From: a virus
Taxonomy: Duplodnaviria > Caudoviricetes
DNA length: 64,000 nucleotides
Strand: one strand, 5' to 3'
IMG/VR virus record: IMGVR_UViG_3300017919_000016
Coordinates: 27,965-91,964 of that record
In this document: positions 1 through 64,000 of the stretch, piece by piece
Position numbering within the stretch: the first letter of the stretch is position 1
Layout of the letters: every line of letters begins with the position of its first letter
Notes under the pieces: generated by a model
What the model was told of the DNA's origin: nothing
Seen by the model: only the letters and a program-made list of their open reading frames with translations
Database searches by the model: none
Program-made: the position numbers and the translations under genes

Positions 1-1663
1 CATCTATTAGCTTCGGCAGTGAATTAAGTAGACCCTCGGCCAGTCCGCTGATGATCTGAAAAGCTGCATCAAGAACCAAATCCAGATTATTGATCAGCGT
101 CTGGGCAATCAGAATCACAGCTTCTACAATGGAAGGAACCAGCTCCGGAAGAGCTTCACCAAGACCCATAGCAAGGGTCACTATCATCACAAGGGCTGCT
201 TCTACAAGTGATGGAAGATTGGCGATGATCCCATCCACTAGGGTGAGTACCAGTTGAAGGGCTCCTTCTGTAATCTGAGGTAGGGCTTCAATGAGTCCAC
301 CCACAATGGTCATGATGATATTTGTAGCCGCTTCAATGAGCGTGGGTAGGTTATCTAAAATACCACTAACAAGAGCGAGGACAAGGTCAGGTGCCACTTC
401 GGCTATCGCTGCTATCAGGCCAGTCACCACATCTAAAATCTGTGGAAGGATAACCGCAATCTGATCGACCGTTTGTCTGGCCCCTTCTTTTAGCTCTTCT
501 GCGGCGCCTTCTTGACCGGTGATCAGTCCGGTAAGTCCATCAAGAACCATGGTGAACCCTGGAAGGAGCTGTGAGGTGATATTGTTTTTCACACCTGCAA
601 AAGACCGAGTGAGATTATCCATGGCATCGGTGTAGTTTACCGCTGCATCTATGGATTCATCACTCATCACCAGGCCCAGTTCACTGGCTTTATTCTTTAG
701 GGCGTTGGTACTTTCTGCCGTTTGGTTCAAAAGTGCGCCAAGTTCAACAGAAGACGTGCCAAGAAGGTCATTAGCTATAGCAGCTTTTTCACCTTCATCT
801 GCTATTCCTTGAAGACCTCTTACGGTCATTTCAAAGACCTCTTCCCTGGTTTTTCCCTGAAGGTCCTCCATGGAAATGCCCAGTCTCTCAAACTTCTCTG
901 TTGCAGAAGCACTTCCGTTTATTGCATCATCCACGGTGCTATTTAGCTTTTTCATCCCAGTTTCTAAAGATGAGATGCTGGCGCCATTTTGCGAAAGGAC
1001 ATACTCCCACTGCTGATAGCCCTCTCTCGATAACCCCAACCTTTGACTGGCTTTATCCACTTCGTCTCCGGCAGCAGCTGCATCACTAGCCATATCATAA
1101 AGCTTTTTTCCTGCTCCCACTGCCGCAGTGCCAATGGCTGCCATAGCCACACCAATGCCAGTGGCCACACCTTTCATAACAGAGCCAAGTTTCTCAAACT
1201 TCCCGCCGGAGTCATCTGCTACTTTCGCTGATTCTTTAATTTCATCTCCAAACTTGCCGGCTTTCTTACCTGCATCTTCGAATCCACCAGTTGCTTCATC
1301 AAGAGCTTTGCTATTTTCATCAAGCTCCCGCTCCATCTTGTTCAGATCAGCGTTAGCGTTGTTTAGCTGGATCTGCCAGGCTTTTGTCCGTTTATCATTT
1401 TCACCAAAGGAATCGGCCGCATTTTTAAGGGCAGATTCTAGGGTGCTTATCTTATTTTTCTGAGCATCAATTTCTTTATTCAGAACTTCATTTCTTGCCG
1501 TCACTGCCTGCAGGGATTTATCCTGTTTATCAAACTGGGAAGTGACAAGTTTCATTTCAGAGCCCAGCACTTTGAAATCTCTATTGATCTCGCGCAAACT
1601 ATTCTTGAACTCTTTTTCCCCTTCAACCCCTATTTTCAGGCCAAAGTTGCTATCACCTGCCAT
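1..1663 (-). CDS. Tape measure protein, copy B (truncated by window edge; absent from ORF track)
   Basis: ATG at 1663 (MAGDSNFGLKIG); constant offset 31328 to copy A TMP at both ends. Confidence 0.93.
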   Translation of the reverse strand, partial: MAGDSNFGLKIGVEGEKEFKNSLREINRDFKVLGSEMKLVTSQFDKQDKSLQAVTARNEVLNKEIDAQKNKISTLESALKNAADSFGENDKRTKAWQIQLNNANADLNKMERELDENSKALDEATGGFEDAGKKAGKFGDEIKESAKVADDSGGKFEKLGSVMKGVATGIGVAMAAIGTAAVGAGKKLYDMASDAAAAGDEVDKASQRLGLSREGYQQWEYVLSQNGASISSLETGMKKLNSTVDDAINGSASATEKFERLGISMEDLQGKTREEVFEMTVRGLQGIADEGEKAAIANDLLGTSSVELGALLNQTAESTNALKNKASELGLVMSDESIDAAVNYTDAMDNLTRSFAGVKNNITSQLLPGFTMVLDGLTGLITGQEGAAEELKEGARQTVDQIAVILPQILDVVTGLIAAIAEVAPDLVLALVSGILDNLPTLIEAATNIIMTIVGGLIEALPQITEGALQLVLTLVDGIIANLPSLVEAALVMIVTLAMGLGEALPELVPSIVEAVILIAQTLINNLDLVLDAAFQIISGLAEGLLNSLPKLID

Positions 1664-1689
1664 AGTGCCTCACCTCCTCCTCATTAGGC

Positions 1690-1720
1690 GAAAAAAAAGA
1701 CACCTCGTTTGAAGTGTCTC
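1690..1720 (-). terminator. Rho-independent terminator before TMP (B)
   Basis: AGACACTT/AGGTGTCT stem plus T run on minus strand; equivalent at ~33020-33047. Confidence 0.65.
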
Positions 1721-2486
1721 GAAATGTAACGTTAAAATTTTCAATGTAACAATCGTTCTGTACCATATACAGTTAATATTGTTAAATTATCCTTTTTATT
1801 GAGCCTATTTTATGTCACTTAAAAACTGCTCTTAGAATATCAGTAATTTCATCAAACTGAATACCTTCTGCATAGGGAAACTTCTGCACATATGATTCCC
1901 AAATTGTCTTAAGATCTTCACTTTCCTCTATATCTTTTAAATACTTCTCACTATTCTCTAAATAGATCAATGTGTTTCTTTCTTCAGCTTTCTTTCGAAT
2001 TGCGTTTCTTAGACTTTCTAAATCAATATCATTTCTTCGAAGTGTTAGAAGAATATAAACATCATAATAATCCCTAGCTCTGGTATTTGCCACATTCCGC
2101 GCCAAAATAGACTCAATCTTTTCTGCAAGAATTGTATTTAAATTATACGCTTTTATTGAAATATCACGTTCTTCAAACATAAGCTTAAACGAATATTCTA
2201 CTTCTCTTGGTATGATTACATCTCCAGTAGTGATGTCAATCTTCATATTGACTCTGATCGTAAAGAACTGGGCTTCTACAGAGACTCTGAAATCATCATA
2301 GTCACTAACATCATGGATGTTTTTAATAGCTTTTAGCCTAAAAATTACATTATCATCAAGCTCTATCGATAGAATCTCATTTAATATTTCTTCTATTGCC
2401 TCTCTATTGACAGGAATCCCTTTTATCGTTGTATCCATGTCCATAGTGCTTCTCATATCTATACCAACCATAGCTGCAATCAAGAA

Positions 2487-4072
2487 AGTCAAGTCCGATT
2501 TTGTGTGTAAAAACATATTCGGTACAAATAGTAAATATATGTCAACGCCGAGTTGCTAAAGTGAGTTCGGAGAATACGGGCTTAGTTTCTCAAGTGATCG
2601 CTGAGCACTGGTTCAATATCCTAGCCTAAATAGAAAGGTCAAATCCAAAACTGTGAAGAATGCAGCTGCTCTTACAGAGGCCGCAGACAGCTCTTTGAAG
2701 CCGACAAAATGTTATCCTCAATAGAGACCGCTTAAGCTCCTACAGCAAGGCTCTTCGGCTCATCTATCACTTCTTTTCTTTTGCTTTGCTCCTTCATAAA
2801 GGTATGGTACTCCTCCATATCAAAGTATCTCTTACCTGAGATCCACCTCTCATGTATTTCGAGCAACACCGATCCAATGATGCGGACAATACTATCATCG
2901 TTTGGGAAAATGCTGATAACCCGCTCACGCCTCCGCACTTCTCTGTTCACACGTTCCTGCATATTAGTGGTGCGCAGTCTCTTTCTGTATTTTGAGGGGT
3001 AGTACAGTACGTGGGTGGCATCGTCAAAACCTCGATCAAGGATTTCGATTGCCTTAGGTGCTTTATCTTCAAAGGTAGCAATGATTTCATCTCGGATTTC
3101 ACGTGCGATATCAATCTTCGGTGCGGTGAACATCGCTTGAAGCATTTCTTTGAGTTCAGGACGAATGGACTTCGGCGTTTTTTCGAGAATGTTCCTCGAG
3201 AAGTGTGTCTGGCATCGCTGCCAAGACGCTCCGACAAAATGCTCCTCTATCGCAGCCACTAGACCTTTATGATCATCTGAGACAACCGTTTGAACACCAC
3301 TGATCCCTCGCTCTTTCAGGTTTTCAAATAAGCATGCCCAAGTGTCCTTCGTCTCTGTTTTTTCAACAGCAAACCCTACGATTTCTCTATAGCCGTCCTC
3401 ATTGATTCCACTTGCGATCAGAACTCCGCGGGACTTCACCCTGCCTTGATGTCGCGCTTTTGTGTAGAGGGCATCAACAATTAGGAAAGGGAACTTCTTG
3501 TCGTCGAGCGGGCGATTTCTGAAACTTTCTACGATGGGATCTAGACGCTTGGCTAAGTCGGATATGGTACTTTTGCTGAAGTTTTTGCCGCATAGCGTTT
3601 CAGTGATTTCTCCAACTTTCCGAGTGGATACACCATTGACGTACATTTCCATCATAGTCAACACCAGAGCTTGCTCACTTCGTTGATAGCGCTCAAAGAG
3701 TTCTGTGCTAAAGTCGCCATTTCGTAGCCTGGGAACGGTAAGCGTGAGCGTACCCACGCGAGTCGTCAGTTGACGCTCTCTATGCCCGTTACGATAGGCT
3801 TTACGCTCGGATGTTCTTTCATATTTTTCCGCTTGGATCTGCTCTGTGATTTCGGTTTCTAATACTTGATTAAGAATCTCCTCATGGAGTGTCCTAAATG
3901 CTTGATCTCTACCGTCGATTGAAAAAAGCCCGTGCACGATCTCGCTGTCTACGGTAAAATGAAATTGAGCCATATCTGTCTCCTTTCGGTCCTAATAGTT
4001 GTCTGTCAACTTCTATTATACCGAAGCTTCGGATGTGGCTCATCCTTTTTACACCATTATATGGACTCTATC
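2487..4072 (-). mobile_element. IS256-family insertion sequence with 8-bp TSD ATCAAGAA (2479-2486, 4073-4080)
   Basis: Ends AGTCAAGTCCGATTTTGTGTGTAAAA and GATAGAGTCCATATAATGGTGTAAAA resemble IS256 inverted repeats. Confidence 0.95.
2732..3973 (-). CDS. IS256-family (mutator-type) DDE transposase
   Basis: RNGHRER, VDALY, SDDHKGL, WQRCQTH, TTNMQERVN motifs. Confidence 0.96.
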   Translation of the reverse strand: MAQFHFTVDSEIVHGLFSIDGRDQAFRTLHEEILNQVLETEITEQIQAEKYERTSERKAYRNGHRERQLTTRVGTLTLTVPRLRNGDFSTELFERYQRSEQALVLTMMEMYVNGVSTRKVGEITETLCGKNFSKSTISDLAKRLDPIVESFRNRPLDDKKFPFLIVDALYTKARHQGRVKSRGVLIASGINEDGYREIVGFAVEKTETKDTWACLFENLKERGISGVQTVVSDDHKGLVAAIEEHFVGASWQRCQTHFSRNILEKTPKSIRPELKEMLQAMFTAPKIDIAREIRDEIIATFEDKAPKAIEILDRGFDDATHVLYYPSKYRKRLRTTNMQERVNREVRRRERVISIFPNDDSIVRIIGSVLLEIHERWISGKRYFDMEEYHTFMKEQSKRKEVIDEPKSLAVGA

Positions 4073-4238
4073 ATCAAGAATCCACCTTTGAGGATAAAAT
4101 TGTCTTTGTACTTTGAAATCGAAATTCTTTCTAGAAGCCTTTCCATCATAAAATTCTGAAGCACAGTATTCGCTATCAAATTATTCTCTTTAGCCACATT
4201 GTTAATCCAGTCTTTCAATTGTCTAGGACTACCAACTT

Positions 4239-4838
4239 TCATGTCAACACCTCCATGTATTTTCGAACCAAATCTTTAATATTAAAAACATCGGCATACT
4301 TAAGTAGTTTAGAATAATCTGCTCCGGGAGTTTTCATATATCTTTTGACTGCTTCATTCACTAAATCAGTATCGAGATGTTCTTTCTTTTTTAGGCAGTC
4401 ACAAATGGTTCTTTCTTTATCATATACATAGACTTGATGCCCAAATGGTGTCTCCATGGTAATCCTACCAACTGTATAAAGCTTCTCCGCAATATAAAAG
4501 AACTTATATTTTTCTTTCTCTTTCAGGAGCCTAGTATTGTATCCTGATGGAATTGTCAGCATTAATTGGAAAGGTGTCCTATCTGTTAAATCGTGAAAAT
4601 ATAATGCTGTCTCATGGGAAAAGATACCTTTTTTACATCTGTACTGAGTTAAAAAGTACTCATCTTCCATCTGATCAGGATCCATATATAACCCTTGCTC
4701 AAGTTTTTCAATTTCACCAACCTGATACATACGTTGTAGAGTTTTATAAGCCACACCAGCTTCTTTAGCTTCACCTGATGTCAAAATACCTTTGTTGTCT
4801 TTCAATAGTTTAGTCACTAAATCCTTTTGAGTCATCAA
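4239..4838 (-). CDS. abiEi: AbiEi antitoxin / transcriptional autorepressor
   Basis: wHTH N-terminus, GLY, FSHETALYFHDL, YDKERTICD motifs; overlaps toxin start. Confidence 0.92.
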   Translation of the reverse strand: MMTQKDLVTKLLKDNKGILTSGEAKEAGVAYKTLQRMYQVGEIEKLEQGLYMDPDQMEDEYFLTQYRCKKGIFSHETALYFHDLTDRTPFQLMLTIPSGYNTRLLKEKEKYKFFYIAEKLYTVGRITMETPFGHQVYVYDKERTICDCLKKKEHLDTDLVNEAVKRYMKTPGADYSKLLKYADVFNIKDLVRKYMEVLT

Positions 4839-4851
4839 ATCACCTCCTCAT

Positions 4852-4901
4852 TTGTCATATTCGTTCGTAAATACAATATCATATACGAACGAATATGACA
4901 A
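4852..4901. promoter_or_regulatory. Perfect 18-bp inverted repeat, likely AbiEi operator
   Basis: TTGTCATATTCGTTCGTA-14nt-TACGAACGAATATGACAA; degenerate second copy at ~4991-5040. Confidence 0.8.
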
Positions 4902-5040
4902 CTATTTTTTTGCTAATTTTTAGGAGATGATTCAATTTTACCTTTTATGCTAAAATAACATTTTATGTTAGCACAATTGACAATACCGTTTTGTCATTTT
5001 TGTTCGTATAATTTGTTGTTCATACGCACAAATATGACGC

Positions 5041-5250
5041 CTAAAGCCACGAAGGAATTACATCATCAATAAACAGTTCTCGCTTCGGCTTTGCAATACC
5101 AATGAACTGTTTGTGACATTCCCAAAGGTCCATCAGGTATCCTATAGGCATCAGCCACACCTCATCTTCTTTACGATTAAGATGGGCTGTGCCATAGTAG
5201 ATCAGTCGGGTAAATAACTCCTCATCACTTACCCGACCACCTCGTTTTTT
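5041..5250 (-). CDS. Tail chaperone GT extension via -1 frameshift, copy B
   Basis: A AAA AAC heptamer at 5244-5250; -1 frame reads ..DEELFTRLIYYG..VIPSWL*. Confidence 0.82.
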   Translation of the reverse strand, partial: KKRGGRVSDEELFTRLIYYGTAHLNRKEDEVWLMPIGYLMDLWECHKQFIGIAKPKRELFIDDVIPSWL

Positions 5251-5639
5251 GAGGGTTCACTCTCCACGTTTCTCTTGGTCCCTTTTATCATACTGGCCAT
5301 GATTGCATTCTTATAGCTTGCCAGATCAAAAGGTGTGGTGAGAAGTTCTACTTCATCTTCTGTCAGGAGTTCTTTTTTCTGGTCCTTGTTTCTGATGTTA
5401 TGAATCAAGATAGACTGATTGGCCAGAAGTGTAATCAGCCACACAATCTCAGAAAGCGCCATTTCAAAGTTCTCAGTTTTCATGAGCTTCTCGCCCAGGT
5501 TCTCAAGACCTCCATAACGTCCAGCAATTTCTTTTGTCGCTTTCGTAGTCAGCACCAGTTTAAATTCTGTCCCACCGATTTCTATGGTGGCGCTTCTATC
5601 TTCAGCCGCTTCAGTAAGTTTTACATTTTCATCTGCCAT
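5229..5639 (-). CDS. Tail assembly chaperone (G), copy B
   Basis: Lies between major tail and TMP; slippery site at 3' end. Confidence 0.85.
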   Translation of the reverse strand: MADENVKLTEAAEDRSATIEIGGTEFKLVLTTKATKEIAGRYGGLENLGEKLMKTENFEMALSEIVWLITLLANQSILIHNIRNKDQKKELLTEDEVELLTTPFDLASYKNAIMASMIKGTKRNVESEPSKNEVVG

Positions 5640-5653
5640 TTATTTTCCCTCCA

Positions 5654-6535
5654 TTAAGATACGATTACTGTTGCTACATCAGTGGTGACAGGATCCGCTC
5701 CACTTAAACTCAGCACACAGTAGTAGTAATAGGTATCTGCCAGAAGATCCGTTGGGATATCAAAGCTGGCAGATGTTTCTCCATTAATCGGTGTACCGCC
5801 TGTAGAACTGTCGATGGTGTTTTCATACCACTGATAAGTTACAGGGTTAGACGTATTGGAGCTTGCAACCACAGCGAGACTTCCCGTAATGCTACCAGCA
5901 GTTACTTCTGTGAGTCCTGCAGGTTGAGTCGTAATGGTAATCGCCGGTGTTACCGGAGTAAAGTCCGGTTCATACACAGAAGTAAACCATCCAGAAATGG
6001 TTGATGGGGCAACACCACTGTCTCCCTCAGTGACTTCTGCTTTCCACGGATGCTTATTCTCGCCATCCAGTTTGTTTCGCCTAAAAACCGTTCCTTCTAT
6101 GGTGGGGCTACTAAAGGTTATGGAGTCGCCTTTGGTCGCAAGGCTGGTAGCTGGAACGCTGAAGATAACTCTGTAAAGCCAAAAATATCTATAGCGCCCA
6201 TTGGCCTTCTTAGCACGAAAGCCGATGGCTACGGGGCTTCCTCCATCTTCACTTCTTGAAACCACCACATTGTTGCTGTCGATTTTACACCCAGTCAAAT
6301 CCTGGGCCACGATAGATCCGATATCATCAATCCCAAGTGTCAGTGCACCACTTTTGAATTCCTTCACTACTTCAGAAGCTCCATCATCTGCGTAAAGAAT
6401 CGCTTCAATCAGCTCCACACTTAGTTCTGCTGTCATGGCTTTTGCCAGAACTTTCGGTGTCCCATAGGTTTCGATACCATTTTCATCTTCTGTGATCTTG
6501 GCGTAATATAAACTATCCAAACCAATTGTTGCCAT
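5654..6535 (-). CDS. Major tail protein (phi13 family) with C-terminal Ig-like domain, copy B
   Basis: MATIGLDSLYYA, LYADD; ITTQP..YQWY..YYC Ig-like tail. Confidence 0.92.
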   Translation of the reverse strand: MATIGLDSLYYAKITEDENGIETYGTPKVLAKAMTAELSVELIEAILYADDGASEVVKEFKSGALTLGIDDIGSIVAQDLTGCKIDSNNVVVSRSEDGGSPVAIGFRAKKANGRYRYFWLYRVIFSVPATSLATKGDSITFSSPTIEGTVFRRNKLDGENKHPWKAEVTEGDSGVAPSTISGWFTSVYEPDFTPVTPAITITTQPAGLTEVTAGSITGSLAVVASSNTSNPVTYQWYENTIDSSTGGTPINGETSASFDIPTDLLADTYYYYCVLSLSGADPVTTDVATVIVS

Positions 6536-6573
6536 GTCCTATTCCTCCTTTAAAATAGCTGAGTCAACTTCAG

Positions 6574-6921
6574 CTAAACTTTCAATTCGTATTCTCTTGC
6601 CACATCGATGGCGAAGTGGTGAAAACCGGTATCTTCTTCATATCCCAGATACCTTCTGTCCGTTATGATAAAGCCTGCTCCCAGTAGTGTTATTACCAGT
6701 TCATTCTTTCTCGCCTGGTAGTTACCCTTAGAAAATAAGGAGAGGCGAACTTCCTGTAGTTCTGCACTTGGCAGATCATCAGCGTAATGATCGAAGATAT
6801 CACTCATGGGAGTAAGGACCAGATACTCATCCGGTGCCTTTTTACTAAACACGCCCGTTTCAATGGGGATCCCCAAAGGCTCAAGGACCTCGCCTATATC
6901 TTTCAAGATACTGTTATACAT
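6574..6921 (-). CDS. Tail terminator/completion protein, copy B
   Basis: Synteny; YEEDTGFHH motif. Confidence 0.8.
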   Translation of the reverse strand: MYNSILKDIGEVLEPLGIPIETGVFSKKAPDEYLVLTPMSDIFDHYADDLPSAELQEVRLSLFSKGNYQARKNELVITLLGAGFIITDRRYLGYEEDTGFHHFAIDVAREYELKV

Positions 6922-6941
6922 TTCGCTCGCCCTCCTTATCT

Positions 6942-7373
6942 TTAGATTTTGCTAATCTCTTCATCCAGCTTTCTTTTCATTGCTTCAATACAGGCGTTCC
7001 GGCTGGCTGTTTTTGCCGGTTTTAAGAAGGGCTTTGCGGGCTGACCGGACTTTCCATACTCCAAAATATTGGCTATCTTTGCATTAGACTCCCCGTCTTT
7101 TCGCGGTTCATCAAAGCCCACCTTCACATTGTAATTCCCGTCCCGATCCACACCAGCCGGTGTTACACCAAGAGCATCAATCAGTTCTCCTGTTGATCTT
7201 GATGGAAGTTTTGTGTCACTACCAAGGCTCGCCTGGAGATTGGCTTTCACTTTGGCTTTCACCACTTCGCCACCTGCTTCCAGGACCTTGGGGATGATTT
7301 CATCGGTCTTTTCAGCTAGGGCAGATACCTTTAACAAGAAAGCTTCTGGCATTTTGTAGGTCCCACGAGCCAT
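6942..7373 (-). CDS. HK97 gp10-family neck protein, copy B
   Basis: LEYGKSGQPAKPFLKPA motif. Confidence 0.9.
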   Translation of the reverse strand: MARGTYKMPEAFLLKVSALAEKTDEIIPKVLEAGGEVVKAKVKANLQASLGSDTKLPSRSTGELIDALGVTPAGVDRDGNYNVKVGFDEPRKDGESNAKIANILEYGKSGQPAKPFLKPAKTASRNACIEAMKRKLDEEISKI

Positions 7374-7384
7374 GAAATCACCTC

Positions 7385-7723
7385 CTAGTCCTTCGTGGCT
7401 TCTAACTTTTCTGCTGCTACTTCTAAGTAAAATCCCATAATAACCTCAACGCTTAGGATCCGGTACTCACCGGTGTCACAGCGAATGAGCATACCAGGTT
7501 CAATCACCACATTAGGAGTCCTTCTAAACTGAAAGGTGGCACTTGCTTTGGTGTAGGCGGCCATATTGGCCCACTTCCTTGAGCCATGCCTTTCATCCCT
7601 GTACGCACGAACACTGGCGATAATTTCTTCTCCCTTAGAAGAGAATCCTTCATCGTCCTTGATGGGAATCGTATCGATGATGTCGATTCGGGTGTTCATC
7701 TTCCCAAAGCTCATACCCTTCAC
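7385..7723 (-). CDS. Head closure protein, copy B
   Basis: MSFGKMN..DDEGF motif, synteny. Confidence 0.85.
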   Translation of the reverse strand: MKGMSFGKMNTRIDIIDTIPIKDDEGFSSKGEEIIASVRAYRDERHGSRKWANMAAYTKASATFQFRRTPNVVIEPGMLIRCDTGEYRILSVEVIMGFYLEVAAEKLEATKD

Positions 7724-7832
7724 CTGCCTTTACTGCCTTCTCCTCATAACCATGACTGCGATCCTTTCGTCTGCCTTTTCGGTAGCATCTTTTCTGACGT
7801 TTCCTTCTTTTCTTCACCCATAGTCGTTTCAT
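7650..7832 (-). CDS. Arg/Lys-rich 60-aa microprotein overlapping head closure gene, copy B
   Basis: TGATG coupling to connector stop; mostly synonymous differences from copy A. Confidence 0.6.
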   Translation of the reverse strand: MKRLWVKKRRKRQKRCYRKGRRKDRSHGYEEKAVKAGEGYELWEDEHPNRHHRYDSHQGR

Positions 7833-8140
7833 CAGACCTCCCACTCCTTTCCCATGCGTAGAAGTAGATGTACTGTCTTCCACACCTGTTCTGAAGCACT
7901 GACATTGTCATTAAAAAAGCCACCGGTGGAGCCATCGCGACTCTCATAAAAATGAGAGGCTAGCATGATGACCCCTTGCTCGGTAGCCGGTGACATGGTG
8001 TTTTCTTTATAGAAGTTCGCACCTAGATGCTGATAACCTTCGGCATAGCTAATGGCGGCAGCAATCAAACCTTCCAGTAAGGCATCATCCTCATTATGGG
8101 TTACAATGAGATTTGCTTTTACCTTCTCAAGAAGCGCCAT
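7832..8140 (-). CDS. Head-tail connector (gp6-like), copy B
   Basis: LLEKVK.NL..EDDALL..SHFYESRD. Confidence 0.92.
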   Translation of the reverse strand: MALLEKVKANLIVTHNEDDALLEGLIAAAISYAEGYQHLGANFYKENTMSPATEQGVIMLASHFYESRDGSTGGFFNDNVSASEQVWKTVHLLLRMGKEWEV

Positions 8141-8146
8141 CTACCA

Positions 8147-8371
8147 TCACTCGCTTTCCATAAGGCCAGCGGCTTTTAGCTTAGCAAGTAAGGCATTGAA
8201 ATCTGCAACCAGGTCCGCCACATCCACAGCGGTGCTGTCTGCTTGAACAGCTGCAGGTTTCAGTTCCGTCCCATCAAAGGTGACTTTTCCTTCTGCAGTT
8301 ACAGCAAGCTCTCCACCAATTACGGTCTTATCGCCACCCTGCTCAGTATAGTTTTTCGTGTTATATCCCAT
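8147..8371 (-). CDS. Head fiber/decoration protein, copy B
   Basis: YNTKNYTEQGG..LVADFNALLAKLKAAGLM; follows capsid gene. Confidence 0.7.
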   Translation of the reverse strand: MGYNTKNYTEQGGDKTVIGGELAVTAEGKVTFDGTELKPAAVQADSTAVDVADLVADFNALLAKLKAAGLMESE

Positions 8372-8435
8372 GGTTTTCCCTCCTTATCAAAGTGAAAGGA
8401 AGGCAGTAACTAGGACCACCTTCCTATTAGATTAC

Positions 8436-9644
8436 TTAGGCCTTTTGCTGAAGCACCTTGATGGCTTCAGGAAGGATCAGCTTCGCATCCAGTCTCTGGG
8501 ATGCAAGGAAACCCACCTGACCACTTGCTGCATAGAGTTCGTTCAGACGCTTGAAGGTTCTACCCTGACGATCAGCAATCCAGTAGTACTTGAAGTCTCC
8601 GAAGAGAATGGTCTTCTCCCCCGCTGCAGCTGTTGGCATGTACTGAGAAGTTGCCACTGGACGATTGAGAATCGTATCCGGTGTGCCCGCCTGAACAGAT
8701 GGCTGCCACAGGTACTGACCCTGACCATCTTTCAGCTTTCTGATGGCCTTGATGGTTGCATCGTTCACAAGGAATGTCGCATTCTTTCTGTAGGCCGACT
8801 TCAAGCTGTGGTAAAGGTCCAGCACTTCATCAATGGTGATGGCTGTCGCACTTGCTGCGGTCACACCGAGGCTTGCTCCACCGGTTGTATGAAGAAGACC
8901 TGTAGGTTTGCTGCTTCCGTTTCCAGTGAGGAATGCTTCCTCTTCAGCTGCTCCGATTCTTCTTGCAAACTCAGCTGCAATGTAGGCTTCAAGGTCGAAG
9001 TAGCTGTCATTAAGAAGCTCGTCAGAAACCTTCAGCATGGTACCAAGTTTGTAGGCCGACAAGGTCACCTGAGTGAACGCATCGTCGCTTTCAGTGAAGG
9101 CGGCTTCCTCGTCCATCCATGTAGCGGATCCATGACTCGCCACCACAGGAATCTTTCTATCCCCGTAGCTGGTCGTAATCACGTTGCACAGATTTCTAAG
9201 AAGGTTCGCCTCTTGAAGTGCCTGAATCAGCTGGTTCTCATACTCATCCGGTACAAGGAAGCCACCTTCTGAATCGGTACCGATTTGAAGCGCATTGTGA
9301 ACAGCAGGGTTCATCTTGTTTCTCATAGCACCCCAAAAGGCACTCTTATAGGCATCGGATGCTCTACCAGTTTTCTCTTCGGTCATCTTCTCAGGTCTTG
9401 ATGCAAGAGGTTTGCTAAGGGCAGCTGAAAGTTCCCTATCCATCATCTCCTGACGCTCAAGACGCTCGATTTCCTTTCCAAGGTTGACCACTTCATCTTC
9501 CATCTTTTCATAGACGGCATTGTCCTCAGGTTTGATCAGACCATTCTCCTGACGATGTTCATCCAGGAAGCCTTTAGCCTGTTCCCAAACCTTGGCACGT
9601 TTCTCTCTTAGTTCTTGAATTTTACTCATATTCATTACCTCCAA
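8436..9644 (-). CDS. Major capsid protein, HK97 family, copy B
   Basis: Coiled-coil delta domain, GGFLVP, KLKDGQGQYLW, GDF motifs. Confidence 0.96.
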   Translation of the reverse strand: MEVMNMSKIQELREKRAKVWEQAKGFLDEHRQENGLIKPEDNAVYEKMEDEVVNLGKEIERLERQEMMDRELSAALSKPLASRPEKMTEEKTGRASDAYKSAFWGAMRNKMNPAVHNALQIGTDSEGGFLVPDEYENQLIQALQEANLLRNLCNVITTSYGDRKIPVVASHGSATWMDEEAAFTESDDAFTQVTLSAYKLGTMLKVSDELLNDSYFDLEAYIAAEFARRIGAAEEEAFLTGNGSSKPTGLLHTTGGASLGVTAASATAITIDEVLDLYHSLKSAYRKNATFLVNDATIKAIRKLKDGQGQYLWQPSVQAGTPDTILNRPVATSQYMPTAAAGEKTILFGDFKYYWIADRQGRTFKRLNELYAASGQVGFLASQRLDAKLILPEAIKVLQQKA

Positions 9645-10456
9645 TTTTTAATCAGCTCCAGCCGTCTTTCCAGCTGGGCAGTAGGGATCTGGTTTACTGA
9701 ATGGGCAGGATCCTTCAAATCGTCTTCACCTTGTGTTTCAGGATCTTGACTCTTCTCCGGCTCCTTAGCTTTGCCCTCATCATCATGTGCTTTTAGATAT
9801 TTCATCCTCGCCTGAATACCAGGGAGTTTGTTCCTTAGAGCATTCGTCACTGTCATCTGGTCAAAGATAAAACCACCGGAACCTTCATCTACCACCTCTG
9901 ATTCATAAAGAATCTTGTCGGCAAATTTTAGCTCGATGGCTTTGTGGGCACTCATCCAGGTTTCAGCGTCCATCATGTGTGAGATTTTCGCTCTGGAAAG
10001 TCCCGTCTTTGTCTGATAAGCATTGATAATGCTCTCCTTCACTTCACTGAGGAGATTAATCCCCACCTGCAGATCCGCCACCTCACCAGCAATAAGCATG
10101 GCTGGGTTATGGATCATGAGCACTGACAGGGGAGAAACACACACCTCATCTCCCGCCATAGCAATGACAGAAGCAGCACTGGCTGCCAGCCCATCAATAT
10201 GGACACTGACCTTGCCGGGATATTCCTTAAGCATGTTGTAAATCTGCGCTGCTGCGAAGGTGTCACCACCTGGTGAGTGTATCTTTACAACAATGTCATC
10301 CGTCTCCGGCCCACTGGCATAAAGCTCTGTCTTAAATTGTTTAGGGGTGATGTCATCATCAAACCAAGAGGACTCAGCAATGTACCCTTCAAGATGCAGA
10401 GTTCTTACCATAGGCTCCTCGGCTTCATTCACCACCCAACGCCAAAATTTATCCAT
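9635..10456 (-). CDS. ClpP-like head maturation protease, copy B
   Basis: IHSPGG, GLAASAAS, MIHNP, AETWM. Confidence 0.95.
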   Translation of the reverse strand: MDKFWRWVVNEAEEPMVRTLHLEGYIAESSWFDDDITPKQFKTELYASGPETDDIVVKIHSPGGDTFAAAQIYNMLKEYPGKVSVHIDGLAASAASVIAMAGDEVCVSPLSVLMIHNPAMLIAGEVADLQVGINLLSEVKESIINAYQTKTGLSRAKISHMMDAETWMSAHKAIELKFADKILYESEVVDEGSGGFIFDQMTVTNALRNKLPGIQARMKYLKAHDDEGKAKEPEKSQDPETQGEDDLKDPAHSVNQIPTAQLERRLELIKNWR

Positions 10457-10565
10457 CTAATCGACCTCCTTTTTCCCATAAAAAATGCACTCCTCATTAA
10501 GAGAAATGCTGTTGATACTTAAATTTAACTTTGTAGTTGTCCACAGAAATGGCCTTATTTATACA

Positions 10566-11807
10566 CTACTCATCAGGACCATCACCGCCAGACTCATCCA
10601 GGGCTTTCTTTGCATAAGCCCCGGCCATCTCTAGAGGCAGCATGTTGCCATTCACCAGATACCAATCACCACCGTCTTCTTCCGAGATTGGATCCATGTT
10701 CTCCATCCTTCTTACATCATTGACGGAGAAGAATCCGTTCTGAATACCGATGGCGTAACCATCCATCCTGGATTTATAATCCCCTCGCATCAGTGCCGAT
10801 GCATTGAAGGACACGAAGCACTGACCTTTCTCTTTTTCTAGAAAGAGCTTCTTGTTCATGGCCTGCTCTATTCGAACCAGCCAAGGCCGGATGGTATGGA
10901 CCACAAAGCTGATGGACTGGTTCTCAATGTTACTGAATGAACTCTTGCTGAGATCCGCCACCATATGGGGAGGCACCTGAAAGATTCTACAGATTTCCTC
11001 TATCTGAAACTTCCTGGTCTCAAGAAACTGCGCATCGGAGTTTGGCATGCTGATGGCTTGATACTGAAGACCATCTTCAAGAACTGCCACCTTATTGCTA
11101 TTTCCACTTCCTCCATAGGCCGCCTGCCAAGCATCTCTCACCTTTGTAGGATCCTTGATGGTTCCTGAAGTTGAAAGAATACCACTTGGTGTAGCGTTAT
11201 TGGCAAAGAATCTACCGCCATATTCTTCAGCGGCTATGTTCAGTCCGATGGCATTTTTCGCAAGGGCCACTGGTGAATAACCCATGACACCGTCAAAGCC
11301 AAGACCCGGTACATGAAGCACATCTTCCGGTCCTAAATAATGGGTGGTGGTGTCCTTCCTGTAAGCATAGTAAAGATTGCCATTCTTATCTCTGTCCACC
11401 GTCATCTTGTCGGGAAGCAGAGGATACAGATGCACCACCTCTCCTTTACCATTTCGAATGATCTGACAGTAGGCATTCCCCCAAAGAAGAAGGTGAGTCA
11501 TCATGGTCTCCCTCAGAGTAAAAGACGTCATCTCCGGATTCGGTTCATCATGCAAAATCCTATACAGTGGATGGGTGTACATCTTTTCTTTACCGTCCCC
11601 TTTGTACTGATACGTATGAAGAGGTAAAGATGCCACCGTCTCTGCAATAATTCTCACGCAGGCGAAGACTGCTGTTGTCTGCATGGAGCTTCGCTCATTG
11701 ACTATTTTCCCAGAGACACTTTGCCCCATATAAAAGTTCGGAGCGCTGCTAACACTGTCTGTGGGTTCTGCCCTGGCTTTAAAGAGCCATTTAAAAAAGT
11801 TCGCCAT
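10566..11807 (-). CDS. Portal protein, HK97 family, copy B
   Basis: AVFACV, LLLWGNAY, FQVPPH, FSNIE. Confidence 0.96.
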   Translation of the reverse strand: MANFFKWLFKARAEPTDSVSSAPNFYMGQSVSGKIVNERSSMQTTAVFACVRIIAETVASLPLHTYQYKGDGKEKMYTHPLYRILHDEPNPEMTSFTLRETMMTHLLLWGNAYCQIIRNGKGEVVHLYPLLPDKMTVDRDKNGNLYYAYRKDTTTHYLGPEDVLHVPGLGFDGVMGYSPVALAKNAIGLNIAAEEYGGRFFANNATPSGILSTSGTIKDPTKVRDAWQAAYGGSGNSNKVAVLEDGLQYQAISMPNSDAQFLETRKFQIEEICRIFQVPPHMVADLSKSSFSNIENQSISFVVHTIRPWLVRIEQAMNKKLFLEKEKGQCFVSFNASALMRGDYKSRMDGYAIGIQNGFFSVNDVRRMENMDPISEEDGGDWYLVNGNMLPLEMAGAYAKKALDESGGDGPDE

Positions 11808-11826
11808 AATTGTTGTTCACCCCCTT

Positions 11827-13383
11827 CTATCCTAAAATGATCATGTCCCGTTCATCATAGATAGAGCCTTCATCATCCGGTGGATTTACCGTAGCTCTGG
11901 CAAGACCCATGATTAAAGCCACGATACCATCGATCTTTTCTGATGATTTTTCCTTGTCCACCTTAATGTTTCCTGCAGGGTCCGTTCTGACCACAATGTT
12001 ATCTGCCATCCACCGAAGAACGGGATGTCCTCCATGGGCTATCTGCTTGCTTAAAGTAAGCCGCATCAAGTCCTTTGTAGGTGGAGACATATCCTTAAAG
12101 CCCTGACCAAATGGCACCACGGTAAATCCCATTCCTTCTAGGTTCTGACTCATCTGTGTGGCACCCCATCTGTCATAGACAATTTCTCTGATGTTGTACA
12201 TCTCACCAAGTCGCTCGATGAACTTTTCTATAAATCCATAGTGGACCACGTTTCCTTCTGTGAGATTAAGTAGTCCCTGCCTATGCCAGATGTCATAGGG
12301 AACGCTGTCTCTTTTCACCCGCTGATGAAGGGTTTCTTCTGGTAACCAAAAGTATGGGAGCACCTGAAACTTATCTCCCTCTTCTAAGGGTGGAAACACG
12401 AGTACAAAAGCTGTAATGTCACTGGTAGATGACAGGTCCAGACCTCCGTAGCAGACTCGTCCTTTCAGCTCTTCCGGGTCTACAGGATAATTACAAAGGT
12501 CCCACTTATCCATGGGCATCCATTTGATTTCCTGCTTTAACCACATGTTCAGCCTTAGTTGTTTAAACAAGGCGAGATCTGCCGGATCGTCTTTAACTTG
12601 ATTGTAATGCTCCCTGACTCTCTCTATAGAAATGGTATGGCCAAGACTTGGGTTGGCTTTATACCAGTTGTTTTCATCTTCAATATCCGCATCGTCCTCT
12701 AAGCCATAGATAATAGCGAGGAATGTCGGATCTATTCTCTTTCCTTCCAGTATGTCTTTTGCCTTTTGATGCATCTCCCAGCCATAGCCAGAGAGTTGAT
12801 TTCCTGCGGTGGTGAGGTATAAAAAGAGCGGTTGGGTTCTGGCATCTCCTGAACCGGTAGTCAGCATCTTGGCAAGATCCGGATTCGGATAGGTCCAAAT
12901 CTCATCAAGGATAACGCAGGAAGCATTGATCCCGGATTTTGATTTAACATCGGAACTAAGTACCTGATAGAAGCTTCCTGTCTTTGGATAGACGATTCGC
13001 TTGGTGGACCTTACCAGATTGGTCACTTTTGATAGGGTTGAATTCCCTTCAACAAAATTCATACTGGTGTTAAAAATGATGCTGGCCTGTTGTCTGTCAC
13101 AGGCGGCTACATAAACCTCTGCATTAGGTTCTCCATCAGCAAGAAGCATGTAAAGGGCTATGGCTGCGCCAAGCTCCGACTTACCATTTTTCTTACCAAT
13201 CTCCACATAGGCGGTTCGGTACTGACGGGTACCATCTTCCCTCAAGGTTCCAAAAAGTCGCCTTACCAAATCCTTCTCCCAGGGAAGTAACTTAAAAGGC
13301 TGACCGGCCCATCTGCCTTTGGTCAGCTTCAGTTGTTCGATAAAATTTATGGCGTGGTTCGCATGAGCTTCACTAAATGGCAT
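11827..13383 (-). CDS. terL: Terminase large subunit, copy B
   Basis: GKKNGKS Walker A, ILDE, GLDLS, KIDGIVA. Confidence 0.96.
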   Translation of the reverse strand: MPFSEAHANHAINFIEQLKLTKGRWAGQPFKLLPWEKDLVRRLFGTLREDGTRQYRTAYVEIGKKNGKSELGAAIALYMLLADGEPNAEVYVAACDRQQASIIFNTSMNFVEGNSTLSKVTNLVRSTKRIVYPKTGSFYQVLSSDVKSKSGINASCVILDEIWTYPNPDLAKMLTTGSGDARTQPLFLYLTTAGNQLSGYGWEMHQKAKDILEGKRIDPTFLAIIYGLEDDADIEDENNWYKANPSLGHTISIERVREHYNQVKDDPADLALFKQLRLNMWLKQEIKWMPMDKWDLCNYPVDPEELKGRVCYGGLDLSSTSDITAFVLVFPPLEEGDKFQVLPYFWLPEETLHQRVKRDSVPYDIWHRQGLLNLTEGNVVHYGFIEKFIERLGEMYNIREIVYDRWGATQMSQNLEGMGFTVVPFGQGFKDMSPPTKDLMRLTLSKQIAHGGHPVLRWMADNIVVRTDPAGNIKVDKEKSSEKIDGIVALIMGLARATVNPPDDEGSIYDERDMIILG

Positions 13384-13403
13384 AGGCGTCTCCTCCTTTC
13401 AAA

Positions 13404-13916
13404 TTAGTCGTCCTTACTCTTTTTCAGAATATCCTCCGCCTTTGGTACATTTGAAAGTAGCTCCTCCATGGCATCTCCCTCGATGGTGTTACCACTGTTA
13501 TTGATGTTGAGTCTACTTCTGGCTGATGGGCTTAGCCCAAGCTCTGAACAGAAGTTTCTCATCTGCTTAAGGTTCTGCTGGGCAATGGATACTTGAGGAA
13601 TCTGCTGAATGTATCCTGAAGCTGTCTTCAAAATGGATCCATGCTTTGAGATGAATTCCTCTGCTTCCTTCCATCTAGCATAGGCTTGACAGTACCCGGC
13701 AAAGGCAGCCATATCCACTTGAGTCAGTAGCCCCATGGCTTCCAGCTCTTTTGATAGCCTTCTCCATTCTTTCTTAGCATCCGGTTCCAGCCATGACGGG
13801 CACTTCGGTGCTATCTGTTTCGGTTTCGGTTCGTTCTTATTCAGTGGCCTTTTTCCTGGATTGCCTTCCAGCTCTTTGACCGCTGTAGGTTTTGGTGGTC
13901 TTCCTCTACCTGCCAT
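13404..13916 (-). CDS. terS: Terminase small subunit, P27 family, copy B
   Basis: GRPPKPT..GNPGKR..ELGLSPSARSRL. Confidence 0.94.
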   Translation of the reverse strand: MAGRGRPPKPTAVKELEGNPGKRPLNKNEPKPKQIAPKCPSWLEPDAKKEWRRLSKELEAMGLLTQVDMAAFAGYCQAYARWKEAEEFISKHGSILKTASGYIQQIPQVSIAQQNLKQMRNFCSELGLSPSARSRLNINNSGNTIEGDAMEELLSNVPKAEDILKKSKDD

Positions 13917-13977
13917 AACTTTCACCTCCTTCATTTACTGCAAAGAAAAAGAGCCATTTTTCAGGCTCCAAATGTTA

Positions 13978-14193
13978 TTAATTCACTTTGTTTATGTCGA
14001 CTTTAATTTCTTCAACTGCCCATCCTGTGAAGTCTTTGAACCATTCCTTTGAAAACTTCTCTGCCATCTCTTCGGTGTCCCAGTAGCACGCTTCGTCAAA
14101 ATCAAAGGTCCATTTTGGGTGGCCATCCCACATGCTGAGGTATAGCTTCTTACCCGCTTTCGTTTGCATCGTTACCGTGTAGAAAATCTCCAT
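13978..14193 (-). CDS. Hypothetical phage protein, homolog of 42318-42533
   Basis: GGAGG RBS; conserved between copies. Confidence 0.75.
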   Translation of the reverse strand: MEIFYTVTMQTKAGKKLYLSMWDGHPKWTFDFDEACYWDTEEMAEKFSKEWFKDFTGWAVEEIKVDINKVN

Positions 14194-14256
14194 TCCTTTC
14201 GCCTCCTTCGTTTTGGTATATACATATATCACTCTGAAGGCAAAATTAGTCAAGGA

Positions 14257-14466
14257 TTACTTCCCACGGATTCCTTTATAATTAAAGTTCCCTTTTCGAA
14301 TCTCTTCATGATCTGCTTCTACAGCTCTTTTGTATTCAGGGTCTTTTGTTTCCTTCTCTTTGCAACTCATGCAGATGCACTGCTCATTGAACATGGACAT
14401 AATACGTCCACCTTCTAAGATGCCACCGCAGCGGTCACAATATTTCTGACTAAAAAATCGTTCCAT
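14257..14466 (-). CDS. Small Zn-finger phage protein (CxxC..CxxC), copy B
   Basis: Near-identical to 42583-42789. Confidence 0.8.
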   Translation of the reverse strand: MERFFSQKYCDRCGGILEGGRIMSMFNEQCICMSCKEKETKDPEYKRAVEADHEEIRKGNFNYKGIRGK

Positions 14467-14479
14467 CTATCTGCACCTC

Positions 14480-14668
14480 CTACTCTATGTCTACATATTC
14501 CATCAACATGGCCAGGGCCTCATCATAACTATTGGCTTCCTTGGTGACTCGCCTAATCATTTCATCTGCCTTTTCAGGCTCCCCAGATTTCTTTAGGGTT
14601 CTTGATACAATCCCCATGAGATTAAAGATGTTACCGTTCTCTCCAATGAGTCTGCATTTAGGTTTCAT
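14480..14668 (-). CDS. Small conserved phage protein, copy B
   Basis: LIGENGNIFNLMG motif; homolog of 42803-42991. Confidence 0.8.
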   Translation of the reverse strand: MKPKCRLIGENGNIFNLMGIVSRTLKKSGEPEKADEMIRRVTKEANSYDEALAMLMEYVDIE

Positions 14669-15488
14669 CGACTTCATCAACCTTTCTGAATGCACCGTTT
14701 CCTTCTAGGTGCTTAAGAAGTGTCTTTCTGGTTTCCTTATATTCCGGACCATTCATCCCGATACGGATTAGCCAGGTTCTAAGGGCATACTTGGGATTAT
14801 CATCCTGTGCCTGTTTAAAGGATGCGCGGTTTAAGGTTCTGGCATAGTTCGCTATGAGAACACATAAATCCTGAAATGCTTTGATTTTTTCTGGAGTAAG
14901 TTCTGCTTCTAAAAGCCAGAAGCTAAAGGTCCTCTCTTCAAAATCAATCTGAAATCCTGGACATCTCTCGGCCCCTAGTGTTTCAATGGCAGCTCCCAAT
15001 CCCTCTAAACCCTCTATGTTCTCATTGTTTAAATCTTCAGCAAAGCCTTCATCCATAAAAGGTTGTTCTGTTTTAAATGCCATCATGATCAGTCGCTGCT
15101 TGCTGTAAAGCATGTTGATGATGTTCTTAAGGCTTGTAGCTGTGTGGTCTTTCATATCCATCTTAAGTTCAAGTCCATCTAGATCCTGAAGCGATGGACT
15201 CAAGGTTTCTCTACTATTTGTTTCTTGCTCTGCTTGCAGCTGTTCACGTTCATCTGAAGTTGATTCTTCCCTTACTTCAGTCGGCTCTTCTATCACAGGT
15301 TGACTTAGAATTTCTTCCATAGTGATGAGCTCACCATCTCCCTTTGTAATAGCACCATGTCTGTCGATGGTATACACTTCATTCGCTGTCCTAATTTCGT
15401 AATTAAAGGTTGGAACACTTAAGTACTTAGGTTTCACGCCCAAATGCTCTCCTAGCTTTTTAATCATTAATTTTCGGTCCATTTTCAT
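14658..15488 (-). CDS. Conserved phage protein ('virulence-related' type), copy B
   Basis: NPKYALRTWLIRIGM..L.G..AFR C-terminus; homolog of 42981-43802. Confidence 0.85.
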   Translation of the reverse strand: MKMDRKLMIKKLGEHLGVKPKYLSVPTFNYEIRTANEVYTIDRHGAITKGDGELITMEEILSQPVIEEPTEVREESTSDEREQLQAEQETNSRETLSPSLQDLDGLELKMDMKDHTATSLKNIINMLYSKQRLIMMAFKTEQPFMDEGFAEDLNNENIEGLEGLGAAIETLGAERCPGFQIDFEERTFSFWLLEAELTPEKIKAFQDLCVLIANYARTLNRASFKQAQDDNPKYALRTWLIRIGMNGPEYKETRKTLLKHLEGNGAFRKVDEVDET

Positions 15489-15654
15489 ACCTCCCTGCGT
15501 TTTTGGTACTTACATATATCACTCTAAACGCCATGATACGAGAAGGATTACCTAGGGCCAATTAGTACATTTAATTTTGCATTTTCTGCTCCGACTATGC
15601 TATATAGACCCTCTTGTTTGGCCCAGAACTTACTCTTTATGTAAAAAAGACAAT

Positions 15655-15685
15655 AAAAAAAGCCCACCACGACGCGATGAGCTGA
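15655..15685 (-). terminator. Terminator-like hairpin; similar one at ~16185-16210
   Basis: AGCTCATC..GTGGTGGGCTTTT at both sites. Confidence 0.6.
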
Positions 15686-15856
15686 AAAATCCATTTGTAT
15701 AGACGCTCTCAGAGCGATTTTAAATTCCTTCAATACATAATTCGATCACGTGAAGTAGACTGAATCGAATATACAACGTCTCATTATGTCATTGAAATCA
15801 TCAAGATCCCAAGCTACAGTTACTCTTTTCATTAAGACGAGTTTCTTCCTATTGTT

Positions 15857-15916
15857 ATGTGCTTGTTCCGTATGTACATATTCAGTATGTACTTGCTCGG
15901 TATGTGCTTGTTCATA
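15857..15916. repeat. Four degenerate 15-bp tandem repeats
   Basis: TATGTGCTTGTTCCG TATGTACATATTCAG TATGTACTTGCTCGG TATGTGCTTGTTCAT. Confidence 0.8.
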
Positions 15917-16215
15917 TAGCCTAGATGGAAGAGAATCCTATCGAAACTCAAAATTTGAAGGATCCTTGGAAAAACGTCGCTTCAGTTTGGCCTGTGACGG
16001 CTTTTTATCGATTTTAGGACCCGTAGTTCGATGTGGGGGATGAATCGCACAAATCGCCCGGAAAAGCGATTTAGCCAATTTGAGTTCAAAAAATGAAAAC
16101 AACCCACCAATATCCCGTCTCAGTCTGGTGTTTTCCCGATGCTAGAGACCTTATTGGTGGGTTATTTGAAAGGCTGAAAGTAGAAAAGCCCACCACATTG
16201 TGATGAGCTCTCGAT

Positions 16216-17625
16216 TTATCTGTTAGAGTAATACTTTTGATTAGGACTTGTCGGTTTATCGGGCATTGTGAGATTTAGAAGATTCCCTTTAACTAATGGC
16301 TTCAATATACTGTTCGCAAAATATCTCCTATCTTGCAATCCCAAGAATTCCTGAATTTCTTTTCTACTTCTAGGTTCTTTACAAAATTCCAGTATTGACT
16401 CCGTTCGCTTATCCTCAGCATCCATTTCAGCTTGGGGGGTAGCTTGGGGGGTCAATGGAATAATTGTCTTAAACACATCTCCCTCGATGAATTCAGGATC
16501 GGCACCCGAATAGATTTTATTGTACTTATATATGTTCCTAACTCCCGACCCAAGTTCATCAACCCATCCGATTTCTTTAAAGAACTTTGCAATCTTTGGG
16601 TTCTTGGGATAAGGTGAAAAGTCCTCAGGGTCAATCATTCCATGACCATGGGGCTTGTTGCCATTTTCGATAAAGACTCTGTCCTTCTCCACGACTAGCT
16701 TTGCAGGAAATGGATTTGAGAATTATCTATGGATCAATAGGTTTGAGACCGCTTCTCTGAAAATCTTATCCCTTAAACTTACACGCTGATCACCTTCGAG
16801 ATAGAATTTGTCATTGAGATGCTTGGCAATAAACTGCATTAATCTTTCGTAGCTTCTTAGAAGATTCACCCTAATATCATCCCGGTCATCATACCTGTCG
16901 AGGTTTTCTCTTCTTAAAATTGCATCTGTCCTATAGTGTGGAAGCGCTGTTTGAATCATCAGCTCACTTCCAAAAATTAAAATGCCCGCTAATGTAATCC
17001 CTTGCTTACCTGTGCTCTGATCCTTTAGATACATGCCTGCACTTTTCAGCAGCTCGATGTTATCCATCGAAACCCACGGGTGGCCGGGCTTCAAATTTCC
17101 AACCGTTTTTCTAACCCTTGTAAACAACTCATCTTCCAGCTCATCCAAGTCAGCATAGGGAAAAATTCTATTTTCTGTATATGTGGCTTGCTTTCTCATG
17201 TACAATCCAGATACTAGATTTGTATTATTTGTAATGTCAAAATCTCCATCTTCGTTTCGATCAAAGATTTTTCCCTTACAACGATGCACCTGAGAACTCT
17301 CCGGTACGTTAATGTACAGGATCGTCTTCCCATCTATTTCAACATCTTCTACTGCCAAGTAAAAAGCAGGATTGAGAGTTTGTGGATTATTAAGCGATGT
17401 AACGAAATCTTTCTTCAGCTGCTCCACAGAATCTTTATCGACGCCTACAATATCACCGTTATCCTTCACCCCAAGAAACAAATGCCCCCCGTGGCGATTC
17501 AAAAATGCGCATACAGAATCATACACATCCTTATTTAACTTCTTTTTACTCTCTTTGAATTCTACAGTAATGCTTTCACCACTACTGATTATTTTCTTTA
17601 AACTTTCTATTTTCACTTGCAACAC
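16216..17625 (-). pseudogene. AlbA_2 (Schlafen-like) / HATPase_c_4 / wHTH protein split by one in-frame TAA at 16723-16725
   Basis: GESITVEFKE..VCAFLN..GG..GV.D.G; frame continues LIHR*FSNPFPAKLVVEKD..PKNP..ELGSG..PDKPTSPNQKY. Confidence 0.88.
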
Positions 17626-17683
17626 CTCGTTTACGCCAATGCAAGGCGCTATAATTTAGTATATCCATTCAATCAGATAGTAA

Positions 17684-18013
17684 TCATGAGTTCGCGAATT
17701 TTGATATCAACCCAAAGATATACGCTGTGTTCCTAGACTGTTCTCTTACTTCCTGCCTTAGATGGGTTTCTCCATTTTTCCATCGTTCATAATATCCAGC
17801 TACATTCATAAAATCATCTTTTGTAATTTTTCTAGCTCCATTTAGTTGAACAGAAGGATTCTTATCGGGTGTGCTATCTACGTACAAATATATTTCTTTT
17901 GTATAAGCTCTAAACCACAATGGAGTTCTATTGTTTTGAGGAACTGTTGATACATCAAAAGCCTCTTCAGTTGCCGTGCTAAGAATCTGATGCCATAGCT
18001 TTTCAAAATCCAT
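17684..18013 (-). CDS. Hypothetical protein
   Basis: 109-aa ORF coupled to upstream gene. Confidence 0.75.
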   Translation of the reverse strand: MDFEKLWHQILSTATEEAFDVSTVPQNNRTPLWFRAYTKEIYLYVDSTPDKNPSVQLNGARKITKDDFMNVAGYYERWKNGETHLRQEVREQSRNTAYIFGLISKFANS

Positions 18014-18432
18014 TACTCAACACCCTCCTTCAACTGAATAATATTTCCGGGTAAAGCTTCAAACATGTCAGGGTAATGTCCACATCTTGCGCGGATCTGA
18101 TTGTACTTCGCCTGAGTCCCATCTTTCTTCAAGTACAACTTCCTTCTGTATATTTCATCTGAAAGCTCTGCAGCATGCATTTTTCTGCTTTCCACTTCCT
18201 TAAGTACAATTTTCATAGCTTCTTGTAAAGTTCTTTTAGGAATCGAAGGACCAAGAATTTTTTCAATTGGACCAGCACTCGGGTCATACTTAAGCAGAAT
18301 GTATACCGGCTCGTTGTCTTTTAGTATGACAACCTTTCCATTTTTCTCAACAATTTTCACGACATCATCCAGGTCCGTCTTCAGTTTTTCATAAGAAATC
18401 AAACTTTCCAAACTAACTTCCATAGCTCTCAC
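18013..18432 (-). CDS. Putative DNA-binding protein (Phd/YefM-like N-terminus plus winged-helix C-terminus)
   Basis: V.K.GKVVILKDNEP.YIL resembles Phd; TLQEAM..VL..MHAAEL HTH-like. Confidence 0.6.
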   Translation of the reverse strand: MRAMEVSLESLISYEKLKTDLDDVVKIVEKNGKVVILKDNEPVYILLKYDPSAGPIEKILGPSIPKRTLQEAMKIVLKEVESRKMHAAELSDEIYRRKLYLKKDGTQAKYNQIRARCGHYPDMFEALPGNIIQLKEGVE

Positions 18433-18579
18433 CTCACCTGTAGTATACCACAGACACTAATACAATTTCAATATTTTTGTACGTATTTGTAACTTTTTTG
18501 TTCTGCTCTTTTATTTCATAAAAATAAACCCACCAAGTGGCTTGATCACTACAATCAGGCTACTCAGTGGGTTTCATTC

Positions 18580-21500
18580 TTACTTTTTTATCGGGAGCTT
18601 CCAATATTCCCTGCGATTATCTCTTGCATTCCATCTCACACCAACACTTAGTTGATACTCAATAACGTCATCAGCTAGTAAGGTTCCTGACTTGATTAAC
18701 CTCGTGAAAATATCTCTTCTAAAGGGAACTCTCTCTTTCTTGGGATTGAATGGCTCCAAAGCAAGGAGTTCTTTCCTCAACCACTTTAACTCTTCACTAA
18801 GTGCACTCACTCTCTCCTTTCTATCTTCATAGCTTCGAATCTTATCGTGAAGATCCATGATATGGTCAGTAATCACTTTGATCGCACCGGTATCCTCGCC
18901 ATGTTTCTTTCCCTCTTCAACAGTCTCGTAGAGTTTCTGGTAGTAGATTTCGATTTCTTTTTCTAAACGTTCAAGTTCTTGCTCCTCGTGAGGTTTCAGG
19001 CTAACCTCTTCGATAACTTCATTTACCAATTCCGATAACTTCTTCGAGTTTTTCATTTCCTGCAGCATTGCCATGAAAGTGTGTTCGATGTTCTCTTCCC
19101 TGATAGCTTTTTCAAAACACTCCTCGGAATGGTTCTTAACAACAGAAGCTCTACACCGCCAATAATGCTTCTCCAACCCCTTATGGCTTGAAAGATGTAC
19201 AATCGGACAGCCGCAAATTCCGCATTGAAAAACCTTGAAGAACTCATCTCTAGTGTGCCGGTTTGTTTTCGTGATTTTCCTCGCCTTACTATTGATGATT
19301 CTCTGCACCTCATCCCACTTTTCTTTATCGATAATAGCTTCGTGATTATCTTCAATATAGTACATTGGCAGTTCACCATTGTTCGGGACTCTCTTCCCGG
19401 TAATGGAGTCGCTTGTGTACTTTCTTTGATAAAGCACATCTCCGATGTATGCTGGATTATTTAACATTCTACGAACTGTAGTGACCCCCCAAGCACTATT
19501 ATTCTTAGGACTTGGAATTTTATCCTCCGTTAGGCCTTTTGCAATACCCAGCATGCTTTTCCCTAATAGATACTCATCAAAGATTCTTTTAACCACGGCA
19601 GCCTTCTCGCTGTCAATTTCCCAGCTTCCATCTTTACCATAATAGAATCCATAAGGCAGTGTGCTGAGTTTAACAGATCCCCTTTCTGCTAATTTACTTC
19701 GACCCCATGTAAGGCTTTCACCAAGACTCCGCGACTCTTCTTGTGCGAGCGCGCTGTATACAGTCAGTAAGATTTCACCATCTTTTTCAGCTGTATCTAT
19801 CTCTTCTTTCTCGAACATTATAGAAACACCTAGAGCCTCTAATTCTCTCACATACTCCAAGCAATCTACAGTGTTCCTAGCAAATCTCGATATAGACTTG
19901 GTGATGACGCGATCAATTTTTCCTTTTCTGCAATCTGAAATCAACTCTTGAAAACCATCTCGATTCTCCGCCTTCGTTCCTGATACCCCCTCGTCATAAT
20001 AAACCTTAATCAGTCGATAATCAGGATTCTTTAACACAGCATAAGTGTAGTAGGCCATCTGAGCTTCCAACGATCCTAATTGCACTGGATCATCAGTACT
20101 AACTCTTGCATATACAGCGATTCTAACCTTTTTCTTGGCAGGCGGGCTATGTTGTTTACTTTCCCTGATTTCTCTTCGTATACGATCGATAATATTCTCT
20201 GAAAAGTATTTTTCAACTCTAACTGCTTGCATGTTCTCACCTCTTACTTTAGGAAATGGTGGATCTATTTCTTCCACGCCTTCAATTTCACATCCCTCTA
20301 CTAAGATGCGATATTGCTCCTTATTTTGGGATTTTAGTATCAAATCTTTCCCCATCAATTGTTCCCGCTTTAGCTCCATTTCCACTTTTCTATTCTCACA
20401 AGTCCCAACAGTCGTATGTAGATCATCATACCAATGCACCTGGTAATCTTCTAAAGAGAAAATCCTGATTTCCAAAATCCACGCTCTAAGAACATCAACA
20501 TTAGCTCTCTCTATAAAATCTTCAGGAGATTTTGCTTTTCGTAATAGTTCAATCGCGAGATCACGATACTTCCGATCTTCTTCTATCATGGTCGCTAGAT
20601 GCTCGAACTCCACTATTGCTCGCTCCACCTTTTCTTTTTCAATGATTGCTAATTCATCTTCCGATGCTCGTCTTTGATGCTCTTTCGCGATTTGTAATTT
20701 GCTTAGTAAGCTAAGGCGATGAAGTTCAAACCGATCATTTTTGTTCACCCAAATCAATTCATCCTTCATCACTTCTAATATTTTAGGATTGTTGAAATCA
20801 TACCTCTTTCTGATAATTTCCTTCATCAGTTTGAGAATCTTTTTATCGGTTAACCGTGGAGAATCACATAATCTCGCTTGTTTTTGCTTCACGCTGCAGA
20901 CCCATTCAACGCGATTCTTTTTTCTGCTCTTGTGATAGTTCACATCGCATAGGCCGCAACTTATCCTCTTCGAACAAGAGTGATGTATCTTTTTGCCAAG
21001 TCCTTTTTTTCTCCTCTTCTCCGAGAGCATATCTTTTGCTTTTTCAAAACACTCAGGTGAAAGAATTCTGGGATAGGCATTCTCAATGAGATACATATCC
21101 TTCTCACTATCTTTAAGAAATTCGACTTTTTGAGAGAGGGAACTGTTATATTGATTTGTTATCTTCTCACCAATATAAGACCTATTCTCTAAGATATTCA
21201 GTATCAATGTATGCGACCAAATAGTATGCCCACTAACGGTCTTTACACCTCTATCCGTTAAGAGTTTTAGAATTTCAGCGATTTTCATACCTCCAATAAA
21301 GAGTTCAAAGACTTCTTTTATCACCTCAGCTTCTTCTTCGTGAATGACTGCCACCTGTCCCTGTGTTGTCTTTACAATTTTATAACCGAACTGTCTTCTA
21401 TAGATTGGATTACCGGAAAGGATTCGTTTGTTTTGGCCCCACTTACTATTGTGGGCTATGCTCACAATTTCATCTTGGCTGATCGCCGCCAAGGCTGTTA

Positions 21501-21954
21501 GAAAGAACTTGTTTTTTCTTTCCATACTATTGATGTTTTCTTTCTCAAAAATTACCGGTATTCCAAGATCACTTAAATGGTCCACAACTTCCAGAAGATC
21601 TTTCGCGTTTCTAGAAAACCTAGAGATGCTCTTCGTTAACACCAAATCTATCAATCCATCGTCGCAATGTCTAAGGAGTCTTTTGAACCCGGGACGACCA
21701 TCTATCGTTACACCTGATATTTCCTTATCATAATATAAACCCACCAACTTATACTCATCATGACTTCTGATGTAATGGGTGTAATATTTTAACTGATTCT
21801 CGAGAGAGTTGATTTGCTTATCACCGCTCTGTCTACTAAGCCTGCAATAGGCAGCAACTCTTAACTTTCCATTACTCTCTTTTTCTGGCTCTTCTTTTTC
21901 CTTTGGCCATAGCACTTCAACCGTCTTTTTCCTCACAACAAAAACTCCTTTCAC
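18580..21954 (-). CDS. Double large serine recombinase (two complete LSR units fused)
   Basis: Two YxRxS catalytic motifs, two KSISRFxRN, two Zn ribbons; internal RBS and ATG at 20232. Confidence 0.92.
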   Translation of the reverse strand: MKGVFVVRKKTVEVLWPKEKEEPEKESNGKLRVAAYCRLSRQSGDKQINSLENQLKYYTHYIRSHDEYKLVGLYYDKEISGVTIDGRPGFKRLLRHCDDGLIDLVLTKSISRFSRNAKDLLEVVDHLSDLGIPVIFEKENINSMERKNKFFLTALAAISQDEIVSIAHNSKWGQNKRILSGNPIYRRQFGYKIVKTTQGQVAVIHEEEAEVIKEVFELFIGGMKIAEILKLLTDRGVKTVSGHTIWSHTLILNILENRSYIGEKITNQYNSSLSQKVEFLKDSEKDMYLIENAYPRILSPECFEKAKDMLSEKRRKKGLGKKIHHSCSKRISCGLCDVNYHKSRKKNRVEWVCSVKQKQARLCDSPRLTDKKILKLMKEIIRKRYDFNNPKILEVMKDELIWVNKNDRFELHRLSLLSKLQIAKEHQRRASEDELAIIEKEKVERAIVEFEHLATMIEEDRKYRDLAIELLRKAKSPEDFIERANVDVLRAWILEIRIFSLEDYQVHWYDDLHTTVGTCENRKVEMELKREQLMGKDLILKSQNKEQYRILVEGCEIEGVEEIDPPFPKVRGENMQAVRVEKYFSENIIDRIRREIRESKQHSPPAKKKVRIAVYARVSTDDPVQLGSLEAQMAYYTYAVLKNPDYRLIKVYYDEGVSGTKAENRDGFQELISDCRKGKIDRVITKSISRFARNTVDCLEYVRELEALGVSIMFEKEEIDTAEKDGEILLTVYSALAQEESRSLGESLTWGRSKLAERGSVKLSTLPYGFYYGKDGSWEIDSEKAAVVKRIFDEYLLGKSMLGIAKGLTEDKIPSPKNNSAWGVTTVRRMLNNPAYIGDVLYQRKYTSDSITGKRVPNNGELPMYYIEDNHEAIIDKEKWDEVQRIINSKARKITKTNRHTRDEFFKVFQCGICGCPIVHLSSHKGLEKHYWRCRASVVKNHSEECFEKAIREENIEHTFMAMLQEMKNSKKLSELVNEVIEEVSLKPHEEQELERLEKEIEIYYQKLYETVEEGKKHGEDTGAIKVITDHIMDLHDKIRSYEDRKERVSALSEELKWLRKELLALEPFNPKKERVPFRRDIFTRLIKSGTLLADDVIEYQLSVGVRWNARDNRREYWKLPIKK

Positions 21955-22129
21955 TAGAGCCCACCTGTAAGGTCCCAGGTATGTTATTAATGGCTCTAGT
22001 CCAGAGATAATGCAAGTACTATCTCCAGAATGAAAGAAGTTCTTTTTCTCGATCTGTTTCTCATGTCATGGCATTAGGTTTTCTTAGGTTTTGTAAGTCG
22101 AGAGTTGTGAATCTCTGTTTCAGAAGAAG

Positions 22130-23812
22130 CTATCTTGATTTCTTTTTCTGCGCTCTTCTCCTCGCGTCTACTTCATAAGAGGCTCCGCATTTGAGTCTAA
22201 ACTCTACTCGCCATTTATTGTAGACGATTCCTTTCTCAAGAACTTTGGCCAGGATGTCTGGAACAAAGTCTTCTTCGGGGCCTTTGATGTTCTCTAAGAC
22301 TTCAATTAGGATTTTCAGATTCTCTTCAAGGTATTCACTTTCCTTTTTGTTCTCACTCAACCCATCATACTCCATTTGGAGAATCTCCTGTTCGTATATT
22401 AAGTGTCGCATAGTCGCCTCGTAAATGACCTCATTCGATCCTGTTGATCTGGCAGCCATTGCAGTAATTTTATCTGTAATCCTATCGATTTGGGTGCCTA
22501 GTTCATTTAGCCTTCTGTCTTCTTCCTCTGTTAATGAGGCTTCTTCAATCGCCAGTTCCACATCTTCAATCAGTTTATCTCTGTCATTTTTAATATCAAA
22601 GAGAAGTTTCATGAAGGCCCTTTCTAACTCTTCTTCCCAAACATAACTGCATTTACAATCTTTAAAATTTGGATCTCGTTTGGAAGCGACTCTACAGTGC
22701 CAGGCCGTGAACTTCACAGGTGCTCTATCCACTCCGCAGTGAGTCGTGAGCCGCCTTCTGGTCACCGGCCTTCCGCACTCTCCGCAAAATAGTTTATTTG
22801 AAAATGGCGCTGCCCCGCTATAAGCCATGTTGTATTTATTGTCTGGATCCCTAAACATCTTACTACGTCTATTCAGCTCTTCTTGTACCTTTTCCCAATC
22901 TTCCTCGCTGATGATAGCTGGATGGTGATTTCTAATATAGTACTGCGGCTGATGCTCTTTATTCCTCACTCGCTCATGGGTCAGAAAATCCACCGTCACG
23001 GTCTTCTGTGCTAGGCAATCACCTTTGTATTTTTCATTTCGTAGAATTTTGTACACAGAATCTGAAGTCCAGGTCTTCTTATTTCTCGCTGTCCTAATCC
23101 CATCTTTCATCAGTTCCTTGGCAATTGTAGGTGTACCTTTCCCTTCAAGTACCTCACGGTATATTCGCCTAACCACTTCAGCCTGCTTCTCATCGATGAT
23201 AATATTTCCATCCTCGTCTTCTGTGTATCCTAGAAAGTAGGTCGTTGGAACATGGGCTTTGCCCTGTTGGAACCTTTTCTGAACACCCCACTTCGTGTTT
23301 TCTGAAATGGACCTCGACTCTTCCTGGGCCATGGATGAAAGAATAGTGAGGAACAGCTCACTTTTACTATCTAACGTGTCGAGGTTTTCCTTTTGAAAGT
23401 AAATCCCAATGCCGAGGTTCTTCAGCATTCTGATGTAGTGTAGACAGTCCAGGGTGTTCCTCGCAAATCGGCTGATGGATTTGGTGATGATGTAGTCGAT
23501 TTCTTTCTTCTGGCAACGCTCGATCATCCGATTAAACTCAACCCGGTTCTTAGTTGAAGTCCCTGACAGGCCCTCATCAGCAAAGATCTCTACGAGTTCC
23601 CAGTTAGGGTTCTTCTCTACATATTCTTTGAAGTAAGATACCTGTATATCGTAGCTGGTGGCCTGCATGGCTGAGTCTGTAGAAACACGTACATAAACCC
23701 CAATTCTTTTCTTTTGACCATCAAAGTTCTCTTCATTCCTCGAGGTCCTAGTTCGAGCTGGGATGATGCTGACCCTTGATGCTGGCAGCCTTCGTGTTTG
23801 TTCTGTATTCAT
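22130..23812 (-). CDS. Large serine recombinase
   Basis: YVRVS, KSISRFARN, AQEES, CGECG. Confidence 0.96.
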   Translation of the reverse strand: MNTEQTRRLPASRVSIIPARTRTSRNEENFDGQKKRIGVYVRVSTDSAMQATSYDIQVSYFKEYVEKNPNWELVEIFADEGLSGTSTKNRVEFNRMIERCQKKEIDYIITKSISRFARNTLDCLHYIRMLKNLGIGIYFQKENLDTLDSKSELFLTILSSMAQEESRSISENTKWGVQKRFQQGKAHVPTTYFLGYTEDEDGNIIIDEKQAEVVRRIYREVLEGKGTPTIAKELMKDGIRTARNKKTWTSDSVYKILRNEKYKGDCLAQKTVTVDFLTHERVRNKEHQPQYYIRNHHPAIISEEDWEKVQEELNRRSKMFRDPDNKYNMAYSGAAPFSNKLFCGECGRPVTRRRLTTHCGVDRAPVKFTAWHCRVASKRDPNFKDCKCSYVWEEELERAFMKLLFDIKNDRDKLIEDVELAIEEASLTEEEDRRLNELGTQIDRITDKITAMAARSTGSNEVIYEATMRHLIYEQEILQMEYDGLSENKKESEYLEENLKILIEVLENIKGPEEDFVPDILAKVLEKGIVYNKWRVEFRLKCGASYEVDARRRAQKKKSR

Positions 23813-25440
23813 TAAGCATCTCCCCCTTCTTTAAGACTGACCTCTGTTTCCTCACCAGTAACCCACACAATTCTCAATAAAAAAGATGACTCCGCTATTA
23901 CACGTGTCATCCATGCCCTTAAAAATTTTGTGCTATCTAGTTTTTTGTATAACTCATTGATAGGATTCGTTGACTCTTTAACTCTACCAAGCTCAGCAAT
24001 AGCGTCTCTTCTGTATGGATCATCTGAATCAATCATTGCCCACCAAGGTTCTCTTTCAGATATAGTTTTTTCGATAGCTATTCTCTGATTCTCAAACTCA
24101 GTACTATCTTTGTTTTCAATAACTGCCATGCTTTCTGCGAAGAGGGCTTTTTCCAGTTCTAGGCGCAGTTTATTCTGTTCCCCGTCTCTTAGCACTTCTG
24201 TGTTTAAGAGGTTCTTCTCAAGTTGAATGATTTGACGTTTTGCAGGTGCCTTTGGATCAATCTCAAACTTCTCTATAAAGGCTTTCTTCAGAGCCTTAAA
24301 AATCGTCTCATCTTTGATACCATCCATTTTACAGAGTCTTGCGCTTTTCATGCGTGTGCTACAACGCCATGTGACATATCCTCTGGTCTTGTATCTATGG
24401 TAATTTGCACCACATTCACTGCAGACAATTCTTCCGGTAAAATCATAGCGTTTACTGGGCCCGCGCTTAACCCCTTTCGTTTTAGGTTTAAGCATCTTTT
24501 GTGCACTTTCAAATGTATCTCTATCAATAATCCCTTCATGATGATCTTTGATGTAGTATTTCGTTTTTTGTCCTTTGTTCACTACCTTCTTATGGGTTAG
24601 ATAGTCTTCTGTAAATGTCTTTTGACAAACAACATCCCCTACGTAACGTTCATTTCTAAGGATTGATGTAATGGCAACGTTGGTCCAGTCATTTCTCCCG
24701 TTTGCCTTCACATAGCCATTTCTGATAAAGTGATTCGCAATTTCAGTCGGGGTTCTTCCTTCTAGAAACTGTCTGAAAATCTCGCGTACCGCGGCTGCTT
24801 CCTTTGGATCTATCACCCATCGTTTACCCTTCACCTTTTTATAGCCAAGAATTCTAACAAACCTGGCTTCGCCTTGCTCAAAGCGCTTTGATGTAGCCCA
24901 AGTGATGTTTTCTGACGTGCTTCGGCTTTCCTCTTGAGCTGTTGCTGCGAGCATCGTGAGTATAAATTCGCTCTGCATGTCCCCTGTGTAGAGATTTTCT
25001 TTCTCGAACAGGACATAGATCTTTTTCTCTCGGAGCTCTCTAATTACTTTTAAGGTGTCCATGACATTTCGAGCAAACCTTGAGATGGATTTGCAGAGGA
25101 TCAAGTCGATCTTACCAGCTTTGGCGTAGCGGATCATTTTATTGAACCCGTGCCTACTTTCCATCTTCGTTCCGGATTTGCCAAGGTCTGAAAAGACTCC
25201 AGCAAACTGCCACTCAGGGTTTGAGCGGATGTAGTTGGTATAGTGGACGATTTGATTATCAAGTGAATTCATTTGAAGCTCTTCTTCCGTACTAACCCTG
25301 CAATATGAAGCAACTCTTAATCTTTCACTATCGATCGCTAGGTTTCCCAAACTAAGTTCACTAGAACGATTTCTTGACGCTCCGTACCTAAAAGTTTCAT
25401 TGTCCATGTCTAGTGTTCTCGCTGATAAAGTTTTCTCCAC
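23812..25440 (-). CDS. Large serine recombinase
   Basis: YCRVS, KSISRFARN, CSECG. Confidence 0.96.
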   Translation of the reverse strand: MEKTLSARTLDMDNETFRYGASRNRSSELSLGNLAIDSERLRVASYCRVSTEEELQMNSLDNQIVHYTNYIRSNPEWQFAGVFSDLGKSGTKMESRHGFNKMIRYAKAGKIDLILCKSISRFARNVMDTLKVIRELREKKIYVLFEKENLYTGDMQSEFILTMLAATAQEESRSTSENITWATSKRFEQGEARFVRILGYKKVKGKRWVIDPKEAAAVREIFRQFLEGRTPTEIANHFIRNGYVKANGRNDWTNVAITSILRNERYVGDVVCQKTFTEDYLTHKKVVNKGQKTKYYIKDHHEGIIDRDTFESAQKMLKPKTKGVKRGPSKRYDFTGRIVCSECGANYHRYKTRGYVTWRCSTRMKSARLCKMDGIKDETIFKALKKAFIEKFEIDPKAPAKRQIIQLEKNLLNTEVLRDGEQNKLRLELEKALFAESMAVIENKDSTEFENQRIAIEKTISEREPWWAMIDSDDPYRRDAIAELGRVKESTNPINELYKKLDSTKFLRAWMTRVIAESSFLLRIVWVTGEETEVSLKEGGDA

Positions 25441-25677
25441 GATTCTTCCTCCTTTCGTCTAGTAAGCCATTCTATAAAAATCTTTTGAATGACCATCCAA
25501 ACACCTCTTTTTAACAAAAGACCCTGAAACGCTGAAAATTCAATGCTTCAGGGTATCGGCGTCATAGTATATATCACTTATAAACAGATGAATAGCAAGT
25601 CATTTCTACTATAAATTGGGATGAAAATAAGCCGATGCTATAGAGATAACACCGGCTAGAGTTTTGCGATTTTTCTT

Positions 25678-26673
25678 CTATTCGAACTTCATATAGCCAT
25701 CAAATCCTGCCGTTTTCAAACGGGCCATGAGATCCTCTGCATTCTTCTTTTCGCCGAATGCGCCCGCCTGGACCCGATAGAGTTTTTTGTCTCGCTTTTT
25801 CTCTGGCTCAACCTCCACACCAGCGCTGATCATGTCAAGGTTGTCTTTCGCTACCCAAGTCATAACCCCAGCCTTTTCATCCATGGTGCTTTTCAGAATG
25901 GTTTTTCCCAGTAGGACACATTCTTTGTCTCCTTTAACCACTGGTTTACCACCGGACTCATCTTGGGTGATTAAGTGGTAGTTCCACTTCACCCAGTTTG
26001 GAATAATGGGACCGCCTGGATAGTAGGTTTTGGCAGATGCCTTGATTTCTACAATATTACCAACTCCAAAGACCGTTTTACTATCATCTTCATTTTCGAG
26101 TTCTCTTTTCACAGCAGCTCTAAAGGAGTCCATATTTTCTCCATGCTTTGGAAACCAGTGCCCAACATCAGAATGATTAGAAGCAATGCCCTTCTTGTTT
26201 CCTTCTGCATGGCTGATGATATCCTTCTCGGTGAGCCCATATTTTCTGCAAAGGAACACGCAAAGATCCACTGCATTTTTCCAGGCCGCTCTAAAATAAG
26301 CCTCATGCTTTTTTGCGTCATAGCCCACCATCTGATTTCTAGAATAAGAAAACCCACCCGGCTCGCATATCTCAAAGCCGATGTGGGTATTGTTTGCATC
26401 TCCTCCGGCATGCCAACCCCTGTGATTCCAAGGAAGGTACTGCCAGATTTCTCTATCATCCAGGAAGGCATGAACACAAACCTGACGTTTGATCTCTTTC
26501 GCTTTATAGGATTTGTTCCACCAAATGAACCAGTCACCTGCCATCACACCGGGAGTTGCCGTGGAGTGGACCATGATGCCCCTCGGTGTGATCTTTCTCC
26601 CTGCGGTATAGCAATCATTTCTAGTCATGTACTTGATTCTCAGATTATTTAGTCCCATCCTTATCACCTCCAT
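25678..26673 (-). CDS. Endolysin: Amidase_2 with C-terminal SPOR domain
   Basis: VHST, WHAGG..N..IGFEICE, HSD; YRVQAGAF. Confidence 0.93.
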   Translation of the reverse strand: MEVIRMGLNNLRIKYMTRNDCYTAGRKITPRGIMVHSTATPGVMAGDWFIWWNKSYKAKEIKRQVCVHAFLDDREIWQYLPWNHRGWHAGGDANNTHIGFEICEPGGFSYSRNQMVGYDAKKHEAYFRAAWKNAVDLCVFLCRKYGLTEKDIISHAEGNKKGIASNHSDVGHWFPKHGENMDSFRAAVKRELENEDDSKTVFGVGNIVEIKASAKTYYPGGPIIPNWVKWNYHLITQDESGGKPVVKGDKECVLLGKTILKSTMDEKAGVMTWVAKDNLDMISAGVEVEPEKKRDKKLYRVQAGAFGEKKNAEDLMARLKTAGFDGYMKFE

Positions 26674-27061
26674 CCTTTAGCTGCTCTAGGATGTCTCTCA
26701 GCTTCTCTGGGACCGGTAGGCCGAGTCTTGTGGCGTTTTCGACGATACTGATTCCTTCATTGGATAGATAGAAGAAGATCACCGCAGTCCTAATGGCGCT
26801 GCCATCTCCGATAATATTCTGATCAATAATGTGTGCCACTCCTACCAAAGAAAAAATCACTACCTTCTTAAAGATGCCCTGAGCGCCTACGTCGCTAGAT
26901 AAGTGCTTTTCAAGCACCGCACACATAACACCCATGAGATAGTCAACCACTACAAAGGCAATCAGGGCATATAAAAAACCATCGTAGCCTCCTAGAAAAT
27001 AACCAAGCCATCCACCAACCGCCGCAAACATCATCTGAATGAAATTCCAAACTTCTCTCAT
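26645..27061 (-). CDS. Holin (toxin secretion/phage lysis family)
   Basis: GGYDG..D, KK, FYLSNEGISIVENA..GLPVP. Confidence 0.93.
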   Translation of the reverse strand: MREVWNFIQMMFAAVGGWLGYFLGGYDGFLYALIAFVVVDYLMGVMCAVLEKHLSSDVGAQGIFKKVVIFSLVGVAHIIDQNIIGDGSAIRTAVIFFYLSNEGISIVENATRLGLPVPEKLRDILEQLKDGGDKDGTK

Positions 27062-27152
27062 TTATATCCCTCACTTTCATAAATTCTCGTATATAAAAAG
27101 GCGCCCCCACAATGAGGACGCCTGGTGTTTCTATTCTGTTTGATTGTTTCCC

Positions 27153-28301
27153 TTAATAGGGTGCGAAGTAAATATACCCACTTGCCTTTATATAAAAGCC
27201 ATCACCCGGAATGTAGATGGCCCCATCGAATGTATCGTATTGACTTACCGCTAGATCAGGTTGATCCACCCCTTTCCAGCTGATACCATCATCGGACAAA
27301 TACATCATCTTCTCAGTGAACAAAGCGTATTTCTTCCACTCATTCATCCAGATGATATTCCTTGGATTAGAGATGTTATTACTAGCGAGGTCACCGACCC
27401 ATGAAAGATTCGTCTCCGTCATCTGTGTGGCATCGTCACTCATTACAGAGAGTTTCACATTGTAAATATAATCTCCACCCGTTTTTCTATAGTTATACTT
27501 TGTCACAAATAGCTTTTCATTTACTGACTGGATGAACATGTATCTTGTATCATTCTCGTCTTCTGGTATTGTCGTGATCCACTCATCTGGAGCCATTGAG
27601 TTAGCAATAGCTATTGATTTATCGCCGCCTACCACACCTACAAAGCTTCCTTTATGCGCTGTTAGATATTTGAAGATAGGCACCTTTTTTTCTTCAGTTG
27701 GTTCGATAAGAGTCCACTTAGTTTTCTCTTCTAATGAATCAAAGCTATGATAGATTGGAGTTTTCTCATACCACCAACTAACGACGCCACTTGATTCTTC
27801 CGCATCATATGCCGCTGTCGTCATGGCATTATAGGCTCCTTCACAGAAGCCCGCGTTATACCAAGTGATGCCATCATGAGAAGCGATGATATTAGCGAGT
27901 CCCGTAATCTTGGCCAGGAAAACTCCATCATCCGCGTAAAGTATCTCTGGTTCTCCATTTTCCCACCAAGAACAATCCACCATTGTCCACTCGCCACTAT
28001 CTTTATCAAAATATGAAACGTAAGGAGCTTTTGCTCTATACACAGCGATCTGAGCACTTCCGTTATCATAAACATTGATCTGCTTTTCATCACCCAGCAT
28101 CTCGTAACCAAAGTCTTCAAGGGTTAACTTTTCCCAGCTAAGTGAGTTCAGTCCAAGGTTTTCTACTGCATCATCGTCAAGATACTCTATCGCCTTAGCT
28201 TCATCAACTGGTGTGGTGTCAAAAAACACCATCGCGACGATTGCAATAAAAGCGACAATCATCAAACTGATGATGAGCTTACCTTTACCACTTTTTATCA
28301 C
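27153..28301 (-). CDS. Membrane-anchored/exported Asp-box beta-propeller-like protein, paralog of 28474-29547
   Basis: N-terminal KSGKGK plus ~19 hydrophobic residues; SxDGxxW boxes; colinear with upstream gene. Confidence 0.85.
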   Translation of the reverse strand: MIKSGKGKLIISLMIVAFIAIVAMVFFDTTPVDEAKAIEYLDDDAVENLGLNSLSWEKLTLEDFGYEMLGDEKQINVYDNGSAQIAVYRAKAPYVSYFDKDSGEWTMVDCSWWENGEPEILYADDGVFLAKITGLANIIASHDGITWYNAGFCEGAYNAMTTAAYDAEESSGVVSWWYEKTPIYHSFDSLEEKTKWTLIEPTEEKKVPIFKYLTAHKGSFVGVVGGDKSIAIANSMAPDEWITTIPEDENDTRYMFIQSVNEKLFVTKYNYRKTGGDYIYNVKLSVMSDDATQMTETNLSWVGDLASNNISNPRNIIWMNEWKKYALFTEKMMYLSDDGISWKGVDQPDLAVSQYDTFDGAIYIPGDGFYIKASGYIYFAPY

Positions 28302-28381
28302 TACTTCTCACCGCTCCTTTCAAATGGATAACACATAGACACCATCTATGAACTCAAATATCCTACGATATTCTGACATCT

Positions 28382-28411
28382 ATTATAAAATATATAACTA
28401 TATTTTTCCAA
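28382..28411 (-). promoter_or_regulatory. SigA-like promoter for 27153-28301
   Basis: TTGGAA-18nt-TATAAT on minus strand in an AT-rich intergenic region. Confidence 0.55.
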
Positions 28412-28473
28412 TCAATTCGAGCGTAAAACCATCTTTTTAATCGCCTCACTCAGCTTAAGAAATGTAGTTTTCA

Positions 28474-29547
28474 TTAGTATGGGGCATAGTAAACATAACC
28501 GCTAGCTTTAGCATAAAAACCATCACCAGGAATGTACATGGCACCATCGAAGGTGTCATACTGACTTGTGGTGAAACCCGGCTGTTCAACTCCCTCCCAG
28601 TAAAGACCATCATTGGAGACACAGAGCATACTCTCTTTTAGAAGTGCGAACTTTCCCCAGTCCTCCATCCAGATGATGTTCCTTGGATTTGGGATATTGT
28701 TGTTGGCCAGATCCCCTACCCAGGAAAGATTGGTCTCGGTGATCTGTGTGGCATCATCACTCATCACACAGAGCTTTACATAGTAGGTATAATCACCGCC
28801 CACATTGGTGTAGTTGAACTTCATCACAAAGAGGACATCATTCACAGACCTGATAAACATATACCGGGTGTCGTTCACATCCTCTGGTATAGTCGTAGTC
28901 CAAAGACCGGGAGTGGCTGAACTGGCTATTGCTATGGATTTGTCTCCACCAACTACGCCGACAAAGTTTCCCTTATGGGTGGTCAGGTATTTAAAAATCG
29001 GTACCGAAGTTCCGTCAGATCCAACCAAGGTCCATGCAGTTCTTTCCTCTAAAGAGTCAAAGCTATAGAAGACTGGTGATTTGTAGTACCACCAACTGAC
29101 GATACCGGAGCCTCTGGCCATATCATAAGCCCCACATGTCATTGCATTATAAGCTCCGGGACAATACCCCGCATTATGCCAAGTGATGCCATCAAAGGAT
29201 GCGATGACATTGGCAAGGCCCACAATCTTGGCAATAAACACACCATCTGCTGCATAGAGAATCTCCGGCTGGCCATAGCTCCACCAAGGAACACTGACCA
29301 CTGTCCACTGCTTTGTGGTCTTGTTCCAGTAGGACATGTAGGGAGTCTTTGCAAAGTACACAGCAATTTGAGCGTTGCCATTATCGTAAACGTTAATCTG
29401 CTTCTCGCTGCCATACTGGGTGTAGCCAAAGTTATTATAGTATTTCTTTGACCAACTCAGTGTTGGAATGGTGAAAAGAACCTCTCCTCGTCCACCGAAA
29501 GCTGTCCAGATGGCTAGGGTGTTATTAAAAATATGATCATAGCTCAT
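28474..29547 (-). CDS. Putative tail tip / receptor-binding protein with Asp-box repeats
   Basis: Last tail-module position; aromatic-rich beta protein; SFDGITW and SNDGLYW. Confidence 0.7.
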   Translation of the reverse strand: MSYDHIFNNTLAIWTAFGGRGEVLFTIPTLSWSKKYYNNFGYTQYGSEKQINVYDNGNAQIAVYFAKTPYMSYWNKTTKQWTVVSVPWWSYGQPEILYAADGVFIAKIVGLANVIASFDGITWHNAGYCPGAYNAMTCGAYDMARGSGIVSWWYYKSPVFYSFDSLEERTAWTLVGSDGTSVPIFKYLTTHKGNFVGVVGGDKSIAIASSATPGLWTTTIPEDVNDTRYMFIRSVNDVLFVMKFNYTNVGGDYTYYVKLCVMSDDATQITETNLSWVGDLANNNIPNPRNIIWMEDWGKFALLKESMLCVSNDGLYWEGVEQPGFTTSQYDTFDGAMYIPGDGFYAKASGYVYYAPY

Positions 29548-29562
29548 GGATTCAGCCCTCCT

Positions 29563-30690
29563 TTATACTTTTGTGACGCTGGTGATTCTTCCGCCGCTAT
29601 CCACGGTGTAGTTATATGTTGCTGTTGTTCCGTCTGCGTATTCAATATAAAAACTCATCATATCCACCGTTAAAGTGGATACTTCTTTCAAAAGAAGCTC
29701 CGAGAAAATATTATCCAGGGTGATGCTTGTAATACGGCCCCCGCTATCTGTGGTGTACTGGTACTGGGCATGATACTGGTGAGTATCACCCTTTTCCACA
29801 GTGTAGGTCACATCAATGGTTGTTTCCGTCACTACAAGATTGGAAACTATGGTATAGGAGACCCCTAGGTCATTCACCTGTGTTTGAATGTCATCCACCG
29901 AGCTTCCCACATTATTTAAAGAACTCTCTATCCGGTAGAAGGTATCTGAAATGCTGGGTCTATACCTCCCAACTTCCACCCGGATGTTGTACCTATAAAA
30001 GGGATTGTATTCTAGGGAGATGATTCTCGTCTTCACGTTGATTCCTAAGGGGTTAAAAACAATCTGTACATTATCTCCTACAGCAAGGTTCAAGAGCTTA
30101 AAGAATGAGATGTCATAGGATGAAGCATTCTCCCTGGAATCATGGGATACCGCTACGTTGGTTACATTCTTTGAATCCATCACCGGGATATAGTCAGTGC
30201 TTCCCCTATGACTTCGAATGTTGATGTTGTAACCATCGTACTCAATTTCCCCGCCAAGGATAGCAATATATTGCATCAGAGCAGCCCTTCTTGATACTTC
30301 CTGATTTATCTTCATAGTGACACTCTCTGTGAAATCTACAATCCCAGCATTAAATGTTGTGCCTGAAAGAACCTGCTCAAGTCCTGCAGCCGGATCTCCG
30401 GTGAAGTCAAACTCTGTGATGTTATACATCTCATGATTCAGGAGATAGGATACGTGCTCACAAATCACTGAACAGATAGGAAGGCTGCCCTGAAGACTCT
30501 TTGAAATCTGAACAATCTCAAAATACTGATCATCCAGTTTTGCGATCTGTTTTACCTTAAGAGCCAGTGCTGATTTTGCGAGCACCGTAAAAGAAAGTGT
30601 ATACTCCCCTTCTAGGGTTTCTCTGACAGTAGCACTCATGACTTTTTTAATGTTTTGAAGCAGTGTACTACCTGCATAGATTTCAATCAA
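29563..30690 (-). CDS. Tail hub/Tal-like (prophage tail endopeptidase family) protein
   Basis: ETLEGEY.LSF, CEHVSYLL, GGEIEYD; directly after TMP. Confidence 0.75.
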   Translation of the reverse strand: MIEIYAGSTLLQNIKKVMSATVRETLEGEYTLSFTVLAKSALALKVKQIAKLDDQYFEIVQISKSLQGSLPICSVICEHVSYLLNHEMYNITEFDFTGDPAAGLEQVLSGTTFNAGIVDFTESVTMKINQEVSRRAALMQYIAILGGEIEYDGYNINIRSHRGSTDYIPVMDSKNVTNVAVSHDSRENASSYDISFFKLLNLAVGDNVQIVFNPLGINVKTRIISLEYNPFYRYNIRVEVGRYRPSISDTFYRIESSLNNVGSSVDDIQTQVNDLGVSYTIVSNLVVTETTIDVTYTVEKGDTHQYHAQYQYTTDSGGRITSITLDNIFSELLLKEVSTLTVDMMSFYIEYADGTTATYNYTVDSGGRITSVTKV

Positions 30691-30711
30691 GGCTAATCCC
30701 TCCTCTCTGTT

Positions 30712-32991
30712 TTATGATCCTGCCACTCCAAGATTTCTAACGGTGACGGTATTTTGATTCCACTGTAGTTGTGCTATGACTCTTGTTAGAATATTTCCAT
30801 CAATTGTAAGTGGAATGGTCACATCAAAGACTGCACCTTCAGAACCACCGAGACTTCCTGAAACTTGAGAGTTCAGATCGAGATCAAAGTCTGTAGGTAT
30901 AGCTCCTTGAATGTCTTTTTCAACCCCACTCATGGCTTCAGTGAAGCCCTCTCCAATACCTTCACTCATGTTGGCACCAATCCCAGCGAATACTTTTGAT
31001 GGTGAGCGGATTCCAAGAACACCTTTAACACCTTTAACGATACCACTGACCATGCTATCCACTTTTCCTTTCAGCCAACCGATCATGGAGGAGATACCGT
31101 CCCATAGACCTCTAGCGATGTTTTTTCCCACATCATTCATAGAAGGAATGGCTCTTCCCAGTCCTGTCACAATTGCCGAGATGATTTGTGGAAGCTGACC
31201 GACAAGCTGCGGAATGGCTCTGATGAGTCCTGCCGCCAGCTGGATGGTCAGCTGAATGCCCATCTCAATAATCTTAGGTAAGTTATTTGTGATGAAGGTA
31301 ATAATGCTATTGATTATTTGAGGGAGGGCATCTATTAGCTTCGGCAGTGAGTTGATCAGACCCTCGGCAAGGCCACTGATGATCTGAAAGGCTGCATCAA
31401 GGACCAGGTCTAAGTTGTCGATGAACGTCTGGGCAATGAGAATCACTGCTTCAACAATGGAAGGAACCAGCTCAGGTAGCGCTTCACCAAGTCCCGTAGC
31501 AAGGGTAACAATCATCACAAGGGCTGCTTCTACAAGTGCTGGCAGATTGGCGATGATTCCATCTACTAAAGTCAGCACCAGTTGGAGTGCGCCTTCAGTA
31601 ATCTGAGGTAGAGCTTCGATGAGTCCACCTACGATGGTCATAATAATATTTGTCGCCGCTTCAATAAGCGTTGGCAAGTTATCGATGATGCCACTTACTA
31701 GAGCAAGAACAAGGTCCGGTGCCACTTCGGCAATAGCCGCTATGAGTCCAGTCACCACCTCTAAAATCTGCGGAAGAATCACTGCAATCTGATCCACCGT
31801 TTGCCTGGCCCCTTCTTTTAACGCTTCTGCGGCTCCTTCTTGGCCAGTAATTAGTCCGGTAAGCCCATCAAGCACCATGGTGAAGCCAGGAAGGAGCTGC
31901 GAGGTGATGTTGTTTTTCACCCCTGCAAAGGAACGAGTGAGGTTATCCATGGCATCGGTGTAACCCACCGCCGCATCAATGGATTCATCACTCATCACTA
32001 GGCCAAGTTCACTGGCTTTATTCTTCAGAGCATCTGTGCTTTCTGCTGTTTGATTTAAAAGGGCTCCAAGCTCTACAGAAGACGTGCCAAGAAGGTCATT
32101 GGCAATAGCAGCTTTTTCGCCTTCATCTGCAATCCCCTGTAGTCCTCTAACGGTCATCTCAAAGACTTCTTCTCGAGATTTCCCTTGAAGGTCCTCCATA
32201 GAAATGCCGAGTCTTTTAAACTTTTCAGTAGCAGAAGCACTCCCATTAATGGCATCATCCACGGTGCTATTCAGTTTCTTCATCCCGGCTTCAAGAGATG
32301 AGATGCTGGCACCATTTTGAGAAAGTACATACTCCCATTCCTGATAGCCTTGTCTCGAAAGGCCCAGTCTTTGACTGGCTTTATCCACTACATCTCCGGC
32401 GGCAGCTGCATCATTTGCCATATCATACAGCTTCTTTCCCGCACCCACTGCTGCAGTTCCAATGGCTGCCATGGCCACACCAATACCGGCGGCTACACCT
32501 TTCATGACAGATCCTAGTTTTTCAAGCTTCCCACCGGAATCATCTGCTACTTTAGCTGACTCTTTAATCTCATCGCCAAACTTATCAGCTTCTTTACCGG
32601 CATCATCAAATCCATTGCTGGCTGCATCGAGAGCTTTATTGTTTTCATCAAGCTCCCGCTCCATCTTGTTAAGATCTGCATTTGCATTATTCAGCTGAAT
32701 CTGCCAGGCCTTGGTTCGCTTGTCATTCTCGCCAAAGGAGTCGGCGGCATTTTTAAGGGCAGCTTCCAGGGTGCCGATTTTGTTTTTCTGGGCATCGATC
32801 TCTTTATTCAGGACTTCATTTCTTGCTGTCACTGCCTGTAGAGATTTATCCTGTTTATCAAACTGAGATGTGACGAGCTTCATCTCAGAACCAAGCACTT
32901 TGAAATCTCTGTTGATTTCACGAAGGCTATTCTTGAACTCCTTTTCCCCTTCAATACCTATTTTTAGGCCAAAATTGCTATCACCTGCCAT
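30712..32991 (-). CDS. Tape measure protein, copy A
   Basis: Ala-rich helical repeats with LP periodicity; GIRSPSKVF. Confidence 0.95.
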   Translation of the reverse strand: MAGDSNFGLKIGIEGEKEFKNSLREINRDFKVLGSEMKLVTSQFDKQDKSLQAVTARNEVLNKEIDAQKNKIGTLEAALKNAADSFGENDKRTKAWQIQLNNANADLNKMERELDENNKALDAASNGFDDAGKEADKFGDEIKESAKVADDSGGKLEKLGSVMKGVAAGIGVAMAAIGTAAVGAGKKLYDMANDAAAAGDVVDKASQRLGLSRQGYQEWEYVLSQNGASISSLEAGMKKLNSTVDDAINGSASATEKFKRLGISMEDLQGKSREEVFEMTVRGLQGIADEGEKAAIANDLLGTSSVELGALLNQTAESTDALKNKASELGLVMSDESIDAAVGYTDAMDNLTRSFAGVKNNITSQLLPGFTMVLDGLTGLITGQEGAAEALKEGARQTVDQIAVILPQILEVVTGLIAAIAEVAPDLVLALVSGIIDNLPTLIEAATNIIMTIVGGLIEALPQITEGALQLVLTLVDGIIANLPALVEAALVMIVTLATGLGEALPELVPSIVEAVILIAQTFIDNLDLVLDAAFQIISGLAEGLINSLPKLIDALPQIINSIITFITNNLPKIIEMGIQLTIQLAAGLIRAIPQLVGQLPQIISAIVTGLGRAIPSMNDVGKNIARGLWDGISSMIGWLKGKVDSMVSGIVKGVKGVLGIRSPSKVFAGIGANMSEGIGEGFTEAMSGVEKDIQGAIPTDFDLDLNSQVSGSLGGSEGAVFDVTIPLTIDGNILTRVIAQLQWNQNTVTVRNLGVAGS

Positions 32992-33057
32992 AGTGTCTCA
33001 CCTCCTCCTCTTTAGGCATGAAAAAAGACACCTCGTCTCAAGTGTCTAAAAATCAAT

Positions 33058-33267
33058 CTAGATCCAAGCGGGAATGACGTCATCGATCGATAGATTTAGC
33101 TTCGGTTTTGCGATGCCAATAAACTGCTTGTGGCATTCCCAAAGATCCATCAGATAACCTATAGGCATCAGCCACACCTCATCTTCTTTACGATTAAGAT
33201 GGGCCGTGCCGTAGTAGATCAGTCGGGTAAATAACTCCTCATCACTTACCCGACTACCTCGTTTTTT
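33058..33267 (-). CDS. Tail chaperone GT extension via -1 frameshift, copy A
   Basis: A AAA AAC at 33261-33267; -1 frame open to TAG at 33058. Confidence 0.82.
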   Translation of the reverse strand, partial: KKRGSRVSDEELFTRLIYYGTAHLNRKEDEVWLMPIGYLMDLWECHKQFIGIAKPKLNLSIDDVIPAWI

Positions 33268-33656
33268 GAAGGTTCGCTCTCCACATTTCTCTTGGTCCCC
33301 TTCATCATACTGGCCATGATGGCGTTCTTGTAGGCCGCTAGATCAAAAGGTGTGGTGAGAAGCTCCACTTCTTCTTCAGTGAGGAGTTCTTTCTTCTGAT
33401 CCTTATTCCTGATGTTATGAATCAAGATGGACTGATTGGCCAGAAGGGTGATGAGCCAAACCACCTCCTCGAGCGCCATTTCAAAGTTCTCAGTTTTCAT
33501 GAGCTTCTCGCCAAGGTTTTCAAGACCGCCATAACGTCCTGCAATTTCTTTTGTTGCCTTCGTTGTGAGTACCAGCTTAAACTCTGTGCCACCGATTTCA
33601 ATAGTGGCGCTTCGATCTTCAGCTGCTTCTGTGAGTTTTACATTTTCATCTGCCAT
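33246..33656 (-). CDS. Tail assembly chaperone (G), copy A
   Basis: Synteny and slippery site. Confidence 0.85.
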   Translation of the reverse strand: MADENVKLTEAAEDRSATIEIGGTEFKLVLTTKATKEIAGRYGGLENLGEKLMKTENFEMALEEVVWLITLLANQSILIHNIRNKDQKKELLTEEEVELLTTPFDLAAYKNAIMASMMKGTKRNVESEPSKNEVVG

Positions 33657-33670
33657 CTATCTTCCCTCCA

Positions 33671-34552
33671 TTAAGATACGATTACTGTTGCTACTTCAGT
33701 TGTCACAGGATCTGCTCCACTTAAGTTCAGCACACAGTAATAGTAATAGGTATCCGCCAGAAGACCCGTTGGGATATCAAAGCTGGCAGAGGTCTCTCCA
33801 TTAATTGGTGTACCTCCTGTAGAACTGTCAATGGTGTTTTCATACCACTGATACGTTACAGGGTTAGACGTATTGGAACTTGCCACCACAGAAAGACTTC
33901 CAGTTATGCTACCGGCTGTCACTTCGGTGAGGGCTGCAGGCTGAGTCGTGATGGTAATCGCCGGTGTTACCGGAGTAAAGTTTGGTTCATACACGGAAGT
34001 GAACCAACCTGAAATAGTCGATGGTGCAACACCGCTATCTCCTTCAGTGACTTCGGCTTTCCATGGGTGCTTGTTTTCTCCATCCAGTTTGTTTCGTCTA
34101 AAGACCGTTCCCTCTATGGTGGGACTACTAAAGGTAATGGAATCACCTTTGGTCGCAAGGCTGGTGGCAGGGACACTAAAGATAACTCGATAGAGCCAAA
34201 AATATCTATAGCGTCCGTTGGCCTTCTTAGCACGAAACCCGATGGCCACTGGGCTTCCTCCATCTTCACTTCTTGAAACAACGACATTGTTGCTGTCGAT
34301 TTTGCATCCTGTTAAATCCTGGGCCACCACTGAACCAATATCATCAATCCCAAGAGTCAGTGCGCCGCTTTTGAATTCCTTCACAACTTCTGATGCACCA
34401 TCATCCGCATAAAGAATTGCTTCAATCAGCTCCACACTCAGTTCTGCCGTCATGGCTTTAGCCAGGACCTTTGGTGTGCCATAGGTTTCGATGCCATTTT
34501 GATCTTCTGTAATCTTGGCGTAGTATAGACTGTCGAGTCCAATTGTTGCCAT
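33671..34552 (-). CDS. Major tail protein with Ig-like domain, copy A
   Basis: As copy B. Confidence 0.92.
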   Translation of the reverse strand: MATIGLDSLYYAKITEDQNGIETYGTPKVLAKAMTAELSVELIEAILYADDGASEVVKEFKSGALTLGIDDIGSVVAQDLTGCKIDSNNVVVSRSEDGGSPVAIGFRAKKANGRYRYFWLYRVIFSVPATSLATKGDSITFSSPTIEGTVFRRNKLDGENKHPWKAEVTEGDSGVAPSTISGWFTSVYEPNFTPVTPAITITTQPAALTEVTAGSITGSLSVVASSNTSNPVTYQWYENTIDSSTGGTPINGETSASFDIPTGLLADTYYYYCVLNLSGADPVTTEVATVIVS

Positions 34553-34590
34553 ATCCTATTCCTCCTTCAAAATAGCTGAATCCGCTTCAG

Positions 34591-34938
34591 CTAAAAATTC
34601 ACTTCATAAACTTTTGCCACATCGATGGCGAAGTGGTGAAAACCAGTATCTTCTTCGTATCCGAGATACCTTCTGTCCGTTATGATAAAGCCTGCTCCCA
34701 GTAGTGCTTTTACCACTTCATTTTTTCTCACCTGGTAGTTGCCCTTAGAGAACAAGGAGAGACGAACTTCCTGCAGTTCTGCTCCTGGCAGATCATCAGC
34801 AAAATGATCAAAGATATCACTCATAGGGGTAATGACCAGATATTCATCCGGAGCTTTTTTACTGAACACACCTGTTTCAATGGGAACCCCCAAAGGCACA
34901 AGGACCTCGCCTATATCCTTCAAAATACTGTTATACAT
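34591..34938 (-). CDS. Tail terminator/completion protein, copy A
   Basis: As copy B. Confidence 0.8.
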   Translation of the reverse strand: MYNSILKDIGEVLVPLGVPIETGVFSKKAPDEYLVITPMSDIFDHFADDLPGAELQEVRLSLFSKGNYQVRKNEVVKALLGAGFIITDRRYLGYEEDTGFHHFAIDVAKVYEVNF

Positions 34939-34958
34939 ATCGCTCGCCCTCCTTCTCT

Positions 34959-35390
34959 TTAGATTTTACTGATCTCTTCATCCAGCTTTCTTTTCATCGC
35001 ATCTATACAGGCGTTTCGGCTGGCTGTTTTTGCCGGTTTCAAGAATGGCTTAGCCGGCTGACCAGACTTACCGTACTCTAAGATATTGGCGAGTTTAGCA
35101 TTTGATTCTCCGTCTTTTCGCGGTTCATCAAAGCCCACCTTCACATTGTAATTGCCATCTCGATCCACGCCAGCAGGCGTTACACCGAGTGCATCAATCA
35201 GCTCTCCAGTAGACCTTGATGGAAGTTTTGTGTCACTTCCAATCGTTGCATGTAGATTGGTTTTCACTTTGGCTTTCACCACTTCGCCACCTTCTTTTAG
35301 GACTTTGGGGATGATTTCATCGGTCTTCTCAGCTAGGGTAGATACCTTTAACAAGAAGCTTTCAGGCATTTTGTAGGTTCCACGTGCCAT
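34959..35390 (-). CDS. HK97 gp10-family protein, copy A
   Basis: LEYGKSGQPAKPF. Confidence 0.9.
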   Translation of the reverse strand: MARGTYKMPESFLLKVSTLAEKTDEIIPKVLKEGGEVVKAKVKTNLHATIGSDTKLPSRSTGELIDALGVTPAGVDRDGNYNVKVGFDEPRKDGESNAKLANILEYGKSGQPAKPFLKPAKTASRNACIDAMKRKLDEEISKI

Positions 35391-35401
35391 GAAATCACCT
35401 C

Positions 35402-35740
35402 CTAGTCCTTCGTGGCTTCAATCTTTTCTGCTGCTACTTCAAAATAAAATCCCATAATAACCTCAACGCTTAAGATTCGGTACTCCCCGGTATCGCAGCG
35501 GATCAACATACCAGGTTCAATCACCACATCAGGAATCCTTCTAAACTGAAAGGTGGCACTCGCTTTGGAATAGGCGGCCATATTGGCCCACTTTCTTGAA
35601 CCGTGCCTTTCATCCCTATATGCACGAACACTGGCGATGATCTCTTCTCCCTTGGAGGAGAATCCTTCAGCGTCCTTGATGGGAATCGTATCGATGATGT
35701 CGATTCGGGTGTTCATCTTCCCAAAGCTCATACCCTTCAC
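35402..35740 (-). CDS. Head closure protein, copy A
   Basis: As copy B. Confidence 0.85.
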   Translation of the reverse strand: MKGMSFGKMNTRIDIIDTIPIKDAEGFSSKGEEIIASVRAYRDERHGSRKWANMAAYSKASATFQFRRIPDVVIEPGMLIRCDTGEYRILSVEVIMGFYFEVAAEKIEATKD

Positions 35741-35849
35741 CTACCTTTACTACCTTTTCCTCATAACCATGACTGCGATCCTTCCGTCTGCCCTTTCGGT
35801 AGCATCTTTTCTGACGTTTCCTTCTTTTCTTCACCCATAACCGTTTCAT
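35667..35849 (-). CDS. Arg/Lys-rich 60-aa microprotein, copy A
   Basis: MKRLWVKKRRKRQKRCYRKGRRK; frame conserved in both copies. Confidence 0.6.
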   Translation of the reverse strand: MKRLWVKKRRKRQKRCYRKGRRKDRSHGYEEKVVKVGEGYELWEDEHPNRHHRYDSHQGR

Positions 35850-36157
35850 CAGACCTGCCACTCCTTTCCCATGCGTAGAAGTAGATGTACTGTCTTCCAC
35901 ACCTGCTCTGAAGCACTGACATTGTCATTAAAGAAACCACCGGTGGAGCCATCACGACTCTCATAAAAATGAGAAGCCAGCATAATGACTCCCTGCTCAG
36001 TGGTCGGTGACATGGTGTTTTCTGTGTAGAAGTTTGCCCCTAGATGCTGATAACCTTCGGCATAGCTGATGGCGGCTGTAATGAACCCTTCTAGCAAGGC
36101 ATCATCCTCATTATGGGTTACAATGAGATTTTGTTTCACCTTCTCAAGAAGCGTCAT
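35849..36157 (-). CDS. Head-tail connector, copy A
   Basis: As copy B. Confidence 0.92.
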   Translation of the reverse strand: MTLLEKVKQNLIVTHNEDDALLEGFITAAISYAEGYQHLGANFYTENTMSPTTEQGVIMLASHFYESRDGSTGGFFNDNVSASEQVWKTVHLLLRMGKEWQV

Positions 36158-36163
36158 CTACCA

Positions 36164-36388
36164 TCACTCGCTTTCCATGAGGCCAGCGGTTTTAAGCTTT
36201 AAAAGTAAGGCGTTAAAATCTGCTACCAGGTCCGCCACATCCACAGCGGTGCTGTCTGCTTGAAGTGCTGCAGGTTTAAGCTGAGTACCATTAAAGGTAA
36301 TTTTCCCTTCTGCAGTTACGGCAAGCTCTCCACCGATGACAGTCTTCTCGCCACCCTGCTCGGTATAGTTTTTCGTGTTATATCCCAT
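36164..36388 (-). CDS. Head fiber/decoration protein, copy A
   Basis: As copy B. Confidence 0.7.
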   Translation of the reverse strand: MGYNTKNYTEQGGEKTVIGGELAVTAEGKITFNGTQLKPAALQADSTAVDVADLVADFNALLLKLKTAGLMESE

Positions 36389-36452
36389 GGTTTTCCCTCC
36401 TTATCAAAGTGAAAGGAAGGCAGTAACTAGGACCACCTTCCCGTTAAATTAC

Positions 36453-37661
36453 TTAGGCCTTTTGCTGAAGAACCTTGATGGCTTCAGGAAGGATTAGTTT
36501 TGCATCCAGTCTCTGAGATGCAAGGAAACCGACCTGACCATTTGCTGCATAGAGTTCGTTCAGACGTTTGAAGGTTCTACCCTGACGATCAGCAATCCAG
36601 TAGTACTTAAAGTCTCCAAAGAGGATGGTCTTTTCACCAGCTGCAGCTGTTGGCATATACTGAGAAGTAACCACTGGACGATTGAGAATCGTATCTGGTG
36701 TTCCTGACTGAACAGATGGCTGCCACAAGTACTGACCCTGACCATCTTTCAGCTTTCTAATAGCTTTGATGGTCGCATCATTCACAAGGAAGGTCGCATT
36801 CTTTCTATAAGCCGACTTCAAGCTGTGGTAAAGGTCAAGCACCTCATCAATGGTGATGGCTGTTGCACTTGCAGCAGTTACACCAAGGCTGGCTCCACCG
36901 GTTGTATGAAGAAGACCTGTAGGTTTGCTGCTTCCGTTACCAGTGAGGAAGCTTTCCTCCTCTGCTGCACCGATTCGTCTTGCAAACTCAGCTGCAATGT
37001 AGGCTTCAAGGTCGAAGTAGCTGTCATTAAGAAGCTCATCAGAAACCTTCAGCATGGTGCCAAGTTTGTAAGCTGACAAGGTCACCTGAGTGAATGCATC
37101 ATCACTTTCAGTGAAGGCCGCTTCTTCATCCATCCATGCTGCGGATCCATGACTTGCTACAACAGGAATTTTTCTATCCCCGTAGCTGGTCGTAATCACG
37201 TTACACAGATTTCTAAGCACATTTGCCTCTTCAAGTGCTTGAATCAGCTGGTTCTCATACTCATCCGGTACGAGGAATCCACCTTCTGAATCCGTACCAA
37301 TCTGAAGCGCGTTGTGAACTGCAGGGTTCATCTTGTTTCTCATGGCACCCCAAAAGGCACTTTTATAGGCATCGGACGCTCTACCAGTTTTCTCTTCGGT
37401 CATCTTATCAGGTCTGGATGCAAGAGGTTTGCTAAGGGCAGCTGAAAGCTCTCTGTCCATCATCTCTTGACGCTCGAGGCGCTCGATTTCCTTACCAAGG
37501 TTGACCACTTCATCTTCCATCTTTTCATAGACGGCATTGTCCTCAGGTTTGATCAGACCATTCTCCTGACGATGTTCATCAAGGAATAACTTAGCCTGCT
37601 CCCAAACCTTGGCACGTTTCTCTCTTAGTTCTTGAATTTTACTCATATTCATTACCTCCAA
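36453..37661 (-). CDS. Major capsid protein, HK97 family, copy A
   Basis: As copy B. Confidence 0.96.
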   Translation of the reverse strand: MEVMNMSKIQELREKRAKVWEQAKLFLDEHRQENGLIKPEDNAVYEKMEDEVVNLGKEIERLERQEMMDRELSAALSKPLASRPDKMTEEKTGRASDAYKSAFWGAMRNKMNPAVHNALQIGTDSEGGFLVPDEYENQLIQALEEANVLRNLCNVITTSYGDRKIPVVASHGSAAWMDEEAAFTESDDAFTQVTLSAYKLGTMLKVSDELLNDSYFDLEAYIAAEFARRIGAAEEESFLTGNGSSKPTGLLHTTGGASLGVTAASATAITIDEVLDLYHSLKSAYRKNATFLVNDATIKAIRKLKDGQGQYLWQPSVQSGTPDTILNRPVVTSQYMPTAAAGEKTILFGDFKYYWIADRQGRTFKRLNELYAANGQVGFLASQRLDAKLILPEAIKVLQQKA

Positions 37662-38458
37662 TTTTTAATCAGCTCCAGCCGTCTTTCCAGCTGGGCAATA
37701 GGGATAAGTGTCTTTTCTACTGGTTCTTGCTTTGGTTCTTTGCTCACGGGTACCGCTTCAGGTGTGGCTACCTTCTCTTCTCCCTGTTTATCAGAGAGGT
37801 ATTTCATCCTCGCCTGAATGCCTGGGAGTTTGTTCCTTAGAGCATTTGTCACTGTCATCTGGTCAAAGATAAAGCCAACGGAACCTTCATCTACCGGCTC
37901 TGATTCATAGAGAATCTTGTCGGCAAACTTCAGCTCGATGGCCTTATGGGCACTCATCCAGGTTTCAGCGTCCATCATGTGTGAGATTTTCGCTCTGGAA
38001 AGACCCGTCTTTGTCTGATAAGCATTGATAATACTCTCTTTTACTTCACTGAGTAGGTTAATCCCCACCTGCAGATCCGCCACCTCACCAGCAATAAGCA
38101 TGGCTGGGTTATGGATCATGATTACTGACAATGGAGATACACATACCTCATCTCCCGCCATGGCAATGACAGAAGCGGCACTGGCTGCAAGCCCATCAAT
38201 ATGGACACTGACCTTACCGGGATACTCTTTAAGCATGTTGTAAATCTGTGCTGCAGCGAAGGTGTCTCCACCTGGTGAGTGTATCTTTACAACAATGTCA
38301 TCTGCTTTAGATTCACTATCATAAAGCTCCGTCTTAAACTGTTTAGGGGTGATATCATCGTCAAACCAAGAGGACTCTGCAATGTATCCTTCAAGGTGCA
38401 AGGTTCTCACTGTAGGCTCCTCGGCTTCATTCACCACCCATCGCCAAAATTTATCCAT
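37652..38458 (-). CDS. ClpP-like head protease, copy A
   Basis: IHSPGG, GLAASAAS. Confidence 0.95.
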   Translation of the reverse strand: MDKFWRWVVNEAEEPTVRTLHLEGYIAESSWFDDDITPKQFKTELYDSESKADDIVVKIHSPGGDTFAAAQIYNMLKEYPGKVSVHIDGLAASAASVIAMAGDEVCVSPLSVIMIHNPAMLIAGEVADLQVGINLLSEVKESIINAYQTKTGLSRAKISHMMDAETWMSAHKAIELKFADKILYESEPVDEGSVGFIFDQMTVTNALRNKLPGIQARMKYLSDKQGEEKVATPEAVPVSKEPKQEPVEKTLIPIAQLERRLELIKNWR

Positions 38459-38539
38459 CTATTCGACCTCCTTTCGGGCATTAAAAAAGCACTCCTCGAT
38501 TTTGAGAAATGCTGTTGATACATCGTATTAAGTTTTTAG

Positions 38540-38593
38540 TTGTCCACAGAAATGGAGCAGTTGCACACATGCTTATGCACATAGTTATACACA
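38540..38593 (+). promoter_or_regulatory. Cluster of DnaA-box-like 9-mers
   Basis: TTGTCCACA 38540, TTGCACACA 38561, TTATGCACA 38573, TTATACACA 38585 vs TTWTNCACA. Confidence 0.55.
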
Positions 38594-38598
38594 CGTCA

Positions 38599-39834
38599 TC
38601 ATGGCTCATCACCACCAGACTCATCCAAGGCTTTCTTCGCGTAGGCGCCTGCCATCTTTAAAGGCAAAAGATTTCCGTTCGCCAAATAGAGATTCCCACC
38701 TTCTTCATCAGGTATTGGATCCATATTCTCCATCCTTCTCACATCATTAACGGAGAAGAAACCATTCTGAATACCGATGGCGTATCCATCCATCCTGGAT
38801 TTATAATCCCCTCGCATCAGAGCTGATGCATTGAAGGACACGAAACACTGACCTTTCTCTTTTTCAAGGAAGAGCTTCTTGTTCATCGCCTGCTCTATTC
38901 GAACCAGCCAAGGTCTGATGGTATGGACCACAAAGCTGATGGATTGGTTCTCAATGTTACTGAATGAACTCTTGCTAAGGTCCGCCACCATATGAGGTGG
39001 CACTTGAAAGATTCTGCAGATTTCTTCTATCTGAAACTTCCTGGTCTCAAGAAACTGCGCATCGGAGTTGGGCATGCTGATGGCTTGGTACTGAAGGCCA
39101 TCTTCAAGGACTGCCACCTTGTTGCTGTTTCCACTTCCCCCATAAGCCGCCTGCCAGGCATCTCTCACTTTTGATGGATCCTTGATGGTTCCTGATGTTG
39201 AAAGAATACCGCTTGGTGTAGCGTTGTTGGCAAAGAACCTGCCACCATATTCTTCAGCGGCTATGTTAAGTCCGATGGCATTCTTTGCTAGAGCCACCGG
39301 TGAGTAACCCATGACACCATCAAAGCCAAGTCCTGGTACATGAAGAACATCTTCAGGTCCTATATAATGGGTGGTAGTGTCCTTCCTATAAGCGTAGTAG
39401 AGATTTCCATTCTTATCTCGATCCACCGTCATCTTGTCGGGAAGCAAGGGATATAGAAGCACCACTTCCCCTTTGCCATTTCGAATAATCTGGCAGTAGG
39501 CATTTCCCCATAGAAGGAGGTGGGTCATCATGGTCTCCCTTAAGGTAAAGGACGTCATCTCCGGGTTTGGTTCATCGTGTAAAATCCTATACAACGGGTG
39601 GGTGTACAGCTTTTCTTTACCGTCACCTTGGTACCTGTAAGTGTGAAGGGGTAAAGATGCCACCGTCTCAGCAATGATTCTCACACAGGCAAAAACCGCA
39701 GTGGTCTGCATGGAGCTTCGTTCGTTGACGATTTTCCCCGATATACTTTGACCCATATAAAAGTTAGGAGCACTGCTGACACTGTCAGTAGGTTCTGCCC
39801 TCGCCTTAAAGAGCCATTTAAAAAAGTTTGCCAT
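38599..39834 (-). CDS. Portal protein, copy A
   Basis: As copy B. Confidence 0.96.
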   Translation of the reverse strand: MANFFKWLFKARAEPTDSVSSAPNFYMGQSISGKIVNERSSMQTTAVFACVRIIAETVASLPLHTYRYQGDGKEKLYTHPLYRILHDEPNPEMTSFTLRETMMTHLLLWGNAYCQIIRNGKGEVVLLYPLLPDKMTVDRDKNGNLYYAYRKDTTTHYIGPEDVLHVPGLGFDGVMGYSPVALAKNAIGLNIAAEEYGGRFFANNATPSGILSTSGTIKDPSKVRDAWQAAYGGSGNSNKVAVLEDGLQYQAISMPNSDAQFLETRKFQIEEICRIFQVPPHMVADLSKSSFSNIENQSISFVVHTIRPWLVRIEQAMNKKLFLEKEKGQCFVSFNASALMRGDYKSRMDGYAIGIQNGFFSVNDVRRMENMDPIPDEEGGNLYLANGNLLPLKMAGAYAKKALDESGGDEP

Positions 39835-39853
39835 AATCTATGTTCACCCCCTT

Positions 39854-41410
39854 CTATCCTAAAATGATCATGTCGCGTTCATCATAAATAGATCCATCAT
39901 CATCCGGTGGATTCACGGTTGCTCTGGCAAGACCCATGATCAAGGCTACGATACCATCGATTTTTTCAGAGGACTTTTCCTTGTCTACCTTGATGTTTCC
40001 AGCAGGGTCCGTTCTGACCACGATGTTATCTGCCATCCACCTCAAGACTGGATGCCCGCCATGGGCAATCTGCTTGCTTAGTGTAAGCCTCATCAGATCT
40101 TTGGTTGGTGGAGACATATCCTTAAAACCCTGACCAAACGGTACTACCGTAAATCCCATACCCTCTAGGTTCTGGCTCATCTGCGTTGCGCCCCAGCGGT
40201 CATAGACGATTTCTCTGATGTTGTATTTCTCACCAAGTCGCTCAATAAACTTTTCGATGAATCCATAGTGGACCACGTTTCCTTCCGTTAGATTAAGAAG
40301 TCCCTGCCTATGCCAGATGTCATAGGGAACGCTGTCTCTTTTCACCCGCTGATGTAGAGTTTCCTCCGGAAGCCAGAAGTATGGGAGTACCTGAAACTTA
40401 TCTCCCTCTTCTAGTGGAGGGAACACTAAAACAAAAGCGGTGATGTCACTGGTTGAGGATAGGTCAAGACCTCCATAGCAGACTCGTCCTTTCAGCTCTT
40501 CCGGGTCTATCGTGTAGTTACAAAGGTCCCACTTGTCCATGGGCATCCATTTGATTTCCTGCTTTAACCACATGTTTAGTCTAAGCTGTTTAAACAAGGC
40601 GAGATCTGCCGGATCGTCTTTGACTTGATTGTAGTGCTCCCTGACCCTCTCTATTGAAATGGTATGGCCAAGACTTGGGTTGGCCTTATACCAGTTGTTT
40701 TCATCTTCAATGTCCGCATCATCCTCTAGCCCATAGATAATGGCGAGAAATGTCGGATCTACTCTCTTACCTTCCAGTATGTCTTTCGCCTTTTGATGCA
40801 TTTCCCAGCCATAGCCGGAGAGTTGATTCCCTGCAGTGGTGAGATATAAAAAGAGCGGCTGGGTTCTCGCATCCCCTGAACCGGTGGTCAGCATCTTGGC
40901 AAGGTCTGGATTTGGATAGGTCCAAATCTCATCAAGGATAACGCAAGAAGCATTGATCCCGGACTTTGATTTAACATCGGAACTAAGTACCTGATAAAAA
41001 CTTCCTGTCTTTGGATAGGTGATTCGCTTAGTGGAGCGCACAAGGTTTGTGACCTTCGATAGGGTTGAGTTCCCTTCCACAAAGTTCATACTGGTGTTAA
41101 AAATGATGCTGGCCTGTTGTCTATCACAAGCGGCTACATACACTTCTGCATTGGGTTCCCCATCAGCAAGAAGCATGTAAAGGGCAATGGCTGCGCCCAG
41201 CTCCGACTTTCCGTTTTTCTTACCAATCTCCACATAGGCGGTTCGGTACTGGCGGGTGCCATCTTCCCTTAAGGTTCCAAAGAGGCGTCTCACCAAGTCC
41301 TTCTCCCAGGGAAGTAACTTAAAAGGCTGACCGGCCCATCTGCCCTTGGTCAGCTTCAGTTGTTCGATAAAGTTTATGGCGTGGTTCGCATGGGCTTCAC
41401 TAAATGGCAT
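39854..41410 (-). CDS. terL: Terminase large subunit, copy A
   Basis: Walker A GKKNGKS; nuclease motifs. Confidence 0.96.
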   Translation of the reverse strand: MPFSEAHANHAINFIEQLKLTKGRWAGQPFKLLPWEKDLVRRLFGTLREDGTRQYRTAYVEIGKKNGKSELGAAIALYMLLADGEPNAEVYVAACDRQQASIIFNTSMNFVEGNSTLSKVTNLVRSTKRITYPKTGSFYQVLSSDVKSKSGINASCVILDEIWTYPNPDLAKMLTTGSGDARTQPLFLYLTTAGNQLSGYGWEMHQKAKDILEGKRVDPTFLAIIYGLEDDADIEDENNWYKANPSLGHTISIERVREHYNQVKDDPADLALFKQLRLNMWLKQEIKWMPMDKWDLCNYTIDPEELKGRVCYGGLDLSSTSDITAFVLVFPPLEEGDKFQVLPYFWLPEETLHQRVKRDSVPYDIWHRQGLLNLTEGNVVHYGFIEKFIERLGEKYNIREIVYDRWGATQMSQNLEGMGFTVVPFGQGFKDMSPPTKDLMRLTLSKQIAHGGHPVLRWMADNIVVRTDPAGNIKVDKEKSSEKIDGIVALIMGLARATVNPPDDDGSIYDERDMIILG

Positions 41411-41430
41411 AGGCGCCTCCTCCTTTCAAA

Positions 41431-41943
41431 TTAGTCGTCCTTACTCTTTTTTAGAATGTCCTCCGCCTTTGGCACATTGGATAGTAGCTCTTCCATGGCA
41501 TCGCCCTCGATGGTGTTCCCGCTGTTATTGATGTTGAGTCTACTTCGGGCTGATGGACTAAGCCCAAGCTCTGAGCAGAAGTTTCTCATCTGTTTAAGGT
41601 TCTGCTGGGCAATGGACACTTGAGGAATCTGCTGAATGTATCCTGAAGCGGTCTTCAAAATGGATCCATGCTTTGAGATGAATTCCTCTGCTTCCTTCCA
41701 TCTGGCATAAGCTTGACAGTACCCGGCAAAGGCAGCCATATCGACCCTCGTCAGTAGCCCCATAGCTTCCAGCTCTTTTGATAGCCTTCTCCATTCTTTC
41801 TTGGCATCCGGTTCCAGCCATGACGGGCACTTGGGTGCTATCTGTTTTGGTTTTGGTTCGTTTTTATTCAGTGGTCTTTTTCCTGGATTGCCTTCCAGTT
41901 CTTTAACCGCTGTAGGTTTTGGTGGTCTTCCTCTACCTGCCAT
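41431..41943 (-). CDS. terS: Terminase small subunit, P27 family, copy A
   Basis: As copy B. Confidence 0.94.
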   Translation of the reverse strand: MAGRGRPPKPTAVKELEGNPGKRPLNKNEPKPKQIAPKCPSWLEPDAKKEWRRLSKELEAMGLLTRVDMAAFAGYCQAYARWKEAEEFISKHGSILKTASGYIQQIPQVSIAQQNLKQMRNFCSELGLSPSARSRLNINNSGNTIEGDAMEELLSNVPKAEDILKKSKDD

Positions 41944-42007
41944 AACTTTCACCTCCTTCATTTGCTGCAAAGAAAAAGACCCGTAGGTCTTCATTCAAAA
42001 CTACATT

Positions 42008-42187
42008 CTATTTTCTTTTTCGCTCTTCTACTCTTCCCAGTTCAAAGGCAAGCTCTAAGGCTTTCTTCACTCCCCATACGGAAACATCATGAAAATCAAA
42101 TCCGTCGGAGTTTCTTGTCTCTAAGGTCTCAATAAAAAGATGTTCTTTTGCGATGGCTTCCAGTTTCTTCTCGATTTTTTTGCTCAT
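42008..42187 (-). CDS. Small conserved phage protein (LETRNSD..DFHDVSVW); absent from copy B
   Basis: Recurrent mobile-element motif; preceded by the promoter motif. Confidence 0.8.
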   Translation of the reverse strand: MSKKIEKKLEAIAKEHLFIETLETRNSDGFDFHDVSVWGVKKALELAFELGRVEERKRK

Positions 42188-42317
42188 GTTTGCATTCCCC
42201 TTTCCTTTTGGTGTGTACATAATAGCTCTAGTCGGGGAGTATAGCCAGTAGTATTTGTGTATACTTGAAGATTTATATCAAAGAGAAAAGAGCCTCTTAT
42301 CAGGCTCTAGATTTCTC

Positions 42318-42533
42318 TTAGTTTACGCTTTTCATGTCGACTTTGATTACTTCGACTTGCCAGTCAATGAAACTCTTGAACCATTTTTCCGAGAAATTTT
42401 CTGCCATCTCTTTACTGTCCCAGAAACAAACCATATCAAAACCAAAAGTCCATTTAGGTTGATCCTCCCAAATGCTAAGGTATAGCTTCCTACCAGTTTT
42501 CGTCTCCGTGGTAACCATGTAGAAAATCGCCAT
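42318..42533 (-). CDS. Hypothetical phage protein
   Basis: Homolog of 13978-14193. Confidence 0.75.
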   Translation of the reverse strand: MAIFYMVTTETKTGRKLYLSIWEDQPKWTFGFDMVCFWDSKEMAENFSEKWFKSFIDWQVEVIKVDMKSVN

Positions 42534-42582
42534 TTCTTCCCGTCTTATTTTCGCACACATATTCATCACTTCGACAGCTCGT

Positions 42583-42789
42583 TTAATCACGAATTCCCTT
42601 GAAATTAAAATTCCCTTTTCGAATCTCTTCATGATCTGCTTCCACAGCCCTTTTGTACTCAGGGTCTTTGGTTTCCTTCTCTTTGCAGCTCATGCAGACG
42701 CACTGCTCATTGAACATGGACATGATTCGCCCACCTTCTAAGCTGCCACCGCAGCGGTCACAATGTGTTTGACTAAAAAATCGATCCAT
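42583..42789 (-). CDS. Small Zn-finger phage protein, copy A
   Basis: CDRC..CMSC. Confidence 0.8.
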   Translation of the reverse strand: MDRFFSQTHCDRCGGSLEGGRIMSMFNEQCVCMSCKEKETKDPEYKRAVEADHEEIRKGNFNFKGIRD

Positions 42790-42802
42790 CTACTCGCACC
42801 TC

Positions 42803-42991
42803 CTATTCCACATCTACATATTCCATCAATAAGGCCAGAGCTTCATCATAGCTCTTGGCTTCAGTTGTTATCCGCCTAACCATCTCCTCTGCCTTTTGGG
42901 GTTCGCCTGCTTCCTTTAGGGTTCGTGATACGATTCCCATGAGATTAAAGATGTTTCCATCCTCGCCCGTGAGTCTGCATCTAGGCTTCAT
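42803..42991 (-). CDS. Small conserved phage protein, copy A
   Basis: LTGEDGNIFNLMG. Confidence 0.8.
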   Translation of the reverse strand: MKPRCRLTGEDGNIFNLMGIVSRTLKEAGEPQKAEEMVRRITTEAKSYDEALALLMEYVDVE

Positions 42992-43802
42992 CGATTTCAT
43001 CCACCTTTCTAAAAGCACCGCTACCCTCAAGGTGCTTAAGAAGTGTCTTTCTGGTTTCCTTGTACTCGGGACCATTCATTCCGATGCGGATCAGCCAGGT
43101 TCTAAGAGCATACTTTGGATTGTCTTCCTGTGCCTGTTTATAGGATGCGCGTTTTAAGGTTCTTCCGTAGTTCGCTACAAGAACACATAGATCTTGAAAT
43201 GCCTTGATCCTTTCTGGATTCAAGTTTGAGCTGTGAAGTTTGAAGGTGAACGTCTTCTCATCAACATCAATCTGAAATCCTGGACACCTGTTTGTCCCCA
43301 GTTCTTCAAGGGCTTCTTTAAGTCCCTCTAAATCCTTAATCTCTGGCTTGTTCAGGTCTTCTGCAAACCCATCATCCATGAAGGCTTCCTCTGTTTCAAA
43401 AGCCATCATGATAAGCCGCTGCTTGCTGTAAAGCATGTTGATGATATTCTTAAGGCTATCAGCTGTGTGCTCTTCAAAGTTCAGTTTAACTTCAACCCCA
43501 CTAAGTTCTTCTAGCAGATTAGTCGATTCAGCATTTTGAGCTGCCTCATGAGTTTCAGTTTTATTCATCTGCACTTCATCACTTTCCTCTTGATCAGTCA
43601 GTAGCTCTGGCTCCAATTGTTGATTCAGGATTTCTTCCATGGTGATGGGCTCTCCATCGCCTCTCGTAATACCACCATGTCTGTCAATGGTGTAGACTTC
43701 ATTTTCTGTTCTGATTTCATAAGCAAAGCTTGGAACACTTAGATACTTAGGTTTCACGCCAAAGTGCTCGCCCAGTTGTTTGATCATTTCTTTCCTTTCC
43801 AT
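42981..43802 (-). CDS. Conserved phage protein ('virulence-related' type), copy A
   Basis: C-terminal NPKY..RTWL.RIG motif shared with the amidoligase C-terminus. Confidence 0.85.
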   Translation of the reverse strand: MERKEMIKQLGEHFGVKPKYLSVPSFAYEIRTENEVYTIDRHGGITRGDGEPITMEEILNQQLEPELLTDQEESDEVQMNKTETHEAAQNAESTNLLEELSGVEVKLNFEEHTADSLKNIINMLYSKQRLIMMAFETEEAFMDDGFAEDLNKPEIKDLEGLKEALEELGTNRCPGFQIDVDEKTFTFKLHSSNLNPERIKAFQDLCVLVANYGRTLKRASYKQAQEDNPKYALRTWLIRIGMNGPEYKETRKTLLKHLEGSGAFRKVDEIDEA

Positions 43803-43951
43803 TTTTAATCCTCCTTTACTTGGTTGGTACTTCTATACATCACTCACACCGCTGAAAATAGCAAGCTATATATTTTTTATTTTTGGAATTGGAAGTTCTG
43901 CCATTGAATTGGTAATTTCTTTCATATAACATAGAAGTAACAACCTAGGAG

Positions 43952-44206
43952 GTGCAAATGAAATCAACAGGCATTGTTCGGAAAGTTGATCAGCTTGGTA
44001 GAATCGTCATCCCAAAGGAACTAAGAGACACACTTGGCATCGACCAGAAATCACCACTTGAGATTTTCACCAGTGAGGATACCATCATCCTCGGTAAATA
44101 CGAGCCGCAGTGTACGATCTGTGGTAATGCAAAAGGCACTCGCAAATTCAAAGGAAAGCTCATCTGCAATTATTGTATTGCCTATATCAAAGAAGCAGGC
44201 CGCTAA
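43952..44206 (+). CDS. abrB: AbrB-family transition-state regulator with C-terminal Zn-binding domain
   Basis: MKSTGIVRKVDQLGRIVIPKELR; CxxC..CxxC. Confidence 0.93.
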   Translation: MQMKSTGIVRKVDQLGRIVIPKELRDTLGIDQKSPLEIFTSEDTIILGKYEPQCTICGNAKGTRKFKGKLICNYCIAYIKEAGR

Positions 44207-44230
44207 GCCTGCTTTTTGCTTTTCTGAGTT

Positions 44231-44542
44231 CTAGAGCTCAAGTCCAACATACCGCCCATATGAGTATCCCTCATTATTCACAAGGATTTTCTCTCCAGTA
44301 TCAATGTTTACAACGCGGATGCACCTTACCTCTCCATTTTGGTTGATGCCTCCATCTTCTATCGTGATCCAGGGCTGATCTTTCAAAAAGTCCTGGGCAA
44401 AATCTCTAAACTCTGCATCCTTTAAAATCACTTCTCTCGTGATGGTATATGGCTGTCCTTTCTTGCCTTCTTTGATGGCTTGGTGGGTGAGCTCTTTAAG
44501 CTCTACAAGGTCACATACTTTTCTAGCGAACAATGCTTTCAT
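44231..44542 (-). CDS. Hypothetical phage protein
   Basis: ILV..EGYSY.RY motif. Confidence 0.8.
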   Translation of the reverse strand: MKALFARKVCDLVELKELTHQAIKEGKKGQPYTITREVILKDAEFRDFAQDFLKDQPWITIEDGGINQNGEVRCIRVVNIDTGEKILVNNEGYSYGRYVGLEL

Positions 44543-44733
44543 TGTTTTCTCCCTCCCGCCCTTTTGAAATACTCTGTTTCCAGAAATTCTTCCATTTCAC
44601 CGGGTGTGTAGATCAGGCACTCATCATCACTTTCTTCAACGGGTGCCAGGATAAAATCCCGACCCCATTTCCCAGCGATTTCGTAAACCTTACCACTCCT
44701 GCTTTCAAACCTGTCTTTCTTCTGAACCATCAT
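44539..44733 (-). CDS. Hypothetical phage protein
   Basis: AGGAGG RBS; coupled to next gene. Confidence 0.7.
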   Translation of the reverse strand: MMVQKKDRFESRSGKVYEIAGKWGRDFILAPVEESDDECLIYTPGEMEEFLETEYFKRAGGRKQ

Positions 44734-44828
44734 TTCTTTGACCTCCTTTTTTTGGTACTACAATTCATCACTCGAAAGCCACAAAAATGCAAGCTTTATC
44801 TTAAGAGATGATGTATGTTCTAGGCGGT

Positions 44829-45341
44829 CTAAAGAAAGTTCGCTGGGTACTTCTTGATAGCCTTTTCGCTAATGGCCAGTGCATCTTCAATAAAGGATTC
44901 ATCAAAACCGGCTGCCCTATAACCTTCTCTTACAGTCTCTAGATAACTTCTGCTTGGAAGGTTGAGATGGATCCTATCCAGAATCTTATCGGTCATGATA
45001 TACACCATGGCTGTAATGACCGTTCCATCCTCTAGAGTGACTTTCACGTCTTCCTTTTCATAAAATCTCGGGTAGCCTTCGTAAAAATCTAGCGCCTTCT
45101 CATCTTCAGGCTCAAGTTCCCAAACAATCACCGGAACTTTCCCACCACGCTTTTTCTCAATGGTGCAATAGGCATTTGCCATCTGACCCTTAAATAGTAG
45201 ACGATATCCTTTTAAGAACCCTTTACCGTAGACCTTAGCCGTCTGGCATCTCATGGCCATTTGACCAAGATTAAGATTGGACCCATAGGCCGCTCCTAGT
45301 CTTTTTTCCACTTTCATGCTTACTCCATCCTTTCTCAACAA
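44829..45341 (-). CDS. Gamma-glutamylcyclotransferase (AIG2-like)
   Basis: AYGSNL, LDFYEGYP..Y, YIM. Confidence 0.92.
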   Translation of the reverse strand: MLRKDGVSMKVEKRLGAAYGSNLNLGQMAMRCQTAKVYGKGFLKGYRLLFKGQMANAYCTIEKKRGGKVPVIVWELEPEDEKALDFYEGYPRFYEKEDVKVTLEDGTVITAMVYIMTDKILDRIHLNLPSRSYLETVREGYRAAGFDESFIEDALAISEKAIKKYPANFL

Positions 45342-45458
45342 GGGCGGTTTATCCCCCCACGTTTCGCCTGTGTGGGCTTTTGTTTAAAGCGGGGAACCCT
45401 TCTACCACCTTAAGGGCGGTTGCCCGCTCGGTGGGTTTAAAGGCGCCGCCTTTTTTAA

Positions 45459-46382
45459 CTATACGGCTGTGCGAAATCTCCAAGCTGCCGATCCTGATAA
45501 ACTTTTACATAAATGTTCGCGGCAGTTCTTGAACTCATCCCCGATTAGCCCAATTCGATTAAGCCAGGTTCTCATGGAGAACTTTGGGTTTTCCATCTGT
45601 GGTTTCTTGCTGCTGGCACTCTTTTGGGTTATGGCCTGATGATTCATGGCTAGGGCCAGAACCACATAGCTCCTGATCTTTCCGGCGTGGAGGGTTCCGT
45701 TGAATCCCCTAAGTTCAACCGTTCCGCATCCGTTAAAAAGGCTGTGAAGGTTTAGAAAATGGTATCGGCTGTCATGGTAATGTCTGTCCCTTCTCTCGCT
45801 GTAGTCTTGGTACCAGATGTCTTCAATTTGTTTCATGGTGGTTGGCTTTTTCTTATTCATTCTCTCAACAAGGCTTTGATCCATCTTTTTGCAGTAGTGC
45901 ATTCTTCTTCTCTCTATTTGAAGAGCATCGTACAAAAGGTCGTTTCTTGAGTAGATGATGTTCATGAAGTTTCTGATGGACCTCGGTGTGTGGTCGGCGC
46001 CGTTCAAATGGATATGGATTCCAGATGAGTTCTGCGCTTCAGAAAACCCCCCGGCATTTCTAAGTTTTCTCACCATCTCCTGAAGGCTCTCCATGTCTTT
46101 TTCGTAGGTTAGGATTGGGCTGACCAGTTCGACGCTGTATTCTTTTGAGGCTGAAACCTTCTGACCACCTGATCTCTTCTGAGTGTTAATGCTTCCGTCA
46201 TACATCACTTTCCACTTTCGGCCATCTGGCGCTGTGATTCTAAAGGTTCTGTAGTAATCGTGAAGTTCTTCGATGCTGCCGCCTAGATGTTCTGCTACAA
46301 TCTTAGCCGCTTTTCTTCTGGTGATTCCTGTAAGTTCGATCTCGATTCCAAAGTTGCTCTTCAAGAAATCCTTGTCTGCCAT
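45459..46382 (-). CDS. Amidoligase (COOH-NH2 ligase type 2)
   Basis: FGIEIE, DGS, ELVSPIL, GIHIH, TVELR. Confidence 0.92.
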   Translation of the reverse strand: MADKDFLKSNFGIEIELTGITRRKAAKIVAEHLGGSIEELHDYYRTFRITAPDGRKWKVMYDGSINTQKRSGGQKVSASKEYSVELVSPILTYEKDMESLQEMVRKLRNAGGFSEAQNSSGIHIHLNGADHTPRSIRNFMNIIYSRNDLLYDALQIERRRMHYCKKMDQSLVERMNKKKPTTMKQIEDIWYQDYSERRDRHYHDSRYHFLNLHSLFNGCGTVELRGFNGTLHAGKIRSYVVLALAMNHQAITQKSASSKKPQMENPKFSMRTWLNRIGLIGDEFKNCREHLCKSLSGSAAWRFRTAV

Positions 46383-46483
46383 GGTGCTTTCCCCTTTCTC
46401 GTTTAGGTGTGTTTCTTTCGTCATGTACATTAACGCTCTAAACGAGAGGTATAGCAAGTTAATTAAGAGGTATATATTGTATT

Positions 46484-47749
46484 TTATTCTGCGCCTTGGA
46501 CTTCCTCTGGTTTTTCAACTTTACTGATATGAATTTTCTCACCATCGCGAAGCACATATACATCTTTGTCCGTTCCGACCTGTTCGATGAATCTTTTCAC
46601 AATCACGGTGGCATACTTGGGGTCAAGTTCTAGGGTGTAGGCGATCCGATCTATCTGCTCGCAGGCAATAAGAGTAGAACCACTTCCTCCAAAGAGGTCC
46701 ATAACAATTCCGTTGACCTGAGATGAGTTTTTAATGGGGTAGCAAAGAAGCGGAACTGGTTTCATCGTCGGATGCTCTCCATTTTTCTTTGGCCTGTCAT
46801 AATTCCAAACGGTGGTCTCAGATCTTCCTGTGAACCATTTGTGCTTTCCACCTCTAAGCCATCCGAAGAGAATCGGTTCATGGATCCAGTTGTATGGGCT
46901 TCTGCCAAGGACCAGAGAATTCTTCTTCCAGATACACACGCCACTTAAATGAAATCCTGCTTCAATAAAGGCCTTCCTGAAATTGAGCCCTTCCGTATCT
47001 GCATGGAAGACATAAATAGATCCTCCAGGTGCAGTATGCTCCGCCATGTTCTTAAAAGCTGCAAGCAAGAAACTATAGAAGGTGTCGTTATCTTGTTTAT
47101 CATTTTGAATCTTAAGACCGCTGGCACTCTCAAAATCCACATTGTAAGGCGGGTCCGTAAGAACTAGATTAGCCTTCTTCCCATCCATGAGCTTTTCAAC
47201 ATCTTCTGGTTTCGTGGCATCGCCACAAAGAAGACGGTGCCTTCCGAGGAGCCATACATCTCCCAGTTCAACAAAGGCCGCTTCCTCTAGCGCTTTGTTC
47301 ACATCGTAATCGTCTTCTTTAGCATCCTTATCATGAACCTGACTAAAGAGATCTTCAATTTCTGCTGCATCAAATCCAGTAAGCGTCACATCAAAGTCCT
47401 GAGCTTCCAAATCTTTAATGAGGTCAGCCAGAGCTTCAAACTCCCAGTCACCAGTGACTTTGTTTAGAGCCACATTGAGTGCCTTTTCCCTTTCAGAGCT
47501 CATCTTAACAATGACACATTCAACTTCCTTGTGGCCTTCTGCTACCAGCACCTTGTATCGTTGATGGCCTCCGACAATATTTCCCGTCTCTTCATTCCAG
47601 ATGATTGGCTCAACGTATCCGAACTCGGTCATAGACCGCTTTAGCTTTTCATAAGCGGGGTCTCCAGGCTTCAAATCTTTTCTTGGGTTATACTCTGCCG
47701 GGTTGATATCCGTCACCGGCACTTTTCTAATAATCATGTCCTGTTTCAT
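46484..47749 (-). CDS. ParB-domain N6/N4 DNA methyltransferase
   Basis: YNPR..GGHQR; DPPY; HPTMKP; DLFGGSGST. Confidence 0.94.
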   Translation of the reverse strand: MKQDMIIRKVPVTDINPAEYNPRKDLKPGDPAYEKLKRSMTEFGYVEPIIWNEETGNIVGGHQRYKVLVAEGHKEVECVIVKMSSEREKALNVALNKVTGDWEFEALADLIKDLEAQDFDVTLTGFDAAEIEDLFSQVHDKDAKEDDYDVNKALEEAAFVELGDVWLLGRHRLLCGDATKPEDVEKLMDGKKANLVLTDPPYNVDFESASGLKIQNDKQDNDTFYSFLLAAFKNMAEHTAPGGSIYVFHADTEGLNFRKAFIEAGFHLSGVCIWKKNSLVLGRSPYNWIHEPILFGWLRGGKHKWFTGRSETTVWNYDRPKKNGEHPTMKPVPLLCYPIKNSSQVNGIVMDLFGGSGSTLIACEQIDRIAYTLELDPKYATVIVKRFIEQVGTDKDVYVLRDGEKIHISKVEKPEEVQGAE

Positions 47750-47959
47750 CAGATTCCCTCCGTTTCTTAGCGTTAAAAAAGCCCTAGACCGAGGTCTATA
47801 GGCTAAATCTTATAAAAAACCGTAAGGAAACACCGGCTTTTCTAAGTTGTAATGGATTCACTTTGATTTGCTTTCTTGAAGATTCATGGGGCACTCTACC
47901 CTAGTATTTATGCGCTTACCAGCTGATTATCTCCCCTTGAATTTTGCGCATAATTTTTG

Positions 47960-48060
47960 GTATATACCCCCCTTTGGATTTTCGCGATTTTTCACAAAAG
48001 ACCCTGGCGCGTTGTCGCCCGGCCACTTCTGTAGAGATTCAGACCCCCTACCCCCTCGTG
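47960..48060 (-). other. Candidate cos / packaging site
   Basis: G-run-flanked GC-rich block directly after HNH, as in HNH/P27 cos phages. Confidence 0.5.
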
Positions 48061-48425
48061 GGTTTCGGATTGTTTCCGAAGCCTCCATCTTCTTCAGCAG
48101 TCTTCTTGGAGTGACAACTCTTACACAGGGGCTGCCAGTTGTTTTTGTTCCAGAAGAGCTTCCGGCCACCACCGTGTGGTTTGATGTGGTCCACCTCGGT
48201 TGCCGGAGTGAGTCTTCCTTCTCTCTCGCAGTGAACACACAGGGGATGCTTCTTAAGAAACTCCTTGCTGGCCTTTCGCCACTGATAGGTGTACATCTTT
48301 GCAGTCCTGTCGTTCTGCACCTTCACCATTTCTTTCTTGTGCTTCTCGCAGTATCTATCATGGGTCAGCGATTGACACCCAGGATAGTTACAGATGCTCT
48401 TTGGTTTCCAGGGCATCAATCTCAC
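48048..48425 (-). CDS. HNH endonuclease (terminase-associated)
   Basis: HPLCVHC, VDHIKPH, NWQPLCKSCH. Confidence 0.95.
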   Translation of the reverse strand: MRLMPWKPKSICNYPGCQSLTHDRYCEKHKKEMVKVQNDRTAKMYTYQWRKASKEFLKKHPLCVHCEREGRLTPATEVDHIKPHGGGRKLFWNKNNWQPLCKSCHSKKTAEEDGGFGNNPKPTRG

Positions 48426-48451
48426 CTCCCGTGAATATCAAAAGCTCCGGT

Positions 48452-48649
48452 CTACTGACCAGAGCCCACACTCTCTTTATCTTTAATTTTGAGTTTCATA
48501 TCTTCGATCAACTGATTCAACCAATCAGGCCCCAGCTTCTCAATCTCTTTTAGCTTTCTATGGTATTTACAATACTCATCATCAGGCTCAGCTTCTAACC
48601 TGCAATGGTCATAAGAGCAAAGTTTCTCTGACATCGTTTCTTCCCCCAA
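48452..48649 (-). CDS. Small hypothetical Cys/His protein
   Basis: C..C..YCKYH; first gene after the late promoter region. Confidence 0.6.
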   Translation of the reverse strand: MGEETMSEKLCSYDHCRLEAEPDDEYCKYHRKLKEIEKLGPDWLNQLIEDMKLKIKDKESVGSGQ

Positions 48650-48722
48650 TAAAAAAAGCCCTCGGTTTCCCTGGGCTTCATCGTTTATTCTTCTTCACAT
48701 CATATACTATATCAGATTCTCA

Positions 48723-48748
48723 ACTACACTTCACTACATTTTACTACA
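48723..48748. promoter_or_regulatory. Three ACTACA repeats at 10-bp period, putative ArpU/RinA late-activator site
   Basis: At 48723, 48733, 48743, at the 3' end of the activator gene. Confidence 0.65.
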
Positions 48749-49175
48749 CACTTTTCTTCTGACGCCTCAAAATTTTATTTATTTTCTTTAGCGCTTCACC
48801 GTGGATTCTAAAGATACCGCTGATACTGTACTGCATTTCCTCAGCGATCTCCTCCCACGACTTCCCACTGATATACCGCTTCACAAGAAGCAGCTCACAG
48901 TTCACATCATCCACCTCGCGGATGGTTTCAGCAATTTCTGATTTGAGCCTGATGAGCTCATTGATCTCATCATTGATCTCTACACTAAGATCGACGATTC
49001 GGACCAAGGTCTTTTCCATCTGACTCTTCTCGTTTGATGAATGCATGACTTTCACATCTGAAAAACAAGACGTCACTTTCATCGAAAGGCTCTTTAGAAC
49101 TTCCAGCTGTTCAAGTTTGCTATTGATTCGATTATTTAGTTTGTATGCTTGGTTCAAATATTCCTTAGCATTCAT
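48744..49175 (-). CDS. ArpU/RinA-type late transcriptional activator
   Basis: AKEYL.Q; LL..RY..SWEEIA..M.YS..IH..AL. Confidence 0.88.
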   Translation of the reverse strand: MNAKEYLNQAYKLNNRINSKLEQLEVLKSLSMKVTSCFSDVKVMHSSNEKSQMEKTLVRIVDLSVEINDEINELIRLKSEIAETIREVDDVNCELLLVKRYISGKSWEEIAEEMQYSISGIFRIHGEALKKINKILRRQKKSV

Positions 49176-49399
49176 TTGCGTTCCTCCACTTCATCGAGTA
49201 GTTTCATGTTTCCTCTGTAGTAGAGTTCGATGATATTTACTCGCACTTTCCGATCAAGACCTTTTATTCTTCGAAATACCTTTTGTTGATCCTGATGCGC
49301 CCTCTCTCTAGATTTGTAAAAGTTGCATCCCTCGCAATCCTGGACCTTAAGAGCAGAACACTTGTCGTCAACAAAAGCAAAACACTCTCGCTTTATCAC
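49172..49399 (-). CDS. Hypothetical Cys-rich phage protein
   Basis: CFAF..C.AL..C..C.FYK. Confidence 0.75.
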   Translation of the reverse strand: MIKRECFAFVDDKCSALKVQDCEGCNFYKSRERAHQDQQKVFRRIKGLDRKVRVNIIELYYRGNMKLLDEVEERK

Positions 49400-49842
49400 C
49401 CTTTTGGTCCCCCTTTCTCAAGACACTCATTCGTAAAATATCTGATAGGAATATTCCACCTCTTGGCTTTTGCAATCTCCACACTCATTCCAGAGGAGAT
49501 TCTATTCCCAAAGACCCATAGCTCGTGGCATTTACTTAGTAGGACTAGTCCCATATCAATACCAAGTTTTCGTTCTTCAGGATCGTCTTCCTCTAGGAAC
49601 TGTGGATACATCAAATGCGGGATAATCGGTACAGCTTTCTCAGTCACTGCAAATCTCCCGTATCTTCTAGCTCGTCTAATATTTCCTTCGATGTCACCCG
49701 CAAAGGGGCTGCAGATGAACACGATCTTCTTTTTCTTTCTTTGCTTTTCTTCTTTTTCGATATTAGTCAATGCCTCATAAACCGTTGGATCATAATAGCC
49801 TTCAGCATTAAATTTATTTACACTCATTTTTACTTCCTCCAT
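49396..49842 (-). CDS. DUF4406 / nucleoside deoxyribosyltransferase-like protein
   Basis: FICSPFAGD, PHL, C.ELWVFG..S.GM..EI. Confidence 0.8.
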   Translation of the reverse strand: MEEVKMSVNKFNAEGYYDPTVYEALTNIEKEEKQRKKKKIVFICSPFAGDIEGNIRRARRYGRFAVTEKAVPIIPHLMYPQFLEEDDPEERKLGIDMGLVLLSKCHELWVFGNRISSGMSVEIAKAKRWNIPIRYFTNECLEKGGPKG

Positions 49843-51241
49843 TTCTCAAGTTCTCTATTCTCGCTTTTACCGCGTCAATCAATGCATTCTGACTTGTGTC
49901 TTTATTATCTAGCGCCATCATTACTCGCTGGTCAATCGTATCTCTTGCTAGTATGTGGTGGATCACAACCGTGCTCTTCTGTCCCTGTCGCCATAGTCTG
50001 GCATTAGCTTGCTGGTATAGTTCTAGGCTCCAGGTAACACTAAACCAAATGATAGTGGACCCACCTTCTTGAAGGTTGAGCCCGTGCCCAGCTGATGCTG
50101 GATGGCAAAGAGCGATCTTCATCTCCCCTCGGTTCCATCTGGCAATGTCCTCCGAGGTATTGATGTCTCCTGCATCAAATCTCTCTTTGATTCTGTCGCG
50201 TTCATGTTTGAACCCGTAATAGATCAAGACTGGTTTCCCATTTGCAGCTTCAACAAGATCCTCTAAAGCATCCAGCTTACGGTCGTGAATCTGGTGTACA
50301 TCTTGGTACTCGTCATAGACCGTCCCGCCCGACATCTGCAGGAGCTTGTTTGAAAGCACCGCAGCATTAGCAGCATCCACATCACTATCCTCAAGAGGAA
50401 GAAGCAGATCTCTCTCAAGCTTTCGGTACATTTTCATTTCCTTTTCTGAAAGCTCCACTTCTATTTTGTTGAAGATGATCTCCGGCATTTTTAGGTACTC
50501 TAGAGCTTTCATGCTGATGCAGATATCAGAAATCTTTTCATAGATCTTTTCCTCCGCATCATCGTTCAGTGCATAGTCCGCAGGTATGCCACCGTTCACA
50601 TATTTCTGAGGATGAAAATATCTACTGCGGTACCCGCTGAAGGTTCTTCCAAGTCGTTCACCGCCATCCAGAAGATAAACCTGGCTCCAAATATCTAAAA
50701 GGCCGTTGGGAGCCGGAGTACCAGTCAAACCTACGATTCTTTTGATCTTGTGCCTTACCTTTTTGAGCGCTCTGAACCTCTTAGCTGAAGGTGATTTGAA
50801 ACTTGAAAGTTCATCGATAATCACCATGTCAAAGGGCCAGTCGTTTTTATAAAAGTCCACAAGCCAGGGAACATTCTCTCTGTTAATGGTGTAGATATCC
50901 GCTTTCTTATAAAGGGCCATAGTCCGCTCCTTTGCGCTACCGAGGACCCTTGATACCCTTAAGTTTTTCAGATGCTTCCACTTCAGGACCTCGTCAATCC
51001 AGGTTGTATTTGCCACCCTCAGAGGAGCGATCACTAAGACCTTTGACACTTCAAACCGGTCATGGAGGAGATCAACAAGAGCGGTTAAAGTAATCACACT
51101 CTTACCAAGTCCCATGTCCAGGAACAGTCCCGCCGATGTTTTCTCCAAAATAAACTCTGTGCAGTGGATCTGATATTCATGAGGGTGGTACGGTATCCTT
51201 GATTTAGGTAGTACTACTTCCGGCAATGCCATCCACCACAC
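49814..51241 (-). CDS. SNF2-family helicase
   Basis: DMGLGKS, IDELS, LTGTP, GHGLNLQ, QANARLWRQGQ. Confidence 0.95.
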   Translation of the reverse strand: MWWMALPEVVLPKSRIPYHPHEYQIHCTEFILEKTSAGLFLDMGLGKSVITLTALVDLLHDRFEVSKVLVIAPLRVANTTWIDEVLKWKHLKNLRVSRVLGSAKERTMALYKKADIYTINRENVPWLVDFYKNDWPFDMVIIDELSSFKSPSAKRFRALKKVRHKIKRIVGLTGTPAPNGLLDIWSQVYLLDGGERLGRTFSGYRSRYFHPQKYVNGGIPADYALNDDAEEKIYEKISDICISMKALEYLKMPEIIFNKIEVELSEKEMKMYRKLERDLLLPLEDSDVDAANAAVLSNKLLQMSGGTVYDEYQDVHQIHDRKLDALEDLVEAANGKPVLIYYGFKHERDRIKERFDAGDINTSEDIARWNRGEMKIALCHPASAGHGLNLQEGGSTIIWFSVTWSLELYQQANARLWRQGQKSTVVIHHILARDTIDQRVMMALDNKDTSQNALIDAVKARIENLRNGGSKNECK

Positions 51242-51494
51242 CTCCTATGTCTGCTGGCCTGTCCAGGCAATAAACCAAAAACCCTAGCCCTTCCAGCTCA
51301 CCTTTTCGCTTTATCTGGTTCGGTCTCATCTTCTTTCCTGGTGCCTTCACCTCAACAAATCCCGCCCGGCCCCCGGGCAGTAGCACTAACCGATCAGGCA
51401 CTCCATTTATTCCAGGGGAGATAAACTTAAAAGCTCTCCCACCTCTTCTTTTCACTTCTCTCACGAGCATCAGCTCAAGTTCTTTTTCTGTCAT
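51204..51494 (-). CDS. VRR-NUC nuclease
   Basis: GVPDR..FVEVK. Confidence 0.93.
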   Translation of the reverse strand: MTEKELELMLVREVKRRGGRAFKFISPGINGVPDRLVLLPGGRAGFVEVKAPGKKMRPNQIKRKGELEGLGFLVYCLDRPADIGGVVDGIAGSSTT

Positions 51495-51589
51495 GTCTTA
51501 CACCTCAATTTCTATTGCTTTCAGATTTCCGTCTCAAGTTTCAAGCTCCACTACATATTTCATAATTTCTGTTTACACTTCATCGTTAA

Positions 51590-51890
51590 TAGCTGGTGGT
51601 ATAAAAAGGTGGTATATAGTACTTTAAAACTCTTACGCGCGTAGGTAGGCGATTTACCTATTATTCTTATAAACTTAAAACTTCAATATGGCTATCTACC
51701 ACTTCTACCACTACCGTGCCGAACACATTGATTTACAAAGGTTTGCCTTGGTGGTAGATGTCAGTGGGATGAAGCTTTTCAGACTACCACATACCACTTT
51801 TGCAGTTTCAACTCTTGCCGCTTGGTAGCACCATATACCACCAAGCAGGTGGCTATCGACCACCTTTTCATAGACCCCTATTTCATAGAC
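51590..51890. repeat. Putative replication origin with TACCAC/GTGGTA iterons in both orientations
   Basis: Non-coding gap after primase with multiple TACCAC/GTGGTA copies and an AT-rich core. Confidence 0.6.
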
Positions 51891-51942
51891 CACTTCTTCT
51901 GAGTGATTCCTTTATCTCATTAACATCTTTATCAGCTGCATC

Positions 51943-54390
51943 TTACTCATTTTCAGAATCGGTGTCTTCATCTCGAACAAATGCCCGTTGAGAATCATAA
52001 ATCGGAAACTTGATATTTCCTCGCTTGTTTCCGTCATATCGCTTCCATCCACCAATCCTCATAAGAATCGCTTCTATTTCGTAAGAGTCTGTTCTACGAA
52101 TGGTGTTTCTCTCTTTACCAAAACACTCGCACCAAATTTCTAAGCAGCAGACGCGATCTCTTCGATTGGCTCCTTCAGGTACGGTTTCGCCAAAATCGCT
52201 CTCACCAGCCAGATAACTGCGTCTTTCGTAAATGTCCATCTTTGGCCACTTATCAGGAAGAAGCTTCTCTAGGTATTGCTCAACTAAACCTTCACGATCA
52301 TCTGCTTCCATGGCATCTCGCTGTTCTTCATAGGCCATTTTCACTTCATCACCGATCAGGATTAGTGGTTCGCCAGCTTTGTATTTTTCAAGAGCTTCAG
52401 CCCATATCTGGTCAATGTCCGTCATCTCCCATACCTTTTTCTTTCCGTGGTTCACTCTTACCGGCCAAAATCTCCTGTTTCCGGTGACATCTCTCAAAAA
52501 ACCACTGGTACTGTTGGTGCTTCCGACGATAACGCTCTGCCTTGGATGACTTTCAACATTGATGCCATAGCTTTGTCTGAACTTATCATCCGTCCTGGTA
52601 ATGAATGACTTCACCGTCTCAACATCGATCTTGCGTAGACCCGCAAGCTCACCTAGCTCAAGGATCCAATAACCCTGAAGCTTTTCTGCCCCTGCTTTAT
52701 CGCGCATATCGGATACGGTTAGACTGTCAGAGAACCATTTCCCGCCTAGTTTGGCAAAGAAGGTAGACTTCCCAATTCCCTGCGGACCATTCAGTACTAA
52801 GATGTAATCAAATTTTGTTCCCGGCTCATATACTCTTGCCACTGCTGCTACTAATGTCTTTCTCATCACTGCTCTTGTGTACGGGTTATCCTCGGCACCT
52901 AGATAGTCGATCAGTAGCGTATCAAGTCTCTCGGTTCCGTCCCAAACCGGCAGCCCCTCCAGATATTCTTTGATAGGGTGAAACACCCGCTCTGATGCAG
53001 CGGTTAAGAGGGCATCCTTAATCTTTGCCGGTGACCAGATCCCGTAATGCTTATCAAAGTACATTTTGAGATTGGCAAGGTCCGAGTCATTCCATCCAGG
53101 TTTGACCTGCTTCCAGGGAAGCTTCCCGTTGACATCTAGTAGATGGGTCATCTGGTTATAAGCCACACCTTTAAGTCTTGGATCGTTTCTGATGATTGTC
53201 AGAATGTTAGTAGGTGTATCTTTAATCGTTCCATTCTTATTCACTTCAAGCTTTAGTTGCCAGGTAAGATCCACCTCACCCTCCTCTGGTTCGGTTTTAG
53301 AGGTGTCCTGATTTTCTTGAGAATCGACCTCTTCATCTAGCGTCTCAAACTCTCTATTGATCTCGTCTTCCCGCTCCTTAGCTAGTTGTCGTTTTACGTT
53401 TTCATCTTCAGAACAAAACTCAAGCATGGCCGTTACTGAGGGAAGCTGCTTCTTTTCGTCTGCGGCTTCATCTAGGTCACCAAATCGGTGGATCCTCACA
53501 AGGTCAAAAGCATTACAGAGATGACCACATGCAGGATCCGTCGCGTGATGAGAGTAGACATACTTTCCACTATAGATGACAACACCTGCTGTGGAATCCG
53601 CCGGAATATAATCGTAACGCTCTGGCATGACACTTGGCTGGTAGACATCTGAAAGAAACGCCTCGATGGCCTCTTCTATGGTGTAGCTCCTACAGAAAGC
53701 CCCAATCAACCCTTCTTTTCTGATAGGATCTGCCTGTTTTTTCATCAGCTTATCTAACAATTTGGTTTGTCTTGATGACACCGGCCATGATGACGTGTCC
53801 TGCCAGTTGTCGTATAGCTTTAAGATGCTATCAGGATTTAAGAAGCTTCCTTTGATTTCCCTAAAGAAATACTCTCCATCACTGGATGTACTTGGCCAGT
53901 ACATGAGCCTATTAGGTTCGTAGGTGGTATCATCGAAAAGCTCAATACCGATTTCTTTTGCGATCCTTCTGCTGATCGCTTGATACTCATCAGCTGTCAC
54001 TGTTCTCGATAGTGGAATGATCAGCCTGAGTCTTGGCTTCTCTGGTGTATGTTTGTGGGTGGAGTAGATTACTGCCGCGTAACCATAGAGCATTTCCATG
54101 TTCTCAGCTATAACCACCGCATCATCTGCGTGGTCCATATCAAGACTTAGCATGGACCGATTCATGACGCTGGCTTTGGTCCTTCTTCCATCTTTTAGCT
54201 GACCGGCTACAAAGCCGCCCACATCTTTCACATTGTCCTGCTGATACTTCTTCATCTTTCGATACTCTTCCTGAGTTTCACTGGTGACGGTTGTTCGGGA
54301 GAGTCTTTTTGCAAACTCCTCCCAGGACACCGTCTGCTCCTTCCAGAAAATATCTTTACGGCTGTTGCCTGTTGAAATGATAAATATCAT
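51943..54390 (-). CDS. Primase-helicase (virulence-associated E / VirE family)
   Basis: LDMD..STHKH..PRLR primase domain; GPQGIGKST; TGNRRFWPV. Confidence 0.94.
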   Translation of the reverse strand: MIFIISTGNSRKDIFWKEQTVSWEEFAKRLSRTTVTSETQEEYRKMKKYQQDNVKDVGGFVAGQLKDGRRTKASVMNRSMLSLDMDHADDAVVIAENMEMLYGYAAVIYSTHKHTPEKPRLRLIIPLSRTVTADEYQAISRRIAKEIGIELFDDTTYEPNRLMYWPSTSSDGEYFFREIKGSFLNPDSILKLYDNWQDTSSWPVSSRQTKLLDKLMKKQADPIRKEGLIGAFCRSYTIEEAIEAFLSDVYQPSVMPERYDYIPADSTAGVVIYSGKYVYSHHATDPACGHLCNAFDLVRIHRFGDLDEAADEKKQLPSVTAMLEFCSEDENVKRQLAKEREDEINREFETLDEEVDSQENQDTSKTEPEEGEVDLTWQLKLEVNKNGTIKDTPTNILTIIRNDPRLKGVAYNQMTHLLDVNGKLPWKQVKPGWNDSDLANLKMYFDKHYGIWSPAKIKDALLTAASERVFHPIKEYLEGLPVWDGTERLDTLLIDYLGAEDNPYTRAVMRKTLVAAVARVYEPGTKFDYILVLNGPQGIGKSTFFAKLGGKWFSDSLTVSDMRDKAGAEKLQGYWILELGELAGLRKIDVETVKSFITRTDDKFRQSYGINVESHPRQSVIVGSTNSTSGFLRDVTGNRRFWPVRVNHGKKKVWEMTDIDQIWAEALEKYKAGEPLILIGDEVKMAYEEQRDAMEADDREGLVEQYLEKLLPDKWPKMDIYERRSYLAGESDFGETVPEGANRRDRVCCLEIWCECFGKERNTIRRTDSYEIEAILMRIGGWKRYDGNKRGNIKFPIYDSQRAFVRDEDTDSENE

Positions 54391-54436
54391 GGCGTCCTCC
54401 TTCTTTCTTGATCAATGAGGGTTGTATGCTCAATTC

Positions 54437-54610
54437 TTACTCGATACAGTCGGGGCAAATATCTAACCATTCACCTTCGACCCTCTTGCTCTTCCATCCA
54501 ATATCTTCTCTAGCATCTATTGCATCTTGAAAATACTCATACTCTTCGTCAGCTTGTGCTCCACATATGTCGCAACTCAAAATGCACTTCCCGTACTCTT
54601 TTGAGATCAT
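54437..54610 (-). CDS. 57-aa Zn-finger protein (absent from ORF track)
   Basis: MISKEYGKCILSCDICG..GW..DICPDCIE*; abuts upstream stop codon. Confidence 0.75.
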   Translation of the reverse strand: MISKEYGKCILSCDICGAQADEEYEYFQDAIDAREDIGWKSKRVEGEWLDICPDCIE

Positions 54611-54979
54611 CTATCTTTCCTCGCTTTCAGTTTCACTGTGATGGCTTTTTTTATAGTTCAGATACGCCTCAGCCATCACCTCGAAGACGTCCGCCATCTT
54701 TTCAAAATCTTCTTCTGTTGCCTTACTCATGTAACTAAGTCCCGCATCTGCTTTAGCGATTTCTTTAATAGCATCTAGTATCTTATGAGTAAAGAAACCA
54801 CAATCGAACTTCGCAGTTTTAAAAACATCTCGGTACTTTTTTCTGACTTCTCCATATCTTCCTGTAGTGAAGTTGGCCCTATCTCCTAAAGTGAGCTGGG
54901 CCTTTTCTAGTTGTTTTTTCACTTCCGCTTGAATGAACTGTTCTAGATCAATCATGTCATTTATCTGCATCTCACTCAT
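54611..54979 (-). CDS. Hypothetical protein
   Basis: GGAGG RBS, 122 aa. Confidence 0.75.
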   Translation of the reverse strand: MSEMQINDMIDLEQFIQAEVKKQLEKAQLTLGDRANFTTGRYGEVRKKYRDVFKTAKFDCGFFTHKILDAIKEIAKADAGLSYMSKATEEDFEKMADVFEVMAEAYLNYKKSHHSETESEER

Positions 54980-55031
54980 TTGCGTAACCTCCCTTTTTTA
55001 ATCTGATTTCCGATATCTGATCATGTGTGTT

Positions 55032-56987
55032 TTAATCCTTCTGGTAAAAATCGCATTCATAACCATCTGCATCTAGAGGTAATCCTTCCGACCACTTGGG
55101 GCTTTCGCTCATAATGCTGCATATTTCTTCTACGCTGGACTCACCTACTGGCACTTCGCAAATCACCTCGTCATGCACATGAGCGACAATGACAAACCCA
55201 GCTTTATCAAGTCTTAGCATGGCCTCAGCCAGAAGATCTCTTGATGCAGCTTGTACAATGTTCTCCACAATCTTCGGTCCATAGGTCTCTATCCTCTCCC
55301 ACTTTTTCGTGGTTCCGATGCCTTCATAGGTCAAACCCTCTCGTCCGAATTTATTCAGCATGAGCTTTGGCTTCACGTAGACCAGGTCACGACCTGAGGG
55401 TAATGTGACGAAAAGCATACCGCTTTTATAGGTGAAGACAATACCGTGAGTTCTAGTTCTGGTTCTCTCCTTCACTGCCTTGATGGCCATCTTGTCAACT
55501 TCCCACCAGAAGTTCACGATGTGGGGATTGGCCCTCCGCCAGTTGTCGATCAGTCCTTGCAGTTCGTTTTCTTCAACGCCCATCTCCAAGGCGCCCATGG
55601 ATTTAAGTGCTCCAACGCCTCCACCATAACCGCAGGCAAGTTCAGAGATTTTACCCTTTTGCCTCAGTGGACTGCCTTTTGTGATCTCCTCTATGGGTAC
55701 ATGAAACATCTGTGATGCAGACGCCTCATAGATCTTTCCATGTGACTGGAACACTTCAAGTCTCCATTTCTCACCGGCGAGCCAGGATAGGACCCTCGCT
55801 TCTATGGCTGAAAAGTCTGCTACAATAAACCGGTGACCATCCTTTGGAATAAAGGCGGTTCTTATAAGTTCTGACAGTACCCCAGGTGTATTTCCAAAGA
55901 GCATCTGCAGATCATCAAAACGTCCTTCTTTGACTAGATCCCTAGCAAGCTTTAAGTCCACAAGGTGGTTCTGTGGGAGGTTTTGGACTTGCACCAGCCT
56001 CCCGGCAAACCGGCCTGTTCGATTAGCTCCATAGAACTGAAAGAGCCCGTGGACTCTGCCATCTGAACACACCGCCCTTTCAATGGCTTCATATTTTCTG
56101 ACACTGGTCTTGGCCATGAGGAGCCGTAGCTTTAGTGCTTCTTCCACTTCACCCTCAGTTTCACTGACCAGCTCTTTTACATTCTTCTTTGAAAGACTCT
56201 CCACTTCCACGCCACGCTCTGACAGCCAGTCCTTGAGTTGTGATACGGAATTTGGGTTCTCTAGGCCAGTCAGTTCATAGGCTCTTTCTGTGGCCGCAAC
56301 AGTAAACTGATGATCACAAGAAATGGCCTGCATGACGAAATCCATATCCGCCCTAAAGCCTCGATCATTAATTCGTTGGTCTAGTTCATAGAGGGCTTGT
56401 TCTGATTCTGGAATGGGGTAGTCTTTAATCTTCTTTCTGATTTCCAGTTCAACTTCTACGTCTCTGATGTTGTAATGCTTGAAGAGCTCCCATTTGTCCG
56501 GTGCATCTGATGGAAGGTTTCTGGTTCTCCCACCATTGGCGGCTGTTGGCTTGCAGGGAATACAGAAGTATCTGATCAGTGGTTTTCCCTCTGACATCTT
56601 TTGCGCGTCAAGCCTTAGCACTTTAGCTACTCCCTCAAGGTGGAGAGGAAGTCCAAGCATTGCTGCCTGAACCTCACTGCACCGCCACGAAGATGGATTA
56701 AGATACACATTCTTATAGAGCTTTCGACTGAGATATCTCATAAGAGCCACTCGTTCAAAGTTGGCGTTAAAGGCTGTCTTGATGATGTCTTCATTTAGAA
56801 TGGCTTCAACGATTTCTTCAGGTAACTCCTCACCACTGGCAAGGTCAATTAGCTGAACTGGACCTTCATCAACGCTGTAGGCAAAGAGCAGAATCTCGAA
56901 ATTTGGACTATCGGTGTAGCGGTAAACACCACACTTTCCAAGGTCAGTATCTGAAAATGTCTCAATGTCGATGGATAAAATCTTCAT
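55032..56987 (-). CDS. Phage DNA polymerase, family A
   Basis: DIET exonuclease, RTGR, DFSAIEAR, RQKGK..L..GYG, HVHDE. Confidence 0.96.
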   Translation of the reverse strand: MKILSIDIETFSDTDLGKCGVYRYTDSPNFEILLFAYSVDEGPVQLIDLASGEELPEEIVEAILNEDIIKTAFNANFERVALMRYLSRKLYKNVYLNPSSWRCSEVQAAMLGLPLHLEGVAKVLRLDAQKMSEGKPLIRYFCIPCKPTAANGGRTRNLPSDAPDKWELFKHYNIRDVEVELEIRKKIKDYPIPESEQALYELDQRINDRGFRADMDFVMQAISCDHQFTVAATERAYELTGLENPNSVSQLKDWLSERGVEVESLSKKNVKELVSETEGEVEEALKLRLLMAKTSVRKYEAIERAVCSDGRVHGLFQFYGANRTGRFAGRLVQVQNLPQNHLVDLKLARDLVKEGRFDDLQMLFGNTPGVLSELIRTAFIPKDGHRFIVADFSAIEARVLSWLAGEKWRLEVFQSHGKIYEASASQMFHVPIEEITKGSPLRQKGKISELACGYGGGVGALKSMGALEMGVEENELQGLIDNWRRANPHIVNFWWEVDKMAIKAVKERTRTRTHGIVFTYKSGMLFVTLPSGRDLVYVKPKLMLNKFGREGLTYEGIGTTKKWERIETYGPKIVENIVQAASRDLLAEAMLRLDKAGFVIVAHVHDEVICEVPVGESSVEEICSIMSESPKWSEGLPLDADGYECDFYQKD

Positions 56988-57020
56988 GGGTTTACCACCT
57001 CCTCTCTGGCCCTAGATTGA

Positions 57021-57560
57021 TTAATCCAAGAAGTCATCGTCATCATCTAAAACTTCAAAGTCATCTTCCGGTCTGAAAATTCCTCCTAATGGTTCTCCGT
57101 CTTCCACCTTCTGTACGTTCCCAAGTTCTGCAGAAACCCCTTTATTTCCATTTTTGCTATATGGGTATAGGGTAATGGCCACATTTGCATAACAACCACT
57201 ATAAACTTCACTTCGATCTACTATGAGTTCTCTCACTCTATCCACAATTTTGGGTGGATTATAAGAGCTTGCATTAATGTAATACGAATCCTTATAACTA
57301 GGGTCGTTAGGCCTCTCAATATCTCCATCCTTAAGTGGCAAATGAAACTTATTAGGGATTTCTCCTCCAAATAATTTGGTGACCCCCTTTTGCTTTGCTA
57401 TTTCAACTGTCTTTAAAATCTTATTAACTGTTGCTTTGTCACTTTTGGGGATAATGATTGATACACTGTACTTTGGCTTGTTGCCATATGCCGACTTTGG
57501 CTCCCAAAGGTTTGCATAGCTTAGTCTCCCGTAAATTCTGATTCTTGTTTCTGCGCTCAT
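57021..57560 (-). CDS. ssDNA-binding protein (DUF2815 / gp2.5-like)
   Basis: RLSYANLWEP, YSGCY, acidic C-terminal tail. Confidence 0.9.
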   Translation of the reverse strand: MSAETRIRIYGRLSYANLWEPKSAYGNKPKYSVSIIIPKSDKATVNKILKTVEIAKQKGVTKLFGGEIPNKFHLPLKDGDIERPNDPSYKDSYYINASSYNPPKIVDRVRELIVDRSEVYSGCYANVAITLYPYSKNGNKGVSAELGNVQKVEDGEPLGGIFRPEDDFEVLDDDDDFLD

Positions 57561-57593
57561 TGCTTTTCCTCCTTAATCACATTTAGTTAGTTT

Positions 57594-58727
57594 TTACTCG
57601 ATAACATCAAAATCTTGAAAAACCGAATCAACAGGTTTTCGTTTATCCGTATCCGGAACAAGTGTCAGTTTTCCTTTTGGTTTCTCCACCAGACCCCCAA
57701 GGATGTCGCTGAACTTCTTCTTCCCCATCAATTTCTCTAGTTCGCCGATAGACAGTAGTGTCTTTTTGAAAATATCCGTGTAACCAGCAGCCTTAGCTGC
57801 CTCTGCTACTGCCACCTCATCGGTATACCGCCTTCTACTGCGCCCCTCAACGAGCTTGTAGCCTGACCACTCCTTACCTTCGTTTATAGCAAGAGCCGTA
57901 GCATAGGTATAGATATCGCTCGCCCACTTGGAAAGCTCCTCAGCGACGCTTATGATTTCAGCGATTTCTTCATCTGATAAAAGCGCTGGATCTTGAAACT
58001 CATATCTAGCCATTTCCAGGTTCTTGAGAGTTCGTGCCCGGCATCTTGCCGCCACTCGACAGAATCTACAGTGTTCACCTGCACAGAACTCACCCTCACC
58101 CCGGCTTGCCAAAAGGGCTTTAGGTCTTAGTTCTTCTTCAGCCCATGAGAGCAGCTCCTCTACGGTCATTTCATCTGTTGGAAAGTTATTTACTCTGGGC
58201 TGAAAAATGGTCATTGAAATCTTATCGATGTCATAGAGCATGTCGAATAAAGTAAGTGCCCCGAGGCCGTATAACATCATTTGTGAGTTCCTTTTCCCTG
58301 AGACTTCAATGTAACCGTACTTAAAATCCACAACATAAAGTGTTCCCTTTCCAACGATCACTAGGTCTCCGGTTCCAAACCCACCAGGTACGAAATCACT
58401 GAAATCTAATTTTTGCTCGATCAAGATCTGCGGATCAGCACAGGTGTCTTTGACCTTTTCAATGAGTCCAAGGCAATATTCAACATAGAGGTCCGTATAC
58501 TCATCCATCTCTTCGTCTTGATACTTACTGTTTGGTTTCTTGGCTCTCATCTTCAGTGCTTTCTTGAGCTTGTACTCAGCGAGGTCATGTGCGGCGGTTC
58601 CCGCTTCTGCATGCTCATTAGTGGTGTTTGGCACTTCTTTTTCAAGCATTGCTGAAGGCGGGCAGGCTAACCACCTGTGAGAAGCTGATGCTGATAAATC
58701 GGAATGTTCATTGTACGATCCACTCAC
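57594..58727 (-). CDS. Cas4-like PD-(D/E)XK nuclease (DUF2800)
   Basis: SAS..RWL.CP, GTAAH, FGTGD, DFKYG, C.FC..C. Confidence 0.9.
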   Translation of the reverse strand: MSGSYNEHSDLSASASHRWLACPPSAMLEKEVPNTTNEHAEAGTAAHDLAEYKLKKALKMRAKKPNSKYQDEEMDEYTDLYVEYCLGLIEKVKDTCADPQILIEQKLDFSDFVPGGFGTGDLVIVGKGTLYVVDFKYGYIEVSGKRNSQMMLYGLGALTLFDMLYDIDKISMTIFQPRVNNFPTDEMTVEELLSWAEEELRPKALLASRGEGEFCAGEHCRFCRVAARCRARTLKNLEMARYEFQDPALLSDEEIAEIISVAEELSKWASDIYTYATALAINEGKEWSGYKLVEGRSRRRYTDEVAVAEAAKAAGYTDIFKKTLLSIGELEKLMGKKKFSDILGGLVEKPKGKLTLVPDTDKRKPVDSVFQDFDVIE

Positions 58728-59080
58728 TTCAATTCACCTACCTCCTTCATCGCCGATAAATAATGCTTAGGATCGAGAGAGGAAAGGTTGTTTGCTCCGT
58801 ATTTCGTGAGAATAGCCTTCACCTCAGCTCTAAATCCATCTCTACTTTTATCAGCCATGACCGCTCTAAGTTCTTCTAAAGAGGGTTGTTTTTCTTCTGG
58901 TACTTCCTCAACTTCAGGTTCTGGTTCTTCAGTTTTTGCCTTAGACTTTGGTTTCTTTTTTGGTACTTCTTTGACTGCTTCAACTTCATTCGCTTCCATC
59001 ACATGTACTAAAGTCTCGATACTTTCAGCTAGCGATTTAAGATCGTTGACAACTTCTAATACGAGTTTAATTTTGCTCAT
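58724..59080 (-). CDS. Conserved phage protein
   Basis: LEELRAV..K..G..KYGA..LS; usual neighbour of DUF2800. Confidence 0.8.
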   Translation of the reverse strand: MSKIKLVLEVVNDLKSLAESIETLVHVMEANEVEAVKEVPKKKPKSKAKTEEPEPEVEEVPEEKQPSLEELRAVMADKSRDGFRAEVKAILTKYGANNLSSLDPKHYLSAMKEVGELK

Positions 59081-60299
59081 CCTTCCCCTCTCCTTTCATC
59101 TTGAAATAATCTCGAATCAGGTCCTTAAGAGTCGGAACCAGATCCGTCATCTCCCATGGAGTGTTTTTCTCAACACCATCCAGCAGCATCTTTTCTTTTC
59201 CAAAATGGCCATAGACCGCAAACTGTCTGTAGATGGGTCTCTTTAGTTCAAAGGACTTGATGATGGTCCCAGGTCTCATATCAATGAGCTTTATGATGAT
59301 TGCAGTTAGCAGTTCATCCGGTAACCTTCCTGTCCCAAAAGTATCTAGTTTAAAGGACACGGGCCTCGCCACGCCGATGGCGTAAGAAACCTGCACCTCG
59401 CATTCCTTAGCAAGACCTGCTGCGACGATGTTCTTTGCAATGTATCTGGCTAGATATGCACCAGAACGGTCTACTTTTGTTGGATCTTTTCCAGAGAATG
59501 CTCCACCACCATGACGTCCTTTACTACCGTAAGTGTCTACGATAATCTTTCTTCCGGTCAGGCCTGAATCTGCTGATGGACCACCAAGGACAAACCTCCC
59601 AGTGGGGTTAATCATCACATTGGTGCGCTCAGTTAAGAGCTCATGTGGGATGACCTTTAAGATGATGTGCTTTAAGACATCCTCCCGCAGCTTTTTAGTA
59701 TCCAAGCCTTCTGAGTGCTGGGCAGATACAACAATTGCTTCAACGGATACTGGTTTATGGTCTTTCCTATAACCGACGGATACCTGGGCTTTCCCATCTG
59801 GTTTGAGGTAAGGAAGCAGCCCTGACTTTCTTGCTTCGGCCAGTCTCATGCATAGTCGATGAGAAAGAAGCAAAGACAAAGGGATGAACTCTGGTGTTTC
59901 ATCAGTGGCGTATCCAATTAAGGTTCCCTGATCTCCCGCACCTTGCTGGGCACTATCCCTATCAACCCCCAATGCGATATCAGGAGATTGCTTATTTAGC
60001 CTGACGAGCATTCTGTAGAATTCGCCATCCGCAGATAGTTCGTCTGCTCTGTATCCGATATCAAAAATCACATTCCTGATGACTTTCTTGTAGTTAACAT
60101 CCGCCTTTGTACTTACCTCTCCGAACACATGGATGAGACCATTAGATAAGGTCACTTCTATTGCCGTCCTTGCGTCCGGATCTTCATCTAGTACTGCATC
60201 GAGTAGGCTGTCGGCGATCTGATCCGCCATTTTGTCTGGATGCCCCTCCGTTACCGACTCAGAGGTCAGCACATAAGCTGGTTTTTGGTTCTCTTTCAT
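59067..60299 (-). CDS. metK: S-adenosylmethionine synthetase
   Basis: SESVTEGHPDK, GAGDQG, GLTGRKIIVDTYG, GGGAFSGKD. Confidence 0.97.
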   Translation of the reverse strand: MKENQKPAYVLTSESVTEGHPDKMADQIADSLLDAVLDEDPDARTAIEVTLSNGLIHVFGEVSTKADVNYKKVIRNVIFDIGYRADELSADGEFYRMLVRLNKQSPDIALGVDRDSAQQGAGDQGTLIGYATDETPEFIPLSLLLSHRLCMRLAEARKSGLLPYLKPDGKAQVSVGYRKDHKPVSVEAIVVSAQHSEGLDTKKLREDVLKHIILKVIPHELLTERTNVMINPTGRFVLGGPSADSGLTGRKIIVDTYGSKGRHGGGAFSGKDPTKVDRSGAYLARYIAKNIVAAGLAKECEVQVSYAIGVARPVSFKLDTFGTGRLPDELLTAIIIKLIDMRPGTIIKSFELKRPIYRQFAVYGHFGKEKMLLDGVEKNTPWEMTDLVPTLKDLIRDYFKMKGEGKDEQN

Positions 60300-60313
60300 T
60301 CGCTCGCTCCTCT

Positions 60314-60571
60314 CTATTTTTCTTGATCTGTTTGATCCATTTCCTGGACCTCCATCTCAGTGATGGAAATTGTCCCTACACTCTCTCCAGGTACTAAAAC
60401 AACCATTTTGTGTCCATCACCAAAAATCGCATTTAACAAACGATCGCGGATCGTCATCTTACGGGCTGCAAGAACCTGGTTAGGACTTGGCTTTTTGATG
60501 CCGATCTCCACATGGTGCATGGTTTTTGCCTTCTGTAGATTCAAGACACCTTGTTTACTCATCAGTTTCAC
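60314..60571 (-). CDS. Conserved hypothetical phage protein
   Basis: IRDRLL..FG..VLVPG.SV motif. Confidence 0.75.
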   Translation of the reverse strand: MKLMSKQGVLNLQKAKTMHHVEIGIKKPSPNQVLAARKMTIRDRLLNAIFGDGHKMVVLVPGESVGTISITEMEVQEMDQTDQEK

Positions 60572-60649
60572 CTCCCTTTCGTATCGAGATTTGAGTACCG
60601 CATCAGCGTCCTCTATATATAGGCCACGGGAGAAGCAAAAGAGGGGCCC

Positions 60650-61192
60650 CTAAAATAATTTTTTTCTAAGTTTTTTCATGATTTTGTTTCTTCTGTCTCT
60701 TATTGAGGATTTGTCCCGCCCTTCTTTTCTAGCTATATCAGCCATGGAAAGTCCTCTAAAATAAATGTCCATTACCAGTTCCTGCTGCTGAGGTTCTAAT
60801 GTTTTTATGGCTTCTCTCAATGCTTCTTTCTCAAGATTGGCCAGCACCATATCAAGTGCATCTTCATCAGCCATTAGGGTGTCGAACTTATCATTTTGAT
60901 CAGAGTAACTAAAATGTCTCCGCGTTTCAGCATGGTCGTTGTTGTACTCAAGGCGCTCTTCACCTTTGCTAATCACAAGCCACAGCCAAGGCTCTACACC
61001 TTCCGTCTCCTGGAGCATCCCTTCTGTAATTTCAAATTTTTCACCCGTTGCATCAAACTCATAAGTAAACGAGTCACACTCGCTCAAATCAAAGGTTGTT
61101 TTCTTCTTCCCAACCGAGTAGGTCACTTTCCCTTCTTTAGAGATTTCGATCGATGTTGTAAGGCCGTCTTTTGTTTGCATATTTTTGATCAT
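60650..61192 (-). CDS. Sigma-70 region 4 HTH protein
   Basis: L.EAI..L..QQ.LV..YF.GLS..DIA..G. Confidence 0.85.
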   Translation of the reverse strand: MIKNMQTKDGLTTSIEISKEGKVTYSVGKKKTTFDLSECDSFTYEFDATGEKFEITEGMLQETEGVEPWLWLVISKGEERLEYNNDHAETRRHFSYSDQNDKFDTLMADEDALDMVLANLEKEALREAIKTLEPQQQELVMDIYFRGLSMADIARKEGRDKSSIRDRRNKIMKKLRKKLF

Positions 61193-61433
61193 GTTCGTTC
61201 CTCCTTGGAATGTATTAGAGGAAGCACATGTATCAAAAGGGCATAAAAAAGGCCCTAATACGTATCACACGTACTAGAGCCAATTTGGCCAGATGGATCC
61301 CACTCTCAAATTTTGGGTATAAAAATAGCCGCTCTGATCAAAACTCAAAATTACATAGAGTTCTAACCCAAGCGGCCATTTTCCATCATATTCATTTTTT
61401 GCATGTGCTTCCCACTATACATAGTGTAAAGGA

Positions 61434-61599
61434 ACAAAACTCTCAAAACAATTCCAAAAGACTACCAATTTTCTATCATCAGACTATCATGAAACTCTCA
61501 ATAACCTCTCACGAAACTCTCACAGGAGTACCATGAAACTCTCAAGAAAGTATCACGATGCTTTCAAGAAAATGCCACGATGCTCCCGAGAAAGTATCA
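61434..61599. repeat. Array of 15 degenerate 11-bp units
   Basis: CA at 61444, 61455, ... 61598 (CG at 61587); typical unit end ACTCTCA/CTATCA. Confidence 0.85.
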
Positions 61600-61643
61600 C
61601 ATTCTCAATCAAACCATTTCTGATTCTCAATCAAGTAATCACT

Positions 61644-62474
61644 CTAATGGACCCCATCCCAAAAGTCTCTAAGCGGCGGGATGATATACCCCCAAAGCGC
61701 TATACCCATCAATTTTGTAGCTTCTTTTTTGTGGCGGTAAAATGATGAGCTCGTCAAATTGAGTTTATGGATGATGGCTTCATTGCTCATAATCTCTTGC
61801 TTAATATAGCAGTGCGTTATAATGTCGTGATAAAGCTGCCCATTAATCGGATGGTTTCTCAGATGTTTGAGAGCTTTATCAATTATTTCAATCATATGCT
61901 TTGTCTGGGCAATGCACATAAGCCTTTCCTCAACGACCTTTTTATCTCTTTTTAAGTCGTACTCGTCTAGTTCTAAACTTAGAAAGTCTATGAGTTCAGC
62001 GATTCTGCCACTTCCGTACTCGTTTGCTTTTACCTGAACCTCACCAATTGCACCCTCGATCCTCCATACAACTGTACGGTAGATAGAAAGTAAAAGTTTT
62101 GTCTTGTGAAAGTGCCGCGAATCATCAAGCTGCGAATCTTGGAGAGACTTCATAGGTCTTCTAATGTCTTTGATCACTTTCTCCTGAACTCGCTTCTCTT
62201 GGAGCTGTTTCTCTTGGAGCTGTTTCTCCTGTAGCTGTTTCTCTTGATGTCGCTCCTCTTTTAGTTGTTCAGGCTCTGCTCGATGTTCCTGCTCTTTCTG
62301 CTCAAGTTGTCTCTGCTCATGCTGTTCCAATTGCAGTTGTTTTTCTTGCAGTTGTTTTTCCTTACGCTGCTGTTCTTTTTGCTTCTTTGTTACAGGTTTT
62401 TCCCCCAATGGTCTCACCCCTTTCAACCGGTTGGAAGATGATTGCTTGTCTTGTAAATCAATTTCCGTATGCAT
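61644..62474 (-). CDS. Transcriptional regulator with ArpU-like C-terminal HTH and QEKQL-repeat N-terminus
   Basis: TKLLL..YR.V.W; II...Y..L.L..SSFYR.K.EA. Confidence 0.7.
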   Translation of the reverse strand: MHTEIDLQDKQSSSNRLKGVRPLGEKPVTKKQKEQQRKEKQLQEKQLQLEQHEQRQLEQKEQEHRAEPEQLKEERHQEKQLQEKQLQEKQLQEKRVQEKVIKDIRRPMKSLQDSQLDDSRHFHKTKLLLSIYRTVVWRIEGAIGEVQVKANEYGSGRIAELIDFLSLELDEYDLKRDKKVVEERLMCIAQTKHMIEIIDKALKHLRNHPINGQLYHDIITHCYIKQEIMSNEAIIHKLNLTSSSFYRHKKEATKLMGIALWGYIIPPLRDFWDGVH

Positions 62475-62933
62475 GGATAGCCTCCTATTTTCAGAATAAT
62501 CTGTGGCGAAAAGGCTTATCTACATTATACAACCGAACATACGTTCTTGTCCATTGCAACTTTTTTCATTTTTCTTTCGAAATCCAACAAAGCCTATAGA
62601 ATCAATCTTCATGAAAGATAATTTTTTTGAGTGAAATTAATCGATTGTCATTATTGTGATATTTTTAACAAAGTGGTGTAAATAAAAAGGGATGGTACGC
62701 CTAGTACTTTTCATTTGAGTAGTTCTGATAGTGTTTGACATCGATAGAAAACTGATATGTCTTAAGGGCTAAATAGATCACCACACCCTTTCATTTAGAT
62801 CAATTTAAAATTTTTTGGTAACCTACCAGTAAAATTTTATCAAATGTTCGCCGTATACAATTCGTGGAATTTCTATAAAATCGACACTTTTTTGATGCAG
62901 TTTTCATGTATGATTTTTATAAAAATTCCACAA

Positions 62934-62982
62934 TATCCTTTTTAGTCCTAGCTCCCATTATCCTTTTTAGTCCTAGCTCCCA
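62934..62982. repeat. Perfect 24-bp tandem duplication
   Basis: TATCCTTTTTAGTCCTAGCTCCCA at 62934 and 62959. Confidence 0.9.
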
Positions 62983-63083
62983 ACACTCACCTTCAAAATG
63001 GTAGCACCTGCCGGAGAGTAGGATCTACACCTTGGTCTAGTCCTGAAGAGGCGCTCATCTTTACTGGGCTACCTATCTAATAG

Positions 63084-63380
63084 TTACTGACCTAAATCGA
63101 GCAGGTCCTCTAAAGGCTCATACCCTTTATCATTGAAGACGTACTTCCGTACCTCGCCATCAATCGTCGCTGTAATCAGGCCCATCACCTGCCCTGGATT
63201 CTTCTTAAATGTCATGGGCAGCTCACCAAAGAACTCAGACCCGAAGGATGATTCAATGAAGTTCTGACGATTGAGATGGATTGTCCTGATAAAATTCAAG
63301 ATATTGAACACAATTTGATCTTCCAGGCATAAATCATCGGCTTTCAGCATTCTCTTTACTTCTATTTCTGAATACTTCAT
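63084..63380 (-). CDS. Hypothetical protein
   Basis: AGGAGG RBS, 98 aa. Confidence 0.7.
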   Translation of the reverse strand: MKYSEIEVKRMLKADDLCLEDQIVFNILNFIRTIHLNRQNFIESSFGSEFFGELPMTFKKNPGQVMGLITATIDGEVRKYVFNDKGYEPLEDLLDLGQ

Positions 63381-63466
63381 GTGAAAAGACCTCCTAACAG
63401 AGCCATTACCTATAAGTTCGGATAACTCTATGACTCCAGATCACCGCGAATGTAGACCGCAGCCAC

Positions 63467-64000
63467 TTAATCCTCAAATCGATCGACCAGTTCCCCAGCG
63501 CTGTTGTATAGCTCTGCAGGATCGCTATCACTGTTGTTCCATGTTCCCCTACCATCTAGCCAGTGGAAATCTACATCCGCATTCTTGGCTGAGTCACCGA
63601 CTTTGACAGAAGCATTGACCTCTAAGACATGCTCTGGGAACGTAAAATTCTGATCCCCTCTAACCGATCGGATTCTCCACCCGGATAGATTAACAGCTTG
63701 AGTGCCGGTATTCTTGATTACGATATACTCGGCTTTCTTATCTAGGCTTGTTATGACAACACTGCTTGATGCACTGCTTGGTGGAACAATTACATCATCA
63801 GCGCCCTGATCGTCAGCCTCTTCATTAATCGCTGCGTTTACTTCATCAGGATTGACGTTGTCGAACTCATCGTTAATGACGTTTCCCATCAAAGTATATG
63901 TGAAACTGTAATGGCTTGGAATCTGAGTCTTTGTATCAGGGTATGTAATGATGGCCACAAAGTCAGTACAGCCACCTGCATCTCTGATTACTTTTTCCAT
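63467..64000 (-). CDS. Lamin-tail-domain protein, C-terminal part (probably starts beyond window)
   Basis: EYIVIKNTG..VNLSGW..FTFP..WNN..D.A.LYN..G. Confidence 0.82.
   Translation of the reverse strand: MEKVIRDAGGCTDFVAIITYPDTKTQIPSHYSFTYTLMGNVINDEFDNVNPDEVNAAINEEADDQGADDVIVPPSSASSSVVITSLDKKAEYIVIKNTGTQAVNLSGWRIRSVRGDQNFTFPEHVLEVNASVKVGDSAKNADVDFHWLDGRGTWNNSDSDPAELYNSAGELVDRFED

Follow-up and report, generated by a model that had tools for sequence, protein, structure and literature searches.

The third gene of a recombination module in this tailed-phage DNA encodes two complete large serine recombinases (LSRs) in a single chain. The window, a 64,000-nt stretch of a 92-kb IMG/VR record, contains two single LSR genes, A and B, followed by this fused gene (Table 1). 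Comparison with relatives indicates that the fusion is genuine, ancient and widely conserved, and that the fused gene comes third in a conserved module of three genes and four units, apparently behind its own control region. We lean toward a reading in which this ancient A-type/B-type fusion belongs to a four-unit module whose A/B pair and tethered A'-B' pair would be two separate heterodimeric recombinases.

Table 1. Features of the recombination module and its surroundings, with positions numbered from the first letter of the window.
Feature	Position	Strand	Description
Region upstream of A	25565-25657	(-)	Terminator-like hairpin, then promoter-like site
Terminator-like hairpin	25657-25630	(-)	After endolysin gene
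Promoter-like ACTTGCTAT	25600-25592	(-)	Upstream of A, with extended -10-like TGATATATACT
LSR A	23812-25440	(-)	542 aa; A-type LSR, A clade in tree; GTG start codon preceded by AAAGGAGG
LSR A catalytic Ser50	25291-25293	(-)	
LSR B	22130-23812	(-)	560 aa; B-type LSR, B clade in tree
LSR B catalytic Ser44	23681-23683	(-)	
Spacer, B to fused gene	21955-22129	(-)	Candidate separate control region for fused gene
GTACTTGCA	22019-22011	(-)	Lies in inverted repeat GAGATA...TATCTC
AACATAC	21985-21979	(-)	In B-to-fused-gene spacer
Fused ORF	18580-21954	(-)	1124 aa; two complete LSRs
Fused gene, N unit	20353-21954	(-)	Residues 1-534, A'-type; catalytic domain, recombinase domain, four-Cys zinc ribbon, helical region, small C-terminal beta domain
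N unit catalytic Ser40	21835-21837	(-)	
Fused gene, linker	20134-20352	(-)	Residues 535-607, predicted disordered
SD-like AGAGGTGAG	20244-20236	(-)	In frame, within linker
Internal ATG, M575	20232-20230	(-)	After AGAGGTGAG
Fused gene, C unit	18580-20133	(-)	Residues 608-1124 and stop, B'-type; full LSR with zinc ribbon and long coiled coil
C unit catalytic Ser619	20098-20100	(-)	
Prophage right arm	15530-18432	(-)	Downstream of fused gene
Phd-like/HARE-HTH protein	18013-18432	(-)	139 aa; right arm; candidate directionality factor
109-aa protein	17684-18013	(-)	Right arm
AlbA_2/HATPase_c_4 gene	16216-17625	(-)	Broken by in-frame stop; right arm
Non-coding end module			Right arm; element ends at 15530, junction between 15530 and 15529

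The initial annotation had placed and sized the three ORFs (542, 560 and 1124 aa) exactly, and its reading of the longest as two full LSRs holds. The stop codon of A and the start codon of B share one base (TAATG), and the two genes appear to be translationally coupled. Terminase, tail, holin and endolysin genes identify the element as a phage. The record as a whole carries 12 complete catalytic units, only 4 of which fall in the window.

All four units have the composition of an LSR. Pfam matches to Resolvase (PF00239) occur in A, in B and twice in the fused ORF, and Recombinase (PF07508) is present in each unit. Zn_ribbon_recom (PF13408) is scored in every unit but the N half, where four cysteines (C333, C336, C353 and C363) are invariant across 18 diverse fused proteins. 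The YxRxS and SRFxR motifs are retained in all four units, and within the fused proteins (n = 18) R38/S40, R617/S619, both SRFxR motifs and both sets of four cysteines do not vary. Each unit thus has an N-terminal Resolvase domain with its serine nucleophile and conserved arginines, together with a recombinase domain, a coiled-coil insert and a zinc ribbon (in the N unit by its four invariant cysteines), which bears out the earlier claim that all four keep the catalytic serine motif and the ribbon. A fold model of the fused protein contains two full LSR units that match the integrase structures of SPbeta, phiC31 and Bxb1, and each of the four units shows the complete domain set and fold of phiC31, Bxb1 and SPbeta SprA (PDB 9dxh, 9y66, 9rah, 9iu2). 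Residues 535-607, the linker, have pLDDT below 50. The N unit has a Ka/Ks of 0.10 and the C unit one of 0.08; the value for the linker is 0.24, with zero indels relative to L001, a related locus. Purifying selection acts on both fused halves and, judged by sequence, both are functional. Single-gene phage serine integrases work as homodimers and homotetramers of one protein with a small directionality factor, whereas this phage has four distinct units, two of which share a tether.

The two halves of the fused protein are related to A and B, respectively. In pairwise alignment A matches the N half along 484 aa (32% identity) and B matches the C half along 532 aa (35%); for the two crossed combinations, alignment stops after the first 290-350 aa. 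In the tree, the A clade joins all N units (support 100) and the B clade joins all C units (support 99), so that pairwise alignments and the four-unit phylogeny agree on an A-like N half and a B-like C half, as had been proposed. A second, independent origin of the fusion was considered for P0066 and P0070, whose N units group with single A genes on a starred branch, but an AU test did not reject one origin (p = 0.15). The N-unit and C-unit sub-trees show mirrored branching, and the fusion is therefore old. Within it, the units follow the gene order, A then B. Recurrent fusion of an A-type with a B-type unit would be indirect, Rosetta-stone support for physical association of the pair. A and B themselves have the features of paired LSRs, being adjacent genes from distinct clades (support 99-100) with a 1-nt overlap. 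CcrA and CcrB of SCCmec are paired LSRs that are thought to cooperate on asymmetric sites, and their elements stack at the insertion locus. The likeness is one of arrangement: two adjacent LSR genes of two distinct clades, made together. The Ccr proteins are separate chains with one pair per element, whereas here a second, paralogous pair forms one chain, in a phage.

The fusion is widespread. About 70 protein clusters of 1,061-1,330 aa align end to end with the fused protein (at least 94% covered, 31-95% identity), cultured Bacillaceae and Clostridia isolates among them, which answers the earlier question of whether fusions of ~1100 aa recur in other genomes. They are found in 12 independent IMG/VR loci as well as in isolate genomes. 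A stop or frameshift before 20232, which would have pointed to an error, occurs in none of the 30 fused genes with DNA fetched, all of which have an unbroken reading frame. Among the protein matches, no stand-alone relative of the N unit exceeded 40% identity; the shorter matches that were close all came from fragments on contigs of 1-2 kb. No split form of the fused gene turned up among the relatives. None of 50,697 GenBank phage genomes has the fused protein covered at 80% or more. Literature searches, in which absence is no proof, returned no natural fused, tandem or double serine recombinase, and we found no earlier description of a natural fused double serine integrase. One large-scale LSR mining effort retained only proteins of 400-650 aa, and the ~1100-aa class is missing from that survey because of this filter (PMC10083194).

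The ribosome-binding site and in-frame ATG (M575, at 20232) that the initial annotation had pointed out in the linker are present, and this internal start is conserved in 28 of the 30 fused genes. It ranks first in 25 of them and second in 3 among all in-frame internal starts, and in these 28 genes it sits 35-62 codons ahead of the C-unit catalytic domain. Because site and start are conserved, a free C unit (B') is probably also made from the fused gene, a product that fits awkwardly with the idea that the tether serves to stop mixing.

The fusion is genuine, ancient and under purifying selection in both halves, which are of A and B type, and its internal start has been conserved. It is therefore reasonable to read it as a natural single-chain heterodimer. 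A and B would form a heterodimer in trans, as CcrA and CcrB may do, and the fused protein would be a paralogous A'-B' heterodimer inside one chain, its tether holding A' with B' and blocking mixing with A and B. The two dimers would be separate recombinases that differ in site pairs or directions, with no obligate four-subunit enzyme. The fused gene would move with the right arm, that is, with cargo and end sequence, and probably acts at that end, while the conserved internal ribosome-binding site and start could add a free B' unit.

A serine-recombinase synapse holds exactly four subunits, and the module has exactly four distinct units. All could therefore belong to one enzyme, in which an A-B dimer on one attachment site and tethered A'-B' on its partner would form a synaptic tetramer with its own reader for each half-site. 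Eighteen loci share this arrangement, in which lysis genes precede A, B and the fused gene; usually the trio comes straight after the holin and endolysin genes. Cultured carriers of a trio include Niallia hominis CLA-SR-H024, Alkalihalophilus marmarensis and Proteinivorax tanatarense. Every fused gene except that of L007 is preceded by B or a truncated B, so the fused gene may never act without A/B, which would favour such an enzyme. However, A/B pairs that are 90-98% identical accompany fused genes that are only 42-55% identical. The Spearman correlation between N and C is 0.79, against about 0.3 when A or B is compared with either unit of the fused gene, and a mosaic break relative to L090 lies inside the fused gene, near codon 156. 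In L007, which may be an immobile remnant, the fused gene stands alone, on a small island within a host polysaccharide locus, and L085 has five units (three single LSRs and a fused gene). Because the fused gene swaps independently and occurs once alone, we favour two separate recombinases and consider a single four-subunit enzyme rather unlikely, if far from negligible.

The core in the spacer between B and the fused gene recurs ahead of each of the record's four fused genes, and its repeat arms vary in a compensating way. A 50-nt stretch nearly identical to the promoter-like region upstream of A lies before the record's second A gene. A 9-nt core, ACTTGCWWT, has seven copies on this strand of the 92-kb record, six of them upstream of an A or a fused gene, with surroundings that differ between the A copies and the fused-gene copies. 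The 27-bp promoter motif proposed for each pair is thus reduced to this common core; its full length does not stand, as the flanks differ. A conserved control region of its own that contains an inverted repeat, and a position that is always last and beside the cargo genes, would also suit a protein that is no phage integrase but a regulator or directionality device, such as an excision-only enzyme, or a DNA-binding factor with catalytic residues kept by descent. We think this improbable: a pure DNA-binding factor would let its catalytic residues drift, yet both catalytic motifs are invariant over 31-89% identity, with Ka/Ks of about 0.1. A faulty assembly, a sequencing error or a very recent read-through joining two genes, as the persisting SD and start of the second unit might suggest, is next to impossible as the origin of the fusion, because the relatives (~70 clusters, isolate genomes and the 12 independent loci) carry the same fusion, the mirrored trees speak of old co-divergence, and no split form appears.

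About 3 kb separates the module from the right end of its prophage, a temperate phage of the phi1207.3 kind; the record includes only this one end of the element. In the relative L001 the trio accompanies a single phage body, and homology with the window stops at 15529. The suggestion that two pairs serve two structural modules fails: outside the window, the record's other structural module has an A, a B and a fused gene of its own, and the two pairs in the window are part of a single prophage, as in the single body of L001. Two target specificities are possible, and independent recombination of the fused gene and A/B fits them. In the Streptococcus pyogenes prophage phi1207.3, the LSR genes orf56 and orf57 overlap by one nucleotide, and its authors suggest cooperation (PMC4260502). 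Both phages carry SAM synthetase, methylases and, at the right end, LSR genes behind a lysis cassette (PMC4260502), but phi1207.3 ends in just two single LSRs and lacks the fused third gene. Streptococcus ICEs use three adjacent LSR genes as an integration module (PMC4701971). The likeness is again an integration module of three neighbouring LSR genes in a mobile element; those are three single-unit genes in conjugative elements, whereas our third gene has two units and lies in a tailed phage, so the ICE-type triplet is not what we observe.

Stacks of remnants, each with a truncated B and an intact fused gene, occur in four genera. The Robertmurraya beringensis genome has a six-layer stack with only two A genes, so left arms are gone, lost, we infer, by deletion or by collapse through homologous recombination; the same counts led us to reject simple nesting that keeps all left arms. 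We also rejected the idea that truncated B genes arise from an attachment site which the element carries within its own B: ahead of every truncated B comes the non-coding end of the next element, and trios of A, B and fused gene lie intact in chromosomal context. It is tempting to speculate that a single-chain heterodimeric integrase reads a fully asymmetric site and, with the unfused paralogous pair, gives two specificities, one aimed at the B gene of resident rival prophages. We offer this only tentatively and rather doubt it; such a specificity would explain the stacks in four genera.

Serine integrases are leading tools for large-DNA insertion. Their main limit is that one protein reads all four half-sites; programmable or asymmetric targets need heterodimers, whose partners do not easily stay together. 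Natural and widespread, a tethered heterodimer of this kind, with its defined linker, would be a template for single-chain designs, and the fused protein permits a direct test of tether-enforced subunit pairing. An engineered integrase-RDF fusion exists (PMC5737554), in which a covalent tether likewise fixes which partners act together, but that construct is man-made and its partner is a directionality factor, whereas here it is a second integrase. For the phages themselves, the four-unit module together with the repeated hits in B suggests competition at the integrase locus itself, among related prophages and by satellites.

Three genes for large serine recombinases (LSRs) lie on the minus strand, which is the sense strand for all genes of the region, behind tail, holin and endolysin genes. 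The ORFs are of the sizes claimed in the initial annotation, and Pfam places one set of Resolvase and Recombinase domains in A, one in B and two in the fused ORF. A and B share a single base, in a TAATG that joins the A stop to the B start, and 175 nt separate B from the fused ORF. The proposed kinship of the halves also holds: BLASTP matches A to the N half over 484 aa at 32% identity and B to the C half over 532 aa at 35%; for the cross pairs (A/C half, B/N half) the alignment is confined to the first 290-350 aa. GTACTTGCA precedes every fused gene of the record inside an inverted repeat, the arms of which vary compensatingly among copies (GAGATA/TATCTC versus GGATATA/TATATCC); the site may act as an operator or form an RNA hairpin.

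Positions of the recombinase genes and other features (window coordinates unless a locus is named; G000:C1, coordinates on the whole 92-kb record)
Feature	Position	Strand	Description
LSR A	23812-25440	minus	542 aa
LSR B	22130-23812	minus	560 aa
Fused ORF	18580-21954	minus	1124 aa
Holin gene	26645-27061	minus	upstream of the three LSR genes
Endolysin gene	25678-26673	minus	upstream of the three LSR genes
ATG in linker	20232		M575
GTACTTGCA	22003-22027; G000:C1 17805-17835, 12105-12135, 4400-4430 (with the inverted repeat)
Phd-like/HARE-HTH gene	18013-18432		139 aa
AlbA_2/HATPase_c_4 cargo gene	16216-17625		300 + 158 aa
Tail-tip genes	27146-28301; 28467-29547
Overlapping repeats	61462-61593		nine, 11-bp spacing
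Tandem pair	62931-62980		25 bp
LSR genes of the record	G000:C1 1-21300; window 18580-25440
Island with fused LSR	L007:3183-11178
Satellite-like element	L010:11564-21980 with L008:1-7582		14.3 kb

The fusion of two LSRs into one ORF is genuine. Fusions of about 1100 aa recur end to end: among 5.8 billion proteins searched, about 70 clusters of 1,061-1,330 aa cover at least 94% of the fused protein at 31-95% identity, with members in Alkalihalophilus marmarensis, Bacillus timonensis, Heliorestis, Desulfitispora, Proteinivorax, Proteiniclasticum and Virgibacillus, among others. The stop or frameshift that would speak against a real fusion occurs in none of the 30 fused genes whose DNA we examined (isolate genomes, metagenomes, IMG/VR), each being a single open frame. 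With only the N unit as query, stand-alone relatives above 40% identity were absent, and the close shorter matches were all fragments on 1-2 kb contigs. The catalytic serine motif and zinc ribbon noted initially in both halves are invariant across 18 aligned fused proteins (R38/S40, R617/S619, both SRFxR motifs, four Cys per ribbon). Compared to relative locus L001 (89% identical), Ka/Ks is 0.10 in the N unit, 0.24 in the linker and 0.08 in the C unit, and the linker has zero indels. An AlphaFold model built from the 18-protein alignment shows two folded LSR units, which match full-length SPbeta, phiC31 and Bxb1 integrases, with linker residues 535-607 below pLDDT 50.

Paired LSRs such as CcrAB and those of phi1207.3 are already known. 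Triplets of LSR genes have been described in ICEs (PMC4701971), and the largest LSR survey retained only proteins of 400-650 aa (PMC10083194). Our literature search yielded no description of a naturally fused double LSR, and among GenBank phage records none spans at least 80% of the fused protein.

In a tree of 94-99 units, built on the first 430 residues of each, all 30 N units form one clade with the single A genes (support 100) and all 30 C units one with the single B genes (support 99), in line with the resemblances given in the initial annotation. On each side 28 fused units group together as a clade, and the sub-tree of the N units mirrors that of the C units. This pattern indicates that an A/B pair was duplicated and that one copy has been fused throughout the sampled history. 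A second fusion event is hinted at by P0066 and P0070, two fused proteins that fall closer to the unfused A and B genes; a single fusion origin is not rejected by the AU test (p = 0.15).

The RBS and in-frame ATG reported within the fused gene are present, as SD-like AGAGGTGAG and M575. A strong SD-like site with an in-frame start lies in the linker of 28 of 30 fused genes (the exceptions are those of L007 and L085), ranking first in 25 and second in 3 among the roughly 35-75 in-frame internal starts per gene. Its distance to the C-unit catalytic domain, 35-62 codons, fits the N-terminal leader of free B, and a random position would fall inside that 70-codon stretch in about 6% of cases. Because it is kept across 30-40% protein identity, the linker start is unlikely to be a relic, and free B' (the C unit) is probably made beside the full-length chain.

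The order A, B, fused gene occurs in 18 loci, mostly immediately after lysis genes: the window, a second copy in its own record, L001, L004 (Alkalihalophilus), L006 (Niallia hominis), L013 (Robertmurraya beringensis), L088 (Proteinivorax, a complete genome), L085, where the fused gene accompanies three single LSRs, and ten loci from IMG/VR. L001 matches the window at 87% identity from 30000 down to exactly 15529, beyond which it carries polysaccharide-synthesis genes, indicating 15530 as the end of the prophage that owns all three. The window belongs to a provirus record of 91,964 bp in which 12 catalytic LSR units are complete. The second structural module (window 1-15500, 86-94% identical to 31329-43815) comes with an A, a B and a 1309-aa fused gene of its own, all beyond the window, so the idea of one LSR pair of the window per structural module finds no support. 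The phage encodes SAM synthetase, DUF2800, family A polymerase, VapE, SNF2, ParB-methylase and terminase, and resembles the Streptococcus pyogenes prophage phi1207.3, whose two right-end LSR genes overlap by one nucleotide, as A and B do (PMC4260502).

Several other features deserve mention. The 139-aa protein with a Phd-like N-terminus and HARE-HTH directly follows the last LSR gene; homologues hold the same position behind unfused LSR pairs in L021, L032, L154 and, weakly, L055, and one adjoins the L007 fused gene. The protein is a candidate regulator or directionality factor. The AlbA_2/HATPase_c_4 gene is cut by an in-frame stop; in L001 it is a single 469-aa ORF, 90% identical and with the frame unchanged. 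The overlapping repeats and the tandem pair, both close to the early end of the prophage, are possible iterons or a possible origin. The adjoining tail-tip genes are paralogues (72-73% DNA identity).

Nearly all fused genes have B or a B remnant directly upstream, which keeps one obligate four-subunit enzyme of A, B and the fused protein as a less likely alternative. However, across 14 trios the N- and C-unit identities covary (Spearman 0.79), whereas identities of A or B correlate weakly with those of either fused unit (about 0.3). Between the window and L090, identity is 90% in A and 95% in B but only 42-47% in the fused units, and L091 and L096 share 98% in A but 49-55% in the fused units. 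At the nucleotide level the window is about 80% identical to L090 over a long stretch, from the lysis genes through A and B; this similarity gives way at 21485, near codon 156 of the fused gene and just past the N unit's FEKEN motif, in a mosaic break within that gene. Furthermore, L007 carries a stand-alone 1085-aa fused LSR without A/B neighbours, beside HARE-HTH, FRG-domain and caspase-like genes on an island of roughly 8 kb that lies within a polysaccharide locus of the host. These observations speak against the obligate four-subunit enzyme and lead us to favour two separable heterodimeric recombinases, the fused one of which would travel with the right arm, that is, cargo plus end sequence.

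Besides its two full trios, the 92-kb record has two more fused genes, of 1235 and 1312 aa, and two B genes truncated at the N-terminus, of 411 and 320 aa. The second trio is followed downstream by two layers, each an N-truncated B and then an intact fused gene. The whole arrangement is a stack, the end of each element abutting the truncated B of the next. One truncated B breaks sharply at codon 141 (FEKEN), where homology to intact B2 starts. Such layers also occur in Niallia hominis, two Robertmurraya species and Alkalihalophilus (L006, L008, L013, L005, L004). The breaks fall into two clusters of B codons, roughly 121-145 and 259-276, and have related end sequences on their left side. Recombination thus appears to have struck the B gene repeatedly. 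In Robertmurraya andreesenii, a satellite-like element with tyrosine integrase, HTH repressor, D5/NrS-1-type primase-polymerase and capsid genes lies between the N and C portions of a single B gene, inserted precisely in codon 141 with TTCGAG common to both junctions; an element of another kind thus lands in the integrase gene of a prophage. The six-layer stack of R. beringensis contains only two A genes, so the left arms of its older layers are missing. Our interpretation is that incoming elements have repeatedly recombined into the residents' B gene and that the duplicated phage bodies were probably lost afterwards.

Follow-up and report, generated by a model that had tools for sequence, protein, structure and literature searches.

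What is the function of a second version of a phage tail-tip protein, encoded just after the first and carrying a hydrophobic segment at its N-terminus? The question is raised by a 64,000-nucleotide stretch of viral DNA (here called the window), in which the last tail gene, A, is followed by a paralog, B. The original prediction, made from the DNA letters, was that a lysogen displays B at its membrane as a copy of its own receptor-binding protein, and that this could exclude superinfecting phage. We have analyzed the two genes, their products and their relatives computationally.

The locus

The locus is a prophage of anaerobic Firmicutes, and belongs to a siphovirus-like family that is widespread in Firmicutes. 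All the features described here lie on the minus strand. Directly 3′ of the tape-measure gene is the gene (29563..30690) for a Tal-like tail-tip protein of 375 aa, that matches Pfam PF18994 and PF06605, NCBIfam TIGR01665 ('phage tail spike protein') and PHROG tail families, with a weak PDB match to 3GS9 gp18. This protein is the presumed docking partner of A. The A open reading frame (28474..29547; 357 aa) is the last of the tail genes, and is separated by a spacer of 172 nt (28302..28473) from B (27153..28301), that has a GTG start and encodes 382 aa. Beyond B lie a terminator-like hairpin with a T-run (27099..27123), a holin gene (26645..27061; PF05105, E 2.5e-45) and a gene for an endolysin with Amidase_2 and SPOR domains (25678..26673). 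The gene order tape measure, Tal-like protein, A, holin is kept in >130 related loci, including those of relatives that are 30% identical.

Comparison of the A and B proteins

The two proteins align by BLASTP with 68% identity and 81% positives over 332 aa with a single gap (E 4e-175), running to a common C-terminal APY, and the genes are 70% identical over 946 bp. The alignment of ~330 aa at 60-70% identity that had been estimated by eye is thus accurate.

The N-termini are different. Residues 1-26 of A (codons at 29470..29547) form a peptide M-S/T-Y..FNNxLAIWTAFGGRG that is conserved from Bacillaceae to Heliorestis and recognizable even in relatives with 30% identity. It is retained in all A-type proteins and is absent from B. 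The peptide is modelled as a short helix of low confidence, and is most likely to be a tail-docking peptide. In B the N-terminus carries a charge of +3, followed by a hydrophobic segment of 19 residues with a mean Kyte-Doolittle value of 3.13 (codons 9-27; 28221..28277) and then an acidic flank (-4); the acidic linker (codons 28-50; 28152..28220) connects the helix to the propeller. No comparable hydrophobic segment exists in A. All the B-type proteins have a basic and hydrophobic segment in place of the peptide, and obey the positive-inside rule. The sequence of B thus has the features of the expected signal anchor or signal peptide with its acidic linker, and the predicted topology is N-in/C-out. 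Residues 34-36 (A-K-A) are a possible site of cleavage, so that B could be tethered to the membrane, or possibly secreted once the signal is cleaved. A lipoprotein is ruled out, as a lipobox cysteine is found in no B-type protein.

The propellers also differ in charge. Those of the B-type contain 45-51 Asp plus Glu and have a net charge of -19 to -25, compared with 25-34 and a median of -8 in the A-type, so that the B propeller has ~20 extra acidic residues. Aromatic residues and cysteine are fewer in the B-type. The substitution toward charge noted originally for one pair of proteins is thus real and extends throughout the clade.

Predicted structures of A and B

Structure prediction of both proteins, as had been suggested, gave a seven-bladed β-propeller in each. 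The AF2 model of A has a pLDDT of 89.2 and pTM of 0.86. That of B (pLDDT 87.6) comprises a helix at residues 5-27, a disordered section at 28-42 and then the propeller; the pLDDT falls below 50 at residues 26-35. Fold searches matched only generic seven-bladed propellers, with GH74 and Ycf48 at the top but tied with WD40 and integrin propellers. No match outranks the others, so function cannot be read from the fold. The best viral matches (TM 0.55-0.61) are propeller domains of tail-fibre-like proteins. The modelled fold of A would thus be of the kind that phage tails use in host binding, a likeness that is no proof of function.

The propeller had been described as one of the Asp-box type. The propeller itself is found, but the two SxDGxxW motifs of A (residues 117-123 and 311-317) are each one residue short of a canonical Asp-box, and the Pfam BNR models match neither A nor B. 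Across the family, distant relatives included, the invariant columns hold Gly, Asn, Trp, Ser, Ala, Pro, Phe or Tyr. Asp, Glu, His, Arg and Lys are missing from this set, the nearest being D119 (which is Asp-box-like) and H191, that are near-invariant. With no catalytic-type pair among the invariant residues a binding module is a better fit than an enzyme, and the pattern of conservation argues against a glycoside hydrolase or depolymerase role for the family, while stopping short of excluding it.

In all, 45 positions are A-specific. Positions that are conserved in A and changed or free in B are 2.8-fold enriched in the D-A and B-C ('top') loops around the whole propeller (OR 2.8, p 0.003), where loops were assigned approximately from strand-order topology and not from three-dimensional coordinates. 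This face could be either a docking face or a ligand face. It had been supposed that assembly surfaces were replaced in B while the ligand face was kept; the clustering of changes in the top loops does not bear this out. Were the top face to bind the receptor, the ligands of A and B might be different.

Searches of Pfam, PHROG, NCBIfam and PADLOC returned nothing meaningful for A and B, and placed none of B, P0045 and P0040 in a described family of exclusion or defence proteins. When two alignments were used as profiles to search PDB sequences, the matches were insignificant (HupZ, E 0.25; a carbohydrate-binding protein, E 0.32). The family is small. An exhaustive profile search of 1.84 billion representatives found only 29 matches, the distant relatives being likewise unannotated, and tblastn of A against 50,697 GenBank phage records found no match, and thus no cultured relative.

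Distribution and evolution of B

B is present in 4 of the 69 IMG/VR loci with enough flanking sequence (~6%) and in none of ~48 loci from species-representative genomes. The junction is otherwise collinear between loci with and without B. In this same record B is missing from a sister prophage that lies in tandem with the B-bearing one, and whose A protein is 96% identical. Such presence and absence among close relatives agrees with the proposal of an optional, moron-like gene. The rarity of B argues against a large general benefit, and with a related prophage in tandem any exclusion by B would at best be conditional on the order of arrival. In favor of exclusion, phages of the family do accumulate in a single genome where B is absent, with three copies in Robertmurraya beringensis and two in Anaerotalea.

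The B-type proteins are monophyletic in the tree (UFboot 85) and occur in at least four diverged prophage lineages, including one in Schinkia azotoformans (orthologues in loci L005, L006-8, L011, L015, L016, L026 and L044). B is always directly downstream of its cognate A, and upstream of the conserved terminator and the holin. The holins of B-bearing loci are 96-99% identical, compared with 85-92% elsewhere. B was originally seen as a local duplication of the tail gene of this phage. The B-types instead constitute an old clade whose members pass from phage to phage; a recent tandem duplication is ruled out by the tree and by the saturated synonymous divergence between A and B.

Within the same pairs of phages, B has diverged less than A at synonymous sites. 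B evolves ~4 times faster than its cognate A. For B dN/dS is 0.11-0.13 (0.08-0.13 overall, synonymous sites being saturated between lineages), compared with ~0.02 for A. The low value for B indicates purifying selection, and thus a selected gene, and B is intact in all lineages.

We note that A is 89-98% identical across several orders of Bacillota. Such extreme conservation, with a dN/dS of 0.02, is unusual for a receptor-binding protein.

Sequences flanking B

The promoter that had been proposed for B, TTGGAA-18-TATAAT at 28411-28382 (28382..28411), is present as a promoter-like element matching 10 of 12 consensus positions. It is the best σ70-like match in the 6 kb between 25000 and 31000, and is unique within the window. 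A block of ~32 nt containing it is kept in L011 and L044 while the flanking sequence has diverged, to the extent that the rest of the L011 spacer is unalignable. The element may not be active in the lysogen. No terminator-like site was detected in the A-B spacer, and read-through into B by late transcripts is therefore probable.

A terminator downstream of B, originally taken together with the promoter as the layout of a lysogen-expressed gene, does exist as the hairpin at 27123-27099. It is not specific to B, however, for relatives lacking B have this hairpin too, and in all relatives it is found before the holin. Since it lies between A and the holin in those relatives, it is ancestral to the A-holin junction. 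Rfam gave no match over the whole window. A structured regulatory leader was considered for B and dropped, as its 5′ leader folds no better than shuffled sequences (z -0.6).

Cargo at the A-holin junction

The A-holin junction is a cargo hotspot. In other relatives it carries MerR with MerA, the candidate defence system PDC-M68 (ABC-3C-like), a group II intron, or membrane proteins. Two further junctions in the late operon carry AbiE, Phd/ParE and AbiL.

The propeller has also been used outside the phage. In the host-chromosomal protein P0040 the same propeller is fused to a pilin-like N-terminal display module, a module that is paired with unrelated domains for binding or catalysis (such as RCC1, LRR, SUMF1 and GH18) in at least 195 proteins of uncultured Clostridia. 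The P0040 fusion is independent of B, so surface display of the propeller would have been selected twice.

A possible function of B

Our best guess for the function of B is receptor interference leading to superinfection exclusion, a reading that we consider plausible but hold tentatively. It is from gene position and fold only that we infer A to be the receptor-binding protein of the virion. B would then be expressed in lysogens, bind the same target as A, and block infection. As a moron-type accessory gene, B would encode a version of the phage tail-tip propeller that is placed outside the cytoplasm. Lacking the putative docking peptide it could not join the virion, and the short acidic linker would keep its propeller near the outer face of the cytoplasmic membrane. 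There it would most likely fill an envelope target that is needed by the tail tip, shutting out phages of the same family, that often share one host. Progeny could also be spared adsorption to debris.

A more doubtful extension is that the anchored paralog saturates the envelope target in the lysogen and so excludes an entire, unusually promiscuous phage family, in the manner of retroviral interference, and that bacteria have independently domesticated the module, on a pilin-like scaffold for display, as a chromosomal defence.

The evidence for anchoring, topology and a cargo hotspot would fit equally well if B were a membrane-proximal decoy that engages the incoming tail tip (the Tal-like protein, the tape measure or A) and blocks channel formation or DNA entry, as proteins of the Ltp and Sie2009 type do. 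With its short linker the propeller would remain at the membrane, the site of injection, and a top face that is constrained in A and free in B could reflect a changed partner. Against this, the N-terminal peptide, the likeliest contact with the tail, is missing from B, self-association of A has no support, and B is dissimilar to the Ltp and Sie families; we think such a decoy unlikely. The linker also bears upon the suggestion that B is a surface protein of lysogenic conversion, of use to the host for adhesion or for binding to wall or glycan, and unconnected with exclusion. With only ~20 residues it leaves the propeller under the wall, a poor position for an adhesin, and B is never found without its cognate A upstream. 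This too is unlikely, despite the display of the P0040 propeller on a pilin-like module that is reused so widely in Clostridia, and the non-defence cargo of the hotspot such as mercury resistance.

B might instead be expressed only in the lytic cycle by late read-through, coating the receptors of the dying cell and of the debris and so preventing the loss of progeny, or aiding release beside the holin and endolysin. No terminator separates it from A, it lies immediately upstream of the lysis cassette and it accompanies a particular holin allele; moreover Llp of phage T5 is made early in lytic infection and is named a lytic conversion protein (PMC9586334). Yet a conserved σ70-like block before B would be needless if expression were purely late, and most members of the family thrive without B, making this quite unlikely. 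Greater difficulties face a role for B as a second receptor-binding protein of the virion, or an alternative tail-tip subunit that widens the host range. As a paralog of the last tail gene, B is full-length and selected and lies within the tail block, but it lacks the peptide present in every A-type protein, and its strongly hydrophobic export or anchor segment clashes with assembly of the tail in the cytoplasm; we regard such a role as very improbable. That B is a functionless duplicate in decay is scarcely credible. Its rarity and its faster evolution would be in keeping with decay, but that reading is already contradicted by the data on selection, and both the acidification and the matching design of N-terminal anchor or signal are consistent across lineages.

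Comparison with known systems

Classical morons such as lom and bor of phage λ resemble B in being optional genes of the late operon with a promoter-like sequence upstream and a terminator downstream, and in their presence or absence in close relatives. B differs in sharing its terminator with the ancestral junction, and in that the cargo is no foreign gene but the paralog of a structural one. The exclusion proteins of the Ltp and Sie2009 type, from temperate phages of Gram-positive bacteria, are small, are encoded in the lysogeny module and are unrelated to tail proteins. They are encoded by prophages, with Ltp coming from TP-J34, and act at the outer face of the cytoplasmic membrane to block infection at or after adsorption (PMC3952083). 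B, by contrast, lies between the tail and lysis genes and has no match in Pfam, PHROG or PADLOC. It shares with envelope exclusion proteins the property, by prediction only, of being a phage-encoded, outward-facing membrane protein, but by sequence it belongs to none of the families described.

The closest parallel in gene arrangement is phage T5, where the exclusion gene llp adjoins the gene of the receptor-binding protein pb5 on its downstream side, and where purified pb5 itself blocks infection (PMC9586334). Llp, and also the Cor lipoproteins of T1-like phages, are phage-encoded and anchored in the envelope, as is predicted for B, and Llp inactivates the receptor of its own phage, which is the logic proposed for B. 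Llp is however a small lipoprotein, unrelated to pb5, that acts on an outer-membrane protein and is encoded by a lytic phage of Gram-negative bacteria. B is a full-length tail-tip paralog, found in prophages of Gram-positive bacteria, and has no lipobox but a transmembrane or signal segment.

A propeller at the tail tip has a precedent in Gp45 of Staphylococcus phage φ11, a receptor-binding protein of a Gram-positive siphophage whose ligand platform is a β-propeller (PMC4901313, PMC4876445). Gp45 (636 aa) is trimeric and has stem and tower domains beside a propeller of five blades, whereas A consists of one propeller of seven blades preceded by an N-terminal peptide of 26 residues. Sequence searches detected no similarity between the two, and an anchored paralog has not been described in φ11.

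To our knowledge the surface exclusion proteins of phages are small and unrelated to virion proteins. In the literature searched we found neither an exclusion system based on a paralog of a receptor-binding protein nor the term 'receptor interference' applied to phages, and the databases and literature together gave no precedent for a membrane-tethered tail-tip paralog. If B does exclude phages it would therefore be the first exclusion protein derived from a tail tip that is known to us, and the two propellers would make a matched pair of probes for whatever this prophage family targets in the envelope. The system is compact, consisting of one gene with clear presence and absence variants that provide natural controls.

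In retroviral Env receptor interference, and in domesticated env genes such as Fv4, the receptor-binding module of the virus saturates the receptor and confers resistance to superinfection. The logic is that proposed for B, though as an analogy only, because the retroviral system is eukaryotic and is unrelated in sequence and structure. Should the proposal be correct, B would be a bacterial parallel to receptor interference by Env, and P0040 might by the same analogy correspond to a domesticated env gene.

Genomic context of the tail-tip gene and its paralog

All the genes of the region that carries B lie on the minus strand. In gene order there is the major tail protein (33671-34552), a chaperone (33246-33656), the tape measure (30712-32991), a Tal-like protein of 375 aa (29563-30690; PF18994 and PF06605, TIGR01665) and A, the last tail gene (28474-29547, 357 aa). 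A spacer of 172 nt separates A from B (27153-28301, 382 aa, GTG start), and B is followed by a terminator-like hairpin (27123-27099), the holin (26645-27061), an Amidase_2-SPOR endolysin (25678-26673) and two large serine recombinases. The tail module has only two genes after the tape measure, and a Dit-like (Sipho_tail) gene is absent between the tape measure and the Tal-like protein (window 29563-32991). We also note a duplicated motif, Y-T-T/V-D-S-G-G-R-I-T-S, in the C-terminus of the latter.

Over 332 residues A and B share 68% identity and 81% similarity, with one single-residue gap and a common C-terminus. The original prediction, made from the sequence, described B as an anchored paralog of the tail-tip protein; its description of the pair was right in every part, including the ORFs and the paralogy. 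Neither A nor B matched any Pfam, PHROG, NCBIfam or PADLOC model.

The window comprises bases 27965-91964 of a 91,964-bp IMG/VR provirus in which two related prophages lie in tandem (window 1-21954 and 22130-~50000). Their head-to-tail modules match with 89% nucleotide identity (5041-13955 and 33058-41982), and window 1-1725 gives an 85% match to the tape-measure gene. The synonymous change between them is dense (dS ~1 for A), so these are distinct phages and not an assembly duplicate. In the sister prophage A is 96% identical; the hairpin and the holin come directly after it, without B. The A-holin junction of this prophage is collinear with the B-holin junction of the other, so that B and its upstream spacer behave like an insert placed between A and a hairpin that is ancestral. 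The same hairpin, with the same T-run, is found 5′ of the holin in all relatives examined, irrespective of which of A and B precedes it. The terminator formerly assigned to B exists as a hairpin, but one that is not specific to B, and so it provides no evidence that B is a self-contained unit. All members of the family retain this strong terminator-like element (window 27099-27123 and equivalent sites) shortly before the holin, and the lysis genes must therefore use read-through, antitermination or a promoter of their own.

In relatives the A-holin junction is a hotspot for cargo. It contains MerR with mercuric reductase (MerA) in two loci (L107:6034-9067 and L123:6028-8838), a two-gene candidate defence system PDC-M68 / ABC-3C-like (CTD10 + DUF2326; L116:6409-9286), a group II intron with its reverse transcriptase (L021:3680-5104) and a set of unannotated small membrane proteins (L131:6141-8436). 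Other junctions also carry cargo. The chaperone-tape measure junction of the sister prophage has an AbiEi/AbiEii toxin-antitoxin pair (199 and 233 aa; window 1815-4838) split by a Mutator-family transposase (413 aa), that of the Schinkia locus L006 has Phd/ParE and that of L092 an AbiE-like pair. AbiLi (439 aa, PADLOC E 4.5e-78) and AbiLii/RloB (217 aa) lie at the holin-endolysin junction of the sister prophage, upstream of the window (L004:12498-14442). B thus sits in a slot that the family fills with lysogen-benefit and anti-phage genes.

Distribution and evolution

Homologues of A at 56-98% identity are spread across many Bacillota. Those of 89-98% identity are found in Alkalibaculum, Youngiibacter, Senegalia, Gudongella, Anaerotalea, Proteiniborus and an Erysipelothrix MAG (the last on a 2.3-kb contig of uncertain binning), and those of 58-80% in Bacillaceae, Syntrophomonadaceae, Pelotomaculum, Haloplasma and Heliorestis. 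The order Tal-like protein, A, holin is kept in >130 loci, including relatives of 30% identity in which Tal has 788 aa. The conservation of A at 89-98% amino-acid identity over hosts from several Bacillota orders (L095-L105, L122), with dN/dS ~0.02, suggests that its receptor is very conserved, that the host range is unusually broad, or both. No cultured phage with the gene was present among 50,697 GenBank phage records, although the capsid protein of the family has a 92% match to PV036459.1.

B is a rare but recurrent accessory gene. Genes of this type (B-types) occur in four IMG/VR loci (L015, L016, L026 and L044), in the JGI contig L011 (70% identical to the B of the window), in the ENA contig L005 (65%) and in Schinkia azotoformans (L006-L008; 54%), always directly downstream of the cognate A. 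Of the 69 IMG/VR loci with sufficient flanking sequence, 4 carry B, compared with none of ~48 loci from species-representative genomes. Clusters of B-types in the protein database have ~20 member sequences, compared with many hundreds for those of A-types.

The B-types group as a single clade (ultrafast bootstrap 85) when the propeller region is analysed by maximum likelihood, and the internal structure of this clade roughly mirrors that of the cognate A proteins on branches ~4 times longer. Of the four phages in which A was compared with B, three show saturation at synonymous sites and the fourth, L006, comes close to it (dS 2.0); a recent duplication of A is therefore not the origin of B in the phage studied here. 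A is under very strong purifying selection, with dS 1.03, dN 0.020 and a ratio of 0.02 between the two prophages of the record. For B dN/dS is 0.11-0.13, a constraint that is clear but five-fold weaker. When both genes are compared within the same phage pairs, the synonymous divergence is 0.28 for B versus 1.11 for A, and 0.08 versus 0.37, while the holin is 96-99% identical among B-bearing loci compared with 85-92% in other loci. This indicates recent exchange of a B-holin block between phages.

Structure of A and B

The model of A (pLDDT 89, pTM 0.86) has seven four-stranded blades, with an N-terminal strand (33-35) closing the ring. Searches with Foldseek and VIA-align returned only generic seven-bladed propellers, including Ycf48 (E 4e-9, TM 0.5-0.58) and GH74 (Z 19.7), from which WD40 and integrin propellers differed by one or two Z units at most. 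The best matches among predicted viral structures were propeller domains inside tail-fibre-like proteins (TM 0.55-0.61), including proteins with intramolecular chaperone domains, a 'short tail fiber' and BNR-repeat proteins. An earlier assignment as an Asp-box propeller holds in part; there are two Asp-box-like motifs, but only two, and each is one residue short. The columns that are invariant in the family, distant relatives included, are structural residues with no conserved acid/base pair among them, so that the propeller is read as a binding module rather than an enzyme.

Every A-type begins M-[ST]-Y followed by FNNxLAIWTAFGGRG, and in relatives of 30% identity the peptide is still recognisable as FNTPLVVFAAFNGD. 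It is modelled with low confidence as a short helix outside the propeller, as would be expected of a docking peptide, and its inferred role is to join A to the Tal-like protein. Every B-type has a basic N-terminus, a hydrophobic stretch of 19 residues (mean Kyte-Doolittle 2.5-3.1) and an acidic flank. The model of B has a helix (5-27), a disordered section (28-42) and then the propeller as in A. An N-in/C-out topology is predicted by the positive-inside rule. A lipobox is absent from all B-types. B of the window and B of L011 have a possible site for signal peptidase (A-K-A or T-Q-A, then IEY), so B may be anchored or secreted; in either case its propeller is predicted to be extracytoplasmic.

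B-type propellers contain 45-51 acidic residues compared with 25-34 in A-types, and have a net charge of -19 to -25 against an A-type median of -8, with fewer aromatics and cysteines. The charge shift proposed for the single pair is thus real across the whole B clade. The propeller alignment has 330 columns, of which 154 are conserved with the same residue in both classes, six are fixed differences (N75D, S90E, S157T, D178E, G324D and F325L) and 39 are conserved in A-types and variable in B-types. With faces assigned by strand order rather than coordinates, the D-A and B-C loops, which make up the conventional top face, are enriched for these 45 A-specific positions (23 of 101 positions, versus 22 of 229 elsewhere; odds ratio 2.8, p 0.003). 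Among them is the aromatic segment directly after the docking peptide, KKYYNNFGYTQYG in A and KLTLEDFGYEMLG in B. The top face and peptide could dock A on the tail and no longer be needed in B, as the original prediction supposed, or the top face could bind the receptor and B have drifted or changed specificity. Both fit the data, so retention of the ligand face in B is only one possibility.

A second anchoring of the propeller is found in a host chromosome. P0031 and P0040 (475-478 aa) have the same propeller, with 69-71% identity to A; in the tree they fall next to the A-type P0020 (UFboot 74) and not within the B clade. P0040 (L010:4303-5739) lies among housekeeping genes (Der GTPase, phosphofructokinase, a class A PBP and LexA) on a 10.9-kb contig with no phage genes. 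Its first 145 residues are a pilin-like module common to at least 195 proteins of uncultured Clostridia (P0083-P0200 among them), several labelled PilE by JGI, in which the C-terminal partners are unrelated (RCC1, LRR, SUMF1-type, GH18 and others). One MAG encodes dozens of such proteins, and one member has captured the phage propeller. Display of the propeller at the cell surface, as predicted here, therefore arose at least twice, once in phage and once in host.

Possible function of B

We consider it likely that B is an accessory gene under selection, and that its product puts a copy of the tail-tip propeller on the outer side of the cytoplasmic membrane and keeps this copy from the virion. 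B might alternatively be a second virion protein, but a propeller that is extracytoplasmic as predicted could not enter a tail assembled in the cytoplasm. B could have a purely late function. There is no terminator-like site between A and B, so B is probably transcribed late as well; the sigma-70-like site TTGGAA-18-TATAAT pointed out earlier is nonetheless present upstream of B as a promoter-like element, the strongest match within 6 kb and one that occurs nowhere else in the window. In L011 a block of ~32 nt that contains this site is almost unchanged in a spacer that is otherwise unalignable, while L005 and L006 each have a TATAAT box with no convincing -35. B might also be a surface protein of benefit to the host, or a decoy acting on the incoming tail.

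Receptor interference, the role first suggested for B as a candidate superinfection exclusion system, is the most economical option for its function, and we put it forward tentatively. Siphophages of Gram-positive bacteria meet their final receptor at the membrane, e.g. YueB for SPP1 and PIP for c2. The short linker of B would hold the propeller near the membrane, where it could meet such a site, for example a membrane protein. A receptor of this kind could be saturated by B, while an abundant wall polymer would not be saturable by a protein blocker. Members of the family accumulate within one genome when B is absent, which makes a need for exclusion plausible.

B had no matches in exclusion or defence libraries, and we found no published exclusion or conversion protein that is paralogous to the tail-tip protein of its own phage. 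We class B with the envelope-located prophage conversion or exclusion proteins; confirmation of its function would move it towards a new class of mechanism. T5 provides a precedent both for the logic of receptor interference and for the gene layout (PMC9586334). The closest conceptual parallel to the interference proposed here is that exerted by retroviral Env.
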